A stretch of DNA of 64,000 nt from Micromonosporaceae bacterium (GCA_039649115.1 JBBWZQ010000338.1:100-64099); one strand, 5' to 3'; counted from the first letter of the stretch, positions 1-64,000 are shown. The notes: generated from the sequence alone by a model not told the origin. Made by a program: numbers and translations.

Positions 1-120
1 ACGCGGCCAACTGACCATGGACGCCTGACATCCGCCAGCCACGGGTACCGACATGGCGCCCGGCAACGCCGCCCGGACTCGTGATCGGCACGCTCATGGC
101 ACGAATCCGGGGGGAGGCGT

Positions 121-876
121 TCAGCTCCCGCCGCTCCGTCTGCCGTTCCGCTCGCGCAGCCAGCGCTCGAATTCGACGGCGACGATGCGCTCGTCGTGCA
201 CGCCGGCCGCGTCGTCGGACGCCAGCCAGACGATGGGCGGCCCCATCACCGCGGGCTCCAGGAACCCGTGGCCCTCAGGCACGGCGTCGAGGGGCAGCAT
301 TCCCGTCATGGTCGCACCGCCGGGCAGCAGCAGGTTGACGGTGACGCCTGTGTCCCGCAGGTCGGCGGCCATGACCCGGGACAGCGCCTCGCTGCCGGCA
401 CGCGACGGCCCGTAGGGGACGAACCCGGCCCGGTGCATGGTCGAGTTGCTCACCGAGATGTTGACGATGCGGCCGCCGCCAGCGGCCAGCATCCGTGGCG
501 TGACCTCGCGCGCCACCAGGAAGTAGCCGGTCAGATTGGTCTCGATCATGGCACGGAAACCGCCGACCGGCACCTCCCAGAAGCCCTGCGGGTGCGTCAT
601 GAAGCGCGGGTTGACCGTGCGCATGCCGATACCGGCGTTGTTCACCAGCATGTCGATGCCGCCGAGCCGCGACCACGCCTGATCGACCGCCGTTGCCACC
701 GACGACTCGTCTCGCGCGTCCAGCTCGACGCCGGTCGCCCCCGGCAGTTCGGCGGCGACCGAACTCGCCCGCTCGCCGGATCGGCCGGTCAGCGCGACCG
801 TCGCTCCCGCGGTGGCCAGGGCGGCGGCCATGGCGAGTCCCAGTCCGCTCGTCCCACCGGTCACGAGCACCTTCAT
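121..876 (-). CDS. Short-chain dehydrogenase/reductase (SDR) family oxidoreductase
   Basis: 251-aa track ORF. Has the N-terminal Rossmann motif VTGGTSGLG and an NNAG motif. The catalytic region is PYGPSRAG, an SDR YxxxK-like segment with R in place of K. Confidence 0.85.
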   Translation of the reverse strand: MKVLVTGGTSGLGLAMAAALATAGATVALTGRSGERASSVAAELPGATGVELDARDESSVATAVDQAWSRLGGIDMLVNNAGIGMRTVNPRFMTHPQGFWEVPVGGFRAMIETNLTGYFLVAREVTPRMLAAGGGRIVNISVSNSTMHRAGFVPYGPSRAGSEALSRVMAADLRDTGVTVNLLLPGGATMTGMLPLDAVPEGHGFLEPAVMGPPIVWLASDDAAGVHDERIVAVEFERWLRERNGRRSGGS

Positions 877-1240
877 CGGGATACCCCCTTCCTGTCAGGT
901 AGCGCTGGTCCGCGCCGCGGTGGCGCAGGGCATCGTGAAGCCGCCGCCCATCGCGTCGACGGCAGCCCCGACGCCCGCTCCGGCGGCACAGTGGGCATGC
1001 GGCTACCGTAGTGCCCTTCCCCGGCCCGCCTGCCGTTGAGGTCGTCAGCCAGGTCGTCTCGGTGCTGGAGCGGCGGTCCGAGATGGGCCTGCGACGGCGC
1101 CCGCCGGACGCGGCGGCCGGCCGCTACCCGGCCCGCCGCGCGGCCCGGCTCAGCCACCCAGGTCTTGACCACGGCCTGAATGCGGTCGTACGCCTGTGCC
1201 GGTACACGATCGTCCCGGCCCGGGTGCCGGTGCGGCCCGC

Positions 1241-3910
1241 TCAGCTGGTACGTACGCGCAGCGGCAGGGCGGACCGGGTCCACTTGCCGGCGCTGTCCCC
1301 GGCACTGACCGTGACCAGGTACGTGGTGTGCGGGCGCAGCCCGGTGAGCCGGTACGACGTGCCGGCCGTGGTCGAGGCCGTGTTGACCGGCGTGAACGGC
1401 GCGCCGCCCGGCACCGGTACCCCGTCGAGGTAGAGCCGGTACCCGACGAGCGCCCGGTCATCCCGGGCAGGTGTCCACCGCAGAGAGACGTCGGTCGGTC
1501 CGACCGCGGTCGCGGTCAGCCGGCCGCCCGGCGGCCAGGACGGGACCGCCCGGTCGTACGGCGGCGCGGTGACCGCCACCGGCCGCGCCGGATAGGTCGC
1601 GCGGTTGCCGGACGCGTCCACCGCGACGACGGTGAAGGTGTACCGGGTGCCGGGCCGCAGGCCGGTCGCGGTGAAAGTGAGCGTGTCACCCGGAACACCG
1701 CCGGCCGGCCGGCCGTTCGCCTCGACGAGGTACCGGCTGACGCCGTGGGTGCCGGTGGCCGGCTGCCAGGCCAGCCGCATCCAGGTGGTACCCACGCTGC
1801 CGGCGGTCACCCGCACCGCATCCGGTCCCGTCGGTACCACGGGTGGCACCGTCGCCACGGTGCCGCTGGTGCGCAGTACCACCGTCGGGCCGCGAACCCG
1901 GTTGCCGGTCGCGTCCGCGGCGACCGCGTGCAGCCGGTACCGCAACCCCGGGGACAGCCCGGTGAGCCGGTACTCGTACCCGGTGCCGGGTACGGTCGCC
2001 ACCGTGGTGTCCCCGTCCATGATGGAGTATGTGGCAACACCGGCGTTGTCCGTCGCGGGCGTCCAGCTGAGCGTCGCCGACACATCGTCCACACCAGACA
2101 CCGCAAGCCTGGCGTCCGGCCAGCGCGGGCCCTGCCCGGCGTCTGCCGTGGTCGCGCTGACCGTGGTGGTACCGCTGAAGACGAGGCCCGTGCTGTCGCT
2201 GATCGACCACGGGTCGGGCGTGGTCATGTACACCACGTCGTGGAACGACGCACCGGACAGGTACCGGATGCTGGCCGGCCGGGCGTGCAGGAAGCGCACG
2301 TCGGAAAGGCGCAGGTTGCCGTGGGCGGCGCCAGCCACTCCAAGCACGTTGATGGAGTCCCCGCCGGTACCGTCCACGGTGATGTGGGTGACCGTCACGT
2401 CGGTGAACCGCGCCTTGACCGGCGATGGCTCCACCACGATGGCCGCGCCCGGGTCGGAGTAGGCCGAGGTGAGGATGATGGCCTGCCTGGTGACCGCCTT
2501 GACCGCGGTGTCCCGGAACCGCACCCGCCGCGCGCCGCCGCCGTTGTTCGGGTCTGTCTTCATGCGCAGCGCCACGTCGGTGCCGTCGACGACGTTGTCC
2601 TCGGCCACGATGTCCTCGATCCAGGCGCCGGTGTGGCTGCCCGTGACCACCGCTCCGTGGCCGTGGCGGAAGTAGTTGCCGGCGATCCAGGCGTCCCGCG
2701 TGGGCGGGTCGGCCGCGGCGGCGGCGCCCAGCCCGGCGGCGAAGTTCATGCCGTCGTCGCCGGTGTCGAAGACGTTGTCGATCACGGTGAGCCCGGAGCC
2801 GTGCGCGAAGTCGATGCCGTCGCCGTTGTTGACGCCCTGGGTGAGCATCCGCACCCCCGCCACGGTCACGTTGTCGCTGTGCAGCAGCACGAGGTCGTGC
2901 TGGGCCGGGTTGACCGCGGTGAAGCCGCCGAGGTAGACGTTGCGCACCCCGCGCAGCGTGATCAGGTTGGACCGGGTGCCGTACGGGGAGGCGCTGCCGA
3001 ACTGGCGGGCCAGAGCGGTCTGCGAGCGGGCCAGGATCCCGTTGGTGTCCACCGTGGAGGAACTGCTGGGCAGCGCGACCGGGAAGCCGTCGGCGTCCGG
3101 CGGGCCCTGCCGCCAGCCGTTGCCGTCGATGGTGCCGGCGCCCACGACGCGGATGTCGTGCAGCGTGCCGTAGTCGTAGGTGTGCGCGTTGATGAGCGAG
3201 AAGAATCGCTGGTCGGTGGAGTAGTCGTAGAGCCGGAACCCGTACGGGTAGTCGGCCGCTTCCGGCGAGCCGAGCAGCGTCGCGCCGGCGGCCACCGCCA
3301 GCGTCATCTCGCTCTTGAGCCAGAGGGCGCCGGTCAGGAACGTCCCGGCCGGCACGAGTACCGTGCCCCCCGGGCTGCACGCGTCGATGGCCGCCTGGAT
3401 CGCGGCCGTGTCCGGGGTGCTGCCGTCACCGACCGCCCCGAAGTCCCGCACGTTGAAGACACGGGAAACCGCGCTGGTCCACCGGGTCACCGGCGCGCTG
3501 TCCCGCGACTCCCGCCCGACCACGTCCACCGAGCGCACGGTGAACGTGTACCGGTGCCGAGGCCGCAACCCGGTCGCGGTGAACGTGGCCGGCAGTACCC
3601 GTACCTGCGAGGCGTTGGCCGGATCGGCGGCGAACGCGTCGAGGTACGGCTCGGCCGGGGAGCCGCTGCCCGCCCGCACACTGCCCGCCAGCCGGCCGTC
3701 CCGGTACACGTGGTAGTCCACGACGTCCGCGTGCTCCCGGGGTTTCTCCCAGACCAGCGTGATGCTCGCCGCGTCGTAGGCGAGGGCGGGCACGCGCAGG
3801 CCGACCGGAGCCGCCGGAGCGGGGGTCGCGCCAGCGGCCGGCGGTGCGCCGGCGAGGCCGACGCTCAGCGTGGCCAGAATCGCGAAGACCGGCATGCGCC
3901 ACGGCACCAT
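1241..3910 (-). CDS. Secreted GH28-like (polygalacturonase / pectin-lyase-fold) glycoside hydrolase with one N-terminal and several C-terminal fibronectin type III repeats
   Basis: 889-aa ORF with a signal-peptide-like N-terminus (MPVFAILATLSVGLAGAPPAAGA). GH28 motif series is present: NNGDGID, GDDGMNF, GHG, ALRMKT. Repeated FN3-like blocks are visible (LSWTPATDNAGV..Y, LRWTPARDDRALVGY). Confidence 0.8.
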   Translation of the reverse strand: MVPWRMPVFAILATLSVGLAGAPPAAGATPAPAAPVGLRVPALAYDAASITLVWEKPREHADVVDYHVYRDGRLAGSVRAGSGSPAEPYLDAFAADPANASQVRVLPATFTATGLRPRHRYTFTVRSVDVVGRESRDSAPVTRWTSAVSRVFNVRDFGAVGDGSTPDTAAIQAAIDACSPGGTVLVPAGTFLTGALWLKSEMTLAVAAGATLLGSPEAADYPYGFRLYDYSTDQRFFSLINAHTYDYGTLHDIRVVGAGTIDGNGWRQGPPDADGFPVALPSSSSTVDTNGILARSQTALARQFGSASPYGTRSNLITLRGVRNVYLGGFTAVNPAQHDLVLLHSDNVTVAGVRMLTQGVNNGDGIDFAHGSGLTVIDNVFDTGDDGMNFAAGLGAAAAADPPTRDAWIAGNYFRHGHGAVVTGSHTGAWIEDIVAEDNVVDGTDVALRMKTDPNNGGGARRVRFRDTAVKAVTRQAIILTSAYSDPGAAIVVEPSPVKARFTDVTVTHITVDGTGGDSINVLGVAGAAHGNLRLSDVRFLHARPASIRYLSGASFHDVVYMTTPDPWSISDSTGLVFSGTTTVSATTADAGQGPRWPDARLAVSGVDDVSATLSWTPATDNAGVATYSIMDGDTTVATVPGTGYEYRLTGLSPGLRYRLHAVAADATGNRVRGPTVVLRTSGTVATVPPVVPTGPDAVRVTAGSVGTTWMRLAWQPATGTHGVSRYLVEANGRPAGGVPGDTLTFTATGLRPGTRYTFTVVAVDASGNRATYPARPVAVTAPPYDRAVPSWPPGGRLTATAVGPTDVSLRWTPARDDRALVGYRLYLDGVPVPGGAPFTPVNTASTTAGTSYRLTGLRPHTTYLVTVSAGDSAGKWTRSALPLRVRTS

Positions 3911-3925
3911 GGTGTCACCATCCTA

Positions 3926-3940
3926 GGCAAGCGCTTTCCC
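3926..3940. promoter_or_regulatory. Imperfect palindrome GGCAAGCGCTTTCCC in the divergent GH28 / mannanase intergenic region (LacI-type operator-like)
   Basis: The half-sites GGCAAGC / GCTTTCC are reverse complements with one mismatch around a central CG. It lies between two divergent glycoside hydrolase genes. Confidence 0.25.
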
Positions 3941-4257
3941 AGACCAGATTGGTGGAGGTCGATAGATTTGTCAACCCGCATGATCACCGCCTGCTACCCA
4001 CGCGGCACGACCGGTGCGTCCTATGTGGACGGGCGTGACCCCGCCACAGACCCCGACCAAATGGGCCAATGGATGGGGCCCGCTCCACTCGGCCGCACCT
4101 TGACAGCGGGCGGCACATCGAGTTACTTATAGCGTTGAGGCGCCGTGTCGCGGGCAACGCCACGGCGGTACCGCCCACCCACACCGAACGACGTGCCCTG
4201 AAGAACAGGTCCGGGCCGGTGCACCGTTTCGGGGAGTAGCGCCAGGAGGCGACCCCC

Positions 4258-5877
4258 ATGCACGCCCATTTGCGGGTACCTGATCACCAACACCCCCGGC
4301 GCCGCGCGCTGATGCTCACCCTGGCGACGGCGGTCGCGGCGCTCGCCGCGGTCGTCGCGGTCCCCTCGATCAAAGCATCCGCGGCCGCGGCAGACTTCGT
4401 GCAGCGCTGCGGCATCCACTTCTGCCTGGGCGGCCGCGCCTACTACGTCGCCGGCGCCAACGACTACGACGTGTTCACCTACGGCGGCAGCTTCGGCGAC
4501 ACCGAAACACAGTGGATGGACAAGGCGCGTATCGACAACCACATGGCGGAGATGGCCGGCGACGGTGTCACCGTGCTGCGCACGTGGATGTTCGACCACG
4601 AGGCCTGGCACGGCTTCGAGCCGACCAAGGGCGTGTACAGCGAACAGCAGTTCGCCGAATTCGACTACATCCTCTACTCGGCCGCCCAGCACAACATCCG
4701 GGTCATCCCGGTCTTCGAAAACTACTGGGAGGCCTACGGTGGGATCGACACCCGGCTGTCATGGGAGGGGCTGGCCACCGGGCAGGCCAACCGGTGGCGG
4801 TTCTTCAACCAGGCGGCCTGCCCGGGCTGCTTCACCCAGTACAAGAACTATGTCAACTACGCGCTCAACCGCGTCAACCACTACACCGGCGTGAAGTACC
4901 GGGACGACCCCGCCATCTTCGCCTGGGAGCTGATGAACGAGCCCAGGTACGAGGGGCAGGGTACGGCCGAGAGTGTCAACGGAACGACGCTACGCGCGTG
5001 GGTGGACACCATGGGCGCGTACCTCAAGGGCATCGACGGCAATCACCTGCTCGACGCCGGCCTGGAAGGGCACGGCACCAAGTACGGCTTCGGCGGCGAC
5101 GAGGGCAACCCGTTCGTCGCGATCCAGCAGTCGCCCTACGTCGACTTCACCTCGGCGCACCCGTACCCGAACGAGGGCTGGGCCAACCTGTCGCTGACCC
5201 AGACCATCGCGCTGATCAACGCATGGCTGTCCGACGCCCACGGGGTGGTCGGCAAGCCGTTCTTCATGGGTGAGTTCAACACCCAGGGCGTGGACCGCAG
5301 CACCTGGTGGACCTCGATCTTCGACGATCTGCAGAGCCAGGACGCGGATGGCAGCGCCTTCTGGTGGTTCCCGGACGCGCAGGCCGGCGGGGACAACTAC
5401 AGCGTCAAGCACGGGGCACCGGAGCTGTCCGTATTCAAGGCGCACTCGGCTTTCATGCAGAACAAGAGCGGCGGCAACCCGCCCGTGTCGACCAGCCCCT
5501 CGGCGTCGCGACCGGCGAGCCCGCCGGCGTCGGCCTCGGCCAGCCCGTCCGCCGGCGCCAGCGCGTGCGCGGTGGGGTACACCCTCAACGACTGGGGCAG
5601 CGGCTTCACGGCCACCGTCACGGTCACGAACAACGGATCCACGACCATCAGCGGCTGGACGCTGGCCTGGACGTTCTCCGGCAACCAGGCGGTCAGCAAC
5701 GCGTGGAACGCCACGGTGACCCAGTCCGGACAACGCGTCAGCGCGACCGGCATGCCCTACAACGCGACCATTCCCGTGCACGGCAACGCGCAGTTCGGCT
5801 TCCAGGCGTCCTACAGCGGCACGAACGCGGCACCGGCGCAGTTCACCCTCAACGGAAGCACCTGCACCGGGACGTGA
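4258..5877 (+). CDS. Secreted GH5 endo-beta-1,4-mannanase-like enzyme with C-terminal CBM2
   Basis: 539-aa ORF with a signal-like N-terminus (LMLTLATAVAALAAVVAVPS). GH5 acid/base motif WELMNEPR and nucleophile motif FFMGEFN are present. A Pro/Ser/Ala linker precedes a CBM2 block (CAVGYTLNDWGSGFTATVTVTN...FTLNGSTC). Confidence 0.85.
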   Translation: MHAHLRVPDHQHPRRRALMLTLATAVAALAAVVAVPSIKASAAAADFVQRCGIHFCLGGRAYYVAGANDYDVFTYGGSFGDTETQWMDKARIDNHMAEMAGDGVTVLRTWMFDHEAWHGFEPTKGVYSEQQFAEFDYILYSAAQHNIRVIPVFENYWEAYGGIDTRLSWEGLATGQANRWRFFNQAACPGCFTQYKNYVNYALNRVNHYTGVKYRDDPAIFAWELMNEPRYEGQGTAESVNGTTLRAWVDTMGAYLKGIDGNHLLDAGLEGHGTKYGFGGDEGNPFVAIQQSPYVDFTSAHPYPNEGWANLSLTQTIALINAWLSDAHGVVGKPFFMGEFNTQGVDRSTWWTSIFDDLQSQDADGSAFWWFPDAQAGGDNYSVKHGAPELSVFKAHSAFMQNKSGGNPPVSTSPSASRPASPPASASASPSAGASACAVGYTLNDWGSGFTATVTVTNNGSTTISGWTLAWTFSGNQAVSNAWNATVTQSGQRVSATGMPYNATIPVHGNAQFGFQASYSGTNAAPAQFTLNGSTCTGT

Positions 5878-5990
5878 CGCTGCCAGGCCCACCACCACCT
5901 TCCTCACGGAGGCACGTGCCTGCGACCGCAATGGGATCGTCGCCCACACCCTCTGGGCATCCCCTGAGCCGCACCTGGATGGGGAGTGGG

Positions 5991-8633
5991 TCAGGCGATC
6001 GTGCAGGCGCCACCGTTGAGGGTGAACAGGCCAGGCGCCGGGTTGGCCCCAGTTCCGGTGGCGGTGAAGCCGACGGTGGTCGAGGCGCCCGGGTTGAGCC
6101 GCGGGTGGGCACGTGTGTTGCCCAGGGTCACCACCGCGCCGGTCTGGGTCACGGTCGCCCCGGAGGCGGCGGTGACCCGCTGGTCGGCGAGGAACGCGAA
6201 GCGCAACGCCCACCCGTTGACGGGCGTGCCCCCGGTGTTGACGAGTGTGATCCGGCCCGCGAACGCGCCCCCCGGAGACGTGGCGCTGCGGGTGTAGCGC
6301 ACCTGGCAGTCCCCGGGCGCGGGCGACCGGCCGTCGCCCTGGTCGGCCTGGAATGAGGCCATCCAGGCCAGCGCGGACTGGTAATTGATGGCCACCTCGT
6401 TCGTCGAGTACGACTGGATGTTGTCGATGTAGCAGAACATCGGCTTGCATCCGTCGAGCAGTTGCACGGCGTACGGGTCGAACAGGCTCGCGTTGGCGCC
6501 ACCGGTGGTGGCTCCCGGGGGCGGACCGGGCAGGTTCGGGTCGAGGTCGCGCGCGAAGATCCGGCCGTGCTGGTGTTCGGTGGCCTTCTCCCCCCAGCCG
6601 GTCACGTACGACTGGTTGAGCGCGTTGCGGCCGAAGATGTAGTCCATGCCCTGTAGGGCGGCGTCGCGGTAGGCCAGGTTGCCGGTGAGGTCGTAGGCTG
6701 TCGCGAGCACCACGCCGTTGTTCATGATGTTGCTGTTGGAGCCCCAGAAATACGCCCACGGCGCGCCCGGCAGGGGCAGCCCGTACGCCTGCCCGCCCAG
6801 CAACTGCAGGTACCCGTCGGCGGCGGTGACGACCGACTGCCGCACCCGTTGGCGCTCTGCAGTGGACAGTCCACTGGGGACGGTAGCGAGGTCGAGCCGG
6901 CCCAGCGCGGCCGTGTGCAGCCAGCCGAACCCGGTCGGGTCGAACACGTCGCCGGTCTGGTGCGGCGAGACGCTCAGGTCGCTCAGGTACTGCGTCTCAC
7001 CGGTGGTCAGGTACAGCTCGACGGCCGCCCAGTAGAACTCGTCGGTGGCGTCGCCGTCGGCGTAGCTGCCCCCGCCGACGCTGTCCGACTCCGGAGCGTA
7101 CAGGCTCGGGTGCGCCTTGGCCGCGGCGTACGCGGTGCGCGCCGACGCCAGGCAACGACGCGCGAAGGCCGCGTCGTACGGGGCCAGCACGCGGCCGCAC
7201 TGTGCGCCGACAGCGGCGAGATTGAGCGTGGCCGCCGTGGTCGGCGGGTGCAGCTCGCGGAGCTCGGGGTCGTTGTGCGGGAGCACCGGCAGCGCGGTCC
7301 AGTCGCGGTCGTGAATCTTGTGGTGGGCCATGCCGGCCAGCGGCTGGCCGGCCGGGACCTGCATGCGCAGCAGGAAGTCCAGCTCCCACCGGGCTTCGTC
7401 GAGGATGTCCGGCACGCCGTTGCCCCGCTCGGGTACCCGTAGCGAGCCGTCGCCGAGCGCGGCGCCGAAGTTGCCGGTGACCGCGGTCCTGGTCCGCTCG
7501 AGGATGTTGAGCAGCTGGTACGCCGTGATGCCGCCGTTGATGACGTACTTGCCCTGGTCGCCCGCGTCGTACCAACCGCCGCGCACGTCCAGCCGGTAGT
7601 CGCAGGTGCCCGGCTGGCAGGGCACGCTGGTGTCGCCGGTGTTGGGGTCCACGCCCAGGTGCCCGGCCGGCCGGGCGTACTGCTGGCCGACCAGGTTGGC
7701 GTCGATGGCGATGCCGCTGCGCTGCAGGTAGAAGAACAACAGCGAGTCGGAGCGGAGTGGACGGTACACGTCGCCGGTGAGGTCGAACGGGTAGCTGGTC
7801 TGCCCGTCGGCGACCAGCGTGTACCCGGTGCCCGGCTGGGTGAAGGCGCTGAAGTCGATCGTGTGCACGTGCTGGCCGGACGCCTCGTCGACGCCGCGCG
7901 GGGTGGACTGCCCGGCCGCGACGACCTGACCGGCGGCGTCGCGCAACTGCCACGGCAGCGCACCGGTCGCGTCTGTCACCAGCGTCGCGTTCTTCGGTCC
8001 GCGGGGCAGGTAGCCCACCTGGTTGACACGCACCCGCGGCCCGGTGTCCGGGACGTACCGCGGCCGCTGCACACCGCCGGCCAGCGAGACGTCGTCGAGG
8101 CAGACCGTGCTCTCGACCTGCGCGCCGCCGATCTGGAAGGCGAGCTGGCCGCGATCGGTACCCAGGCCGGAGGTGAACGTGTAGGTGTACGTCGCGGGCC
8201 CGGCGGCGACAGCCGGCCGGTCCTCGAACGTCGAGGTGTACGGCGCATCGGCCGACTGCACGACGACCCGGATCGGCAGCGGCGCGCTCGCCCGGGCGCG
8301 GAAGGTGAGCGTGTAGGCCGAGCCGGCCACGAGCGGCAGGTCCTGCACCACGCCCGCGTCCCACGCGTTGGCCAGGCCGCCCGGCACCAGCGCGCACCCC
8401 TCCCCGTCGACCACGCCGAACGAGGTGGTCGCGTATGCCGACCAGCTCGCGGTGCCGCGGTCGAAGTGTCCGTTGACGACCTGCTCGGGGCCGGCCGGAT
8501 CGGCATGGGCGGCACCCGGGCCGGCCAGGGCAACCGCGAGGGCGGCGGCCGCGGTGCCCGGGATGACCCGGCCCGGTCGGCGCAGGCGACGGCGCGCCGC
8601 GAAGCCATGCGGCGTCATCGGACGGTGTGGCAT
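5991..8633 (-). CDS. Secreted GH9 endoglucanase (CBM4_9 - Ig-like - GH9 - CBM2)
   Basis: GH9 signatures [21 protein letters not shown] and [11 protein letters not shown] are present. The C-terminal CBM2 reads CQVRYTRSA...FTLNGGAC. I prefer the ATG at 8633 ([10 protein letters not shown]... followed by a signal peptide, with a GGGGAAGG SD-like element upstream) over the track start at 8795. Confidence 0.85.
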
Positions 8634-8727
8634 CTGGGTTACCTTCCCCACGGCGGGCGGTCTGGCGTCAATGGCGACGCCCGGTCCGCCGACACCCTCG
8701 ACGAGCAGGCTATCGAAAGAAGTCGCT

Positions 8728-8745
8728 CGGGACACCGTTGTCCCG
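8728..8745. promoter_or_regulatory. 18-bp near-palindrome CGGGACACCGTTGTCCCG upstream of the GH9 gene and downstream of the SARP gene (operator or terminator hairpin)
   Basis: 7-bp perfect arms CGGGACA / TGTCCCG with a 4-nt centre. It sits about 95 nt upstream of the 8633 start and about 50 nt downstream of the SARP stop. Confidence 0.3.
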
Positions 8746-8791
8746 TGTGTTGACGGGCCACGCAGGTGGCTCGTCGGGTTCGCGATGGAGC

Positions 8792-11700
8792 TCATCCAGT
8801 TCGGGGGTGTTCATGGTGGGCGACGAGGTTGTTGGCCGTACGCCAATGGGACCGTGCCTCGGCGACGTCGCCGAGGTCGCGTCGCGCGTTGCCGAGAATC
8901 GTCAACGCGCGCGCCTCACCTGGGCGGTAGCCAGTCTCGCGGTGGATGGCCACCGCCGCCTCGGCGGTGGTCGCGGCCTTGCCAGGGTCGCCCAGTGCGC
9001 GGTGGATGTCGCAGAGCACGGTCAACGCCTGACCTTCCAACACCCGGAAGCCGGGTGCGCGGACACGGTCGAGGGCGTGCTGGACGTGCTGGAGGGCGTC
9101 CTGATCGCTGCCCATGTTGTGGTGCGTGATGGCCAGACCGATGTGGGTTTCGGCGATGCCGTACGGGAACTGGAAGTTGCGAGCAGTACCGAGCGCAGTC
9201 TGGTGCAGGTGAAGGGCGGCGGCGCAGTCGCCCTGACCTCGTCGAACCGCGGCCAGGGCGTTGAGCACCTTGATCTCGGCCTCCGCATCGGGTGCACCCC
9301 TGACCGCGTCGAGTGCGGCCTGCGCGCAGTCGGCGGCCTGACAAAGGCGGCCGGCGTCGAGATGCAGGCACGCGAGAAGGCTCAGCGCGGACGCCTCACC
9401 GGAGCGCATGCCCGCGTCCCGGTACTTCAGCAGCGCCTCCGTGATCAGCCCAGCGGCTCTGCCCGGCCACCCCTGAAGGCGGTACACCCGGCCGAGGTTG
9501 TTCAGGCCCGCCGCCTCGGTGGCCAGCGGACCGATCTCGCGGTACTGCGCCAGCGCGTCGGTGAAGCAGCCGGTGGCCTCCCGCAGCCGCCCGGCCTCCT
9601 CGTGCGCGCAGCCGAGATTCGTCAGCGGCGCCGGGCACAGCTGATCGATCCGCCGACGGTGTGCGATCGACTGGGAGAACATCTCGACCGCTTCGTCGAG
9701 CTGGCCGGCATGCCGGTAGGTGAGGCCGAGATCGTCGAGTGAGCAGGCAAGCCCTTCCACCCAACCGTCCTGCCGGCTGATACGCAGCGCATGGTTGAAA
9801 TGTTCGAGGGCGTCGCGATGGCGGCCCATGTGGAAACGGGCGATGCCGAGGCAGCGGTGGGCGGCGGCCATCGGGCGCTGCTCCGCTTCCGCGGTCGCGG
9901 CGCTCAGTCCCGCCTCGGCGATCGCCAACCAGTCGACGATCGGCATCCGCCGGATCATGTAGCCGCGCAGGGAATCGGCTATCAGCCACGCCACATGTCG
10001 CGGGCCGTGTTGCGCCGCGGCGATGCACACGGCGACCAGGTTGGGGCGTTCGGCGTCGAGCCAGTTCGAGGCTTGGCGGTGATCGGCGAAGCGCGGGAGG
10101 GCCAGAGTGGAAGGCGCAAGGGGTATCGGTAGCCGCAGCCGCGGCGTGTACAACTGTCCGGCGGCGGCGGCGCCGTGCAGGTACCAGTCGCAAAGGCGGG
10201 CCATCGCCGCCTGCCGCTGGGCTTGGGGTTCCTGGCGATGGGCGCGCTGGCGGGCAAACAGACGAAGCAGGTCATGGAAGGTGTAACGGCCAGCTGGCTG
10301 CTCCTGGATGAGGTGGGCGGCCGCCAGCCGGTCGAGCAGACCAGCGGCCTCGTCGCGGGTGATCGCGGCCAGCGCCGCGGCCGCGTCGACGGTGACGTCC
10401 GGTCCGGGAACCAGCCCGAGCAGCCGGAACAGCCGCTGCGCCGCAGCCGGCACCGTGCGGTAGGACAGGTGGAACGTGGCAGCGACCGCGGTCTGCCGGT
10501 CACCATCGGCCACGAGCGCGGCGAGCCGGTTGCCTTCGCGAAGCCTGTCGACCTGGTCGCCGATGCCGAGTTGGACCCGGTCGACGAGGTTGGCCGCCGC
10601 TACCCGCAACGCGAGCGGCAGATGCGCGCACAGGCGCGCGAGCTCCGCGGCGGCCTCCGGCTCGGCCCGCACCCGGACATCGCCGAGGATCCGGGTGAGC
10701 AGCACCAGCGCCTCGCCGGCGGTGAGCACGTCCAGGGTGAGACGGCGGGCGCCGTCCCGGGCCACCAGGCCGCTGAGCCGATCGCGGCTGGTAACGAGCA
10801 CGAGGCAACCGGGACTGCCGGGCAGCAGCGGGCGGACCTGTTCCGCCGAGCGGGCGTTGTCCAGCAGCACCAACATCCGTTTACCGGCCAGCACGGAGCG
10901 GTACAACGCGGCCGCGTCAGCCTGCGCCGCGGGCACCTGCTCCGGTGGCACGCCCAGCGAACGCAACAACGTCGAAAGCGCCTGGACCGGCCGCAGCGGC
11001 GCACCCGACGCGTACCCGCGCAGGTTGATGTACAGCTGCCCGTCGGGAAACCCGTGCACGACCCGGTGCGCCCAGTGCACCGCCAGGGCTGTCTTGCCCA
11101 CGCCGCCGGTCCCGGTGATCGCCGAGACCACCAACGGCACCGCGGCCGCCGCCGGTCCGTCCGGCAGCATCTCGTCCAACGCCCGCAGCGCGTCAACGCG
11201 GCCGGCAAAGCCGGACACGTCCGCCGGCAACTCGCGCGGCAGCTGCGGCCTCGGCTCTGGCGGCTTCACCGCAAGCACACCCGCCACGCCCAACTCATGC
11301 AGGTCCGCGGCGGCGATCTGGGTGAGACGCCCATCGCCCTGCAACATCACCTCGTGCAGCCGCTGCAGTTGCGCCGTCGGCTCCACGCCAAGCTGGTCGA
11401 CGAGCTGCGCGCGGGTGCTGCGGAACGTCTCCAACGCCTCCACCTGGCGGCCGGCACGGTACAACGCCAACATCAACAGCGCCCGGATCCGCTCGCGGTA
11501 CGGATGAGCGCTCGCGAACCCACGCAGCTCCGCCACCAACTCGGCGTGACAGCCGATGTCCAGCTCCGCGGCGAAACAATCCTCCAGAGTCAGCAGCCGC
11601 AACTCCTCAAGATCCCCGCACACGAGATCCCGGAACCGGTCGGTGGCGATGTCCGCGAGCGCCGGCCCACGCCACAAGGCCAACGCGCCGCGCAGCAACG

Positions 11701-12067
11701 CGGCCCGCCGCCGGGCCGTCCCCTCGGCGCGAGCCGCCAGGACAAGCGAGCGAAACCGATCGGCATCCACACTGTCGGGCGCGGCATGCACAACATAGCC
11801 GGCTCCCGCCGTGAGGATACGGGGAGGGTCGGCAGCCGGTACGGCCGCGAGTGCCGCACGCAACCGGGCAACATGGGCGTGCACCGCGCGGCGGGCGCCG
11901 TCCGGCGGGTCCTGGTCCCAGAGCAGCTCGACCAGCCGGTCCACCGACACCATCCGGCCCGACTCCAGCAGCAGCATGGCAAGAAGACACCGCTCACGCC
12001 GACGACCCAGCACCAGAGATCGGCCATCGACCTCGACCTCAAACGGACCGAGCATCCGAAATAGCAT
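8792..12067 (-). CDS. AfsR/SARP-family transcriptional regulator (winged-helix OmpR-type DNA-binding + BTAD + NB-ARC ATPase + TPR repeats)
   Basis: 1091-aa ORF. The N-terminus [15 protein letters not shown]...[11 protein letters not shown] is typical of SARPs. P-loop [12 protein letters not shown] is present, and the C-terminal half is a long TPR-like region. Confidence 0.9.
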
Positions 12068-12078
12068 CCCGTTGGTGG

Positions 12079-12255
12079 TCAGTCGCCCTTGGGGTCGGGG
12101 CAGTCGATCGCGACGGATACCTGCCCCGTGCCGCCGGCGGCCGTCACAGTGATGCTGCCGGTCCCGAGGAAGCCATGCGGCGGATTGACGTTTCGGACGA
12201 CGGCCGAGCCACCGCCGGATGCGTCCGTGTCAAACCGCTCCGAGACGCTGATCAT
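12079..12255 (-). CDS. Small 58-aa ORF immediately upstream of the SARP gene (hypothetical)
   Basis: Not in the track (below its size cut-off); hand-translated as MISVSERFDTDASGGGSAVVRNVNPPHGFLGTGSITVTAAGGTGQVSVAIDCPDPKGD. A GGGGGAAAG SD sits 5 nt before the ATG. Third-position GC is strongly high. The stop lies 11 nt before the SARP ATG. Confidence 0.4.
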   Translation of the reverse strand: MISVSERFDTDASGGGSAVVRNVNPPHGFLGTGSITVTAAGGTGQVSVAIDCPDPKGD

Positions 12256-12461
12256 CTGTCTTTCCCCCGTTCGTCTACCCTGGTTTGTCTACTGTGGACC
12301 TCTTTGCCGCTGGACCGGCGGGCCCAGCGGCTCCCACGCACGATGCCGCGGCAGCCGCTGCGGTCCCGTTCCCACACGACGTCTGCTGGCGTGAACGCCA
12401 TCAGCGTCGCTCACTGGAAGGAACCGCGCATCCGGGCGACTACGGGGGCAACCCCGTGGAT

Positions 12462-14219
12462 TTACGGGAGCCCGCCGCCCGTCCTGCTCCGGACAGGTAT
12501 GCACACGCCAACCCGGGTGCCGCCGCCTACCGGACTGTCGAGGGTCATCGTTCCGCCGGCAGCCATGACCCGGCTGCGAACACCACGCAGACCATGCCCG
12601 TCCCGGTCGGCGCCACCGACGCCGTCGTCTCGAACGTCGATCCCCAGCGTGTCGCCTTCGATCCGGCCGAGCACCTCGATGATGCCGGCACCCGCGTACT
12701 TGCGGGCGTTGGTGAGCAGTTCGGCGATCACGTAGTAAGCGCACGCCTCGGTCTCGGGCGCGAAGCGCTGTGCCGGCAACTGGACGATGACCGGCGTCGG
12801 CGTTCCCTCCGCCGTTGAAACGACCGCGGCGGCCAGCCCTTCGGCGAGGATGTCCGGATGCCGGTCGTACGCGAGATCGCGAAGATCGCGCTGAGCCATC
12901 CGCAGACCGGCCCGCATCTCTTCGATCCTCGCGGCCTGCGCCCGGTCGTCGATCGCGGGGAGAAGGCGCGCCAGATTGCTGTCGAGGGCTTGGAGCCGGT
13001 GGTGGAGTCCCTCCTCGACCGTGCGCCCGGCGCGCTGGCGTTCCGCGGCGACCGCCGTACGGAGATGGGTTGGTGACAGGCCATGAGCGGTCGTCCGCAG
13101 GTCGGCGTTGTGCAGCAGGAGCTCTGCGGTACGTGCGGCCATACCGACGAGCCGGCCGTACCGGTGCAGCGCCGGGTCAGCGATCAGCAGCGCCCGCGGT
13201 TCGCCGTCGCCCCCGAGCAGTCCGATCACCAGCCGCGACTCGTCCATGGGCGGCACCGCGGCGGCGCCCGACACGTCGACATATCCGTCGCCGTCGGCCC
13301 GGTACAGCAGTTGCAGCGTGGGATCCGCCAACGCCTCGCGCAGCACCTCCTGGACACGGGTCCGGCCACCCGCTCGCGCCAGGTGCCGCACCAGTCGACC
13401 GGACTCGGGGGCGGCCCACCGCCGTACGGCGGCGACGAGCAGGGACACCGGGATGATCACGAACAGGATCCCCTGCACGGCGTACACCGTGTTGAGGGTG
13501 TTGTCCGGTGCGCGCATCACGAAAACCGCGTTGGCGGCGACGGTCAGCACGGCACCGCCGGCCACGGCGAGCGCCACCGGTGCCATGGCCCTGCGGTCCA
13601 GGCCACTGAGCCGGCTGACCCGGTATCCCAGCAGAACGGCGACCGTCACCGCGGTCGACGCGGTCACAACCGGATACAGCGTGCCGAAGAGATTCCATGC
13701 CGTATGGTTCGCCGCAACCGTTGGCCACCAGGCGTCAGCCGGAAATCCATGCCATTGCGGCCGGGACGTCACGACGCCCACCAGTTCGCACACCTGCACC
13801 GCCGCGAACCAGGCAAGGACAGCCCGCTCCTGGCGGACATCCGACCAGTGCACCGGGTAGCGCAGCAGTCCCCAGCTGCCGACGAGCGACGACAGCGGGC
13901 CGAGCACCGAGGCTACCAGCGGCAGCGGACCCACGCCCCACTCGTTGAGCCAGTTGAGCGGGGTCGCGACGGACGCGATCAGGAAGGCGGTGGCTGTCCT
14001 CCGGTGACCGGTCTCACCGGCCACGAACTCAGCGGCCGCGTAGAACGCCAGGCTCACCGCCGAATTGGCCACGACGAGAAGGAGGTTGCCGTTGCACACC
14101 AGCGGCCATTGCGCGAGGACACCCACACCGGCGAGCAGTGGCAGCATGACGCACAGTCGTACGACGGCAGGAGAGTCACCACGACCGTACGGTGCGGTTA
14201 CGCCCACGTGTCCTTCCAC
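12462..14219 (-). CDS. Membrane sensor histidine kinase (NarL-partner / HisKA_3-type)
   Basis: 585-aa ORF with a multi-TM N-terminal half. The C-terminal HATPase_c motifs are ELLTNARKYAG, DDGVGGA and GLRGVRSRV. The H-box is degenerate (GLHHRLQAL). Confidence 0.8.
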   Translation of the reverse strand: MEGHVGVTAPYGRGDSPAVVRLCVMLPLLAGVGVLAQWPLVCNGNLLLVVANSAVSLAFYAAAEFVAGETGHRRTATAFLIASVATPLNWLNEWGVGPLPLVASVLGPLSSLVGSWGLLRYPVHWSDVRQERAVLAWFAAVQVCELVGVVTSRPQWHGFPADAWWPTVAANHTAWNLFGTLYPVVTASTAVTVAVLLGYRVSRLSGLDRRAMAPVALAVAGGAVLTVAANAVFVMRAPDNTLNTVYAVQGILFVIIPVSLLVAAVRRWAAPESGRLVRHLARAGGRTRVQEVLREALADPTLQLLYRADGDGYVDVSGAAAVPPMDESRLVIGLLGGDGEPRALLIADPALHRYGRLVGMAARTAELLLHNADLRTTAHGLSPTHLRTAVAAERQRAGRTVEEGLHHRLQALDSNLARLLPAIDDRAQAARIEEMRAGLRMAQRDLRDLAYDRHPDILAEGLAAAVVSTAEGTPTPVIVQLPAQRFAPETEACAYYVIAELLTNARKYAGAGIIEVLGRIEGDTLGIDVRDDGVGGADRDGHGLRGVRSRVMAAGGTMTLDSPVGGGTRVGVCIPVRSRTGGGLP

Positions 14220-14329
14220 TCACATCGGCCCCGGTCCGGAGACCTCGTCGATCGGTCGGGCACAGTCCGCACGGTCGAACCGTAGAAGCACGGTTGCGCG
14301 ATCGCCTCGTACTCCGTGACAGTTGACCG

Positions 14330-16102
14330 GTGACGAAGCTGGCCACCAGCCGTCCCGCGCCATCGCGCCGGACGGTCAACAGCATCGTACTGTCCATGGT
14401 GGCACTCGGCGGGGTCGTGGCCGGCCTCGGCCTGATATCTGGCTGGCCATACTGGCGCCACCACCCCATCGCCGCCACGATCACGCTGTGCTGCTGCCTC
14501 ACCCTCGTGACGTCCGGCCTGCTCCTGCGAACCGACCAGCGGACCCGGGCCTGCGGAGCGATGCTGATCGGCGCGGGCGTGGCCTGGTCGCTGAACTGGC
14601 TGTCAAGCTGGAACGCCGGCCCGCTGCCGCTGATCGGCCAGTTCGCTCGGGCCTTCACCTTCCTGGTTCTCGGGACCGGCATCCTGCTCTACATCGACAG
14701 TCGGCTACGCGACTGGCCGGATCGGCTCTGGTGCGCCGCCGCGGTCGTCGTTCTCATCGGCGGTCAGGTGGCGCTGGCCGGCACCTCCCAGCCAGACTGG
14801 TTGGGCTACCGCGCGAATGTCACCTGGCCCGGGATCATCGCCGACGCGGCGCGGTTCCACCGGGTGCTCGTGGTCGTGATCGGTGGCTACCTTGTGCTCG
14901 CGGTCAGCTACGACGCGGTGTTGTGGCGGCGGATCCGGCGGCTCAGTCGGCGGCAGCGGGCACATACGCTGCCGGCCCTCGTCGCTGTCGGCGCCTGTGC
15001 GGCGGCGGAACTGGGACCGACGCTCACGGACCTCAACACATCGCTCCGTGTCTACACGATCCAGGGTGCGGTCATCATCACCGTGCCGATGACGCTGCTG
15101 TGGGCCGGCCTGCGACTGCGATGGGCAGAACTGCTGGTGGGCGCCAGACTGGCCCATCTCACCGACCCGCCGTCGGCCGAACGCGTCCGGGCGGCGCTCG
15201 CGACGGTACTCGACGACCCGGGCCTGCGGCTGCATTTCTGGCTGCCCGACCGGGGCGGCTACGTCGACAGCCAAGGACAGCCGGTCGCCAACCGTCAAGA
15301 CCCGGGCGACCGCTGGTACGTGCCCGTCGTCGGCGCAACCGATCCGCAGACGGTGGTCGAAGTCAGCGGCGCACTTCGCAACCAGCCACGTCTGGTGGAG
15401 AACGCGGTCGCCGCGGCCACCGTCGCGCTGGAGCACGCCCAGCTTCAGGTCGAGCTCAAGGCCCGCCTCGGCCAGGTACAGGTCACACATGCCCGCATCA
15501 TCGAGGCCGACGTCGTCGCGCGCAGCCGCATCGAGCGCAACCTGCACGACGGGGCACAGCAGAGACTCGTCGCCCTGGCCATGACACTCGGGGCAATCGA
15601 GGCCGCAAGCCACGATCCCGCGGTACGGCAGAGCATCGCCCGGTGCCGCCGGGACGTCAGCGCGGCGCTCCAGGAGCTCCGCGAGCTTGCCCGGGGAATC
15701 CATCCCGCGGAGTTGACGCAGGGCGGCTTGCGACCGGCGCTGGAGACCGCGGCCGAACGGCTGGGCCTCAGGATCGCCCTCGACGTCCCGGACCACCGGT
15801 TCCCGGCCGCCGCGGAATCGACTGTGTACGTGGCAATCTGCGACGGTCTCGCCGATGCCGTCAGACGGTCGGGCGCCCGGGCGGCCCGGATCTCGATCGC
15901 ACACCGGTCGGGCACCTTGACCGCGGAGGTCCGCATCGACGCCGACGCCGGACGGCCCGCAACCACCCCCGGTCCGGCCGGCACCGCGACCGACCGGGTA
16001 CAGGCCCTGGGCGGCGACATCACGATCACACACGACGGCGCGGAGACGACGATGAAGGTGGTTCTGCCATGCGCGTGGCCATCGCCGAAGACAGCGGCAT
16101 AG
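14330..16102 (+). CDS. Membrane sensor histidine kinase (HisKA_3-type), paralogue of the divergent kinase
   Basis: 590-aa ORF starting at GTG. The multi-TM N-terminus shares LNWL..W..GPLPL with the 12462-14219 kinase. Canonical H-box ERNLHDGAQQRLVALAM and an HATPase_c region are present. Confidence 0.85.
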   Translation: MTKLATSRPAPSRRTVNSIVLSMVALGGVVAGLGLISGWPYWRHHPIAATITLCCCLTLVTSGLLLRTDQRTRACGAMLIGAGVAWSLNWLSSWNAGPLPLIGQFARAFTFLVLGTGILLYIDSRLRDWPDRLWCAAAVVVLIGGQVALAGTSQPDWLGYRANVTWPGIIADAARFHRVLVVVIGGYLVLAVSYDAVLWRRIRRLSRRQRAHTLPALVAVGACAAAELGPTLTDLNTSLRVYTIQGAVIITVPMTLLWAGLRLRWAELLVGARLAHLTDPPSAERVRAALATVLDDPGLRLHFWLPDRGGYVDSQGQPVANRQDPGDRWYVPVVGATDPQTVVEVSGALRNQPRLVENAVAAATVALEHAQLQVELKARLGQVQVTHARIIEADVVARSRIERNLHDGAQQRLVALAMTLGAIEAASHDPAVRQSIARCRRDVSAALQELRELARGIHPAELTQGGLRPALETAAERLGLRIALDVPDHRFPAAAESTVYVAICDGLADAVRRSGARAARISIAHRSGTLTAEVRIDADAGRPATTPGPAGTATDRVQALGGDITITHDGAETTMKVVLPCAWPSPKTAA

Positions 16103-16725
16103 TTCGGCAGGCGTTCGTACGGCTGCTGCAGGAGGCACAGATGGAGGTGACCGTGTCGGCGCCCACCGCCGACGAGCTGCTCGCCCACGTCGAACACGAC
16201 CGTCCGGACGCCGTGCTGGTCGACCTGCGGATGCCGCCGACATACACCGACGAGGGCGTCGTGGCGGCGAGGAAGATCAAATCGTGGTACCCGGACACCG
16301 GCGCCCTCGTCCTGTCCAGCTACAACGAGACGCCCCAGGCGATGCAGCTCCTTGACGGAGACGTGCGCGGCGTGGGCTACCTGCTCAAGGACCACGTGTC
16401 CGACGTGAACGCGCTACGCGACGCACTGTACCGTGTGCGGCGCGGCGAGATCGTCGTCGATCCCAACGTGGTGAGCCGGCTTCTCAACGCCCGGCAGCGC
16501 AACCTCGAGCTGGCCGACCTCACAGACCGGGACCGCGAGGTGTTGGGCCTGATGGCCGAAGGGCACACCAACGAAGGCATCGCCAAGAGGCTGATCATCA
16601 GCCGGCGCACGATCGAGGACTATGTCCAGGGCATTTTCCGCAAGCTCCGCATCGGCGAAGACGACGAGGACGTCAACAAGCGGGTCCGCGCCGTGCTGAT
16701 GTGGTTGCGCGCGACCGGTCAATGA
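16069..16725 (+). CDS. NarL/LuxR-family response regulator
   Basis: The ATG at 16069 lies within track frame 14323..16725. It encodes MRVAIAEDSGIVRQ...VLVDLRMP (receiver domain) plus a LuxR HTH (REVLGLMAEGHTNEGIAKRLIISRRTIEDY). It overlaps the kinase 3' end by 34 nt. Confidence 0.9.
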   Translation: MRVAIAEDSGIVRQAFVRLLQEAQMEVTVSAPTADELLAHVEHDRPDAVLVDLRMPPTYTDEGVVAARKIKSWYPDTGALVLSSYNETPQAMQLLDGDVRGVGYLLKDHVSDVNALRDALYRVRRGEIVVDPNVVSRLLNARQRNLELADLTDRDREVLGLMAEGHTNEGIAKRLIISRRTIEDYVQGIFRKLRIGEDDEDVNKRVRAVLMWLRATGQ

Positions 16726-16765
16726 ACCCCGGTACCGGTCGGCGCCCAGCAGGTCAGCACACGCG

Positions 16766-16810
16766 GGCGGCGGGTGATCCGCCGCCGTGGTGGCGCAGTG
16801 CCGCCACCCT
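16766..16810 (+). terminator. Two consecutive GC-rich hairpins after the response regulator
   Basis: First hairpin is GGCGGCGG-gtgat-CCGCCGCC (16766-16786). A second stem, GGTGGCG...CGCCACC, follows, then CTTTGTCACTT. Confidence 0.4.
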
Positions 16811-16894
16811 TTGTCACTTCAAACTCAGATAGTAAGATGTTGCGAGGTGACCCGCGGTCCGCGACCGCCAACGCCCACGCCTTGGAGCACTCCC

Positions 16895-18820
16895 ATGGCC
16901 CGTCTTCACCTGTCCGGTCCCAGCCATCGACGGCAGCGTCCCGGGACGCGACGGTTCCGCGGCGGGCCGGTGCGGTCGGCCACCGCGACCGTCGCGCTGG
17001 TGGCCACGCAGGTGCTGGCCCTGCACACACCGGCGTGGGCGCACGACCACGGCGTGCCGGCGCTGCCACCGGCGTCGCCGGGCACGGCGGTCTTCGTACG
17101 CTGCCTGGTCCTGGTAGCCACCGCGGTGGCCGCCGGGATGGCGGTGCTCGCTCCGCTGGCCGGTGCCCCGACCCAGCCGGCCCGGTTGCTGATGAACTCG
17201 ACGGCGGTGACCGCGGCGCTCGCCGACCTCGTCGCCATCCAGGTGGACGGCGCCCGGCCAGCATTCGCCGTCGCACTCGCGTTGGCCACGCTCGCGCTGC
17301 CCGGGCTGCGTTCCCGGCAGCCGGCCGGTGCGGCCGCCGGCGCGCTGGTCTGCGTCGCGCTCGCCATCCAGGCCACCGCCGGTGAGGCGGGCGCGATCCG
17401 GGCCGCCGGACTGGCCTACACCCTCGCGGCGGCACTGTGGTTGGCATGGGCCGCGACCGTGGCCACCATGAGCCGGGGTCCGGTGGTCGGCGACCGTGCG
17501 GGCGACGACGCGGGCGGCGGCGGCGCGGGCGGGACGACGGCCGATCGGCGCCCGGCAGGGCCGCGCCGGCTGACCCCGTGGGCCGGCACAGCCGCGGGTA
17601 CGGCGGCGGTGGCGGCACTGCTCCAGGGCTGGCTGAACGGGGTGCGCCCGGACGCGACCGCCTGGTGGTTCCCGTCGGGCCGGCTGACCGTGCTGCAGGT
17701 GGGACTGCTGGCCGGCGCCGGCGGGCTGGGACTGGTCATCGCAGTGGCCGGGCGGGCGGGGCGCGCGGTCCGGACACTGGTGCGGATCGAGGCGGCCGCG
17801 CTGGCCGGTACCCTCGTGGCCGGTGTCGCACTGGCCGCCGCGCCGCGGCCCCCGGCGCCCCCGGTCGGTGGGGTGCCGCTGCTGCGGTACCTGACGCTGG
17901 CGGGTCAACAGTTGCCGGTCTTCGTGGTACCGCAGCGGCCCGGCTGGAACCTCGTACACGTCGGCGCGGACGAGGCCCGGACCGGGCTGGATCGGGCGCG
18001 GCTGACAAGGGCCGGCGCGCGGCCCGGGGCCACTGGCTCCTGGGCGCTGGTGCGGCTGCCGGCCGGCCGCAGCCGGCTGTGGATCAGCCACGGCGGCGCC
18101 CTGGACTCGCTGACCGTCGATACTGGACAGTCCAGAGTGGACAGCGTGGACCTCACGGCGGCGGACGGGCCGGAGTGCGCCAGCGCCAGCCTCGGCGCGG
18201 TGGTGGCGGGGGGGCGGGGATCGCTGTCCTCGTGCCCCGCACAGCAGCTCACGCCGCAGGACGCCGCGGCGCTGCGCGTCATGGTGCGGTTCGTCGCCCA
18301 GCGGCACATCACCACCATCTCGGTCGTCGGCGATCGCACCCCACGAGGCGTACAGGCGGTGGCGGTGGTACGCGCCGCGGCCCAGTCGTACCGCATCGCG
18401 GTCGGCAATGCGGGCTGGCACCCACTGTTCGTGGTCTGCGGCTGGGCCGCCGCGCAGGCCACCCTCCAGGACGTGAGCGCCAGCCGGCTGCCCTCCCAGG
18501 GCAGCTACCTCGCCCCGTGGTTGCTGACCGGGCCGCTGCTCACCATCCCGGCCAGCCCGCTGCTGCCGCTGCGCTTCGACACCCGGCAGCCGGCGCCGCT
18601 GCGCTACCTCGCCACGCTGGACGCCCGGTTCCCCGGCGAGACACCCACCGCCGCCGGCTACACGAGTTGGACGCGGGCCCGGCCGGCGCCGCCCGAACCG
18701 CTGCGCATCTATGCCGCGGCTCAGCTGTCCATGCCCGGCGAGGCCGGCCACCGCCACCAGACCGCCGGCTGGGTACCCAACGGCACGGTGACCGCGGTGA
18801 CCGGACCGCTCACGTCCTAG
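16895..18820 (+). CDS. Hypothetical membrane protein: signal peptide + polytopic N-terminal region + large C-terminal soluble domain
   Basis: ATG at 16895 with a GGAG SD. The signal peptide ends in an ...HTPAWA / HDHG cleavage-like site, followed by several hydrophobic segments. The C-terminal half (HITTISVVGDRTPRGVQAVAVVRAAA...) faintly resembles a periplasmic-binding-protein fold. Family not recognised with confidence. Confidence 0.55.
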   Translation: MARLHLSGPSHRRQRPGTRRFRGGPVRSATATVALVATQVLALHTPAWAHDHGVPALPPASPGTAVFVRCLVLVATAVAAGMAVLAPLAGAPTQPARLLMNSTAVTAALADLVAIQVDGARPAFAVALALATLALPGLRSRQPAGAAAGALVCVALAIQATAGEAGAIRAAGLAYTLAAALWLAWAATVATMSRGPVVGDRAGDDAGGGGAGGTTADRRPAGPRRLTPWAGTAAGTAAVAALLQGWLNGVRPDATAWWFPSGRLTVLQVGLLAGAGGLGLVIAVAGRAGRAVRTLVRIEAAALAGTLVAGVALAAAPRPPAPPVGGVPLLRYLTLAGQQLPVFVVPQRPGWNLVHVGADEARTGLDRARLTRAGARPGATGSWALVRLPAGRSRLWISHGGALDSLTVDTGQSRVDSVDLTAADGPECASASLGAVVAGGRGSLSSCPAQQLTPQDAAALRVMVRFVAQRHITTISVVGDRTPRGVQAVAVVRAAAQSYRIAVGNAGWHPLFVVCGWAAAQATLQDVSASRLPSQGSYLAPWLLTGPLLTIPASPLLPLRFDTRQPAPLRYLATLDARFPGETPTAAGYTSWTRARPAPPEPLRIYAAAQLSMPGEAGHRHQTAGWVPNGTVTAVTGPLTS

Positions 18821-20088
18821 ATCGCCACCTGTTCCGGCGCCAGATCGGGCTCGCCGGCGTGGCCCGCCTCCATCCGGAGGGTGGCCGGCAGCAGCGGCTC
18901 GGTCAGCAGCCGCCGGTACCGCTCAGCCAGCGACTGGCCGGCGGGGCGGGCGGCCAGCCACCGGCCGACCAGCCGGCGGCCCTCGACGTACGTCGTCGCG
19001 TACGCGCGCCACAGCGGATCGCCCAGGAACCGCAGCATCCGCCGAGCCGACGGGGTGTCCACCAGCATCCAGCGGCTCAGGAAGTCGACGACCTCGCCCG
19101 GGTCGGCACCCCGGTCATGCAGCATGATGGCGGCGTCCTGGCGGACCTCGGTCAGCAGCCACATCACCCGGTCGATCCGCTCGGCCTGCGCGCCGTCGAG
19201 GTGCAGTCCCAAGGGGCGGAGCACCTCCTCGGTCCACTCCCCCCATCCCTGGCCCGCCACGGCGAGCCCGAGCTCGGCGGTGCCCTCCGAGACCAGGCAC
19301 TGCGCGGTGTTCACCAGTGCGATCGCCTGCTCGCCGTGCCCCTCGTCGACGACCAGCCCGCGCTCCTTCAGGCAGCGCTCGGCATGATGCCCGGGGTACG
19401 CCTCGTGGCTGGCCACGATCGCCAGCCCGCTCGTCCAGTGCCCGGCGTCGGCGTTGAGCGTGATGCGGGACCGGAACCCACCCAGGTACCGGTTGAACGC
19501 GTTCCACGGCCGGTCGGTCGCGATGACGTACTCGACGCTCTCCCGGTCGGGCAGGCCCAGCGGCGTGGCCAGCCGGGCCCGCAGGGCGTCGGTTACCGCC
19601 CGGATCGCCGGGCCGAGCGCCTCGCCGGCGATGCGGGCCTGCGCACGGTGGTCGACCACCCGCCGGTGCAGCGGTCCCGGACCAGGCAGCACGGCGGCGA
19701 GTTCGTCGTGCAGCGCCGCGTACCGCTGCGTGTCGGCCGGCGCGATGCGCACGTCGAAGTACTCCTCGACCTCGTCGAGGAAGCCGATCCGCTCGCCGGC
19801 GAGCCGGCGGGCCGCGCACCGCAGCCCGCGCAGCTGGGCGGCGAGGAACCGTTGCCGGTTCTCGGCCAGGCCGCTGCCGGCCAGCGCCGCCGTCACCTCC
19901 CTGGCCTGCCGTGCCAGGACGGCCGGCTCGGGCGGCGGCTCGGCCGCCACCTGGCGGGCCAGGGCCGGATCACCGAACCAGCAGTCCACGTACCCCTCGA
20001 TCAGCCGGCCGAGGCGCAGCCCCAACAGGAGGTAGTCCCGTACGACGGCCCCGAGTGCCGGACGCCCGGCCGGTTGAGGGTCACCCAT
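18817..20088 (-). CDS. DUF885-family protein (metallopeptidase-like HExxPGHH motif)
   Basis: 423-aa ORF containing SHEAYPGHHAE, the signature I associate with DUF885. Confidence 0.75.
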   Translation of the reverse strand: MGDPQPAGRPALGAVVRDYLLLGLRLGRLIEGYVDCWFGDPALARQVAAEPPPEPAVLARQAREVTAALAGSGLAENRQRFLAAQLRGLRCAARRLAGERIGFLDEVEEYFDVRIAPADTQRYAALHDELAAVLPGPGPLHRRVVDHRAQARIAGEALGPAIRAVTDALRARLATPLGLPDRESVEYVIATDRPWNAFNRYLGGFRSRITLNADAGHWTSGLAIVASHEAYPGHHAERCLKERGLVVDEGHGEQAIALVNTAQCLVSEGTAELGLAVAGQGWGEWTEEVLRPLGLHLDGAQAERIDRVMWLLTEVRQDAAIMLHDRGADPGEVVDFLSRWMLVDTPSARRMLRFLGDPLWRAYATTYVEGRRLVGRWLAARPAGQSLAERYRRLLTEPLLPATLRMEAGHAGEPDLAPEQVAI

Positions 20089-20163
20089 CGACTCATCCTA
20101 GCCCGGCCTGGTTTAGTATTGTGTAGCTCGTATCTCAAACGATGGCCGGAAGGGGTGATCGCG

Positions 20164-20874
20164 ATGGGCGACACCGGAAAGACCGACGTCCTTCCCATGT
20201 GGCCGGTGGGCGCGAGTCCTGAGTACGTGGCCGCGCGGATGGACCTGGCACGGGCGGAACGCGCACTGCGGGACCGCGTCGAGGAGATCGCGGCCGCCCG
20301 CCGGACCCTCCCCGACGGCGCCGTCCTGCCCGACTACCTGCTCACCGAGGGGCCGCGCGACCTCGGCAAGGACCGGCCGGTGCGGACCGTGCGGCTGGCC
20401 GAACTCTTCGGCGGGTACGACGCCCTGATCGTCTACCACCTCATGTTCCACCCCGACGACGACCAAGCCTGTCCCATGTGCTCGATGTGGGTCGACGGGT
20501 TGCACGGCGTGGCACACCACCTGGCCCGACACGCCGCCTTCGCGGTCATCGCCAAGGCGCCTCTGCCGAAGCTGCGCACCTGGGCTCTGCGCCGCGGCTG
20601 GGACGGGCTGCGGATCCTCTCCAGCCACGACACCACGTTCAACACCGACCTGCGCGCCGAGCATGCCAATGGCGAACAACGCCCCATGCTCAGCGTCTTC
20701 GTCCGCGACGGCAACAGGGCGCGCCACTTCTACACGCTCCCGGCCAACTTCCTGGACGACGCCGAGCGCGGCATCGACCAGCTCTCCCCCGTATGGAACA
20801 TCCTCGATCTGCTCCCGAAGGGGCGGGGCGACTGGTACGCGGAGAACGACTACGCCGGGCGCGAGCGAAGCTGA
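20164..20874 (+). CDS. DUF899 thioredoxin-fold protein
   Basis: The ATG at 20164 lies within long shadow frame 17437..20874. It begins MGDTGKTDVLPMWPVGASPEYVAARMDL... and contains the CPMCSMWVDG motif typical of DUF899. Confidence 0.75.
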   Translation: MGDTGKTDVLPMWPVGASPEYVAARMDLARAERALRDRVEEIAAARRTLPDGAVLPDYLLTEGPRDLGKDRPVRTVRLAELFGGYDALIVYHLMFHPDDDQACPMCSMWVDGLHGVAHHLARHAAFAVIAKAPLPKLRTWALRRGWDGLRILSSHDTTFNTDLRAEHANGEQRPMLSVFVRDGNRARHFYTLPANFLDDAERGIDQLSPVWNILDLLPKGRGDWYAENDYAGRERS

Positions 20875-20896
20875 GCCGGCCGGAGGTTGCCGCCTG

Positions 20897-21385
20897 CTAG
20901 GCCGGCTTGCCGTCGGGAAAGCGATCCGCGACGACAGCCAACACGATCTTGTGCTCCAGATACGCCTTCAACGCGGCGAGGACCAGTGTGAAACCGCCCA
21001 TCGAGCCGAGCGCATGCGCCACCACCTCGTCGCCCGTTTCTTCGCTGTACCCGGTTTCCGTGATGTTGACGAACGTCGTGTCGTCTTCCTGGGGAGCAAA
21101 GCTCAGCTCGAAGGTGGTGACCGCGGGCTCGGCGCCCCACTCCAGGAGCATCCGGGCATCCTGTTCGAACTCTTTCACGCGGACCGGTGTCGTGAGGTCA
21201 TACATCTGCCACGTCCACCGCACCTCCGCGCCGGGTGCCAATCTGCCGGTGCTGTGGGTGAACCAGAACCGGCTCGTGATCGCGGGGTCGGCGAAGGCCT
21301 CGAAAACCTCGTGGACCGGGCTGCGGATGAGCATTGCCGTCTCAACAGTCGGCGCGCTCGTCAGTCGCAAACTGCCTGCGGACAT
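20897..21385 (-). CDS. SRPBCC / AHSA1 (START-like) family protein
   Basis: The start is trimmed to the ATG at 21385, which has a GGAGAT SD. The sequence ...IRSPVHEVFEAFADPAITSRFWF...VRWTW... is typical of AHSA1/SRPBCC ligand-binding proteins. Confidence 0.75.
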   Translation of the reverse strand: MSAGSLRLTSAPTVETAMLIRSPVHEVFEAFADPAITSRFWFTHSTGRLAPGAEVRWTWQMYDLTTPVRVKEFEQDARMLLEWGAEPAVTTFELSFAPQEDDTTFVNITETGYSEETGDEVVAHALGSMGGFTLVLAALKAYLEHKIVLAVVADRFPDGKPA

Positions 21386-21480
21386 CGCTGATATCTCCAG
21401 TCTGAAGGCGCTTGATTCCGGTACAGACCTTACTACCGTTGCTGTCCCCGCGCAGAGCCTGACCCCTCCGGAGACTAGAG

Positions 21481-21520
21481 TTGCTTTAGAAACCCATGGT
21501 AATGTGAGGCCCTCACTCAA
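21481..21520 (+). promoter_or_regulatory. Copy A of the shared AT-rich promoter-like motif, upstream of the C-methyltransferase
   Basis: Sequence TTGCTTTAGAAACCCATGGTAATGTGAGGCCCTCACTCAA. It matches copy B (39276-39315) at 28 of 40 positions. The conserved blocks are TTGCTTTA, ATGGTAA, GTGAG and CCTCA. It contains the pattern TGG-TAAYGT, which resembles an extended -10 (TGn-TAnnnT). Confidence 0.45.
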
Positions 21521-21582
21521 AGGCAGCCGGGCGGACCAGTCGTGTTCCGGTCCGGCGACGCCGCGCGAGGGAGAGGAGTGCC

Positions 21583-22902
21583 GTGGACGTCAGCGACCGC
21601 GCATCCGAGGTGCGCCAATGCCGGGTATGCGGGTCCTCGGACTGGCAGGAGGTCCTCTCGTTCGGGCTCATGCCGTTGGCGAATGACTTCCTGGCACCGG
21701 GAGACTCCGCGCAGGACGAGCCGCAGTATCCCCTCGGTGTCATCTCGTGCCGCTCCTGCCGGTTGATGAGCGTGACTCATGTGGTCGATCCCGAGGTGCT
21801 CTACCGCAGCTACCCGTACGTCACCTCGGACTCGACGACGATGACGCGTCACCTGAACGACGTCGCCCAGATGTGCCGGCGGCGGTTCGGGCTCACCGGA
21901 GACAGCCTGGTCGTCGAGATCGGCAGCAATACCGGCGCACAGCTGATGTTGTTCCGCGACGCCGGTATGCGGGTCTTCGGGATCGACCCCGCCCGCAATC
22001 TCACCGCGGTCGCCCGGCGCAACGGCGTCGATACGCTCGCGGAGTTCTTCTCGCCAGACATCGCCCGGCTGACCGCGCGGACCCACGGCCGGGCCCAGCT
22101 GATCCTGGGCCGCCATGTCTTCGCGCACATCGACGATCTGGCGGGCGTCATCGCCGGCGTGCGCGAGTTGCTCACCCCGGACGGCGTCCTGGTCATTGAG
22201 GTGCCCTACCTGGTGGATCTGCTGGACAAGACCGCCTTCGACACGATCTATCACGAGCACCTGTCACACTTCGCCGTCGGTGCGCTCGTCACCCTGTTCG
22301 AGCGCTACGGGCTCCGCGTGTTCGACGTGCAGCGGATTCCCCTGCACGGCGGCTCGATCCTGGTGTTCGTGGGGCATCCGCCCGGGCCGTGGCAGGTGCG
22401 CCCGTCCGTTCGCGAAGCGCTCATGATGGAGGAGCGCGCCGGGCTGCTCGGCGACGCGGTGTATCACGCGTTCGCGCACAACGTCCGGCGCATCCGGGAG
22501 GAACTGCGCTCCCTCATCCGTCACGTACGGGCCCAGGGCGGGCGCATCGCGGGGTACGGCGCCCCGGCAAAGGGGAACACCATCCTGAACGTGTGCGGAC
22601 TCGGCCCAGCCGAACTGGACTTCTGCAGCGACACCACCGAGCTCAAGCAGGGCAAGCTCCTCCCGGGTACCCACATCCCCGTGCACCCGCCCGGCTATGC
22701 GGTGGCCAATCCACCCGACTACTTCCTGCTGCTCGCGTGGAATTTCGGTGAGGAGATCCTCCGGAAGGAGGCCGAGTTCCTCGATCGGGGCGGCCGGTTC
22801 ATCCTGCCGATCCCGGAGCCTCGCGTCATCTCGGCGGGCTCGCGGGGATCCGCATACCCGGTGGCGCCGTCACCCTTCAGCAGGGTCGTCGCGGGGTCCT
22901 GA
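21583..22902 (+). CDS. NDP-hexose C-methyltransferase (TylCIII / TcaB9-like, Zn-ribbon + class I SAM MTase)
   Basis: 439-aa ORF with the N-terminal CRVCGS...CRSC zinc motif. SAM motif VVEIGSNTG is present, followed by the C-terminal domain typical of sugar C3-methyltransferases. Confidence 0.8.
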   Translation: MDVSDRASEVRQCRVCGSSDWQEVLSFGLMPLANDFLAPGDSAQDEPQYPLGVISCRSCRLMSVTHVVDPEVLYRSYPYVTSDSTTMTRHLNDVAQMCRRRFGLTGDSLVVEIGSNTGAQLMLFRDAGMRVFGIDPARNLTAVARRNGVDTLAEFFSPDIARLTARTHGRAQLILGRHVFAHIDDLAGVIAGVRELLTPDGVLVIEVPYLVDLLDKTAFDTIYHEHLSHFAVGALVTLFERYGLRVFDVQRIPLHGGSILVFVGHPPGPWQVRPSVREALMMEERAGLLGDAVYHAFAHNVRRIREELRSLIRHVRAQGGRIAGYGAPAKGNTILNVCGLGPAELDFCSDTTELKQGKLLPGTHIPVHPPGYAVANPPDYFLLLAWNFGEEILRKEAEFLDRGGRFILPIPEPRVISAGSRGSAYPVAPSPFSRVVAGS

Positions 22903-22913
22903 AAGGCTCTCCG

Positions 22914-22947
22914 GCGGGCTCGGCGGTCGCACACCCGCCGAGCCCGC
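22914..22947. terminator. Strong bidirectional hairpin between convergent genes
   Basis: A perfect 13-bp stem, GCGGGCTCGGCGG / CCGCCGAGCCCGC, with an 8-nt loop. It lies between the stops at 22902 (+) and 22963 (-). Confidence 0.6.
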
Positions 22948-22962
22948 ACCCGTGGTCGTGGC

Positions 22963-24729
22963 TCACCCGACGTCCCGGTCAGCGACCACGAAAAGTACAC
23001 CGTGCGGCCTGGCATGACCGGCCGCGCCGTGCGGCCACTGCGCCCGGTTGAACTGCACGCAGGGGCTACCCAGATACTCGTCGCGGAACGTCCCGTCGAT
23101 CGACAGCGAACCGTTCGGCGCCTGGTTGATCATGCACACCCGGTGGTCGCCGTCGAAGCCGGCGACGGCCACGAAATAGTTCGACACCGCCAGCCGGGTG
23201 ACGTGGCTGGTCTCCCGGTACATGCCGCTCGGGTCGCGCACGAAGTTGTCCAGGGCGCCCCAGTGCGGCCCGATGTTGACGTTTGCCGAGACGGTGTCCC
23301 GGATCGGCACCACGCCGACCAGTTTCGGGCAGTCGGGTGCACTGCCGCCGTGCTCCACCTCCTGCATGTTCTGGATCGAGCAGCGCGGGTGCCCGCCGGA
23401 GGCGACCAGGTGCCGTATGTCCAGCACATACACCATGCCCGACTGCTCATCCCTCGGCACCGCCTGGTTGGATCCCATCACCGCGTGGAAGAGGTAGTGG
23501 TCGTCAGGGCTGGTCTGCAACCAGCTCCCGCCGTCCGCCGCGCCACCCAGCGGGCCGTTCGGCTCGAACGCGCGGTAGGCGGCGGTGTCGTCGAAGACCT
23601 CCCGCCACTGGGGGTCAGGGCTCGTGATGTCCGGCGTGTAGTAGACGACCCCGCCGTTCATCGTCGACACGAACGCGCCCCGATGGTCCGGCTTGTTGGT
23701 CACGGTCGTCTCCATCACCATGCGCTGCTCGTCGCCGTACCCCTTGGGATCTGGCGGCCTCGGCCCTTTCGGCATGTGTGCCACGGACACGACCCTGGGC
23801 GCGTTGCGGTGGGAGATGTCCCAGACCCGGACGGTCTCCCGGGTCAGGAACGGGTCGGTGGACTGCGGGTGGAGTACGTCGCGGATTTCGACATAGTCAC
23901 TGGTGACCATGCGGTTGAGGTCTTCGCGTACCTGGATTCCGTGCGGGTTCGCGCAGGACGCGACCGGCAGGGCGGGTACCGCCGGGCACCTGGTGGCATC
24001 CTCCGGTACCGGGATGGCGGCGGGCGCCTCGGCGAGGGTCCGGCCGCGTGAGTCGAGGTGGACCACCTCGCCAGGGGTGCCGGCGAGTCCGTTGCCGACC
24101 CGTACCTGGCCGTCGGTGTACGTGCACGGGCCGGACACGTTCGGGCCACCCATGTAGGTCCCGTACGCGGTGCCGTCCCGCAGCACCCAGAAGGCGTCCG
24201 GAGCCGAGCCACACGGCGTGTCCATGGGCAGGTTGACTCCGGTGATGCGCAGTCGCGGCAGTTCGGCCACGTTGAAGACGAACGTGTCGTCACCGAGAAT
24301 GCCGCCGGCGTAGACATCCTGGCCCTTGTGCCACATGTACTGCATGTGGTGTGGCTCGTTGCCCACCAGAGGGCTGATCGTCGCCGTGTTCACCACCTTG
24401 CCGTACGTCGCGGAATCCTTCGACGCGTCGATCACCGCGATGAAGTCCGGCCGGCTTGCGCCGGAGTCGTCTCCGCCGGCCCAGACCAGCAACCACTCGT
24501 GCCGGTTCGGCCGGTCGGCAAAGCTGACCAGATGGTTGGTGAGCGTGTACGACCTGCCGTCCGAACCACGCACGCTGGACGAACTGGTGCGGACCGGCGT
24601 GGCGGACGCGGCTGTGGCGGACCGCGAGTCGGTGGCGGCGGTGGCCACCAGAGCAAGCGGGACGACCGACACGACCAGGGCCACTCGACTCGTGGACCGC
24701 CACGCCGTCCCCAACCGCTTCCGTAACAT
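22963..24729 (-). CDS. Secreted selenium-binding-protein (SBP56) / methanethiol-oxidase-like beta-propeller protein
   Basis: The segment PDFIAVIDASKDSATYGKVVNTATISPLVGNEPHHMQYMW aligns by eye with the SBP56 core (DYLATVDVDPKSP.Y..VIHRL....DELHHSGW). A signal peptide is present (LRKRLGTAWRSTSRVALVVSVVPLALVATAA). I prefer the ATG at 24729 (GGAGAC SD); under that start, codon 2 is TTA. Confidence 0.7.
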   Translation of the reverse strand: MLRKRLGTAWRSTSRVALVVSVVPLALVATAATDSRSATAASATPVRTSSSSVRGSDGRSYTLTNHLVSFADRPNRHEWLLVWAGGDDSGASRPDFIAVIDASKDSATYGKVVNTATISPLVGNEPHHMQYMWHKGQDVYAGGILGDDTFVFNVAELPRLRITGVNLPMDTPCGSAPDAFWVLRDGTAYGTYMGGPNVSGPCTYTDGQVRVGNGLAGTPGEVVHLDSRGRTLAEAPAAIPVPEDATRCPAVPALPVASCANPHGIQVREDLNRMVTSDYVEIRDVLHPQSTDPFLTRETVRVWDISHRNAPRVVSVAHMPKGPRPPDPKGYGDEQRMVMETTVTNKPDHRGAFVSTMNGGVVYYTPDITSPDPQWREVFDDTAAYRAFEPNGPLGGAADGGSWLQTSPDDHYLFHAVMGSNQAVPRDEQSGMVYVLDIRHLVASGGHPRCSIQNMQEVEHGGSAPDCPKLVGVVPIRDTVSANVNIGPHWGALDNFVRDPSGMYRETSHVTRLAVSNYFVAVAGFDGDHRVCMINQAPNGSLSIDGTFRDEYLGSPCVQFNRAQWPHGAAGHARPHGVLFVVADRDVG

Positions 24730-24956
24730 GGGTGTCTCCAATCAGATACCGGCCTGCGGGGCGCGCGCGCGTCGAACGCCGCGGCCCTGGCGGCCGGGCG
24801 GAAGGTGCAGGTCGAGCCGACAACCGTTTTAGAGTTTGTGGCTGGTCTTCTGGGTCGCGCCGGCAGCCGACCACCTGGCACAACCGCCGGGCTCTCCTGA
24901 CGGAGCCGGGAGGTTCGTCTCCTGGTCAGGTCATGGGAGTCCAGTCGTGGCCACAG

Positions 24957-24988
24957 ACGTTACCATATGATTTTGTATCTGTACAAGC
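24957..24988 (-). promoter_or_regulatory. Copy C of the shared motif (reverse strand), upstream of the SBP56-like gene
   Basis: Read on the reverse strand it is GCTTGTACAGATACAAAATCATATGGTAACGT. Its last 12 nt, ATATGGTAACGT, are identical to copy B. Confidence 0.4.
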
Positions 24989-25157
24989 CTCTGCGTCCCG
25001 ATGGGACGGCAGGCAACGAGCGCCCGGGGCGGAACCTCGCGAGCAGGCCGGCCCTGCCCACCGGAAGTGCTATGTGTTACGATAGCGATCGATCTGGCGG
25101 GCGCGCCCGCGCCGATCGTCCACAATAGACACTATCTCGGGTGGAAGCTGCGGACCT

Positions 25158-26549
25158 ATGACAACCACTCTGCGTATGCCTGTCACTGCCCCGGGTCGGC
25201 TGCCCGTACTGGGCCACGCGATACAGATGAGAAGGAGGCCGCGAGAGTTCCTCCTCTCGCTGCAGTCGGGCGAGGCGGTGACCACCATCCGGCTCGGCCG
25301 GGAGACCGTGTATGTGATCAACGACCCGGAGCTCATCCGCCAGGCGATCCGCGATCCGGACACCTTTGGCAAGGGCGGGCCGATCACGGAGCGCTTTCGC
25401 ACCATGTTCGGCAACGGTCTGGGGATCTCCGACGGAGATTTCCACCGGCGCCAGCGAGCCCTGATCCAGCCTGCCTTCCACCACACGAAAATCCTCCACT
25501 ACGCCTCGATCATGACCGGTGCGGCCGCGGCGATGGTGGACCGCTGGCAAGATGGCGGACGGCTCGCGGTGGACCGGGAGATGGGCGACCTCGCGCTGAC
25601 CAGCGTGACGAAGGCGATGTTCTCGGCGGACACCAATGTCGACCGGGCACAGTTCATGGCCGCCACCACGGTGGTCCTCGGCGGCCTGTTCCGTCGGGTG
25701 GTCGACGCGTCCGGACTGCTGACCAGGCTGCCCACGCCGGGCAACCTGCGGTACCGCGGCGCCGTGGACCACGTGCGGCGGACCATCGATCAGCTGATCA
25801 ACGACTACCGGGCCAGCGGCGCGGACCACGGCGACCTGCTGTCCATGATGCTGCTCGCCCGTGGCGAAGACGGTGCGCCGGCAATGAGTGACCAGCAGGT
25901 ACACGACGAGGTCGTGACGTTCTTCATCGCTGGTGCGGAAAGCATCGCCAACACCCTCGCGTGGGTGTTCCACGAGCTCGCCACCCATCCTGACGTGGAG
26001 CGGCGCCTGCACGCGGAGGTCGACGAGGTGTTGGCCGGCCGGCCGGCCGAGTACCGGGACATCCCGGCGCTGGAGTACACCCGCCGGGTGGTCAATGAGA
26101 CTCTGCGCATGCGGACACAGGGCTGGGCGTTGAGCAGATTCACCAAGACGGCCACCGAGATCGGGGATTACCACATCCCCGCCAACGCCTCGATCATGTA
26201 CAGCCCGCACGCGCTGAACCACAATCCGGCCTTCCACCCCGATCCCGAACGGTTCGATCCCGACCGCTGGTCACCGGAGCGCGCGAAGGACATACCGCGT
26301 GGTGCGTTCATCCCCTTCGGCACCGGCAGCCACACGTGTATCGGCGAGCCGTTCGCCCTCACCGAGATGGTCGTCACGCTGGCCACCGTGGCCGCGCGGT
26401 GGCGGCTGCTGTCCGTACCAGGGCACCACCCGCGACCCAAGTTCGCCTTCACGATGCCGGTGAACGCACTTCCGATGACGGCACAGCGTCGCGACCCCGG
26501 CCGCCGGTTGCCGCCCCGGCTCGGCGTGAACGCCCCCACCGGCGCATGA
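25158..26549 (+). CDS. Cytochrome P450 monooxygenase
   Basis: 463-aa ORF with haem-binding motif FGTGSHTCIGEPFA, ExxR motif (ETLR) and I-helix AGAESIAN. Confidence 0.9.
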   Translation: MTTTLRMPVTAPGRLPVLGHAIQMRRRPREFLLSLQSGEAVTTIRLGRETVYVINDPELIRQAIRDPDTFGKGGPITERFRTMFGNGLGISDGDFHRRQRALIQPAFHHTKILHYASIMTGAAAAMVDRWQDGGRLAVDREMGDLALTSVTKAMFSADTNVDRAQFMAATTVVLGGLFRRVVDASGLLTRLPTPGNLRYRGAVDHVRRTIDQLINDYRASGADHGDLLSMMLLARGEDGAPAMSDQQVHDEVVTFFIAGAESIANTLAWVFHELATHPDVERRLHAEVDEVLAGRPAEYRDIPALEYTRRVVNETLRMRTQGWALSRFTKTATEIGDYHIPANASIMYSPHALNHNPAFHPDPERFDPDRWSPERAKDIPRGAFIPFGTGSHTCIGEPFALTEMVVTLATVAARWRLLSVPGHHPRPKFAFTMPVNALPMTAQRRDPGRRLPPRLGVNAPTGA

Positions 26550-27720
26550 CCGGTCGCTCGACCACGCTGTACAGCAGCCACGAGGCGAACACCGACACCA
26601 GCAGGTAGGCCGCCGAGCACGCCAGCATCAGCGCCACGCCCGCCCTCCGATGCGGATCGATCAGTGGATAGGTGTACTGCATGATCAGCCAGTGGGTCAT
26701 GTAGAACGCGAAGGACAGGTCACCGAGCCAGATCCACAGCGGCCGCCGGAGGAAGGTCCGGCGATCCTCGATGTCGGTCTGTGCCGCCGCGAGAATCACC
26801 ATCGCGAGCGGAATCACCAGCAGCACGCCATTGCCGTACGGGTAGTACAGCGACATCGCGAGCAGCACCGCCACCGGCAGCAGGACCAGGCCGTAGCGGA
26901 AACGTCGCGGGTACCAGTTGCCGGTCAGTACGATCCTGGCGAGCAGGATGCCCAGCACGAACTCGAGCATCCGGGTCAGCGGGAAGTTGTAGGTGAGCCA
27001 CACCTGCACCTCGGTCGCCTGCAGCCCCGACCACTTGGGTTCGGCGGGGGTCAGTCGCATCACCAGGACCGGGACCGCCGCGATGAGCAGGACGCAACCG
27101 ATGGCGTAGTACCACAGACGCCTGGCGGGAATCTTGGAGATCGCCCAGAGCAGCAACGGGAAGCAGAGGTAGAAGAACGCCTCGCAGGACAGCGACCACG
27201 ACACCGGGTTGACGCCCACCTGCACGTGCTTGTCCGGTGTCCACGCGTCCACCAGGAACAGCGTGGTCGTGCCCTGCGCCGCGGTCACCTGTTGGTTCGT
27301 CCACAGCAGCAGCACGAGCCCGACGAGCCAGGTCACCGCGTGGTTGGGGAAGATCTTCGCGAGTCGCCGTCGCCAGAAACTCCCGTGCGAGTCCGTCGGC
27401 CTGGCCGACCAGGTCAATACGAACCCGCTGAGCAGAAAGAAGAACTCGACGCCGATCAGGGACAGGCGCATGACCAGGGCAGGCATGAAGCTCCGCTCTG
27501 GATCCGCGCCCGTATACCAGATCCGCGTGTAGATGTGCGAGATGAAGACGAGGAACGCGGCGAAGAACCGCAGCGAGGTCAGCGAATCCAGCCTGCTCCG
27601 GCCGGACACCGCAGCTCCCCGCGTCACTCCCTGACTCTTTGCGACTCCCTGGCTCTCTGCGACTCCCTGACCCTCTGCGCCTGCCTGGTTCTGCGCGCCA
27701 AGGTTTTCCTGCACAGTCAT
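26449..27720 (-). CDS. Membrane acyltransferase family 3 protein
   Basis: 423-aa polytopic ORF with LDSLTSLRFFAAFLVFISH, typical of acyltransferase_3. Its 3' end overlaps the P450 3' end by 101 nt (convergent). Confidence 0.8.
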   Translation of the reverse strand: MTVQENLGAQNQAGAEGQGVAESQGVAKSQGVTRGAAVSGRSRLDSLTSLRFFAAFLVFISHIYTRIWYTGADPERSFMPALVMRLSLIGVEFFFLLSGFVLTWSARPTDSHGSFWRRRLAKIFPNHAVTWLVGLVLLLWTNQQVTAAQGTTTLFLVDAWTPDKHVQVGVNPVSWSLSCEAFFYLCFPLLLWAISKIPARRLWYYAIGCVLLIAAVPVLVMRLTPAEPKWSGLQATEVQVWLTYNFPLTRMLEFVLGILLARIVLTGNWYPRRFRYGLVLLPVAVLLAMSLYYPYGNGVLLVIPLAMVILAAAQTDIEDRRTFLRRPLWIWLGDLSFAFYMTHWLIMQYTYPLIDPHRRAGVALMLACSAAYLLVSVFASWLLYSVVERPVMRRWGRSRRAGAATGGRGRDAVPSSEVRSPAS

Positions 27721-27768
27721 AGAACCTCCCTCCCCTCGGCTACCCGCCGCACCAGCGCGTTGGATGCG

Positions 27769-29247
27769 CTAGCTGACGGGTTGGGACGGCGCGCGGCCCG
27801 GTGTGGCCGCGGCGACCTTCTTCTCTGCGGGTCTGGCGGGGATGAACAGCGCCGGAACGAGCGCGAGCCCGGTGAGCACGAGCGCCCAGACGAACGTGTC
27901 GCCGAAGGCGGCCGCCCGACCGGCCGGGTTGGCGGCGTGTGCGAGGATCTGATGCTGGAGGAAGACGGCGAACACCGCGGTGCCGAACGAGCCGCCGATC
28001 CGCACGATGATGTTGATGGCGCTGGTGGCGTGCGGGACGGCCTCCTTCCCGAGTTCCTGGAAGGCGGCCGCGTTCAGCGGTATCGTCGCCGCGCCGAGGC
28101 CGGCACCGAGGATCAGCAGGCCGAGGCCGAGCACCACGTTGTTGACGCCGTGGCCGACGAACGCGTACGGCAAGGTGCCCAGTGTCGCGACGCCCATGCC
28201 GACAAGAATGATCGGCCGCGGGTTGACGCGGTCCGCCAGCCTGCCGACGGCGAGGAAGGCGAGCAGCAGGCCGATGCCCTGCGGTGCCAGCAGTAGCCCG
28301 GCCTCCTGCGCGCTGTAGCCGCGAGCCTGGATGTAGTAGAGGGGCATCAGGAACACCGCGGCGAACAGCGAGACACCGTACAGCAGGTTCACGCCGGAGG
28401 CGGTGGCGAACGAGCGGAGCCGGAACAGCCGCAGGTCGACGATCGCGGAGACGCCCGGTCGCAGCGAGTGCGCGATGTAGGCGACGACGAGCACCACGCC
28501 GGCGGTCAGCCAGATGACCGCACTCGGATGGCCGAACCCGTGTGTTCCCGCCTCGGACAGGCCGTAGACCAGCGCCGCCATGCTGGGTGACAGCAACGCC
28601 AGGCCGACGAGGTCCACTTTCTGCGCGACGCCACGCTGGCCGGCCGGGATGTACCGCGCGGACGCGGCCAAGGCGACGAGGCAGATGGGCACGTTGATGA
28701 AGAACAGCCAGCGCCACGACAGCCGATCCACGATCAGTCCACTGAGGACCGGCCCGATGATCGGGGCGAGCTGCGCGGGTACCGCGAAGATGCTCATTGC
28801 CCGGCCGAGCCGGTTCGGGCCGGCCGCCTGGACCAGGATGGTCATCGCGATCGGCATGATCATGCCGCCACCGAGTCCCTGGAGGATGCGGAAAGCGATC
28901 AGGCTGCCGGCCGACCACGCCATGCCGGCGAGTACCGAGGCCACCATGAACAGGCCGACCGAGAACATCCACAGTCTCTTGGCGCCGAACCGCTGGGTGG
29001 CCCAGCCGCTGAGGGGAACGACCAGGGACAGCGCCAGGATGTAGCCGGTGATCACCCACTGGATCGTGGAAAGCGTCGCCCCGAAAGTGCGACCGAGCTG
29101 GTTGACCGCGACTCCCACGATGGTCGCGTCCATCAACGACGCGAAGGCGCCGATGACCGTGGCGAGCGCCAGCCTGACCAGCGCGGGATCGAGTCGGTCC
29201 TGGGTGTCCTGAACCGGCGTGGAACTACCGCTTTCGTCGTATGACAT
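27769..29247 (-). CDS. MFS transporter, DHA2 (EmrB/QacA, 14-TMS) drug:H+ antiporter type
   Basis: 492-aa ORF that is hydrophobic throughout. It has a DHA2-like N-terminus (ATVIGAFASLMDATIVGVAV) and MFS motif-like loops. Confidence 0.85.
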   Translation of the reverse strand: MSYDESGSSTPVQDTQDRLDPALVRLALATVIGAFASLMDATIVGVAVNQLGRTFGATLSTIQWVITGYILALSLVVPLSGWATQRFGAKRLWMFSVGLFMVASVLAGMAWSAGSLIAFRILQGLGGGMIMPIAMTILVQAAGPNRLGRAMSIFAVPAQLAPIIGPVLSGLIVDRLSWRWLFFINVPICLVALAASARYIPAGQRGVAQKVDLVGLALLSPSMAALVYGLSEAGTHGFGHPSAVIWLTAGVVLVVAYIAHSLRPGVSAIVDLRLFRLRSFATASGVNLLYGVSLFAAVFLMPLYYIQARGYSAQEAGLLLAPQGIGLLLAFLAVGRLADRVNPRPIILVGMGVATLGTLPYAFVGHGVNNVVLGLGLLILGAGLGAATIPLNAAAFQELGKEAVPHATSAINIIVRIGGSFGTAVFAVFLQHQILAHAANPAGRAAAFGDTFVWALVLTGLALVPALFIPARPAEKKVAAATPGRAPSQPVS

Positions 29248-29259
29248 CGCGCGATCCAG

Positions 29260-39335: not shown

Positions 39336-40661
39336 GTGAGTCAGCCCGCGTCCACCGTGGACATACCCGCCGCACCGGACCCCGGATCGCCGGCCTCGCT
39401 GCGCGCGGCGTCCTGGGACCGCATCCGCGAACTGTTCCCGCTGCGCCCCGACACGGTGCACATGAACTCCGGCACGGTCGGCGTGATGCCCTACCCGGTG
39501 CTCGACGAGTACACCACGGCGACCCGCGAGTGGACCGGCAGCCTCGCGAACATCTACCCGCCAAGCCTCTACCCGGACTACCGGGCCGCCATCGCCCGGG
39601 ATTTCGGCGTCGACCAGGACGAGATGGTCATCTGCCACAACGCGACCGAGGGCATGAGCCGGATCATCTCCGGGCTCGACCTCAGGGCCGGGGACGAGGC
39701 GTTGACCACGACGCACGAGTGCTTCTCGGTGCTGTCGAACCTGAACCTCGTCCACAACCGGCACGGCCTGAGCGTCCGGAAGCTGACCCTGCCCACCGGG
39801 TACGACGTGCGCGCCGAGGAGATCGTCGCGCTGTTCGAATCGGCGATCACCCCGCGTACCAGGGTGATGCTCTTCGCGGGCGTCACTCTCTTCGGCGGCG
39901 TCCGGATGCCGATGCGCGAGCTGTGCTCGCTGGCCCAACGGCACGGCATCGTCACCGTAGTCGACGGCGCGCTGCTGCCCGGGATGCTCGACTGCGACCT
40001 GCGCGCGGCCGGGGTCGACTTCCTCGTCGGTTCCGGTTCGAAGTGGCAGTGCGGCCCGCTGGGCACCGGCCTGCTGTATGTGCGCAACCGGGTGGTACCG
40101 CGGTACAACCCGCTGCCGCTGCCCACCTTCTGGCCGGTGATCTCCACCTGGTACCCGCTTGAGGGCGCGCCGCCACCGCGCTCCCACCCGGACACCGCGG
40201 CGACCAACAACATGGGCGACTACCTGCAGAGCGCGGGGAGCGCGAGCATCGCCCGGGCGGCGGCGCTCGCCAGGGCGTGCGAGGTCTGGGACGGGATCGG
40301 CCGGCAGCGCATCGAACGGTACGTCCTGGACCTCGGCCAGTACACCAAACAGCGCATCGCGGAGCGCTTCGGCCCGGCGGCGCTGTACTCGCCGGCCGCC
40401 GACGATCGCCTGAACTCGCCGGTCACCGCGTTCAACCCGTTCCGCGACCCGCGGGACGCGTACGACGGCTGGAAGTTCGAGGCCCTCGTCGACCGGCTGG
40501 AGCGGGAACACCAGATCTGGATCCGCTGGGTCGAGTTCGACGTGCCCGGCTCACCCCGCATGCACTACGCCGCGCGGCTGTGCACGCACCTGTTCAACAA
40601 CCGTGACCAGATCGACCGGGCCCTGGCCGTCATCGCCCGGCTGGCCGACGAGCTGTCCTGA
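39336..40661 (+). CDS. Aminotransferase class-V fold PLP-dependent enzyme (isopenicillin-N-epimerase / cysteine-desulfurase-like)
   Basis: 441-aa ORF starting at GTG with a GGGAGGGAG SD. Contains HMNSGTVG and the PLP-lysine block FLVGSGSKWQCGPLGTGLLYV. Confidence 0.8.
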   Translation: MSQPASTVDIPAAPDPGSPASLRAASWDRIRELFPLRPDTVHMNSGTVGVMPYPVLDEYTTATREWTGSLANIYPPSLYPDYRAAIARDFGVDQDEMVICHNATEGMSRIISGLDLRAGDEALTTTHECFSVLSNLNLVHNRHGLSVRKLTLPTGYDVRAEEIVALFESAITPRTRVMLFAGVTLFGGVRMPMRELCSLAQRHGIVTVVDGALLPGMLDCDLRAAGVDFLVGSGSKWQCGPLGTGLLYVRNRVVPRYNPLPLPTFWPVISTWYPLEGAPPPRSHPDTAATNNMGDYLQSAGSASIARAAALARACEVWDGIGRQRIERYVLDLGQYTKQRIAERFGPAALYSPAADDRLNSPVTAFNPFRDPRDAYDGWKFEALVDRLEREHQIWIRWVEFDVPGSPRMHYAARLCTHLFNNRDQIDRALAVIARLADELS

Positions 40662-40675
40662 CAGGAGGGTCCACA

Positions 40676-42385
40676 ATGGAGGCTGCGCACCGCCACGGAG
40701 GCACGCTGCGGCTCTACGGCCCCGGCAGCATGGACCACCTGGACCCGGCGTGCGCCTACTACGCGCTCGGCGGCCAGGTCATCCGGCTGTTCGCCCGGCA
40801 ACTGTTCACCTACCGGGCGGTGCGGGACCTGCGCGACCGGGCGGCCATCACCCCGGTGCCCGACGTCGCCGCCGAGATCCCGACGGTGGACAACGGCGGG
40901 GTGAGTGCGGACCACGCCACCTACACGATCCGGCTGCGGCCCGGCGTGCGGTGGGACACCGGGCCTGCCCGCGAGGTGACCGCGCACGACTTCGTCCGCG
41001 GGTTCAAGCGGATGTGCAATCCGGTGACCCGAGCCGGTGCCATCACCTACTTCACCAGCACCATCCGCGGCATGGCCGGATACTGCGACGGCTACGCCCG
41101 GGCGGTACCGGGCCGCCACCCGTCGGCCGGCCAGCTCGCCGCATACCAGAACTCGCACGAGATACCGGGTGTCCGCGCCGCCGACGACCGGACCCTGGTC
41201 TTCCAGCTCATCAGGCCGGCCAACGACTTCCTCAACATCCTCGCGCTGAGCTTCGCCTCCGCGGCACCGGCGGAGTACGACGCGTTCGTGCCCGACAGCG
41301 ACGAGTTCCGCCGCGGCGTACGGTCCGACGGCCCGTACCGGATCAGCCTGTACCTGCACGGCAGGCAGATCCGGCTGGCACCCAACCCGGCATGGCGGCC
41401 GGACGCGGACCCGGTGCGCCACCAGTACCTCGACGGGGTCGAGGTGACGATGGAGCACGCGACACCGGAACAGGTGGGCCGGAAGATCGCGGCCGGTGAG
41501 GCGGACCTGTCCTGGGCCTCCCCCATCACCGAGCCGTACGAGGTCAGCCCGACCGACCCCGGAAACGACCTGGGCTACGCGCTGAACCCGTACCTCGTCT
41601 TCAACCTCCAGAGCCCGAACGCCGGCGGCGCGTTGGGGAAGCTCAAGGTACGCCAGGCGATCGCCTATGCGATCGACAAGATGGCCATCGCCGAGATATA
41701 CGACAAGCTGGAAGCGGGCACGGTGATGCGGCCGGCGCACAACGCCATCCCGCCCTGCAACGACGGTCACCGGGACTTCAACCTCTACCCCACCCCCGGC
41801 GACCGCGGCGACCCGGACACGGCCCGGCGGTTGCTCGCCGAGGCGGGGTACCCCGACGGCCTGACGCTGGTCGCCGCGCACCGCGACGTGGACGCGAACC
41901 CGGAGGTGGCCCGCTCGTACGCGGCCGATCTGGCCAGGTGCGGCATCACCGTCCGGTTCCGGGCGTTCGGGCACGCCGGGTACTACCCGTTCCTGCAGGA
42001 CCCCGCGAATGCCCGCGCCGGCCGGTGGGACATCTCGGCGCCGTCCTGGACGCCCGACTGGTACGGCAACAACGGCCGCGCCTACCTGCAGCCGATGTTC
42101 CAGACCAACGGCGCACGGGGCACCAGCAACTACGGCTGCTACAGCAATCCCGACGTCGACCGGCTCATCGAGGAGGCGCTCGCCACGACGGACCGCGCCC
42201 GGGCAACGGCGCTGTGGCACGAGGTCGACCTGCTGGTGATGCGGGATGCCGCGATCGTCCCGATCCTCGTCCACGCACCGACCATCCCGCACCTGCGCGG
42301 AGCCCGGGTCCGCAACGCGATCGCCATGCCCACTGTGGACCGCTGGTTCGATCTGTCCAACCTGTGGCTGGACTCCACCACCTGA
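40676..42385 (+). CDS. Family-5 solute-binding protein (peptide/nickel SBP_bac_5 fold) WITHOUT signal peptide or lipobox
   Basis: 569-aa ORF with an AGGAGGG SD. It begins MEAAHRHGGTLRLYGPGSMDHLDPA, which is the start of the mature SBP5 fold. No in-frame upstream ATG, GTG or TTG is available according to the track. Confidence 0.8.
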   Translation: MEAAHRHGGTLRLYGPGSMDHLDPACAYYALGGQVIRLFARQLFTYRAVRDLRDRAAITPVPDVAAEIPTVDNGGVSADHATYTIRLRPGVRWDTGPAREVTAHDFVRGFKRMCNPVTRAGAITYFTSTIRGMAGYCDGYARAVPGRHPSAGQLAAYQNSHEIPGVRAADDRTLVFQLIRPANDFLNILALSFASAAPAEYDAFVPDSDEFRRGVRSDGPYRISLYLHGRQIRLAPNPAWRPDADPVRHQYLDGVEVTMEHATPEQVGRKIAAGEADLSWASPITEPYEVSPTDPGNDLGYALNPYLVFNLQSPNAGGALGKLKVRQAIAYAIDKMAIAEIYDKLEAGTVMRPAHNAIPPCNDGHRDFNLYPTPGDRGDPDTARRLLAEAGYPDGLTLVAAHRDVDANPEVARSYAADLARCGITVRFRAFGHAGYYPFLQDPANARAGRWDISAPSWTPDWYGNNGRAYLQPMFQTNGARGTSNYGCYSNPDVDRLIEEALATTDRARATALWHEVDLLVMRDAAIVPILVHAPTIPHLRGARVRNAIAMPTVDRWFDLSNLWLDSTT

Positions 42386-42404
42386 GCACCAGGGGGAGCA
42401 CCCG

Positions 42405-44120
42405 ATGGCACCCGAAGCGCCGGCACGGGGCGGCGTCCTGACGATGGTCGGCGGCGGGGACGTCGACCACCTCGACCCCGCGCTCGCATACCACACCGTC
42501 ACCCGTGGCGTGATCCGCGCGTACACCCGGCAACTGGTCACGTACCCGTCCAGCCGGGACCGGAGCGCCACCGCCGTCATCGTCCCGGACCTGGCCACCG
42601 AGGCCGCCGGCCCGGTCGACGGCGCGGGCCGGCGGTACCGGTTCACCCTGAAGGAGGGTGTCCGGTGGGACGCGCCGTCGGGAAGCCGGCCGGTCACCGC
42701 GGCCGACGTGGTACGGGGCATCAAGCGCCTCGCCCACCCCATGGCGCCCAGTCCCGGGCTGCCGTACTACCTGAGCACCATCGAGGGCTTCGCGGAGTTC
42801 CGGGACGGGCTCGTGGGCGTGGACCGCAGCCCGGCGGCGATCGCCGGGTACATCGAGGACACCGAGGTGCCGGGAGTCCGCGCCGAGGACGGGCGCACGG
42901 TCGTGTTCACCACCTGCCACGCCATGCCCGACTTCCTCAACATCCTGGCCCTGCCGTTCGCCACCCCCGCGCCGGTGGAGTACCTGCGGTACGTCCCGGG
43001 CAGCGCGCGGATGGCACAGGCGATCATCTCCAACGGCCCGTACCGGCTGGCCCGCTACACCCCCGGTGGTGAGATCGCGCTGGAGCGCAACCCGGCCTGG
43101 GGGCCAGCGACCGACGGCGTACGCCGGTCCTATGTGGACGGTATTCTGGTGCGGGAGGGCATCGCCGAGGACAAGTGCTACCAGATGGTGATGTCGGGCG
43201 AGGCCGACATGCTCTGGGACATCCAGCCGCCGACCGGTCGGCTGGCCGGGCTGTTCGCCACCGGCGACCCCCGGCTGGAGGTCTGCCCGGCGGGCCTGCT
43301 GAGCCCGTACCTCGTCATCAACTTCCTGAGCCCCAACAACGACGGCGCCCTGCTGCGCCTCGGCGTGCGGGAGGCCCTCCAGTACGCGGTGGACAAGGCG
43401 GCCGTCGCACAGGTGTGGGGTGGACCCAGGCTCAACGACATCGCCGAGCAGATCCTGCCGCCGCTGTGCACCGCGCACCGCGAGGCGCGGCCGTACGCCA
43501 CCGCGGGCGGCGCGGGCGACCCAGCCCAGGCGCGGCGGTTGCTCGCCGAGGCGGGGTATCCCGACGGGCTCACGCTGAAGCTGGTCTTCCGTGACCGGGA
43601 CATCCACCCGGAGACCGCGCGGGCGGTGCGGGACGGCCTCGCCCGGGCCGGCATCCACGCCGAGCTGATCGCGGTGTCCATCGGCGACCTGTTCGCGCGC
43701 TACCTCGGCTCGGCCGCGGCGGCCCGGGCCGGGCGGTGGGACATCGCGCTGTCCGGCTGGGAGCCGGACTGGCACGGCAACAACGGCCGCGTCTACCTCC
43801 AGGCCCTGTTCGACAGCTCAGGCGTATCGGCGAACGACGACTGGGGCACCAACTTCGGCCACTACCGCGGCAGCCGGGCGAACGAGCTCATCAACGCGGC
43901 GCTGACCTGCGCGGACCACGCGCGCGCCGACGAGTTCTTCCGGCAGGCCGAGGCAGAGGTGATGCGGGACTGTGCGATCGTGCCCATCCTGTTCGCGCAC
44001 CAGTACTGGCTCCACTCCCGGCAGGTACGCGACTGGCTGCCCTACCCGGTGCTCAACGGGGACCTCACCAACCTCTGGCTCGACCGCGCATCCGGCAAGC
44101 GGGAAGGGGATCGGCGATGA
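42405..44120 (+). CDS. Second leaderless family-5 solute-binding protein (paralogue)
   Basis: ATG at 42405 with a GGGGGAG SD. It begins MAPEAPARGGVLTMVGGGDVDHLDPALAYH and is collinear with the upstream paralogue (shared blocks LAEAGYPDGLTL, GRWDI..S.W.PDW.GNNGR.YLQ). Confidence 0.8.
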   Translation: MAPEAPARGGVLTMVGGGDVDHLDPALAYHTVTRGVIRAYTRQLVTYPSSRDRSATAVIVPDLATEAAGPVDGAGRRYRFTLKEGVRWDAPSGSRPVTAADVVRGIKRLAHPMAPSPGLPYYLSTIEGFAEFRDGLVGVDRSPAAIAGYIEDTEVPGVRAEDGRTVVFTTCHAMPDFLNILALPFATPAPVEYLRYVPGSARMAQAIISNGPYRLARYTPGGEIALERNPAWGPATDGVRRSYVDGILVREGIAEDKCYQMVMSGEADMLWDIQPPTGRLAGLFATGDPRLEVCPAGLLSPYLVINFLSPNNDGALLRLGVREALQYAVDKAAVAQVWGGPRLNDIAEQILPPLCTAHREARPYATAGGAGDPAQARRLLAEAGYPDGLTLKLVFRDRDIHPETARAVRDGLARAGIHAELIAVSIGDLFARYLGSAAAARAGRWDIALSGWEPDWHGNNGRVYLQALFDSSGVSANDDWGTNFGHYRGSRANELINAALTCADHARADEFFRQAEAEVMRDCAIVPILFAHQYWLHSRQVRDWLPYPVLNGDLTNLWLDRASGKREGDRR

Positions 44121-44779
44121 CGGCTCGGCAGGCGGACACCGCGCTGGTGGTGCGGTCCCTTCCGGGACCAGCGACGTACATGTGCGGCCTCACCTGGGAC
44201 GGCCACCAGCTCTGGCACTCCGACCAGGAGGCGCTGCGAATCTACGCGATCGACCGGGAGACCGGCGCCGTGCGGCGGGTCATCGACTGCCCGTGGGTGC
44301 GCGCCGACCTGGCGAACCACGACGGGCTGCTGTGCCAGGTGGGCGGCCGGCCCAAGCGCATCGTGCTGGTGGACCCGGCGACCGGGCGGACCGCCGGCCA
44401 GAAACGGGTGCTGCCGGCCAGCGGCCGGCTGTGCGGCATCGAGACGGGGCCGGACGGGATGTGGATGTGCCTGCGCGCGCCGGCGGTCGTGCAGTTGCGC
44501 GACATGGAGTCGATGACGGTGCGGCGGGAGTATCCGGTGCCGGGCTCGCCCTCGGGCCTGACATACGTCGACGGGGTCGTGGTGTATTCCGAGTTCGACG
44601 GCGGCGTGGTGCGGGCCGTGGACGCCGGGACCGGCGAACCGCTCGGCACGGTACCGGTCGAGGGCCACCCGACCGGCATGACGTGGGACGGCGAGCACCT
44701 GTGGTACTGCGACTTCGCCACCCGCACGGTCAAGGCGATCCGGCTGGAGGACGTGCTGAACGGGAGGGGCCGTGACTGA
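44117..44779 (+). CDS. Beta-propeller protein, glutaminyl-cyclase-like (Glu_cyclase_2-type), cytoplasmic
   Basis: The ATG overlaps the upstream stop (ATGA). Repeated blocks GLTWDGHQLWHSD and GMTWDGEHLWYCD resemble bacterial/plant-type glutamine cyclotransferase propellers. The assignment is tentative. Confidence 0.55.
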   Translation: MTARQADTALVVRSLPGPATYMCGLTWDGHQLWHSDQEALRIYAIDRETGAVRRVIDCPWVRADLANHDGLLCQVGGRPKRIVLVDPATGRTAGQKRVLPASGRLCGIETGPDGMWMCLRAPAVVQLRDMESMTVRREYPVPGSPSGLTYVDGVVVYSEFDGGVVRAVDAGTGEPLGTVPVEGHPTGMTWDGEHLWYCDFATRTVKAIRLEDVLNGRGRD

Positions 44780-44990
44780 GCCGAGGTACCTGGACGCGAT
44801 CGAGTTCACCATGGCGGGGCAGCCGGGAAGGGTGCACGCGGCCGCGTCGTACGACGGTCAACTGTGGCTCACCACGGTCTGCGGCCTCGCCATCCAGGCG
44901 TACGTGTCGACCGGTACCCCGTGGCGCGACGTGGCGCCGGACCAGCGGTGCGCGAGGTGCGTGGCGGCGCTGGCGGTACCGGCGCGGTAG
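44772..44990 (+). CDS. Small 72-aa hypothetical protein, last gene of the operon
   Basis: The GTG start overlaps the upstream stop (GTGA), and a GGGAGGGG SD lies 5 nt upstream. Third-position GC is high. Cys pattern is C37 ... C60xxC63. No family recognised. Confidence 0.45.
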   Translation: MTEPRYLDAIEFTMAGQPGRVHAAASYDGQLWLTTVCGLAIQAYVSTGTPWRDVAPDQRCARCVAALAVPAR

Positions 44991-45004
44991 CGGCGCGCCG
45001 CTCC

Positions 45005-45925
45005 TCACGCCGGGTGTGTCCGCGTCGCCAGGGCGTCCCGCATCGCGGCCAGATGCGCGGGCGACGTACCGCAGCAGCCGCCCAGGATCGTGGCACCCCA
45101 CTCATCGCGGTACCGCGCGGTGAGCGCGCCGAACTGCGCGGGCGCCAGCGCGGCGGGCAGTGGACGGTCCACGTGTGTCCACAGTGGGATTCCAGAGCGG
45201 TCCTCCAGATTGGGGTACGCGCCGATCGGGCCGGTATCCGCGTCGCGCAGCCGGGCCAGACCCGCTTCGGTCGGCACGGGCGCCGTACAGTTGACCAGCA
45301 CCGCCTGCGCACCGTCGGCCCGCAGCGCGACCGCCACCCGGGCCAGGTCCTCCCCGGACAGCAGCCGGCCGCCGGACCGGCAGACGAGGCTGACCCAGGC
45401 CCGCCCACCCGCGGCCAGCACCTGCTCCAGGGCGATCCGCGCCTCGCGCGCGCAGTTCATCGTCTCGACCAGGACGACGTCGACCCCGCAGCGCACCAGT
45501 TGCCTCGCCAGCCAGCGGTGTTCGGCGCGCAGCTGCGGATCGGGCGGCACCAGGTCCGGCCGGTAGCAGTCTTCGACGGGCGCCATGGAGCCCGCGACGA
45601 GCGGGTCCGCGCCGCCGGCCGGCCGGCGGGCGCCGCGCGCGGCGTCGACGGCCAGCTCCACCATGCGCACCTGCCCGGCCGGGCCGAGGCCGGCCGCGCG
45701 CAGGGCGCGCAGGTTGCAGCGGAACGTGTTCGCCGTGACCACCTGGGCGCCGGCCGCGAGGTGCCGTTCGTGCACGCGGCGCAGCAGGCGGCGACGCCGC
45801 CGGGTCAGCAGCGCACCGCTGGTCCACCACGGCGCGGCGATCGGTACGCCCGACTCGCGCAGCCCGGTCGCCACTCCCCCGTCGAGGCGCAACGGCCCGC
45901 CGTCGGTCGCACCGGGACCGGCCAT
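45005..45925 (-). CDS. Homocysteine S-methyltransferase family protein
   Basis: Contains LDGGVATGL...AGAQVVTANTF and the C-terminal zinc-binding motif GGCCGTSPAHL. I prefer the ATG at 45925 over the TTG at 45961. Confidence 0.8.
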   Translation of the reverse strand: MAGPGATDGGPLRLDGGVATGLRESGVPIAAPWWTSGALLTRRRRRLLRRVHERHLAAGAQVVTANTFRCNLRALRAAGLGPAGQVRMVELAVDAARGARRPAGGADPLVAGSMAPVEDCYRPDLVPPDPQLRAEHRWLARQLVRCGVDVVLVETMNCAREARIALEQVLAAGGRAWVSLVCRSGGRLLSGEDLARVAVALRADGAQAVLVNCTAPVPTEAGLARLRDADTGPIGAYPNLEDRSGIPLWTHVDRPLPAALAPAQFGALTARYRDEWGATILGGCCGTSPAHLAAMRDALATRTHPA

Positions 45926-45941
45926 GAGTCGGAGCCTACGG

Positions 45942-46038
45942 CGAAACCATTGGTATCTCAAGTTGAATGAATACAGCCATTGTGATGGTTTCGAAGAAAC
46001 TGCCGGCTCGCCGGTGCCGTTATCGTGGCCAAAACCAT
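45942..46038. promoter_or_regulatory. Three copies of AAACCAT (two forming a 9-bp inverted repeat CGAAACCAT ... ATGGTTTCG) in an AT-rich divergent intergenic region
   Basis: Copies lie at 45942-45950, 45985-45993 (inverted) and 46031-46038. The region sits between the methyltransferase start and the membrane-protein / copC genes. Confidence 0.3.
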
Positions 46039-46066
46039 GTTATTCCAAGTGTTTCCGGGGGTACCT

Positions 46067-46672
46067 GTGGCTACCGCAACCTACCCGGCTACCGCGTCCG
46101 GCGGCCTGGTAAAGGCACTGAACGGCAAGCACCACTACGCGTCGCTAATGGTTTTCATGGTTGTCGTACTGGCGCACTGGGCCGAACACATCGCCCAGGC
46201 AATCCAGATCTGGGCGCTCGGCTGGCCGGCACCGGCCGCTCGCGGCCTGCTGGGCATGCCGTTCCCGTGGCTGATAAAACAGGAGTGGCTGCACTACGGG
46301 TACGCACTGCTCATGCTCATCGGGCTGGCCTTGCTGCGCCCCGGCTTCGTGGGCCGGTCCCGTACCTGGTGGACGGTCGCCCTGGGCATCCAGATCTGGC
46401 ACCACTTCGAGCACCTGCTGTTGCTGGTACAGGCCCTGACCGGCCGGTACCTGCTGGGCCGGGCGGTTCCGACGAGCATCCTGCAGATCTTCTTCCCGCG
46501 GGTCCAGTTGCACCTGTTCTACAACGCCCTGGTGTTCCTGCCGATGGCCGTCGCCATGTACTACCACCTCCGGCCGGCGCGCGCCGAGGCAAGCCAGATG
46601 TCGTGCAGTTGCCTGGCTCCCGCGCTGCGCGCGCTCCGGGCGCGGCAGGGCGAGCTTCCCGGACCGGCGTGA
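46067..46672 (+). CDS. His-rich polytopic membrane protein (hypothetical, possibly metal-handling)
   Basis: TM segments carry HWAEH and HHFEH motifs. I prefer the GTG at 46067 (GGGGG SD) because the 46025-46066 extension uses AT-ending codons (AAA, TTA, CAA, GTA). It is followed 1 nt later by copC. Confidence 0.55.
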   Translation: MATATYPATASGGLVKALNGKHHYASLMVFMVVVLAHWAEHIAQAIQIWALGWPAPAARGLLGMPFPWLIKQEWLHYGYALLMLIGLALLRPGFVGRSRTWWTVALGIQIWHHFEHLLLLVQALTGRYLLGRAVPTSILQIFFPRVQLHLFYNALVFLPMAVAMYYHLRPARAEASQMSCSCLAPALRALRARQGELPGPA

Positions 46673-46673
46673 G

Positions 46674-47333
46674 GTGGACCGGAGGCGGATCCGGGCACGC
46701 AGCGTCGGCGCCATCGCGGTCGTGCTCCTGGCGGTGAGCGTGGGCGCGCTCGTGGTCGCGACCGCCGTCAGCCCGGTACGCCTGCGGTCCGCGTCGCCCG
46801 CGAACGGGACGAGCCTGACCACGGCACCCGACCAGATCGCGCTGCGCTTCACCGCGCGCCCCGATCCCGCGCAGGTGCACATCGCGGTCGTGGACGGCGC
46901 GCGGCAGTGGATGACCGCGGGAAGGCCGGCGGTCACCGGGAACGACGTGGTGCAGCGGGTGGCCATCCATGGGAGCGGCGGATACCTGATCGGGTACCAC
47001 GTGGTGTTCGGCAACGGCCGGCAGTCCTCCGGATTCATCAGGTTCACCGTGCTGTCCGGTACGCCGGCCGCCCGGCCCGCCGCCACCGGGTACCCGTCGC
47101 CACCGCCGGCCGGCGCGCTCGGCCTGCCCGACGGAGCCGACCCCGGGGCCGCCCACAACCACACCGGCCTCGACACGGTCACCCTCGCGGTGGTCTGTCT
47201 CGACGCCGCCGCGGTCATCGTGGGGTTCGGGCTGGTCCGGCACCGGCGCCGCCGGCCGGTGGCCATCTCGAACGGCGCTATCCCGGCGCTGGACGAGGAG
47301 CAAGAAAATGTCGAGAGCGGATTGCCAGACTGA
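46674..47333 (+). CDS. copC: CopC-domain copper-binding protein with N-terminal signal/anchor and C-terminal TM segment
   Basis: SPANGTSLTTAPDQIALRFTARPDPAQVHIAVVDG...YLIGYHVVFGNGRQSSGFIRFTV is a typical CopC fold sequence. A Pro-rich linker and a C-terminal hydrophobic helix follow. Confidence 0.75.
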   Translation: MDRRRIRARSVGAIAVVLLAVSVGALVVATAVSPVRLRSASPANGTSLTTAPDQIALRFTARPDPAQVHIAVVDGARQWMTAGRPAVTGNDVVQRVAIHGSGGYLIGYHVVFGNGRQSSGFIRFTVLSGTPAARPAATGYPSPPPAGALGLPDGADPGAAHNHTGLDTVTLAVVCLDAAAVIVGFGLVRHRRRRPVAISNGAIPALDEEQENVESGLPD

Positions 47334-47369
47334 GGCGCGGCAAACCGTGCCGGATCCCGGGAGCAGACG

Positions 47370-48308
47370 ATGGCCGAGGCTGCCACATCACGTCGTCACG
47401 ACGTACGCACCGAGCGGACCGCCGCGGTCACCCGGGCGATCGAGGCCATGCGGGCCGGCCTGGTACGCAGCCTGCCCGTAGCCGACATGGCCCGCACCGG
47501 GCTGTTCAGCCCGTCGCACTTCCACCGGGTGTTCCGCGAGATCACCACGGTCACCCCGGCACGCTTCCTGGCCGCGCTGCGCATGGCCGAGGCGCGGGCG
47601 TTCCTGCTGCACTCCGAGCTGACCGTGGCCGAGGTCGGGGTGTGCGTCGGATACCAGAGCCTGACCACCTTCAGCACCCAGTTCGCCCGCCTGGTCGGCG
47701 TCGCACCGGGGCATTTCCGGCAGCTTGCCCGGGCGGTGGGCGATGCGACGGCGGGAGCGCTGTGGTCGGTGTCGCGGGCGGGCGGATCCGGGCCGCCGCG
47801 CCGGGCCGGGCCGCTGCTCGCCCTGTCCGGACTGGAGGCGGAGGGGGCCGTCGTGATCGCCGCCGTGCGCCCGGCCGGCAGCGTGTACGCGCGCCCGGAC
47901 TCGTGGGTACTGGCGGCCGGCGGGCCGCCGGTGCCGCTCGGGCCGGTACCCGGCAGCGCTCCGTGCGGCGTGTCCGCCGTCGTCGCCCGGCCGGCGACGC
48001 GGCTGACGGACGTGCTCGTCGACCAGGTGCCGGGCAGCTACCTGACGGGAGCCGCGCGGCTGCCCGAGGGCGACGGGCACCGGCCGGCCCGCGCGCCGGT
48101 ACCGGTCGCGTTGCACCCGCCCGGGCCGACGGACCTGCCGATCCTGACCGCCGCGCCGTTGGAGTGGCTGGCCCATCTGCTCCTGGCGCAGGATGCCGGC
48201 TGGCCGACCGCGAACCGGGGCCCACCCTGCCCGCGCCGCTCACCGCCGGGCCCGCTCGTTGCCGACCGGCCCGCTCAGGCGGGTGTGGCGCTGTCGGACC
48301 GCGACTGA
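47370..48308 (+). CDS. AraC-family transcriptional regulator (HTH at N-terminus)
   Basis: SPSHFHRVFREITTVTPARFLAALRMAEARAFLL...VAEVGVCVGYQSLTTFSTQFARLVGVAPGHFR matches the AraC HTH pair. The C-terminal 190 aa are Ala/Pro/Gly-rich and unassigned. Confidence 0.75.
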   Translation: MAEAATSRRHDVRTERTAAVTRAIEAMRAGLVRSLPVADMARTGLFSPSHFHRVFREITTVTPARFLAALRMAEARAFLLHSELTVAEVGVCVGYQSLTTFSTQFARLVGVAPGHFRQLARAVGDATAGALWSVSRAGGSGPPRRAGPLLALSGLEAEGAVVIAAVRPAGSVYARPDSWVLAAGGPPVPLGPVPGSAPCGVSAVVARPATRLTDVLVDQVPGSYLTGAARLPEGDGHRPARAPVPVALHPPGPTDLPILTAAPLEWLAHLLLAQDAGWPTANRGPPCPRRSPPGPLVADRPAQAGVALSDRD

Positions 48309-49033
48309 GCCGGCACCGGCAGCAGCCGGGCTCCCGCCGACTGCCGGGCGACCGCGTACATCGCGGAGAGCATGGCATCGCCCAGCACCGTGGCGGTCAC
48401 CACCGCCTCGCGCAGCTGTGCCTGCCGGTGCCCGCCCGCGACCCCGTCCGGCGGCCCGTCCACCGGCGCGACGCGATCCGCGGCGGGCGGGCGGCGGGCG
48501 GCGGTACCGTCCGCCGCCAGGGCCGCCAGCGTCTGCAGATCCCGCTCGGCGAGGCGGGTGGCCGCCGCCGCGTAGCTCTCCAGCGCATCGTGGACCCCGT
48601 CCATCTCCAGCACGCGCAGCGTGGCGAGGACCTCGACGAGCCGCTCCAGGTCCGGCGTGTCCGGGCTCACCCGCCACCCGTACCGGTCCGCCACGGCGGC
48701 CACCTGGGCGCGCGCCACGCGCCGGGTGGCCTCGTCCAGCCTGACGCGGTGGGTCGGGCCGAGCCGGGCATGGGTGGCGGCGAGCAGTTGGCCGGTGGTC
48801 ACCTGGCCGTCGTCGAGCGCGCCGAGCAGGTCGCGGGTCGCGACGACACTGAGCCTGCCCAGGTCGAGCAGGACCCGGATCAGGCGCAGCCGGCGCACGT
48901 GCAGGTCGCCGTAGACGGCCTGGTTGGGAGCTGTCGTGGTGCCGGACGGGAGAAGGCTCTCGCGAAGGTAGTACTTGATGGTCGGCACCGGCACTCCGCT
49001 GCGTCGCGCCAGCTCGCTGATCCGCATGCCCAC
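48275..49033 (-). CDS. MerR-family transcriptional regulator
   Basis: The N-terminal HTH is MRISELARRSGVPVPTIKYYLRESLLP. It is divergent from the enediyne cassette, and its 3' end overlaps the AraC 3' end by 34 nt. Confidence 0.85.
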   Translation of the reverse strand: MGMRISELARRSGVPVPTIKYYLRESLLPSGTTTAPNQAVYGDLHVRRLRLIRVLLDLGRLSVVATRDLLGALDDGQVTTGQLLAATHARLGPTHRVRLDEATRRVARAQVAAVADRYGWRVSPDTPDLERLVEVLATLRVLEMDGVHDALESYAAAATRLAERDLQTLAALAADGTAARRPPAADRVAPVDGPPDGVAGGHRQAQLREAVVTATVLGDAMLSAMYAVARQSAGARLLPVPAQSRSDSATPA

Positions 49034-49060
49034 CGAGCCCTCCTTTCGTTGCCCAGAGCG

Positions 49061-49076
49061 CTATATGTTTTTATAG
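49061..49076. promoter_or_regulatory. Palindrome CTATATGTTTTTATAG upstream of the MerR gene
   Basis: 5-bp arms CTATA / TATAG around a T-rich centre, 28 nt upstream of the MerR start. It lies in an otherwise GC-rich 325-bp intergenic region. Confidence 0.3.
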
Positions 49077-49287
49077 TAGACTACCGGAAACGGCGGTGCT
49101 GTCACCTGACGCCGTGCCACAGCGAACGCGTCCACTGTGGATCGGCTCCAATCTTCAATTGGTGAAAGTACATCGCCGTCACCGCGAGAGAGCACTCTCG
49201 ACTCCGCAGATCGGGGCGCAGCGCGTGGCTGAACGGCGCCCGGACCACAAGTGGAAGGCGCCAGGAGGGCTTGAGCGCTGCTATAAC

Positions 49288-49302
49288 TGATTAAAGAAAT
49301 CA
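49288..49302. promoter_or_regulatory. Palindrome TGATTAAAGAAATCA immediately upstream of the first enediyne cassette gene
   Basis: Arms TGATT / AATCA within the most AT-rich stretch of the intergenic region. It lies 57 nt upstream of the ATG at 49359. Confidence 0.3.
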
Positions 49303-49358
49303 TCAAGGTGGTGCTGCCAGGATTTGTCCGGCGCAAACGACGAGCGGTGAGGCTACCG

Positions 49359-50330
49359 ATGACCGCACTCAAGGACCAGGTAACGAGCACCCGACCTGTT
49401 GGCTGGCGCCGGCTGTTGGCGCTGCACCCGTCCATGGTGGACTTCGCGCGGCGCGGCTTCCGTACCGGGCCGGCCGGTACCCGCGCCGCGCTGGAGGGTG
49501 CGGCCGGCGCCTTTCTGCTCGGCTTCAACGCGGAACTGGCGATGCCGGCCAGCCAGGCTCCCGAGTTGACGCACCTGCCGGAGCACCGGCGCGGGTTCGC
49601 GGCCGAGGGGGCGGCGATGGCGGCGGCCCTGCTCGACATGATGAACCCGGCCGGCGGGCGGCGGCTCGCGGCGGTACGCCAGCGGCACGCGGCCCGGTAC
49701 ACGTACCTGCTGCACGTGGGGTCCGGCTGGGCGATGGCCAAGCTGCACCGGTCACGGCTGGGCCGGTTGGGTGCCGACGAGCCGCTGCTGCGCTGGCTCG
49801 CTTATGACGGCATGGGGTTCTGCCAGGCGTTCTTCGCGAGCGAGCGGCAGTTGCGAGGATGGTACGCGCACCGGGACAGCTGCCCGCCCACCTGCGACAT
49901 CCGGTACCAGGGACTCGGGCGCAGCCTCTGGTTCCGGGAGTGTGGCACGCCCGCCGCGCTGGCCGCCCGGATCCAGCGACTGCCGCGGCGGCACCACGCC
50001 GATGCCTGGAGCGGGGTTGCGCTGGCCGCCACGTACGCGGGTGGGGTGCCCGAGGCCAGCTATGCCGAACTGCGGGAACTGGCTGGCGGGCACGGTGCCG
50101 CGATCGCGCAGGGCGCCGCGTTCGGCGCCGGCGCGTGGCAACTGTGCGGCCACGTACCCGCACACGCGCACGCCGCCGTCCGCGCGCTCGCGGGCGCCAC
50201 GGTCGACGAGGCCGCGCAATGGACCCGACAGGCGCGGCACGGGCTGGCACATCCCGGCGCGCAGGCCGACCACTTCCGGCTGTGGCGGGTCCGCATCCAG
50301 CAGCGGGCCGCCGAGCACGGCCACACCTGA
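49359..50330 (+). CDS. unbL: Enediyne biosynthesis protein UnbL / E3 (DUF1702)
   Basis: ATG at 49359 with a GGTGAGG SD, within track ORF 49308..50330. The sequence (FARRGF...LEGAAGAFLLGFN...HRRGFAAEGAAMA...LAYDGMGF...WSGVALAATYAGG) fits DUF1702 as I recall it. Its position as first gene of the cassette is also consistent. Confidence 0.8.
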   Translation: MTALKDQVTSTRPVGWRRLLALHPSMVDFARRGFRTGPAGTRAALEGAAGAFLLGFNAELAMPASQAPELTHLPEHRRGFAAEGAAMAAALLDMMNPAGGRRLAAVRQRHAARYTYLLHVGSGWAMAKLHRSRLGRLGADEPLLRWLAYDGMGFCQAFFASERQLRGWYAHRDSCPPTCDIRYQGLGRSLWFRECGTPAALAARIQRLPRRHHADAWSGVALAATYAGGVPEASYAELRELAGGHGAAIAQGAAFGAGAWQLCGHVPAHAHAAVRALAGATVDEAAQWTRQARHGLAHPGAQADHFRLWRVRIQQRAAEHGHT

Positions 50331-50351
50331 CCATACGGACGGGAGTCCAGC

Positions 50352-52265
50352 ATGTCCCTTCCTCACGCCGCGCGCGGCGCCCTGGCCGGCGCCACCGCAC
50401 TGGCGCTGTGCATCGCCGCCGGCATCGCCACCCGGCTACCCTCGGCGAGCGCCGCGCAGCGGTCCGCACTGGCCGCGCGGTTCCCGTTCACCCTGAGCTA
50501 CGCGAACGACGATCCGGCGCACGCCCGGACGGCACGGGCGGTCCAGCCCGCGCTACGCCATGTCCAGGCGTGGATATCGGCCGTCGGGGCCGGCGCGGGA
50601 CTGGCCGACTACAACGGCGACGGGCTGGCCAACGAGCGCTGCCTGGTGGATCCCCGGGACGACTCGGTCACCATCGCGCCGACTCCGGAGCAGCCGGGCC
50701 GGTTCCCCGCCTTCGCGGTCACCCCCACGGGCCTGTACTACAACGCCACCAGCACGGCGCCGATGGGGTGCCTGCCGGCGGACTTCAACGAGGACGGCTA
50801 CCCCGATCTGCTGGTCTACTTCTGGGGCCGGCCACCCGTGCTGTACCTGCGCCGGCCCGGCACCCCGCTGACCGCGGCCGGCTTCGTCGCCACCGACATC
50901 GTCGCCGACCCCACCCAGATCTGGAACAGCACCACGGCCAACGCGGTCGATCTGGATGGCGACGGCCACCTGGACCTGTTCATCGGCAACTACTTCCCGG
51001 ACGGCGCGCGGGTGCTCGACCCCAACGCCGCCGGCGACAAGCTGATGCAGATGCAGGAGTCCATGTCGGTGTCACCCAACGGCGGGCGGAACCGGATCCT
51101 GCGGTTCGCCGGTCTCTCCACAGTGGATGATGTACGGCGGCCCGGGTACGCCGACGCGTCGGCGGCGCTGACCGCGGGCGAGGCGCACTCCTGGACTCTG
51201 GCCACCGGCGCGCAGGACCTCGACGGGGACGGGCTGCCGGAGCTCTACGTCGCCAACGACTTCGGCCCGGACTACCTGCTGCGCAACGTCTCCCGGCCCG
51301 GCGACATCCGGTTCACGCCGCTGCGCGGGCAGCGCGACGCCACCGAGCCCAAGTCCAAGGTGATCGGCAACGACTCGTTCAAGAGCATGGGCGTGGCCTT
51401 CACCGACCTCAACCGGGACGGCCGGCCCGACATCCTGGTCAGCAACATCACCACACCGTTCGGGCTGGAGGAGAGCAACTTCGCCTTCGTCAGCACCGCG
51501 GCCGGCCCGCTGACCGGCGGGGTGGCCCCGTACCGGGACGAGAGCCAGCGCCTGGGCATGGCGCGCACCGGGTGGGCGTGGGACATCAAGACCGCCGACT
51601 TCGACGGCGACGGTCGGGACGAGGTGGTTCAGGCGGTCGGCTTCGTGACCGGCAACACCAACCGCTGGCCCCAACTGCAGGAGTTGGCGATGGCCAACGA
51701 CGTGATCCTGCGCTACCCGTGGGCCTGGCCCAACTTCCCGCCCGGTGCGGACATCGCCGGTCACCAGCGCGACCCGTTCCTGGTGCGGGACCGGAGTGGT
51801 CGATTCGTCGACATCGGCGCGCAGGTGGGGCTGGACAACAGCGGTACCAGCCGGGGCATCGCCATCGGCGACGTGGACCACGACGGCAGGCCGGACGTGC
51901 TGATCGCCAACCAGTGGGCCCGCTCCGTCCTGCTGCACAATGCCGGCCCGCCCCGCGCCTACCTCGGGCTGCGGCTGCTGCTGCCGGCCATCGCGCCGGA
52001 CGCACTGCCCCGGGTCGCGGTGGGCGCGTCGGTCACCGTCACCAGGCCGGACGGTACCCGGCTGATCGGGCAGCTCTTCCCCGCCAACGGCCACACCGGC
52101 GTCAACGCGCCCGAGTTGCTGTTCGGGCTCGGCACGCCGGGTGCCGCCGGTCCGGTCGCGGTGACCGTGCAGTGGCGCGACGCGGGCGGCCTGCACACCA
52201 TGTCCACCAACCTCGATGCCGGCTGGCACACGCTCGTGCTGGGCGCCGGCACCGCCACAGGCTGA
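50352..52265 (+). CDS. unbV: Enediyne biosynthesis protein UnbV / E4 (FG-GAP/VCBS repeats + ASPIC/UnbV C-terminal domain), secreted or anchored
   Basis: 637-aa ORF with an N-terminal signal/anchor. Five D.DGDG-type repeats are visible (DLDGDGHLDLF, DLDGDGLPELYV, DLNRDGRPDILV, DFDGDGRDEVV, DVDHDGRPDVLI). The C-terminal block is GASVTVTRPDG...NGHTGVNAPELLFGLG. Confidence 0.85.
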   Translation: MSLPHAARGALAGATALALCIAAGIATRLPSASAAQRSALAARFPFTLSYANDDPAHARTARAVQPALRHVQAWISAVGAGAGLADYNGDGLANERCLVDPRDDSVTIAPTPEQPGRFPAFAVTPTGLYYNATSTAPMGCLPADFNEDGYPDLLVYFWGRPPVLYLRRPGTPLTAAGFVATDIVADPTQIWNSTTANAVDLDGDGHLDLFIGNYFPDGARVLDPNAAGDKLMQMQESMSVSPNGGRNRILRFAGLSTVDDVRRPGYADASAALTAGEAHSWTLATGAQDLDGDGLPELYVANDFGPDYLLRNVSRPGDIRFTPLRGQRDATEPKSKVIGNDSFKSMGVAFTDLNRDGRPDILVSNITTPFGLEESNFAFVSTAAGPLTGGVAPYRDESQRLGMARTGWAWDIKTADFDGDGRDEVVQAVGFVTGNTNRWPQLQELAMANDVILRYPWAWPNFPPGADIAGHQRDPFLVRDRSGRFVDIGAQVGLDNSGTSRGIAIGDVDHDGRPDVLIANQWARSVLLHNAGPPRAYLGLRLLLPAIAPDALPRVAVGASVTVTRPDGTRLIGQLFPANGHTGVNAPELLFGLGTPGAAGPVAVTVQWRDAGGLHTMSTNLDAGWHTLVLGAGTATG

Positions 52266-52338
52266 CGCCGCCACCTGCGCCGCCCGCCGCGCGGGTGGCG
52301 GCGGGTGGCCGGACCGGACCCCAGGAGGCTGAACGACC

Positions 52339-53418
52339 ATGCTGCAGCGAACCGCCCCGCGAACCGCCCCGCGAACCGCCCCGCCGACCGTGCGGACAGC
52401 CGGGCCGACCGCTCCGCGAACAGTCGAGCCGACCGTCCCGCCGGGCGCCGAGCCGACCGTCCCGCCCGGCGCCCGGTCCGGCGCGGCGGACCCGCGCATC
52501 ACCGCGCTGCGCCGCTTCGCCATCTCCATCACGGTCTTCAACATCGTGGGCCATCTGTTCCTGGGCTTCGAGCAGGCCTACCTCACCCCGGTGGTCGGAC
52601 TGCTCACCGGGTACGTGGTCAGCCTCGTGCTGGAGACGGTGGACGCCTGGGCACGCGGGCGCCAGCCCCGGTACCGGGGTTCGGCGCGCACCTTCGTCAA
52701 CTTCCTGCTGCCGGCGCACATCGCCGGGCTGGCCTGCGCGATGCTGCTCTACGGCAACGAGAGCCTGTGGCCGACCGTGTTCGCGGTGACCGTGGCGGTG
52801 GCCAGCAAGTACCTCGTCAGGGTGCGGGTCGGCGGCGCGCTGCGGCACGTGCTGAACCCGAGCAACTTCGGCATCAGCGTGACGCTGCTGTGCTTCACCT
52901 GGGTCAGCATCGCCCCGCCGTACCAGTTCACCGAGTTCGTCCGCGGGCCGCTCGACTGGCTCATCCCGCTCGCCGTGCTGGCATCCGGGACGATGCTCAA
53001 CGCCAAGCTGACCCACCGGGTACCGCTGATCCTGGGCTGGGTCGGTGGCTTCGTGCTGCAGGCCGTCATCCGGGCGCTGTTCTTCCACGACTCGCTGGTG
53101 TCGATCCTGCTCGTGATGGCCGGCGTGGCGTTCATCCTCTACACGAACTACATGATCACCGACCCGGGTACCACCCCGACCGCGCCCCGCAACCAGGTGA
53201 TCTTCGGTCTGCTGACCGCCCTGACGTACGGCGCTCTGGTGGTCGCGCACATCGCGTTCGGCCTGTTCTTCGCCCTCGTCATCGTGTGCGTCGGCCGGCT
53301 GTTGTGGACCCTGGTGAGCCAGCGGCTGCGCGCCACGCGGCCGGCCGGGTCCGAACCGTCGGCGGCGGTGCGGCCGGCGCCGCAGCCGGCCGTGGCCGCC
53401 AGCGGGCAGGCGTCCTGA
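52339..53418 (+). CDS. unbU: Enediyne biosynthesis membrane protein UnbU / E5
   Basis: 359-aa polytopic ORF with an AGGAGG SD, in the conserved position between unbV and pksE. The N-terminal ~50 aa are low-complexity tandem repeats (TAPRTAPRTAPPT; EPTVPPGAEPTVPPGA), so the true start is uncertain. Confidence 0.75.
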   Translation: MLQRTAPRTAPRTAPPTVRTAGPTAPRTVEPTVPPGAEPTVPPGARSGAADPRITALRRFAISITVFNIVGHLFLGFEQAYLTPVVGLLTGYVVSLVLETVDAWARGRQPRYRGSARTFVNFLLPAHIAGLACAMLLYGNESLWPTVFAVTVAVASKYLVRVRVGGALRHVLNPSNFGISVTLLCFTWVSIAPPYQFTEFVRGPLDWLIPLAVLASGTMLNAKLTHRVPLILGWVGGFVLQAVIRALFFHDSLVSILLVMAGVAFILYTNYMITDPGTTPTAPRNQVIFGLLTALTYGALVVAHIAFGLFFALVIVCVGRLLWTLVSQRLRATRPAGSEPSAAVRPAPQPAVAASGQAS

Positions 53419-53427
53419 GGGGGCCTG

Positions 53428-56400
53428 ATGCCTGAGCAGACAGCGGACAACGACGTCGTCATCGTCGGGATGGCCTGCCGGTACCCGGACGCGGACGACC
53501 CGGGCGAGCTCTGGCAGAACGTGCTGAGCCGGCGCCGCTCGTTCCGCCGGATGCCCGCGGCCCGGCTACCCGTCTCCGAGTACGGCGGGGACGGCGCGGA
53601 CGGGACGTACGTGACCCGGGCCGCGGTGCTGGACGGCTGGACCTTCGACCGGCAGCGGTTCCGGGTACCGGGCGACACGTATCGCGCGGTGGACCTGACG
53701 CACTGGCTGGCGCTGGAGGTGGGCGCGGCGGCGCTGGCCGATGCCGGGTTCGCCGGCGGGGAAGGGCTGGACCGCACGCGTACCGGCGTCGTGCTGGGCA
53801 ACTCGCTGACCGGCGAGTTCTCGCGCGCCGCGGTACTGCGCACGCGCTGGCCGTACGTGCGCCGGACGGTGGCGGCGGCGCTGGCCGCAACCGAGCTGTC
53901 CGTGGCGGCGCAGCGGGAGCTGCTGTCCACTGTGGAGCAACACTTCAAGGCGCCGTTCCCGCGCCCGTCGGACGAGACGCTCGCCGGCGCGCTGTCCAAC
54001 ACCATCGCCGGACGCATCTGCAACTACTTCGACTTCCAGGGCACCGGGTACACCGTCGACGCGGCGTGTGCGTCGTCGCTCCTCGCGGTCGTCACCGCGG
54101 CCGAGGCGGTGGCGGCCGGCCGGCTCGACGTCGCGCTGGCCGGCGGGGTGGACCTCAGCCTGGACCCGTTCGAACTGGTCGGCTTCGCCCGGGTCGGCGC
54201 GCTCGCCGACGGTGACATGCGGGTGTACGACGCCCGGCCGACCGGGTTCCTGCCCGGCGAGGGCTGCGGCGTGCTGGTGCTGTGCCGGGCCGGGTACGCG
54301 CGGCGCAAGGGACTGCGCCGGTACGCCCGGCTGCTCGGCTGGGCCACGTCCTCGGACGGCGGCGGCGGGTTGACCCGTCCGGAGCTGGCCGGCCAGCGGC
54401 TCGCGCTGAGCCGGGCGTACCGTGGCGCCGCGCTGGACCCCAACCTGGTCGCGCTCGTCGAGGGGCACGGCACCGGTACCGAAGTCGGGGACGCCACCGA
54501 GCTGCGTACCCTCATCGAGGTACGCGAGCAGGGCGAGCGGGCGCCGGACCTGGCCCCGGCCGCACTGGGCAGCGTCAAGGGCAACATCGGCCACACCAAG
54601 GCCGCCGCCGGGGTGGCCGGGCTCATCAAGGCGACCCTCGCCCTCGACGCGGAGATCCTGCCGCCCACCACCGGCTGCGAGCAGCCGCACCCGCTGCTCG
54701 CCGCGGCGCGGCACACGCTGCGGGTGACCGGCGAGGCGCAGCCGTGGCCGGCCCGGGACCGGTACGCGGCGGTCAGCGCGATGGGGTTCGGCGGCATCAA
54801 CGCGCACGTGGTACTCGGCGGCGCCGAGCCGACGAACCGCCGGGCGCTCAGCCACCAGGAGCGGCGGCTGGCCGCGCGCCATCCCCGGCGCGAGGTCGTC
54901 GTGTGCGCCGCCGCCACCCGCGAGGAGCTGGCGGCCTCGCTGGCGACCATCCGGGACGCGGCACCGCAGATGTCGCGGGCGGAACTGGCCGACCTCGCCG
55001 CCAGCCTGGCGGGCGCGCACCGGGGCGACGCCGCGGTCCGCTTCGGCGCGGCGGTGGACGACCCGGACGACCTGGCCGCCAAGCTGGGGTACGCGCTGGA
55101 CCAGCTGGCCGCCGGCGAGCGGCGGGTACTGGAGCGCACCCGCCGGGTGTTCCTGACCGCCGGCGCGCCGCTTCGGGTCGGGCTGCTCTTCTCCGGGCAG
55201 GCGGCGCCCGTCTACGCCGGCCCGGGTGCCCTCGGCGACCTGCTCGACGACCTGCCCGAGGGGTACGCCGACCCGCTGCCCGTCCCGGCCGGCACCGTGG
55301 CCGGTACGGCGGTCGCCCAGCCGGCGATCCTGCGCGCGAGCCTGGCCGGCCTGCGCTGGCTGGACACCCTGGGCGTACGGGCCACCGAGGCCGTGGGGCA
55401 CAGCCTCGGCGAGATCACCGCGCTGGTCTGGGCCGGCGCGCTGTCCGAGGCGGAGGCGTACGCGCTGGCCCGGGCGCGCGGCGCGGCGATGGCGGCGGCC
55501 AGCGAGCAGGGCGGCATGGCCAGCCTCCACGCCGACCTGGCGACCGTCGCCGAGCTGCTGGCCGGCGGCGACGCCGTGCTCGCCGCGGACAACGCCGAGC
55601 GCCAGGCGGTGATCTCCGGTACCCCGGAGGACGTGGCGCGGGTACTGGCGGCCGCCGCGCAGCGCGGTATCGACGGCACCTGGCTACCGGTGGCACACGC
55701 GTTCCACTCGCCGCTCATGGAGCCGGCCGCCGCGCTGGTACGGGCGGCCGCCGGGCGAGCGTGCTGGCGTACCCCGTTGCGGCCCGTCGCCTCGACCGTC
55801 ACGGGTACCTGGTGGAGTCCGGACCAGGATCCGCTGGAGCTGCTGGTACGCCAGCTCACCGCACCGGTGCGCTTCCGCGAGGCGCTCGGCCTGCTCCGCG
55901 CCGAGCTGCTGATCGAGGTCGGTCCGGGGCACGTGCTGGCCGGGCTGGCCGGTGACCGGGCGGTACCGGTGGACGCCGGCGGACCCGGGGGCGAAGACCT
56001 GGCGACGGCCACCGCCGCGCTGTTCGCCGCCGGTGCCGTCGAGGATGTCCAGCCGTACTTCCGCCGGCGCTTCACCCGGCCGTTCGACCCGGCCCGGCCG
56101 CGCGCCTTCCTGGCCAACCCGTGCGAGAGCGCCGCCGGGCCGCAAGCCGTTGCCGGGGCCCAGGTCACGACGGCGGCTCGGGGCACGGCCGCGGCTCGGG
56201 GCACGGCTGCGGCACAGGGGACGCCGGGTGGCCCGCCGGAGCCCGGTCCCGTACCGCCGGCAGACCCGCTGGAGCTGGTGACCACCGAGGTGGCTGCCGC
56301 CGCCGAACTGGACCCGGCCGTGCTGCGGCCGGACACCCGGCTGCTCGCCGACCTGCACCTCACCTCGTTGCGGGTCAGCCAGCTCGCCGGCGAGGTGGCC

Positions 56401-64000: not shown

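What the first reader, a model, noticed from the sequence alone, without database searches (positions are those of the whole stretch)
40676..44120. Tandem family-5 solute-binding proteins with no export signal and no transporter
Both paralogues start directly at the mature-domain sequence (GGTLRLYGPGSMDHLDPA / GGVLTMVGGGDVDHLDPA).

- For the first gene the track offers no upstream in-frame ATG, GTG or TTG.
- For the second gene the only upstream extension is Arg/Ser/Pro-rich, non-hydrophobic, and overlaps the preceding gene.
- Both chosen starts have strong SD sequences.

Cytoplasmic SBP-fold proteins recruited as enzymes, chaperones or sensors are rare. A duplicated pair suggests a heterodimer or two ligand specificities.
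Basis: seen in the sequence. Interest (0 to 1): 0.65.

Follow-up and report, generated by a model that had tools for sequence, protein, structure and literature searches.

The report
Signal-less peptide-binding proteins in enediyne cluster
Two adjacent genes encode peptide-binding proteins of a type normally exported to feed a membrane transporter, but these stay inside the cell; they are relatives of the uncharacterised CalT6 protein of the calicheamicin antitumour-antibiotic pathway and probably hold a peptide-like intermediate for neighbouring enzymes.

Summary
Both genes (40676-42385 and 42405-44120) encode intact family-5 solute-binding proteins. Neither has a Sec, Tat or lipoprotein signal, and the 64-kb window holds no ABC permease or ATPase.

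This is not a local oddity. The window is an enediyne biosynthetic gene cluster (E3-E4-E5-PKSE-E10 at 49308-59603). SBP1 is 58% identical to CalT6 of the calicheamicin cluster.

Of the 80 related loci kept from species-representative genomes:
- 59 lack a signal peptide and lack permeases. They sit with a class-V PLP enzyme, a DUF885/CalR9-type metallopeptidase-like protein, TldD/PmbA, a small beta-propeller and sulfur-related enzymes. Enediyne genes lie within 10 kb in 11 of them.
- 21 form one sister clade that keeps a lipobox and adjacent OppB/C/D genes.

Both proteins keep the Arg/Asp clamp that holds the peptide termini in DppA. The best structural match is OppA2 of clavulanic acid biosynthesis, another cluster-embedded binding protein.

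The most likely role is as cytoplasmic holders of an amino-acid- or peptide-bearing intermediate for the co-operonic PLP enzyme and peptidases. That role is inferred, not shown. They are new members of a known but functionally uncharacterised kind.

The parts
40676..42385 (+). SBP1: signal-less family-5 solute-binding protein, 569 aa, SBP1-type clade, CalT6 homologue
   Evidence: PF00496 at E 1.2e-47. It is 58% identical over its full length to CalT6, Q8KNE6. The AlphaFold2 model has pLDDT 85.8, and its best PDB fold match is OppA2 2WOP/2WOK at TM 0.77-0.79. No signal was found. R403 and D461 align with DppA R355 and D408.
42405..44120 (+). SBP2: signal-less family-5 solute-binding protein, 571 aa, SBP2-type clade
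   Evidence: PF00496 at E 3.2e-47. It is 42% identical to SBP1. Orthologues at 60-74% identity sit beside SBP1-type genes in other genera. The best PDB sequence hit is OppA2 at E 4.5e-41. It is only 34% identical to CalT7. The clamp residues are retained.
39336..40661 (+). Class-V PLP-dependent enzyme (AT5), first gene of the operon; its stop lies 14 nt before the SBP1 start
   Evidence: PF00266. The best NCBIfam match is PvdN, followed by SufS and EgtE families, all below their cut-offs. A homologue lies directly upstream of, and co-directional with, an SBP gene in 32 of 59 signal-less loci. No Cys sits at the SufS/IscS catalytic-loop distance from the PLP lysine (inference).
44117..44779 (+). 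Small beta-propeller protein (about 220 aa); its ATG overlaps the SBP2 stop codon (ATGA)
   Evidence: Coding frame and start. It is 66% identical to the 217-aa protein of Micromonospora marina. Homologues occur in 42 of 80 loci. Only weak matches to PQQ_2 / glutamine cyclotransferase and to WD-like propellers.
44772..44990 (+). Small Cys-rich ORF (about 72 aa, with TVCGLA and CxxC motifs), last gene of the operon; the start is uncertain
   Evidence: GC at third codon positions is 0.91. It is conserved at 55-69% identity in the same position in L004/L084, L005 and L041.
37695..39206 (-). TldD-type metallopeptidase, divergent from the AT5-SBP operon
   Evidence: PmbA_TldD domains 1 and 3. NCBIfam TldD match. 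Homologues in 10 of 80 loci.
36313..37698 (-). PmbA-type partner of TldD
   Evidence: PmbA_TldD_3rd domain. Start mapped. Homologues in 16 of 80 loci.
45005..45961 (-). Homocysteine S-methyltransferase-family thiol methyltransferase
   Evidence: PF02574 at E 4.8e-49. NCBIfam match below cut-off. Homologues in 22 of 80 loci.
18817..20088 (-). DUF885/CalR9-type putative zinc metallopeptidase (HEAYPGHH motif), about 20 kb from the SBP genes here
   Evidence: It is 58% identical to CalR9, Q8KNE1. The AlphaFold2 model has pLDDT 92; its best folds are DUF885 structures, then M32 carboxypeptidase, MATCAP, ACE and M3 oligopeptidase. A homologue lies directly downstream of an SBP gene in 26 of 59 signal-less loci.
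22963..24741 (-). 592-aa protein with a weak SBP56 / methanethiol-oxidase-like N-terminal match
   Evidence: Pfam SBP56 at E 1e-4. NCBIfam MtoX at E 7e-6, below cut-off. Homologues in 5 of 80 loci.
20897..21520 (-). AHSA1/SRPBCC protein, the family of CalC and CalU16
   Evidence: PF08327. Homologues in 17 of 80 loci, directly downstream of an SBP gene in 12 loci. CalU16 and CalC lie close to CalT6, after the CalT5/CalT4 exporter genes.
20089..20874 (+). DUF899 protein, co-conserved with the set
   Evidence: PF05988 at E 2.4e-45. Homologues in 24 of 80 loci.
49308..59603 (+). Enediyne core cassette: E3/UnbL, E4/UnbV, E5/UnbU, PKSE, E10/TEBC thioesterase
   Evidence: DUF1702; FG-GAP plus UnbV_ASPIC; NQR2_RnfD-like; KS-AT-ACP-KR-DH; 4HBT_2. 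E3 homologues are named 'enediyne biosynthesis protein E3' or UnbL by their sources.
35110..36225 (+). EryCIII-like glycosyltransferase
   Evidence: PF06722 and PF21036. Homologues in 20 of 80 loci.
60387..61091 (-). HxlR-SCP2 regulator, co-conserved with the set
   Evidence: Pfam. Homologues in 17 of 80 loci.

Best explanation
SBP1 and SBP2 are cytoplasmic, transporter-independent peptide-binding proteins dedicated to an enediyne biosynthetic pathway. They belong to the family that includes CalT6 of the calicheamicin cluster.

Origin (inferred): the family probably descends from lipoprotein binding proteins of Opp/Dpp-type importers, having lost the signal peptide and the permease genes. It kept the two-lobed fold and the Arg/Asp clamp that grips the free carboxylate and amino ends of a short peptide or amino acid.

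Proposed role (inferred): each protein captures an amino-acid- or peptide-bearing pathway intermediate or donor. It shields that ligand and presents it to enzymes made from the same or neighbouring operons. These are the class-V PLP enzyme directly upstream, the gluzincin-like DUF885/CalR9 protein, the TldD/PmbA peptidase pair and a thiol methyltransferase. The two paralogues would serve two different ligands or steps.

A plausible chemistry is the trimming of a cysteine- or thiol-peptide conjugate followed by C-S cleavage to install sulfur. This would parallel glutathione processing in gliotoxin biosynthesis and mycothiol processing in lincomycin biosynthesis (both from my own knowledge).

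What is shown: no export signal, no transporter, family membership, conserved gene neighbourhood, retained clamp residues. What is inferred: the binding or escort role. What is speculative: the sulfur chemistry.
For: - No signal and no transporter in the window.
- All 120 best homologues lack a leader.
- Among 80 genomic loci, 59 have no hydrophobic N-terminus, no lipobox and no OppBCD genes. The other 21 form one clade with both a lipobox and OppB/C/D genes (Fisher p about 1e-19, but the loci are phylogenetically related, so this overstates independence).
- SBP1 is 58% identical to CalT6. The calicheamicin locus reads CalG2-CalR9-CalT7-(IS605 TnpB)-AT5-CalO1-CalT6-CalT5-CalT4-CalU16-CalC.
- Enediyne genes lie within 10 kb in 11 of 59 signal-less loci and 0 of 21 canonical loci. 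One signal-less locus is from Actinomadura verrucosospora, which I know as the esperamicin producer.
- The operon is tightly packed: AT5, then SBP1 after 14 nt, then SBP2 after 19 nt, then the propeller with an ATGA overlap.
- AT5 lies directly upstream of an SBP gene in 32 of 59 loci, and the DUF885-like gene directly downstream in 26.
- The DUF885/CalR9 model has a metallopeptidase-type fold and an invariant HExxxGHH motif.
- R403 and D461 align with DppA R355 and D408. They are invariant in the SBP1, CalT6, SBP2, proteobacterial and canonical clades.
- The best sequence and fold match is OppA2 of the clavulanic acid cluster. OppA2 is essential for late biosynthetic steps and has been proposed to bind N-acetylglycyl-clavaminic acid (PMC8788787, PMC7830376).
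- A CalE6 orthologue sits in the same gene set in Micromonospora marina (E 1e-144). The sulfur-installing enzymes of calicheamicin were still unknown in 2016 (PMC4851618).
Against: - No ligand, partner or phenotype has been measured for any member of the family.
- The sulfur genes vary. CalE6-type lyase and the second AT5 are absent from this window, and the thiol methyltransferase occurs in only 22 of 80 loci.
- The product of this cluster is unknown, so it may contain no sulfur.
- In 12 loci an SBP gene is followed directly by a CalC-type SRPBCC gene. That fits a protective role as well.
- CalT7-type paralogues have lost both clamp residues, so not all members can bind a peptide in the classical way.
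- The nearest relatives of this window's E3 gene show no SBP gene within 10 kb of the cassette. The link to the core genes is therefore modular, not fixed.
- Signal-peptide absence was judged without SignalP, TatP or LipoP.
Confidence: 0.55

Rival explanations
1. Self-protection. The proteins sequester the finished enediyne or a reactive late intermediate in the cytoplasm until export. This would resemble the apoproteins of nine-membered enediynes or CalC-type and other binding resistance proteins.
For: An SRPBCC/AHSA1 (CalC-family) gene follows an SBP gene directly in 12 loci. In the calicheamicin cluster, CalT6 lies next to the ABC-2 exporter CalT5/CalT4, followed by CalU16 and CalC. Solute-binding proteins are high-affinity ligand traps by design.
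Against: The tightest and most frequent neighbours are a PLP enzyme and a peptidase-like protein, not resistance genes. The conserved Arg/Asp clamp is built for free amino and carboxylate groups; to my knowledge calicheamicin-type end products lack such groups. Two or three distinct old paralogues per cluster are hard to explain by simple sequestration.
Confidence: 0.2
2. The proteins are enzymes in their own right: a binding-protein fold converted into a catalyst, for example a hydrolase, cyclase or transferase acting on the bound ligand.
For: Binding-protein folds have become enzymes in other families (from my own knowledge). The family is highly conserved, at 55-84% identity across genera.
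Against: The invariant residues of the signal-less clades are the same as those of the transporter-linked sister clade, so no new catalytic constellation is visible. The model is an ordinary cluster-C binding protein.
Confidence: 0.1
3. Orphan transporter components. The proteins are exported by an unrecognised route, or work with an ABC importer encoded elsewhere, to take up a precursor or signalling peptide.
For: They were named as transport proteins (CalT6, CalT7) and are annotated 'ABC transporter substrate-binding protein' in databases. Orphan binding proteins that share permeases exist in bacteria (from my own knowledge).
Against: No hydrophobic leader, Tat motif or lipobox in 59 independent loci or in 120 database homologues. 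The nearest secreted relatives keep both a lipobox and adjacent OppBCD genes. The ABC genes next to CalT6 are ABC-2 exporter type, and to my knowledge such exporters do not use binding proteins. In SBP1 the in-frame stop leaves room for only 23 hydrophilic codons upstream.
Confidence: 0.05
4. Ligand sensors. The proteins bind a pathway metabolite and modulate a regulator (for example the HxlR-SCP2, AraC, MerR or SARP proteins of the cluster) to control production.
For: Several regulators are encoded nearby. An HxlR-SCP2 gene co-occurs in 17 of 80 loci.
Against: There is no fusion to, or fixed adjacency with, any regulator gene. The operon partners are enzymes. Two to three paralogues per cluster is unusual for a sensor.
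Confidence: 0.05

Closest known systems
CalT6 and CalT7 of the calicheamicin gene cluster (Micromonospora echinospora; UniProt Q8KNE6 and Q8KNE2)
   Same: CalT6 is 58% identical to SBP1 over the full length and also begins a few residues before the GGTLR motif. Both clusters are enediyne clusters. Both contain two family-5 binding proteins, a class-V PLP enzyme next to one of them, and a DUF885/CalR9 protein.
   Different: The second protein differs. The window's SBP2 belongs to another paralogue lineage, is only 34% identical to CalT7, and keeps the Arg/Asp clamp that CalT7 has lost. In the calicheamicin cluster the two genes are separated and CalT6 lies beside an ABC-2 exporter. Here they are tandem and no ABC gene is present. 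The 'T' (transport) label is an annotation only, and no functional study was found in the searchable library.
OppA1/OppA2 of the clavulanic acid gene cluster (Streptomyces clavuligerus; OppA2 structures 2WOK, 2WOL, 2WOP)
   Same: OppA2 is the best sequence hit (E 4.6e-41) and the best fold hit (TM 0.77-0.79) in the PDB. Two paralogous family-5 binding proteins are encoded inside a biosynthetic cluster. Both are required for late biosynthetic steps rather than nutrition. OppA2 binds arginine and Arg-containing peptides and has been proposed to bind the intermediate N-acetylglycyl-clavaminic acid (PMC8788787, PMC7830376).
   Different: Identity is only 25-26%, so they are not orthologues. The pathway is different (a beta-lactam, not an enediyne). 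One review places OppA2 'at the membrane level', and its localisation was not checked here. In the clavulanic acid cluster the two genes are not tandem.
Canonical Opp/Dpp-type lipoprotein binding proteins of Streptosporangiaceae (Nonomuraea, Sphaerisporangium), and E. coli DppA as the structural reference
   Same: They are 50-56% identical to SBP1. They share nearly all invariant residues, including the clamp equivalent to DppA R355 and D408.
   Different: They carry a lipoprotein signal (for example MASIRHLSIAAVAAASLIVTGC). They are followed by OppD, OppC and OppB genes. None of the enediyne-associated partner genes is nearby.

Membership tests
Family-5 (cluster C) solute-binding proteins, PF00496 | Sequence match to the SBP_bac_5 profile above the curated cut-off | tested here: met
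   163.2 and 161.8 bits against a cut-off of 32.4.
Family-5 (cluster C) solute-binding proteins, PF00496 | Peptide-binding-protein fold | tested here: met
   The AlphaFold2 model of SBP1 has pLDDT 85.8 and pTM 0.87. It gives 171 PDB matches at E <= 0.001, and all 50 listed are cluster-C binding proteins. SBP2 was not modelled.
Family-5 (cluster C) solute-binding proteins, PF00496 | Residues that clamp the ligand's amino and carboxylate ends (DppA D408 and R355) | tested here: met
   SBP1 D461 and R403 align to them. Both are invariant in the SBP1 and SBP2 clades.
ABC-importer substrate-binding component (functional class) | N-terminal Sec, Tat or lipoprotein signal | tested here: not met
   No start codon, hydrophobic stretch, twin-arginine motif or lipobox. 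The same holds in 59 related loci and 120 homologues. SignalP, TatP and LipoP were not available.
ABC-importer substrate-binding component (functional class) | Genetic linkage to cognate permease and ATPase genes | tested here: not met
   None in the 64-kb window (Pfam; tblastn). None within 10 kb in the 59 signal-less loci. All three genes are present in the 21 canonical loci. A partner encoded elsewhere in the genome cannot be excluded from one contig.
CalT6-type enediyne-cluster binding proteins | Full-length similarity to CalT6 | tested here: met
   SBP1 is 58% identical over 562 residues. In the neighbour-joining tree, SBP1 sits in the clade sister to the CalT6 clade. SBP2 belongs to a separate paralogue clade.
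CalT6-type enediyne-cluster binding proteins | Location in an enediyne gene cluster | tested here: met
   A complete E3-E4-E5-PKSE-E10 cassette starts 5.2 kb downstream.
CalT6-type enediyne-cluster binding proteins | Co-occurrence with a class-V PLP enzyme and a DUF885/CalR9 protein | tested here: met
   AT5 is directly upstream. The CalR9 homologue (58% identity) is in the same window but about 20 kb away.
CalT6-type enediyne-cluster binding proteins | Biochemical function of the family | not testable with these tools
   No functional study was found in the searchable library. The family is defined here by sequence and gene context only.
OppA1/OppA2-type biosynthetic binding proteins (clavulanic acid) | Paired family-5 binding proteins inside a biosynthetic cluster without a cognate importer | tested here: met
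   Shown by the window gene map. For the clavulanic acid cluster this rests on PMC8788787.
OppA1/OppA2-type biosynthetic binding proteins (clavulanic acid) | Orthology (close sequence relationship) | tested here: not met
   Only 25-26% identity. OppA2 is the best PDB hit, but distant.
OppA1/OppA2-type biosynthetic binding proteins (clavulanic acid) | Required for production; binds a pathway intermediate | not testable with these tools
   Needs genetics and binding assays.

The most novel reading that the evidence does not exclude
The signal-less CalT6-family proteins act as non-covalent 'carrier proteins' at the centre of a cytoplasmic peptide-processing machine. The other parts would be the PLP lyase, the DUF885/CalR9 and TldD/PmbA peptidases, the beta-propeller, a small Cys-rich protein and a thiol methyltransferase. 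This machine would install the sulfur trigger, or another heteroatom group, on calicheamicin-type enediynes by trimming a thiol-peptide conjugate held in the binding pocket. That would assign a function to genes labelled 'transport' and 'regulation' since 2002. It would also address how the (methyl)trisulfide and thio groups of these drugs are made, a question described as open in 2016.
Probability: 0.2. Interest if true: 0.8.

Novelty: new member of a known kind. Interest (0 to 1): 0.55.

Why it matters
Calicheamicin is the warhead of approved antibody-drug conjugates, yet the enzymes that install its sulfur groups were still described as unknown in 2016 (PMC4851618).

This analysis shows that the genes annotated as transport (CalT6/CalT7) and regulation (CalR9) belong to a widely conserved, signal-less, transporter-free gene set. 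That set is built around peptide binding, peptide cleavage and PLP chemistry.

This gives a concrete, testable list of candidates for the missing tailoring steps. It also gives a sequence signature for mining related enediyne clusters: a binding protein with no leader and no OppBCD genes, next to a class-V PLP enzyme.

More generally, it adds a well-populated second example, after OppA1/OppA2, of importer binding proteins re-used inside the cell for biosynthesis.

Tried and rejected
1. Two minus-strand ORFs (46145-47386 and 47388-48176) were first taken as cluster genes. They had no Pfam, NCBIfam or PDB hits and no tblastn matches. Codon-position GC showed they are not genes. The real genes there are on the plus strand: 46025-46672 (unknown), 46674-47333 (CopC domain) and 47370-48308 (AraC).
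2. Eight literature searches looked for a described role of such proteins in enediyne clusters or as cytoplasmic binding proteins, using terms such as enediyne, trisulfide, TldD, PmbA, substrate-binding protein, CalT6 and CalT7. They found nothing beyond the OppA1/OppA2 work and the CalE6 papers. The library lacks most subscription journals, including the 2002 paper on the calicheamicin cluster.
3. I tested whether the binding-protein set tracks the phylogeny of the enediyne core. The best-named E3 homologues come from other organisms than the binding-protein homologues. Two of them, Rugosimonospora and M. yangpuensis, show no SBP gene within 10 kb of E3. This is inconclusive, because clusters exceed the 10-kb view.
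4. AT5 as a cysteine desulfurase: only sub-threshold SufS/IscS matches and no Cys at the expected loop position. A lyase, epimerase or PvdN-like reaction seems more likely, but this is unproven.
5. Whether OppA2 has a signal peptide could not be settled, because PMC6210113 is not held.
6. A gene-call or truncation artefact was rejected. Both genes have third-position GC of 0.92-0.94, are full length against OppA2, and have orthologues with the same start region in dozens of genomes.

Full report
**Observation.** The window is about 72% G+C, so genes were assigned by codon-position GC. The two ORFs are real genes. SBP1 is 40676-42385 (569 aa) and SBP2 is 42405-44120 (571 aa). Each matches Pfam SBP_bac_5 at E about 1e-47.

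SBP1 starts MEAAHRHGGTLRLYGPGSMDHLDPA. Only 23 in-frame codons lie upstream before a stop. They hold no ATG, GTG or TTG and are hydrophilic. The long form of SBP2 (from 42246) overlaps the end of SBP1, is Arg/Ser/Pro-rich and has non-coding codon statistics. Both chosen starts follow Shine-Dalgarno sequences.

Neither protein has a twin-arginine motif, a lipobox or a hydrophobic stretch. Their N-terminal maximum is 1.1-1.2 on the Kyte-Doolittle scale, against 2.39 in a lipoprotein relative. After full annotation the window contains no ABC permease or ATPase. Its only transporter is an MFS protein.

**What the region is.** The window is an enediyne biosynthetic gene cluster. Genes 49308-59603 encode E3/UnbL (DUF1702), E4/UnbV, E5/UnbU, the enediyne polyketide synthase and the E10 thioesterase. 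Source names for E3 homologues confirm this. The contig is a Micromonosporaceae metagenome-assembled genome.

The two genes sit in a tightly packed operon:
- a class-V PLP enzyme (39336-40661);
- SBP1, 14 nt later;
- SBP2, 19 nt later;
- a small beta-propeller (44117-44779), whose ATG overlaps the SBP2 stop codon;
- a small Cys-rich ORF (about 44772-44990).

A TldD/PmbA peptidase pair is transcribed divergently from this operon, and a homocysteine-S-methyltransferase-family gene follows it.

**The family.** All 120 best database homologues of SBP1 are 55-100% identical. They come from many actinomycete genera and some Alphaproteobacteria. All begin 3-30 residues before the same GGTLR motif, without a leader.

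A scan of species-representative genomes found 277 relatives, and the best 80 loci were analysed. They fall into two sharply separated classes:
- 21 loci (Nonomuraea, Sphaerisporangium and other Streptosporangiaceae; 50-56% identical to SBP1) carry a lipoprotein signal such as MASIRHLSIAAVAAASLIVTGC. They are followed by OppD, OppC and OppB genes (Pfam check).
- 59 loci have no hydrophobic N-terminus, no credible lipobox and no Opp genes.

The correlation is perfect. However, the canonical loci form a single clade, so the formal p-value overstates independence.

A neighbour-joining tree shows at least four signal-less lineages, with the canonical clade nested among them. These are the SBP1/CalT6 type, the SBP2 type, the CalT7 type and a largely proteobacterial type. 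The tree is midpoint-rooted and has no support values, so the number of signal losses is open. The window's SBP1 and SBP2 are 42% identical. Each has orthologues at 60-84% identity elsewhere, so the pair is old, not a recent duplication.

**Link to known clusters.** A member of the 90%-identity cluster of hit P0087 is CalT6 of Micromonospora echinospora. It is 58% identical to SBP1 over the full length and equally leaderless.

The corresponding locus reads CalG2, CalR9, CalT7 (a second family-5 binding protein), an IS605 TnpB, a class-V PLP enzyme, CalO1, CalT6, CalT5/CalT4 (an ABC-2 exporter), CalU16 and CalC. The window's gene at 18817-20088 is 58% identical to CalR9.

Another signal-less locus comes from Actinomadura verrucosospora, the esperamicin producer (from my own knowledge). 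Enediyne genes (PKSE, E10, E3-E5) lie within 10 kb of the binding-protein gene in 11 of 59 signal-less loci and in none of the 21 canonical loci. One of the 11 is a Phyllobacteriaceae genome with the whole cassette.

**Conserved partners.** Counts are out of all 80 loci:

| Partner | Loci |
|---|---|
| Beta-propeller | 42 |
| Class-V PLP enzyme | 40 |
| DUF885/CalR9 type | 38 |
| DUF899 | 24 |
| Two methyltransferases | 23-24 |
| Thiol methyltransferase | 22 |
| P450 | 21 |
| Glycosyltransferase | 20 |
| SRPBCC/CalC family | 17 |
| HxlR-SCP2 | 17 |
| PmbA | 16 |
| TldD | 10 |

Among the 59 signal-less loci, the PLP gene lies directly upstream of, and co-directional with, a binding-protein gene in 32. 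The DUF885-type gene lies directly downstream in 26.

In Micromonospora marina the same set includes a Cys/Met-metabolism PLP enzyme whose best PDB hit by far is CalE6 (E 1e-144). The CalE6 structure paper states that the enzymes installing sulfur into the calicheamicin trisulfide and thiosugar were unknown (PMC4851618).

**Structure and ligand site.** The AlphaFold2 model of SBP1 has pLDDT 85.8 and pTM 0.87. It is an ordinary cluster-C binding protein. Its best PDB match is OppA2 of the clavulanic acid cluster (TM 0.77-0.79, 25-26% identity), which is also the best sequence hit for both proteins.

In the alignment with E. coli DppA, SBP1 R403 and D461 align with R355 and D408. From my own knowledge, those two residues bind the carboxylate and amino termini of the dipeptide. 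Both residues are invariant in the SBP1, CalT6, SBP2, proteobacterial and canonical clades, but lost in the CalT7 clade. Adjacent positions differ by clade (402, 405 and 459), which is consistent with different ligands for SBP1 and SBP2. No residue set is unique to the signal-less clades, which argues against a new catalytic site.

The CalR9-type partner was also modelled (pLDDT 92). Its fold matches DUF885 structures and then M32 carboxypeptidase, MATCAP, ACE and M3 oligopeptidases. It has an invariant HExxxGHH motif. It is therefore probably a zinc peptidase, not a regulator.

**Interpretation.** Four things are shown directly: the proteins have no export signal, they have no cognate importer nearby, they belong to the CalT6 family of enediyne clusters, and they keep a peptide-type ligand site.

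It is inferred that they bind an amino-acid- or peptide-bearing intermediate or donor and present it to the co-operonic PLP enzyme and the peptidase-like partners. This matches the role proposed for OppA2 with N-acetylglycyl-clavaminic acid (PMC8788787, PMC7830376).

A sulfur-installing route through a thiol-peptide conjugate fits the presence of PLP lyase-like, peptidase-like and thiol-methyltransferase genes and a DinB/MDMPI protein (32277-33245). It has analogies in gliotoxin and lincomycin biosynthesis (from my own knowledge). It remains speculative, because the sulfur genes vary between loci and the product of this cluster is unknown.

**Rivals.** The rival explanations are:
- sequestration for self-protection, which has some support from adjacency to CalC-family genes;
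- a converted enzyme;
- an orphan importer component;
- a sensor.

The evidence against it is strong but not absolute, because only one contig was seen and no dedicated signal predictor was run.

**Novelty.** The genes are new members of a family already present in the calicheamicin cluster, where it is annotated as 'transport'. A published functional analogue exists in clavulanic acid biosynthesis. The family's function is not established in anything I could search. What appears to be new here:
- the signal-less state is a property of whole clades;
- a lipoprotein, Opp-linked sister clade exists;
- the binding proteins are tightly coupled to a PLP enzyme and a DUF885-type peptidase-like protein.

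Noticed in passing
window 44117-44779 (+): An unannotated beta-propeller gene of about 220 aa. Its ATG overlaps the SBP2 stop codon (ATGA). Homologues occur in 42 of 80 related loci. It has only weak similarity to PQQ_2 / glutamine cyclotransferase propellers.
   Followed up: partly
window 44772-44990 (+): A small ORF of about 72 aa with three conserved cysteines (TVCGLA and CxxC). It overlaps the end of the propeller gene and is conserved at the same position in L004/L084, L005 and L041. It could be a zinc-ribbon or sulfur-relay protein.
   Followed up: partly
window 18817-20088 (-): A homologue of CalR9 (58% identity). CalR9 carries the cluster's 'R' gene label, which I take to mean regulator. 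The model instead has a DUF885/gluzincin metallopeptidase fold with an invariant HExxxGHH motif, so the label is probably wrong.
   Followed up: yes
window 22963-24741 (-): A 592-aa protein whose N-terminal part weakly resembles selenium-binding protein 56 / methanethiol oxidase. It recurs in 5 related loci at 55-67% identity. This is suggestive for methanethiol or polysulfide chemistry, but the match is below the family cut-offs.
   Followed up: partly
window 49308-60393 (+): A complete enediyne core cassette (E3, E4, E5, PKSE, E10) followed by an F420/NADP oxidoreductase. It is syntenic with Rugosimonospora acidiphila (L089), and the E3-E10 block is also syntenic with the Micromonospora yangpuensis locus (L090). 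The product of this cluster is unknown.
   Followed up: partly
L087/L088 6152-7438: In calicheamicin-type Micromonospora loci, an IS605-family TnpB gene sits between the class-V PLP gene and calT7, interrupting what is a contiguous operon in other genera. A similar TnpB lies in the Actinomadura luteofluorescens locus (L086 8589-9845).
   Followed up: no
L055-L082 (21 loci), e.g. L082 9767-15633: The closest secreted relatives of SBP1 (50-56% identity) are lipoproteins with adjacent OppD/OppC/OppB genes, and in L082 a prolyl-oligopeptidase-family gene upstream. They make a natural control group and may be close to the ancestral state.
   Followed up: yes
CalT7-type paralogues, e.g. L087 4454-6136, L008 about 7058-8740: This third paralogue lineage has replaced both ligand-clamp residues (Arg to Pro/Leu, and Asp to Pro in part of the clade). 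It therefore probably binds a different kind of ligand, or none.
   Followed up: partly
L085 (Bradyrhizobium japonicum), L058 (Phyllobacteriaceae MAG), L083 (Roseibium): Alphaproteobacteria carry the same signal-less binding proteins. In L085 these sit with a class-V PLP enzyme, DUF6004, a PrmA-like methyltransferase, an ABC1 kinase, AHSA1 and DUF899. L058 has the class-V PLP enzyme and a full enediyne cassette next door. This suggests calicheamicin-like clusters outside the actinomycetes.
   Followed up: partly
window 1241-8795: The left end of the window encodes secreted glycoside hydrolases (GH28 with fibronectin-III domains, GH5-CBM2, GH9-CBM2). These are unrelated to the cluster and probably mark its outer boundary, together with the regulator and kinase genes at 8.8-16.7 kb.
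   Followed up: no
window 16787-18820 (+) and 46025-46672 (+): Two well-coding genes (677 aa and 215 aa) have no Pfam match. The 677-aa protein has homologues in 4 related loci.
   Followed up: no
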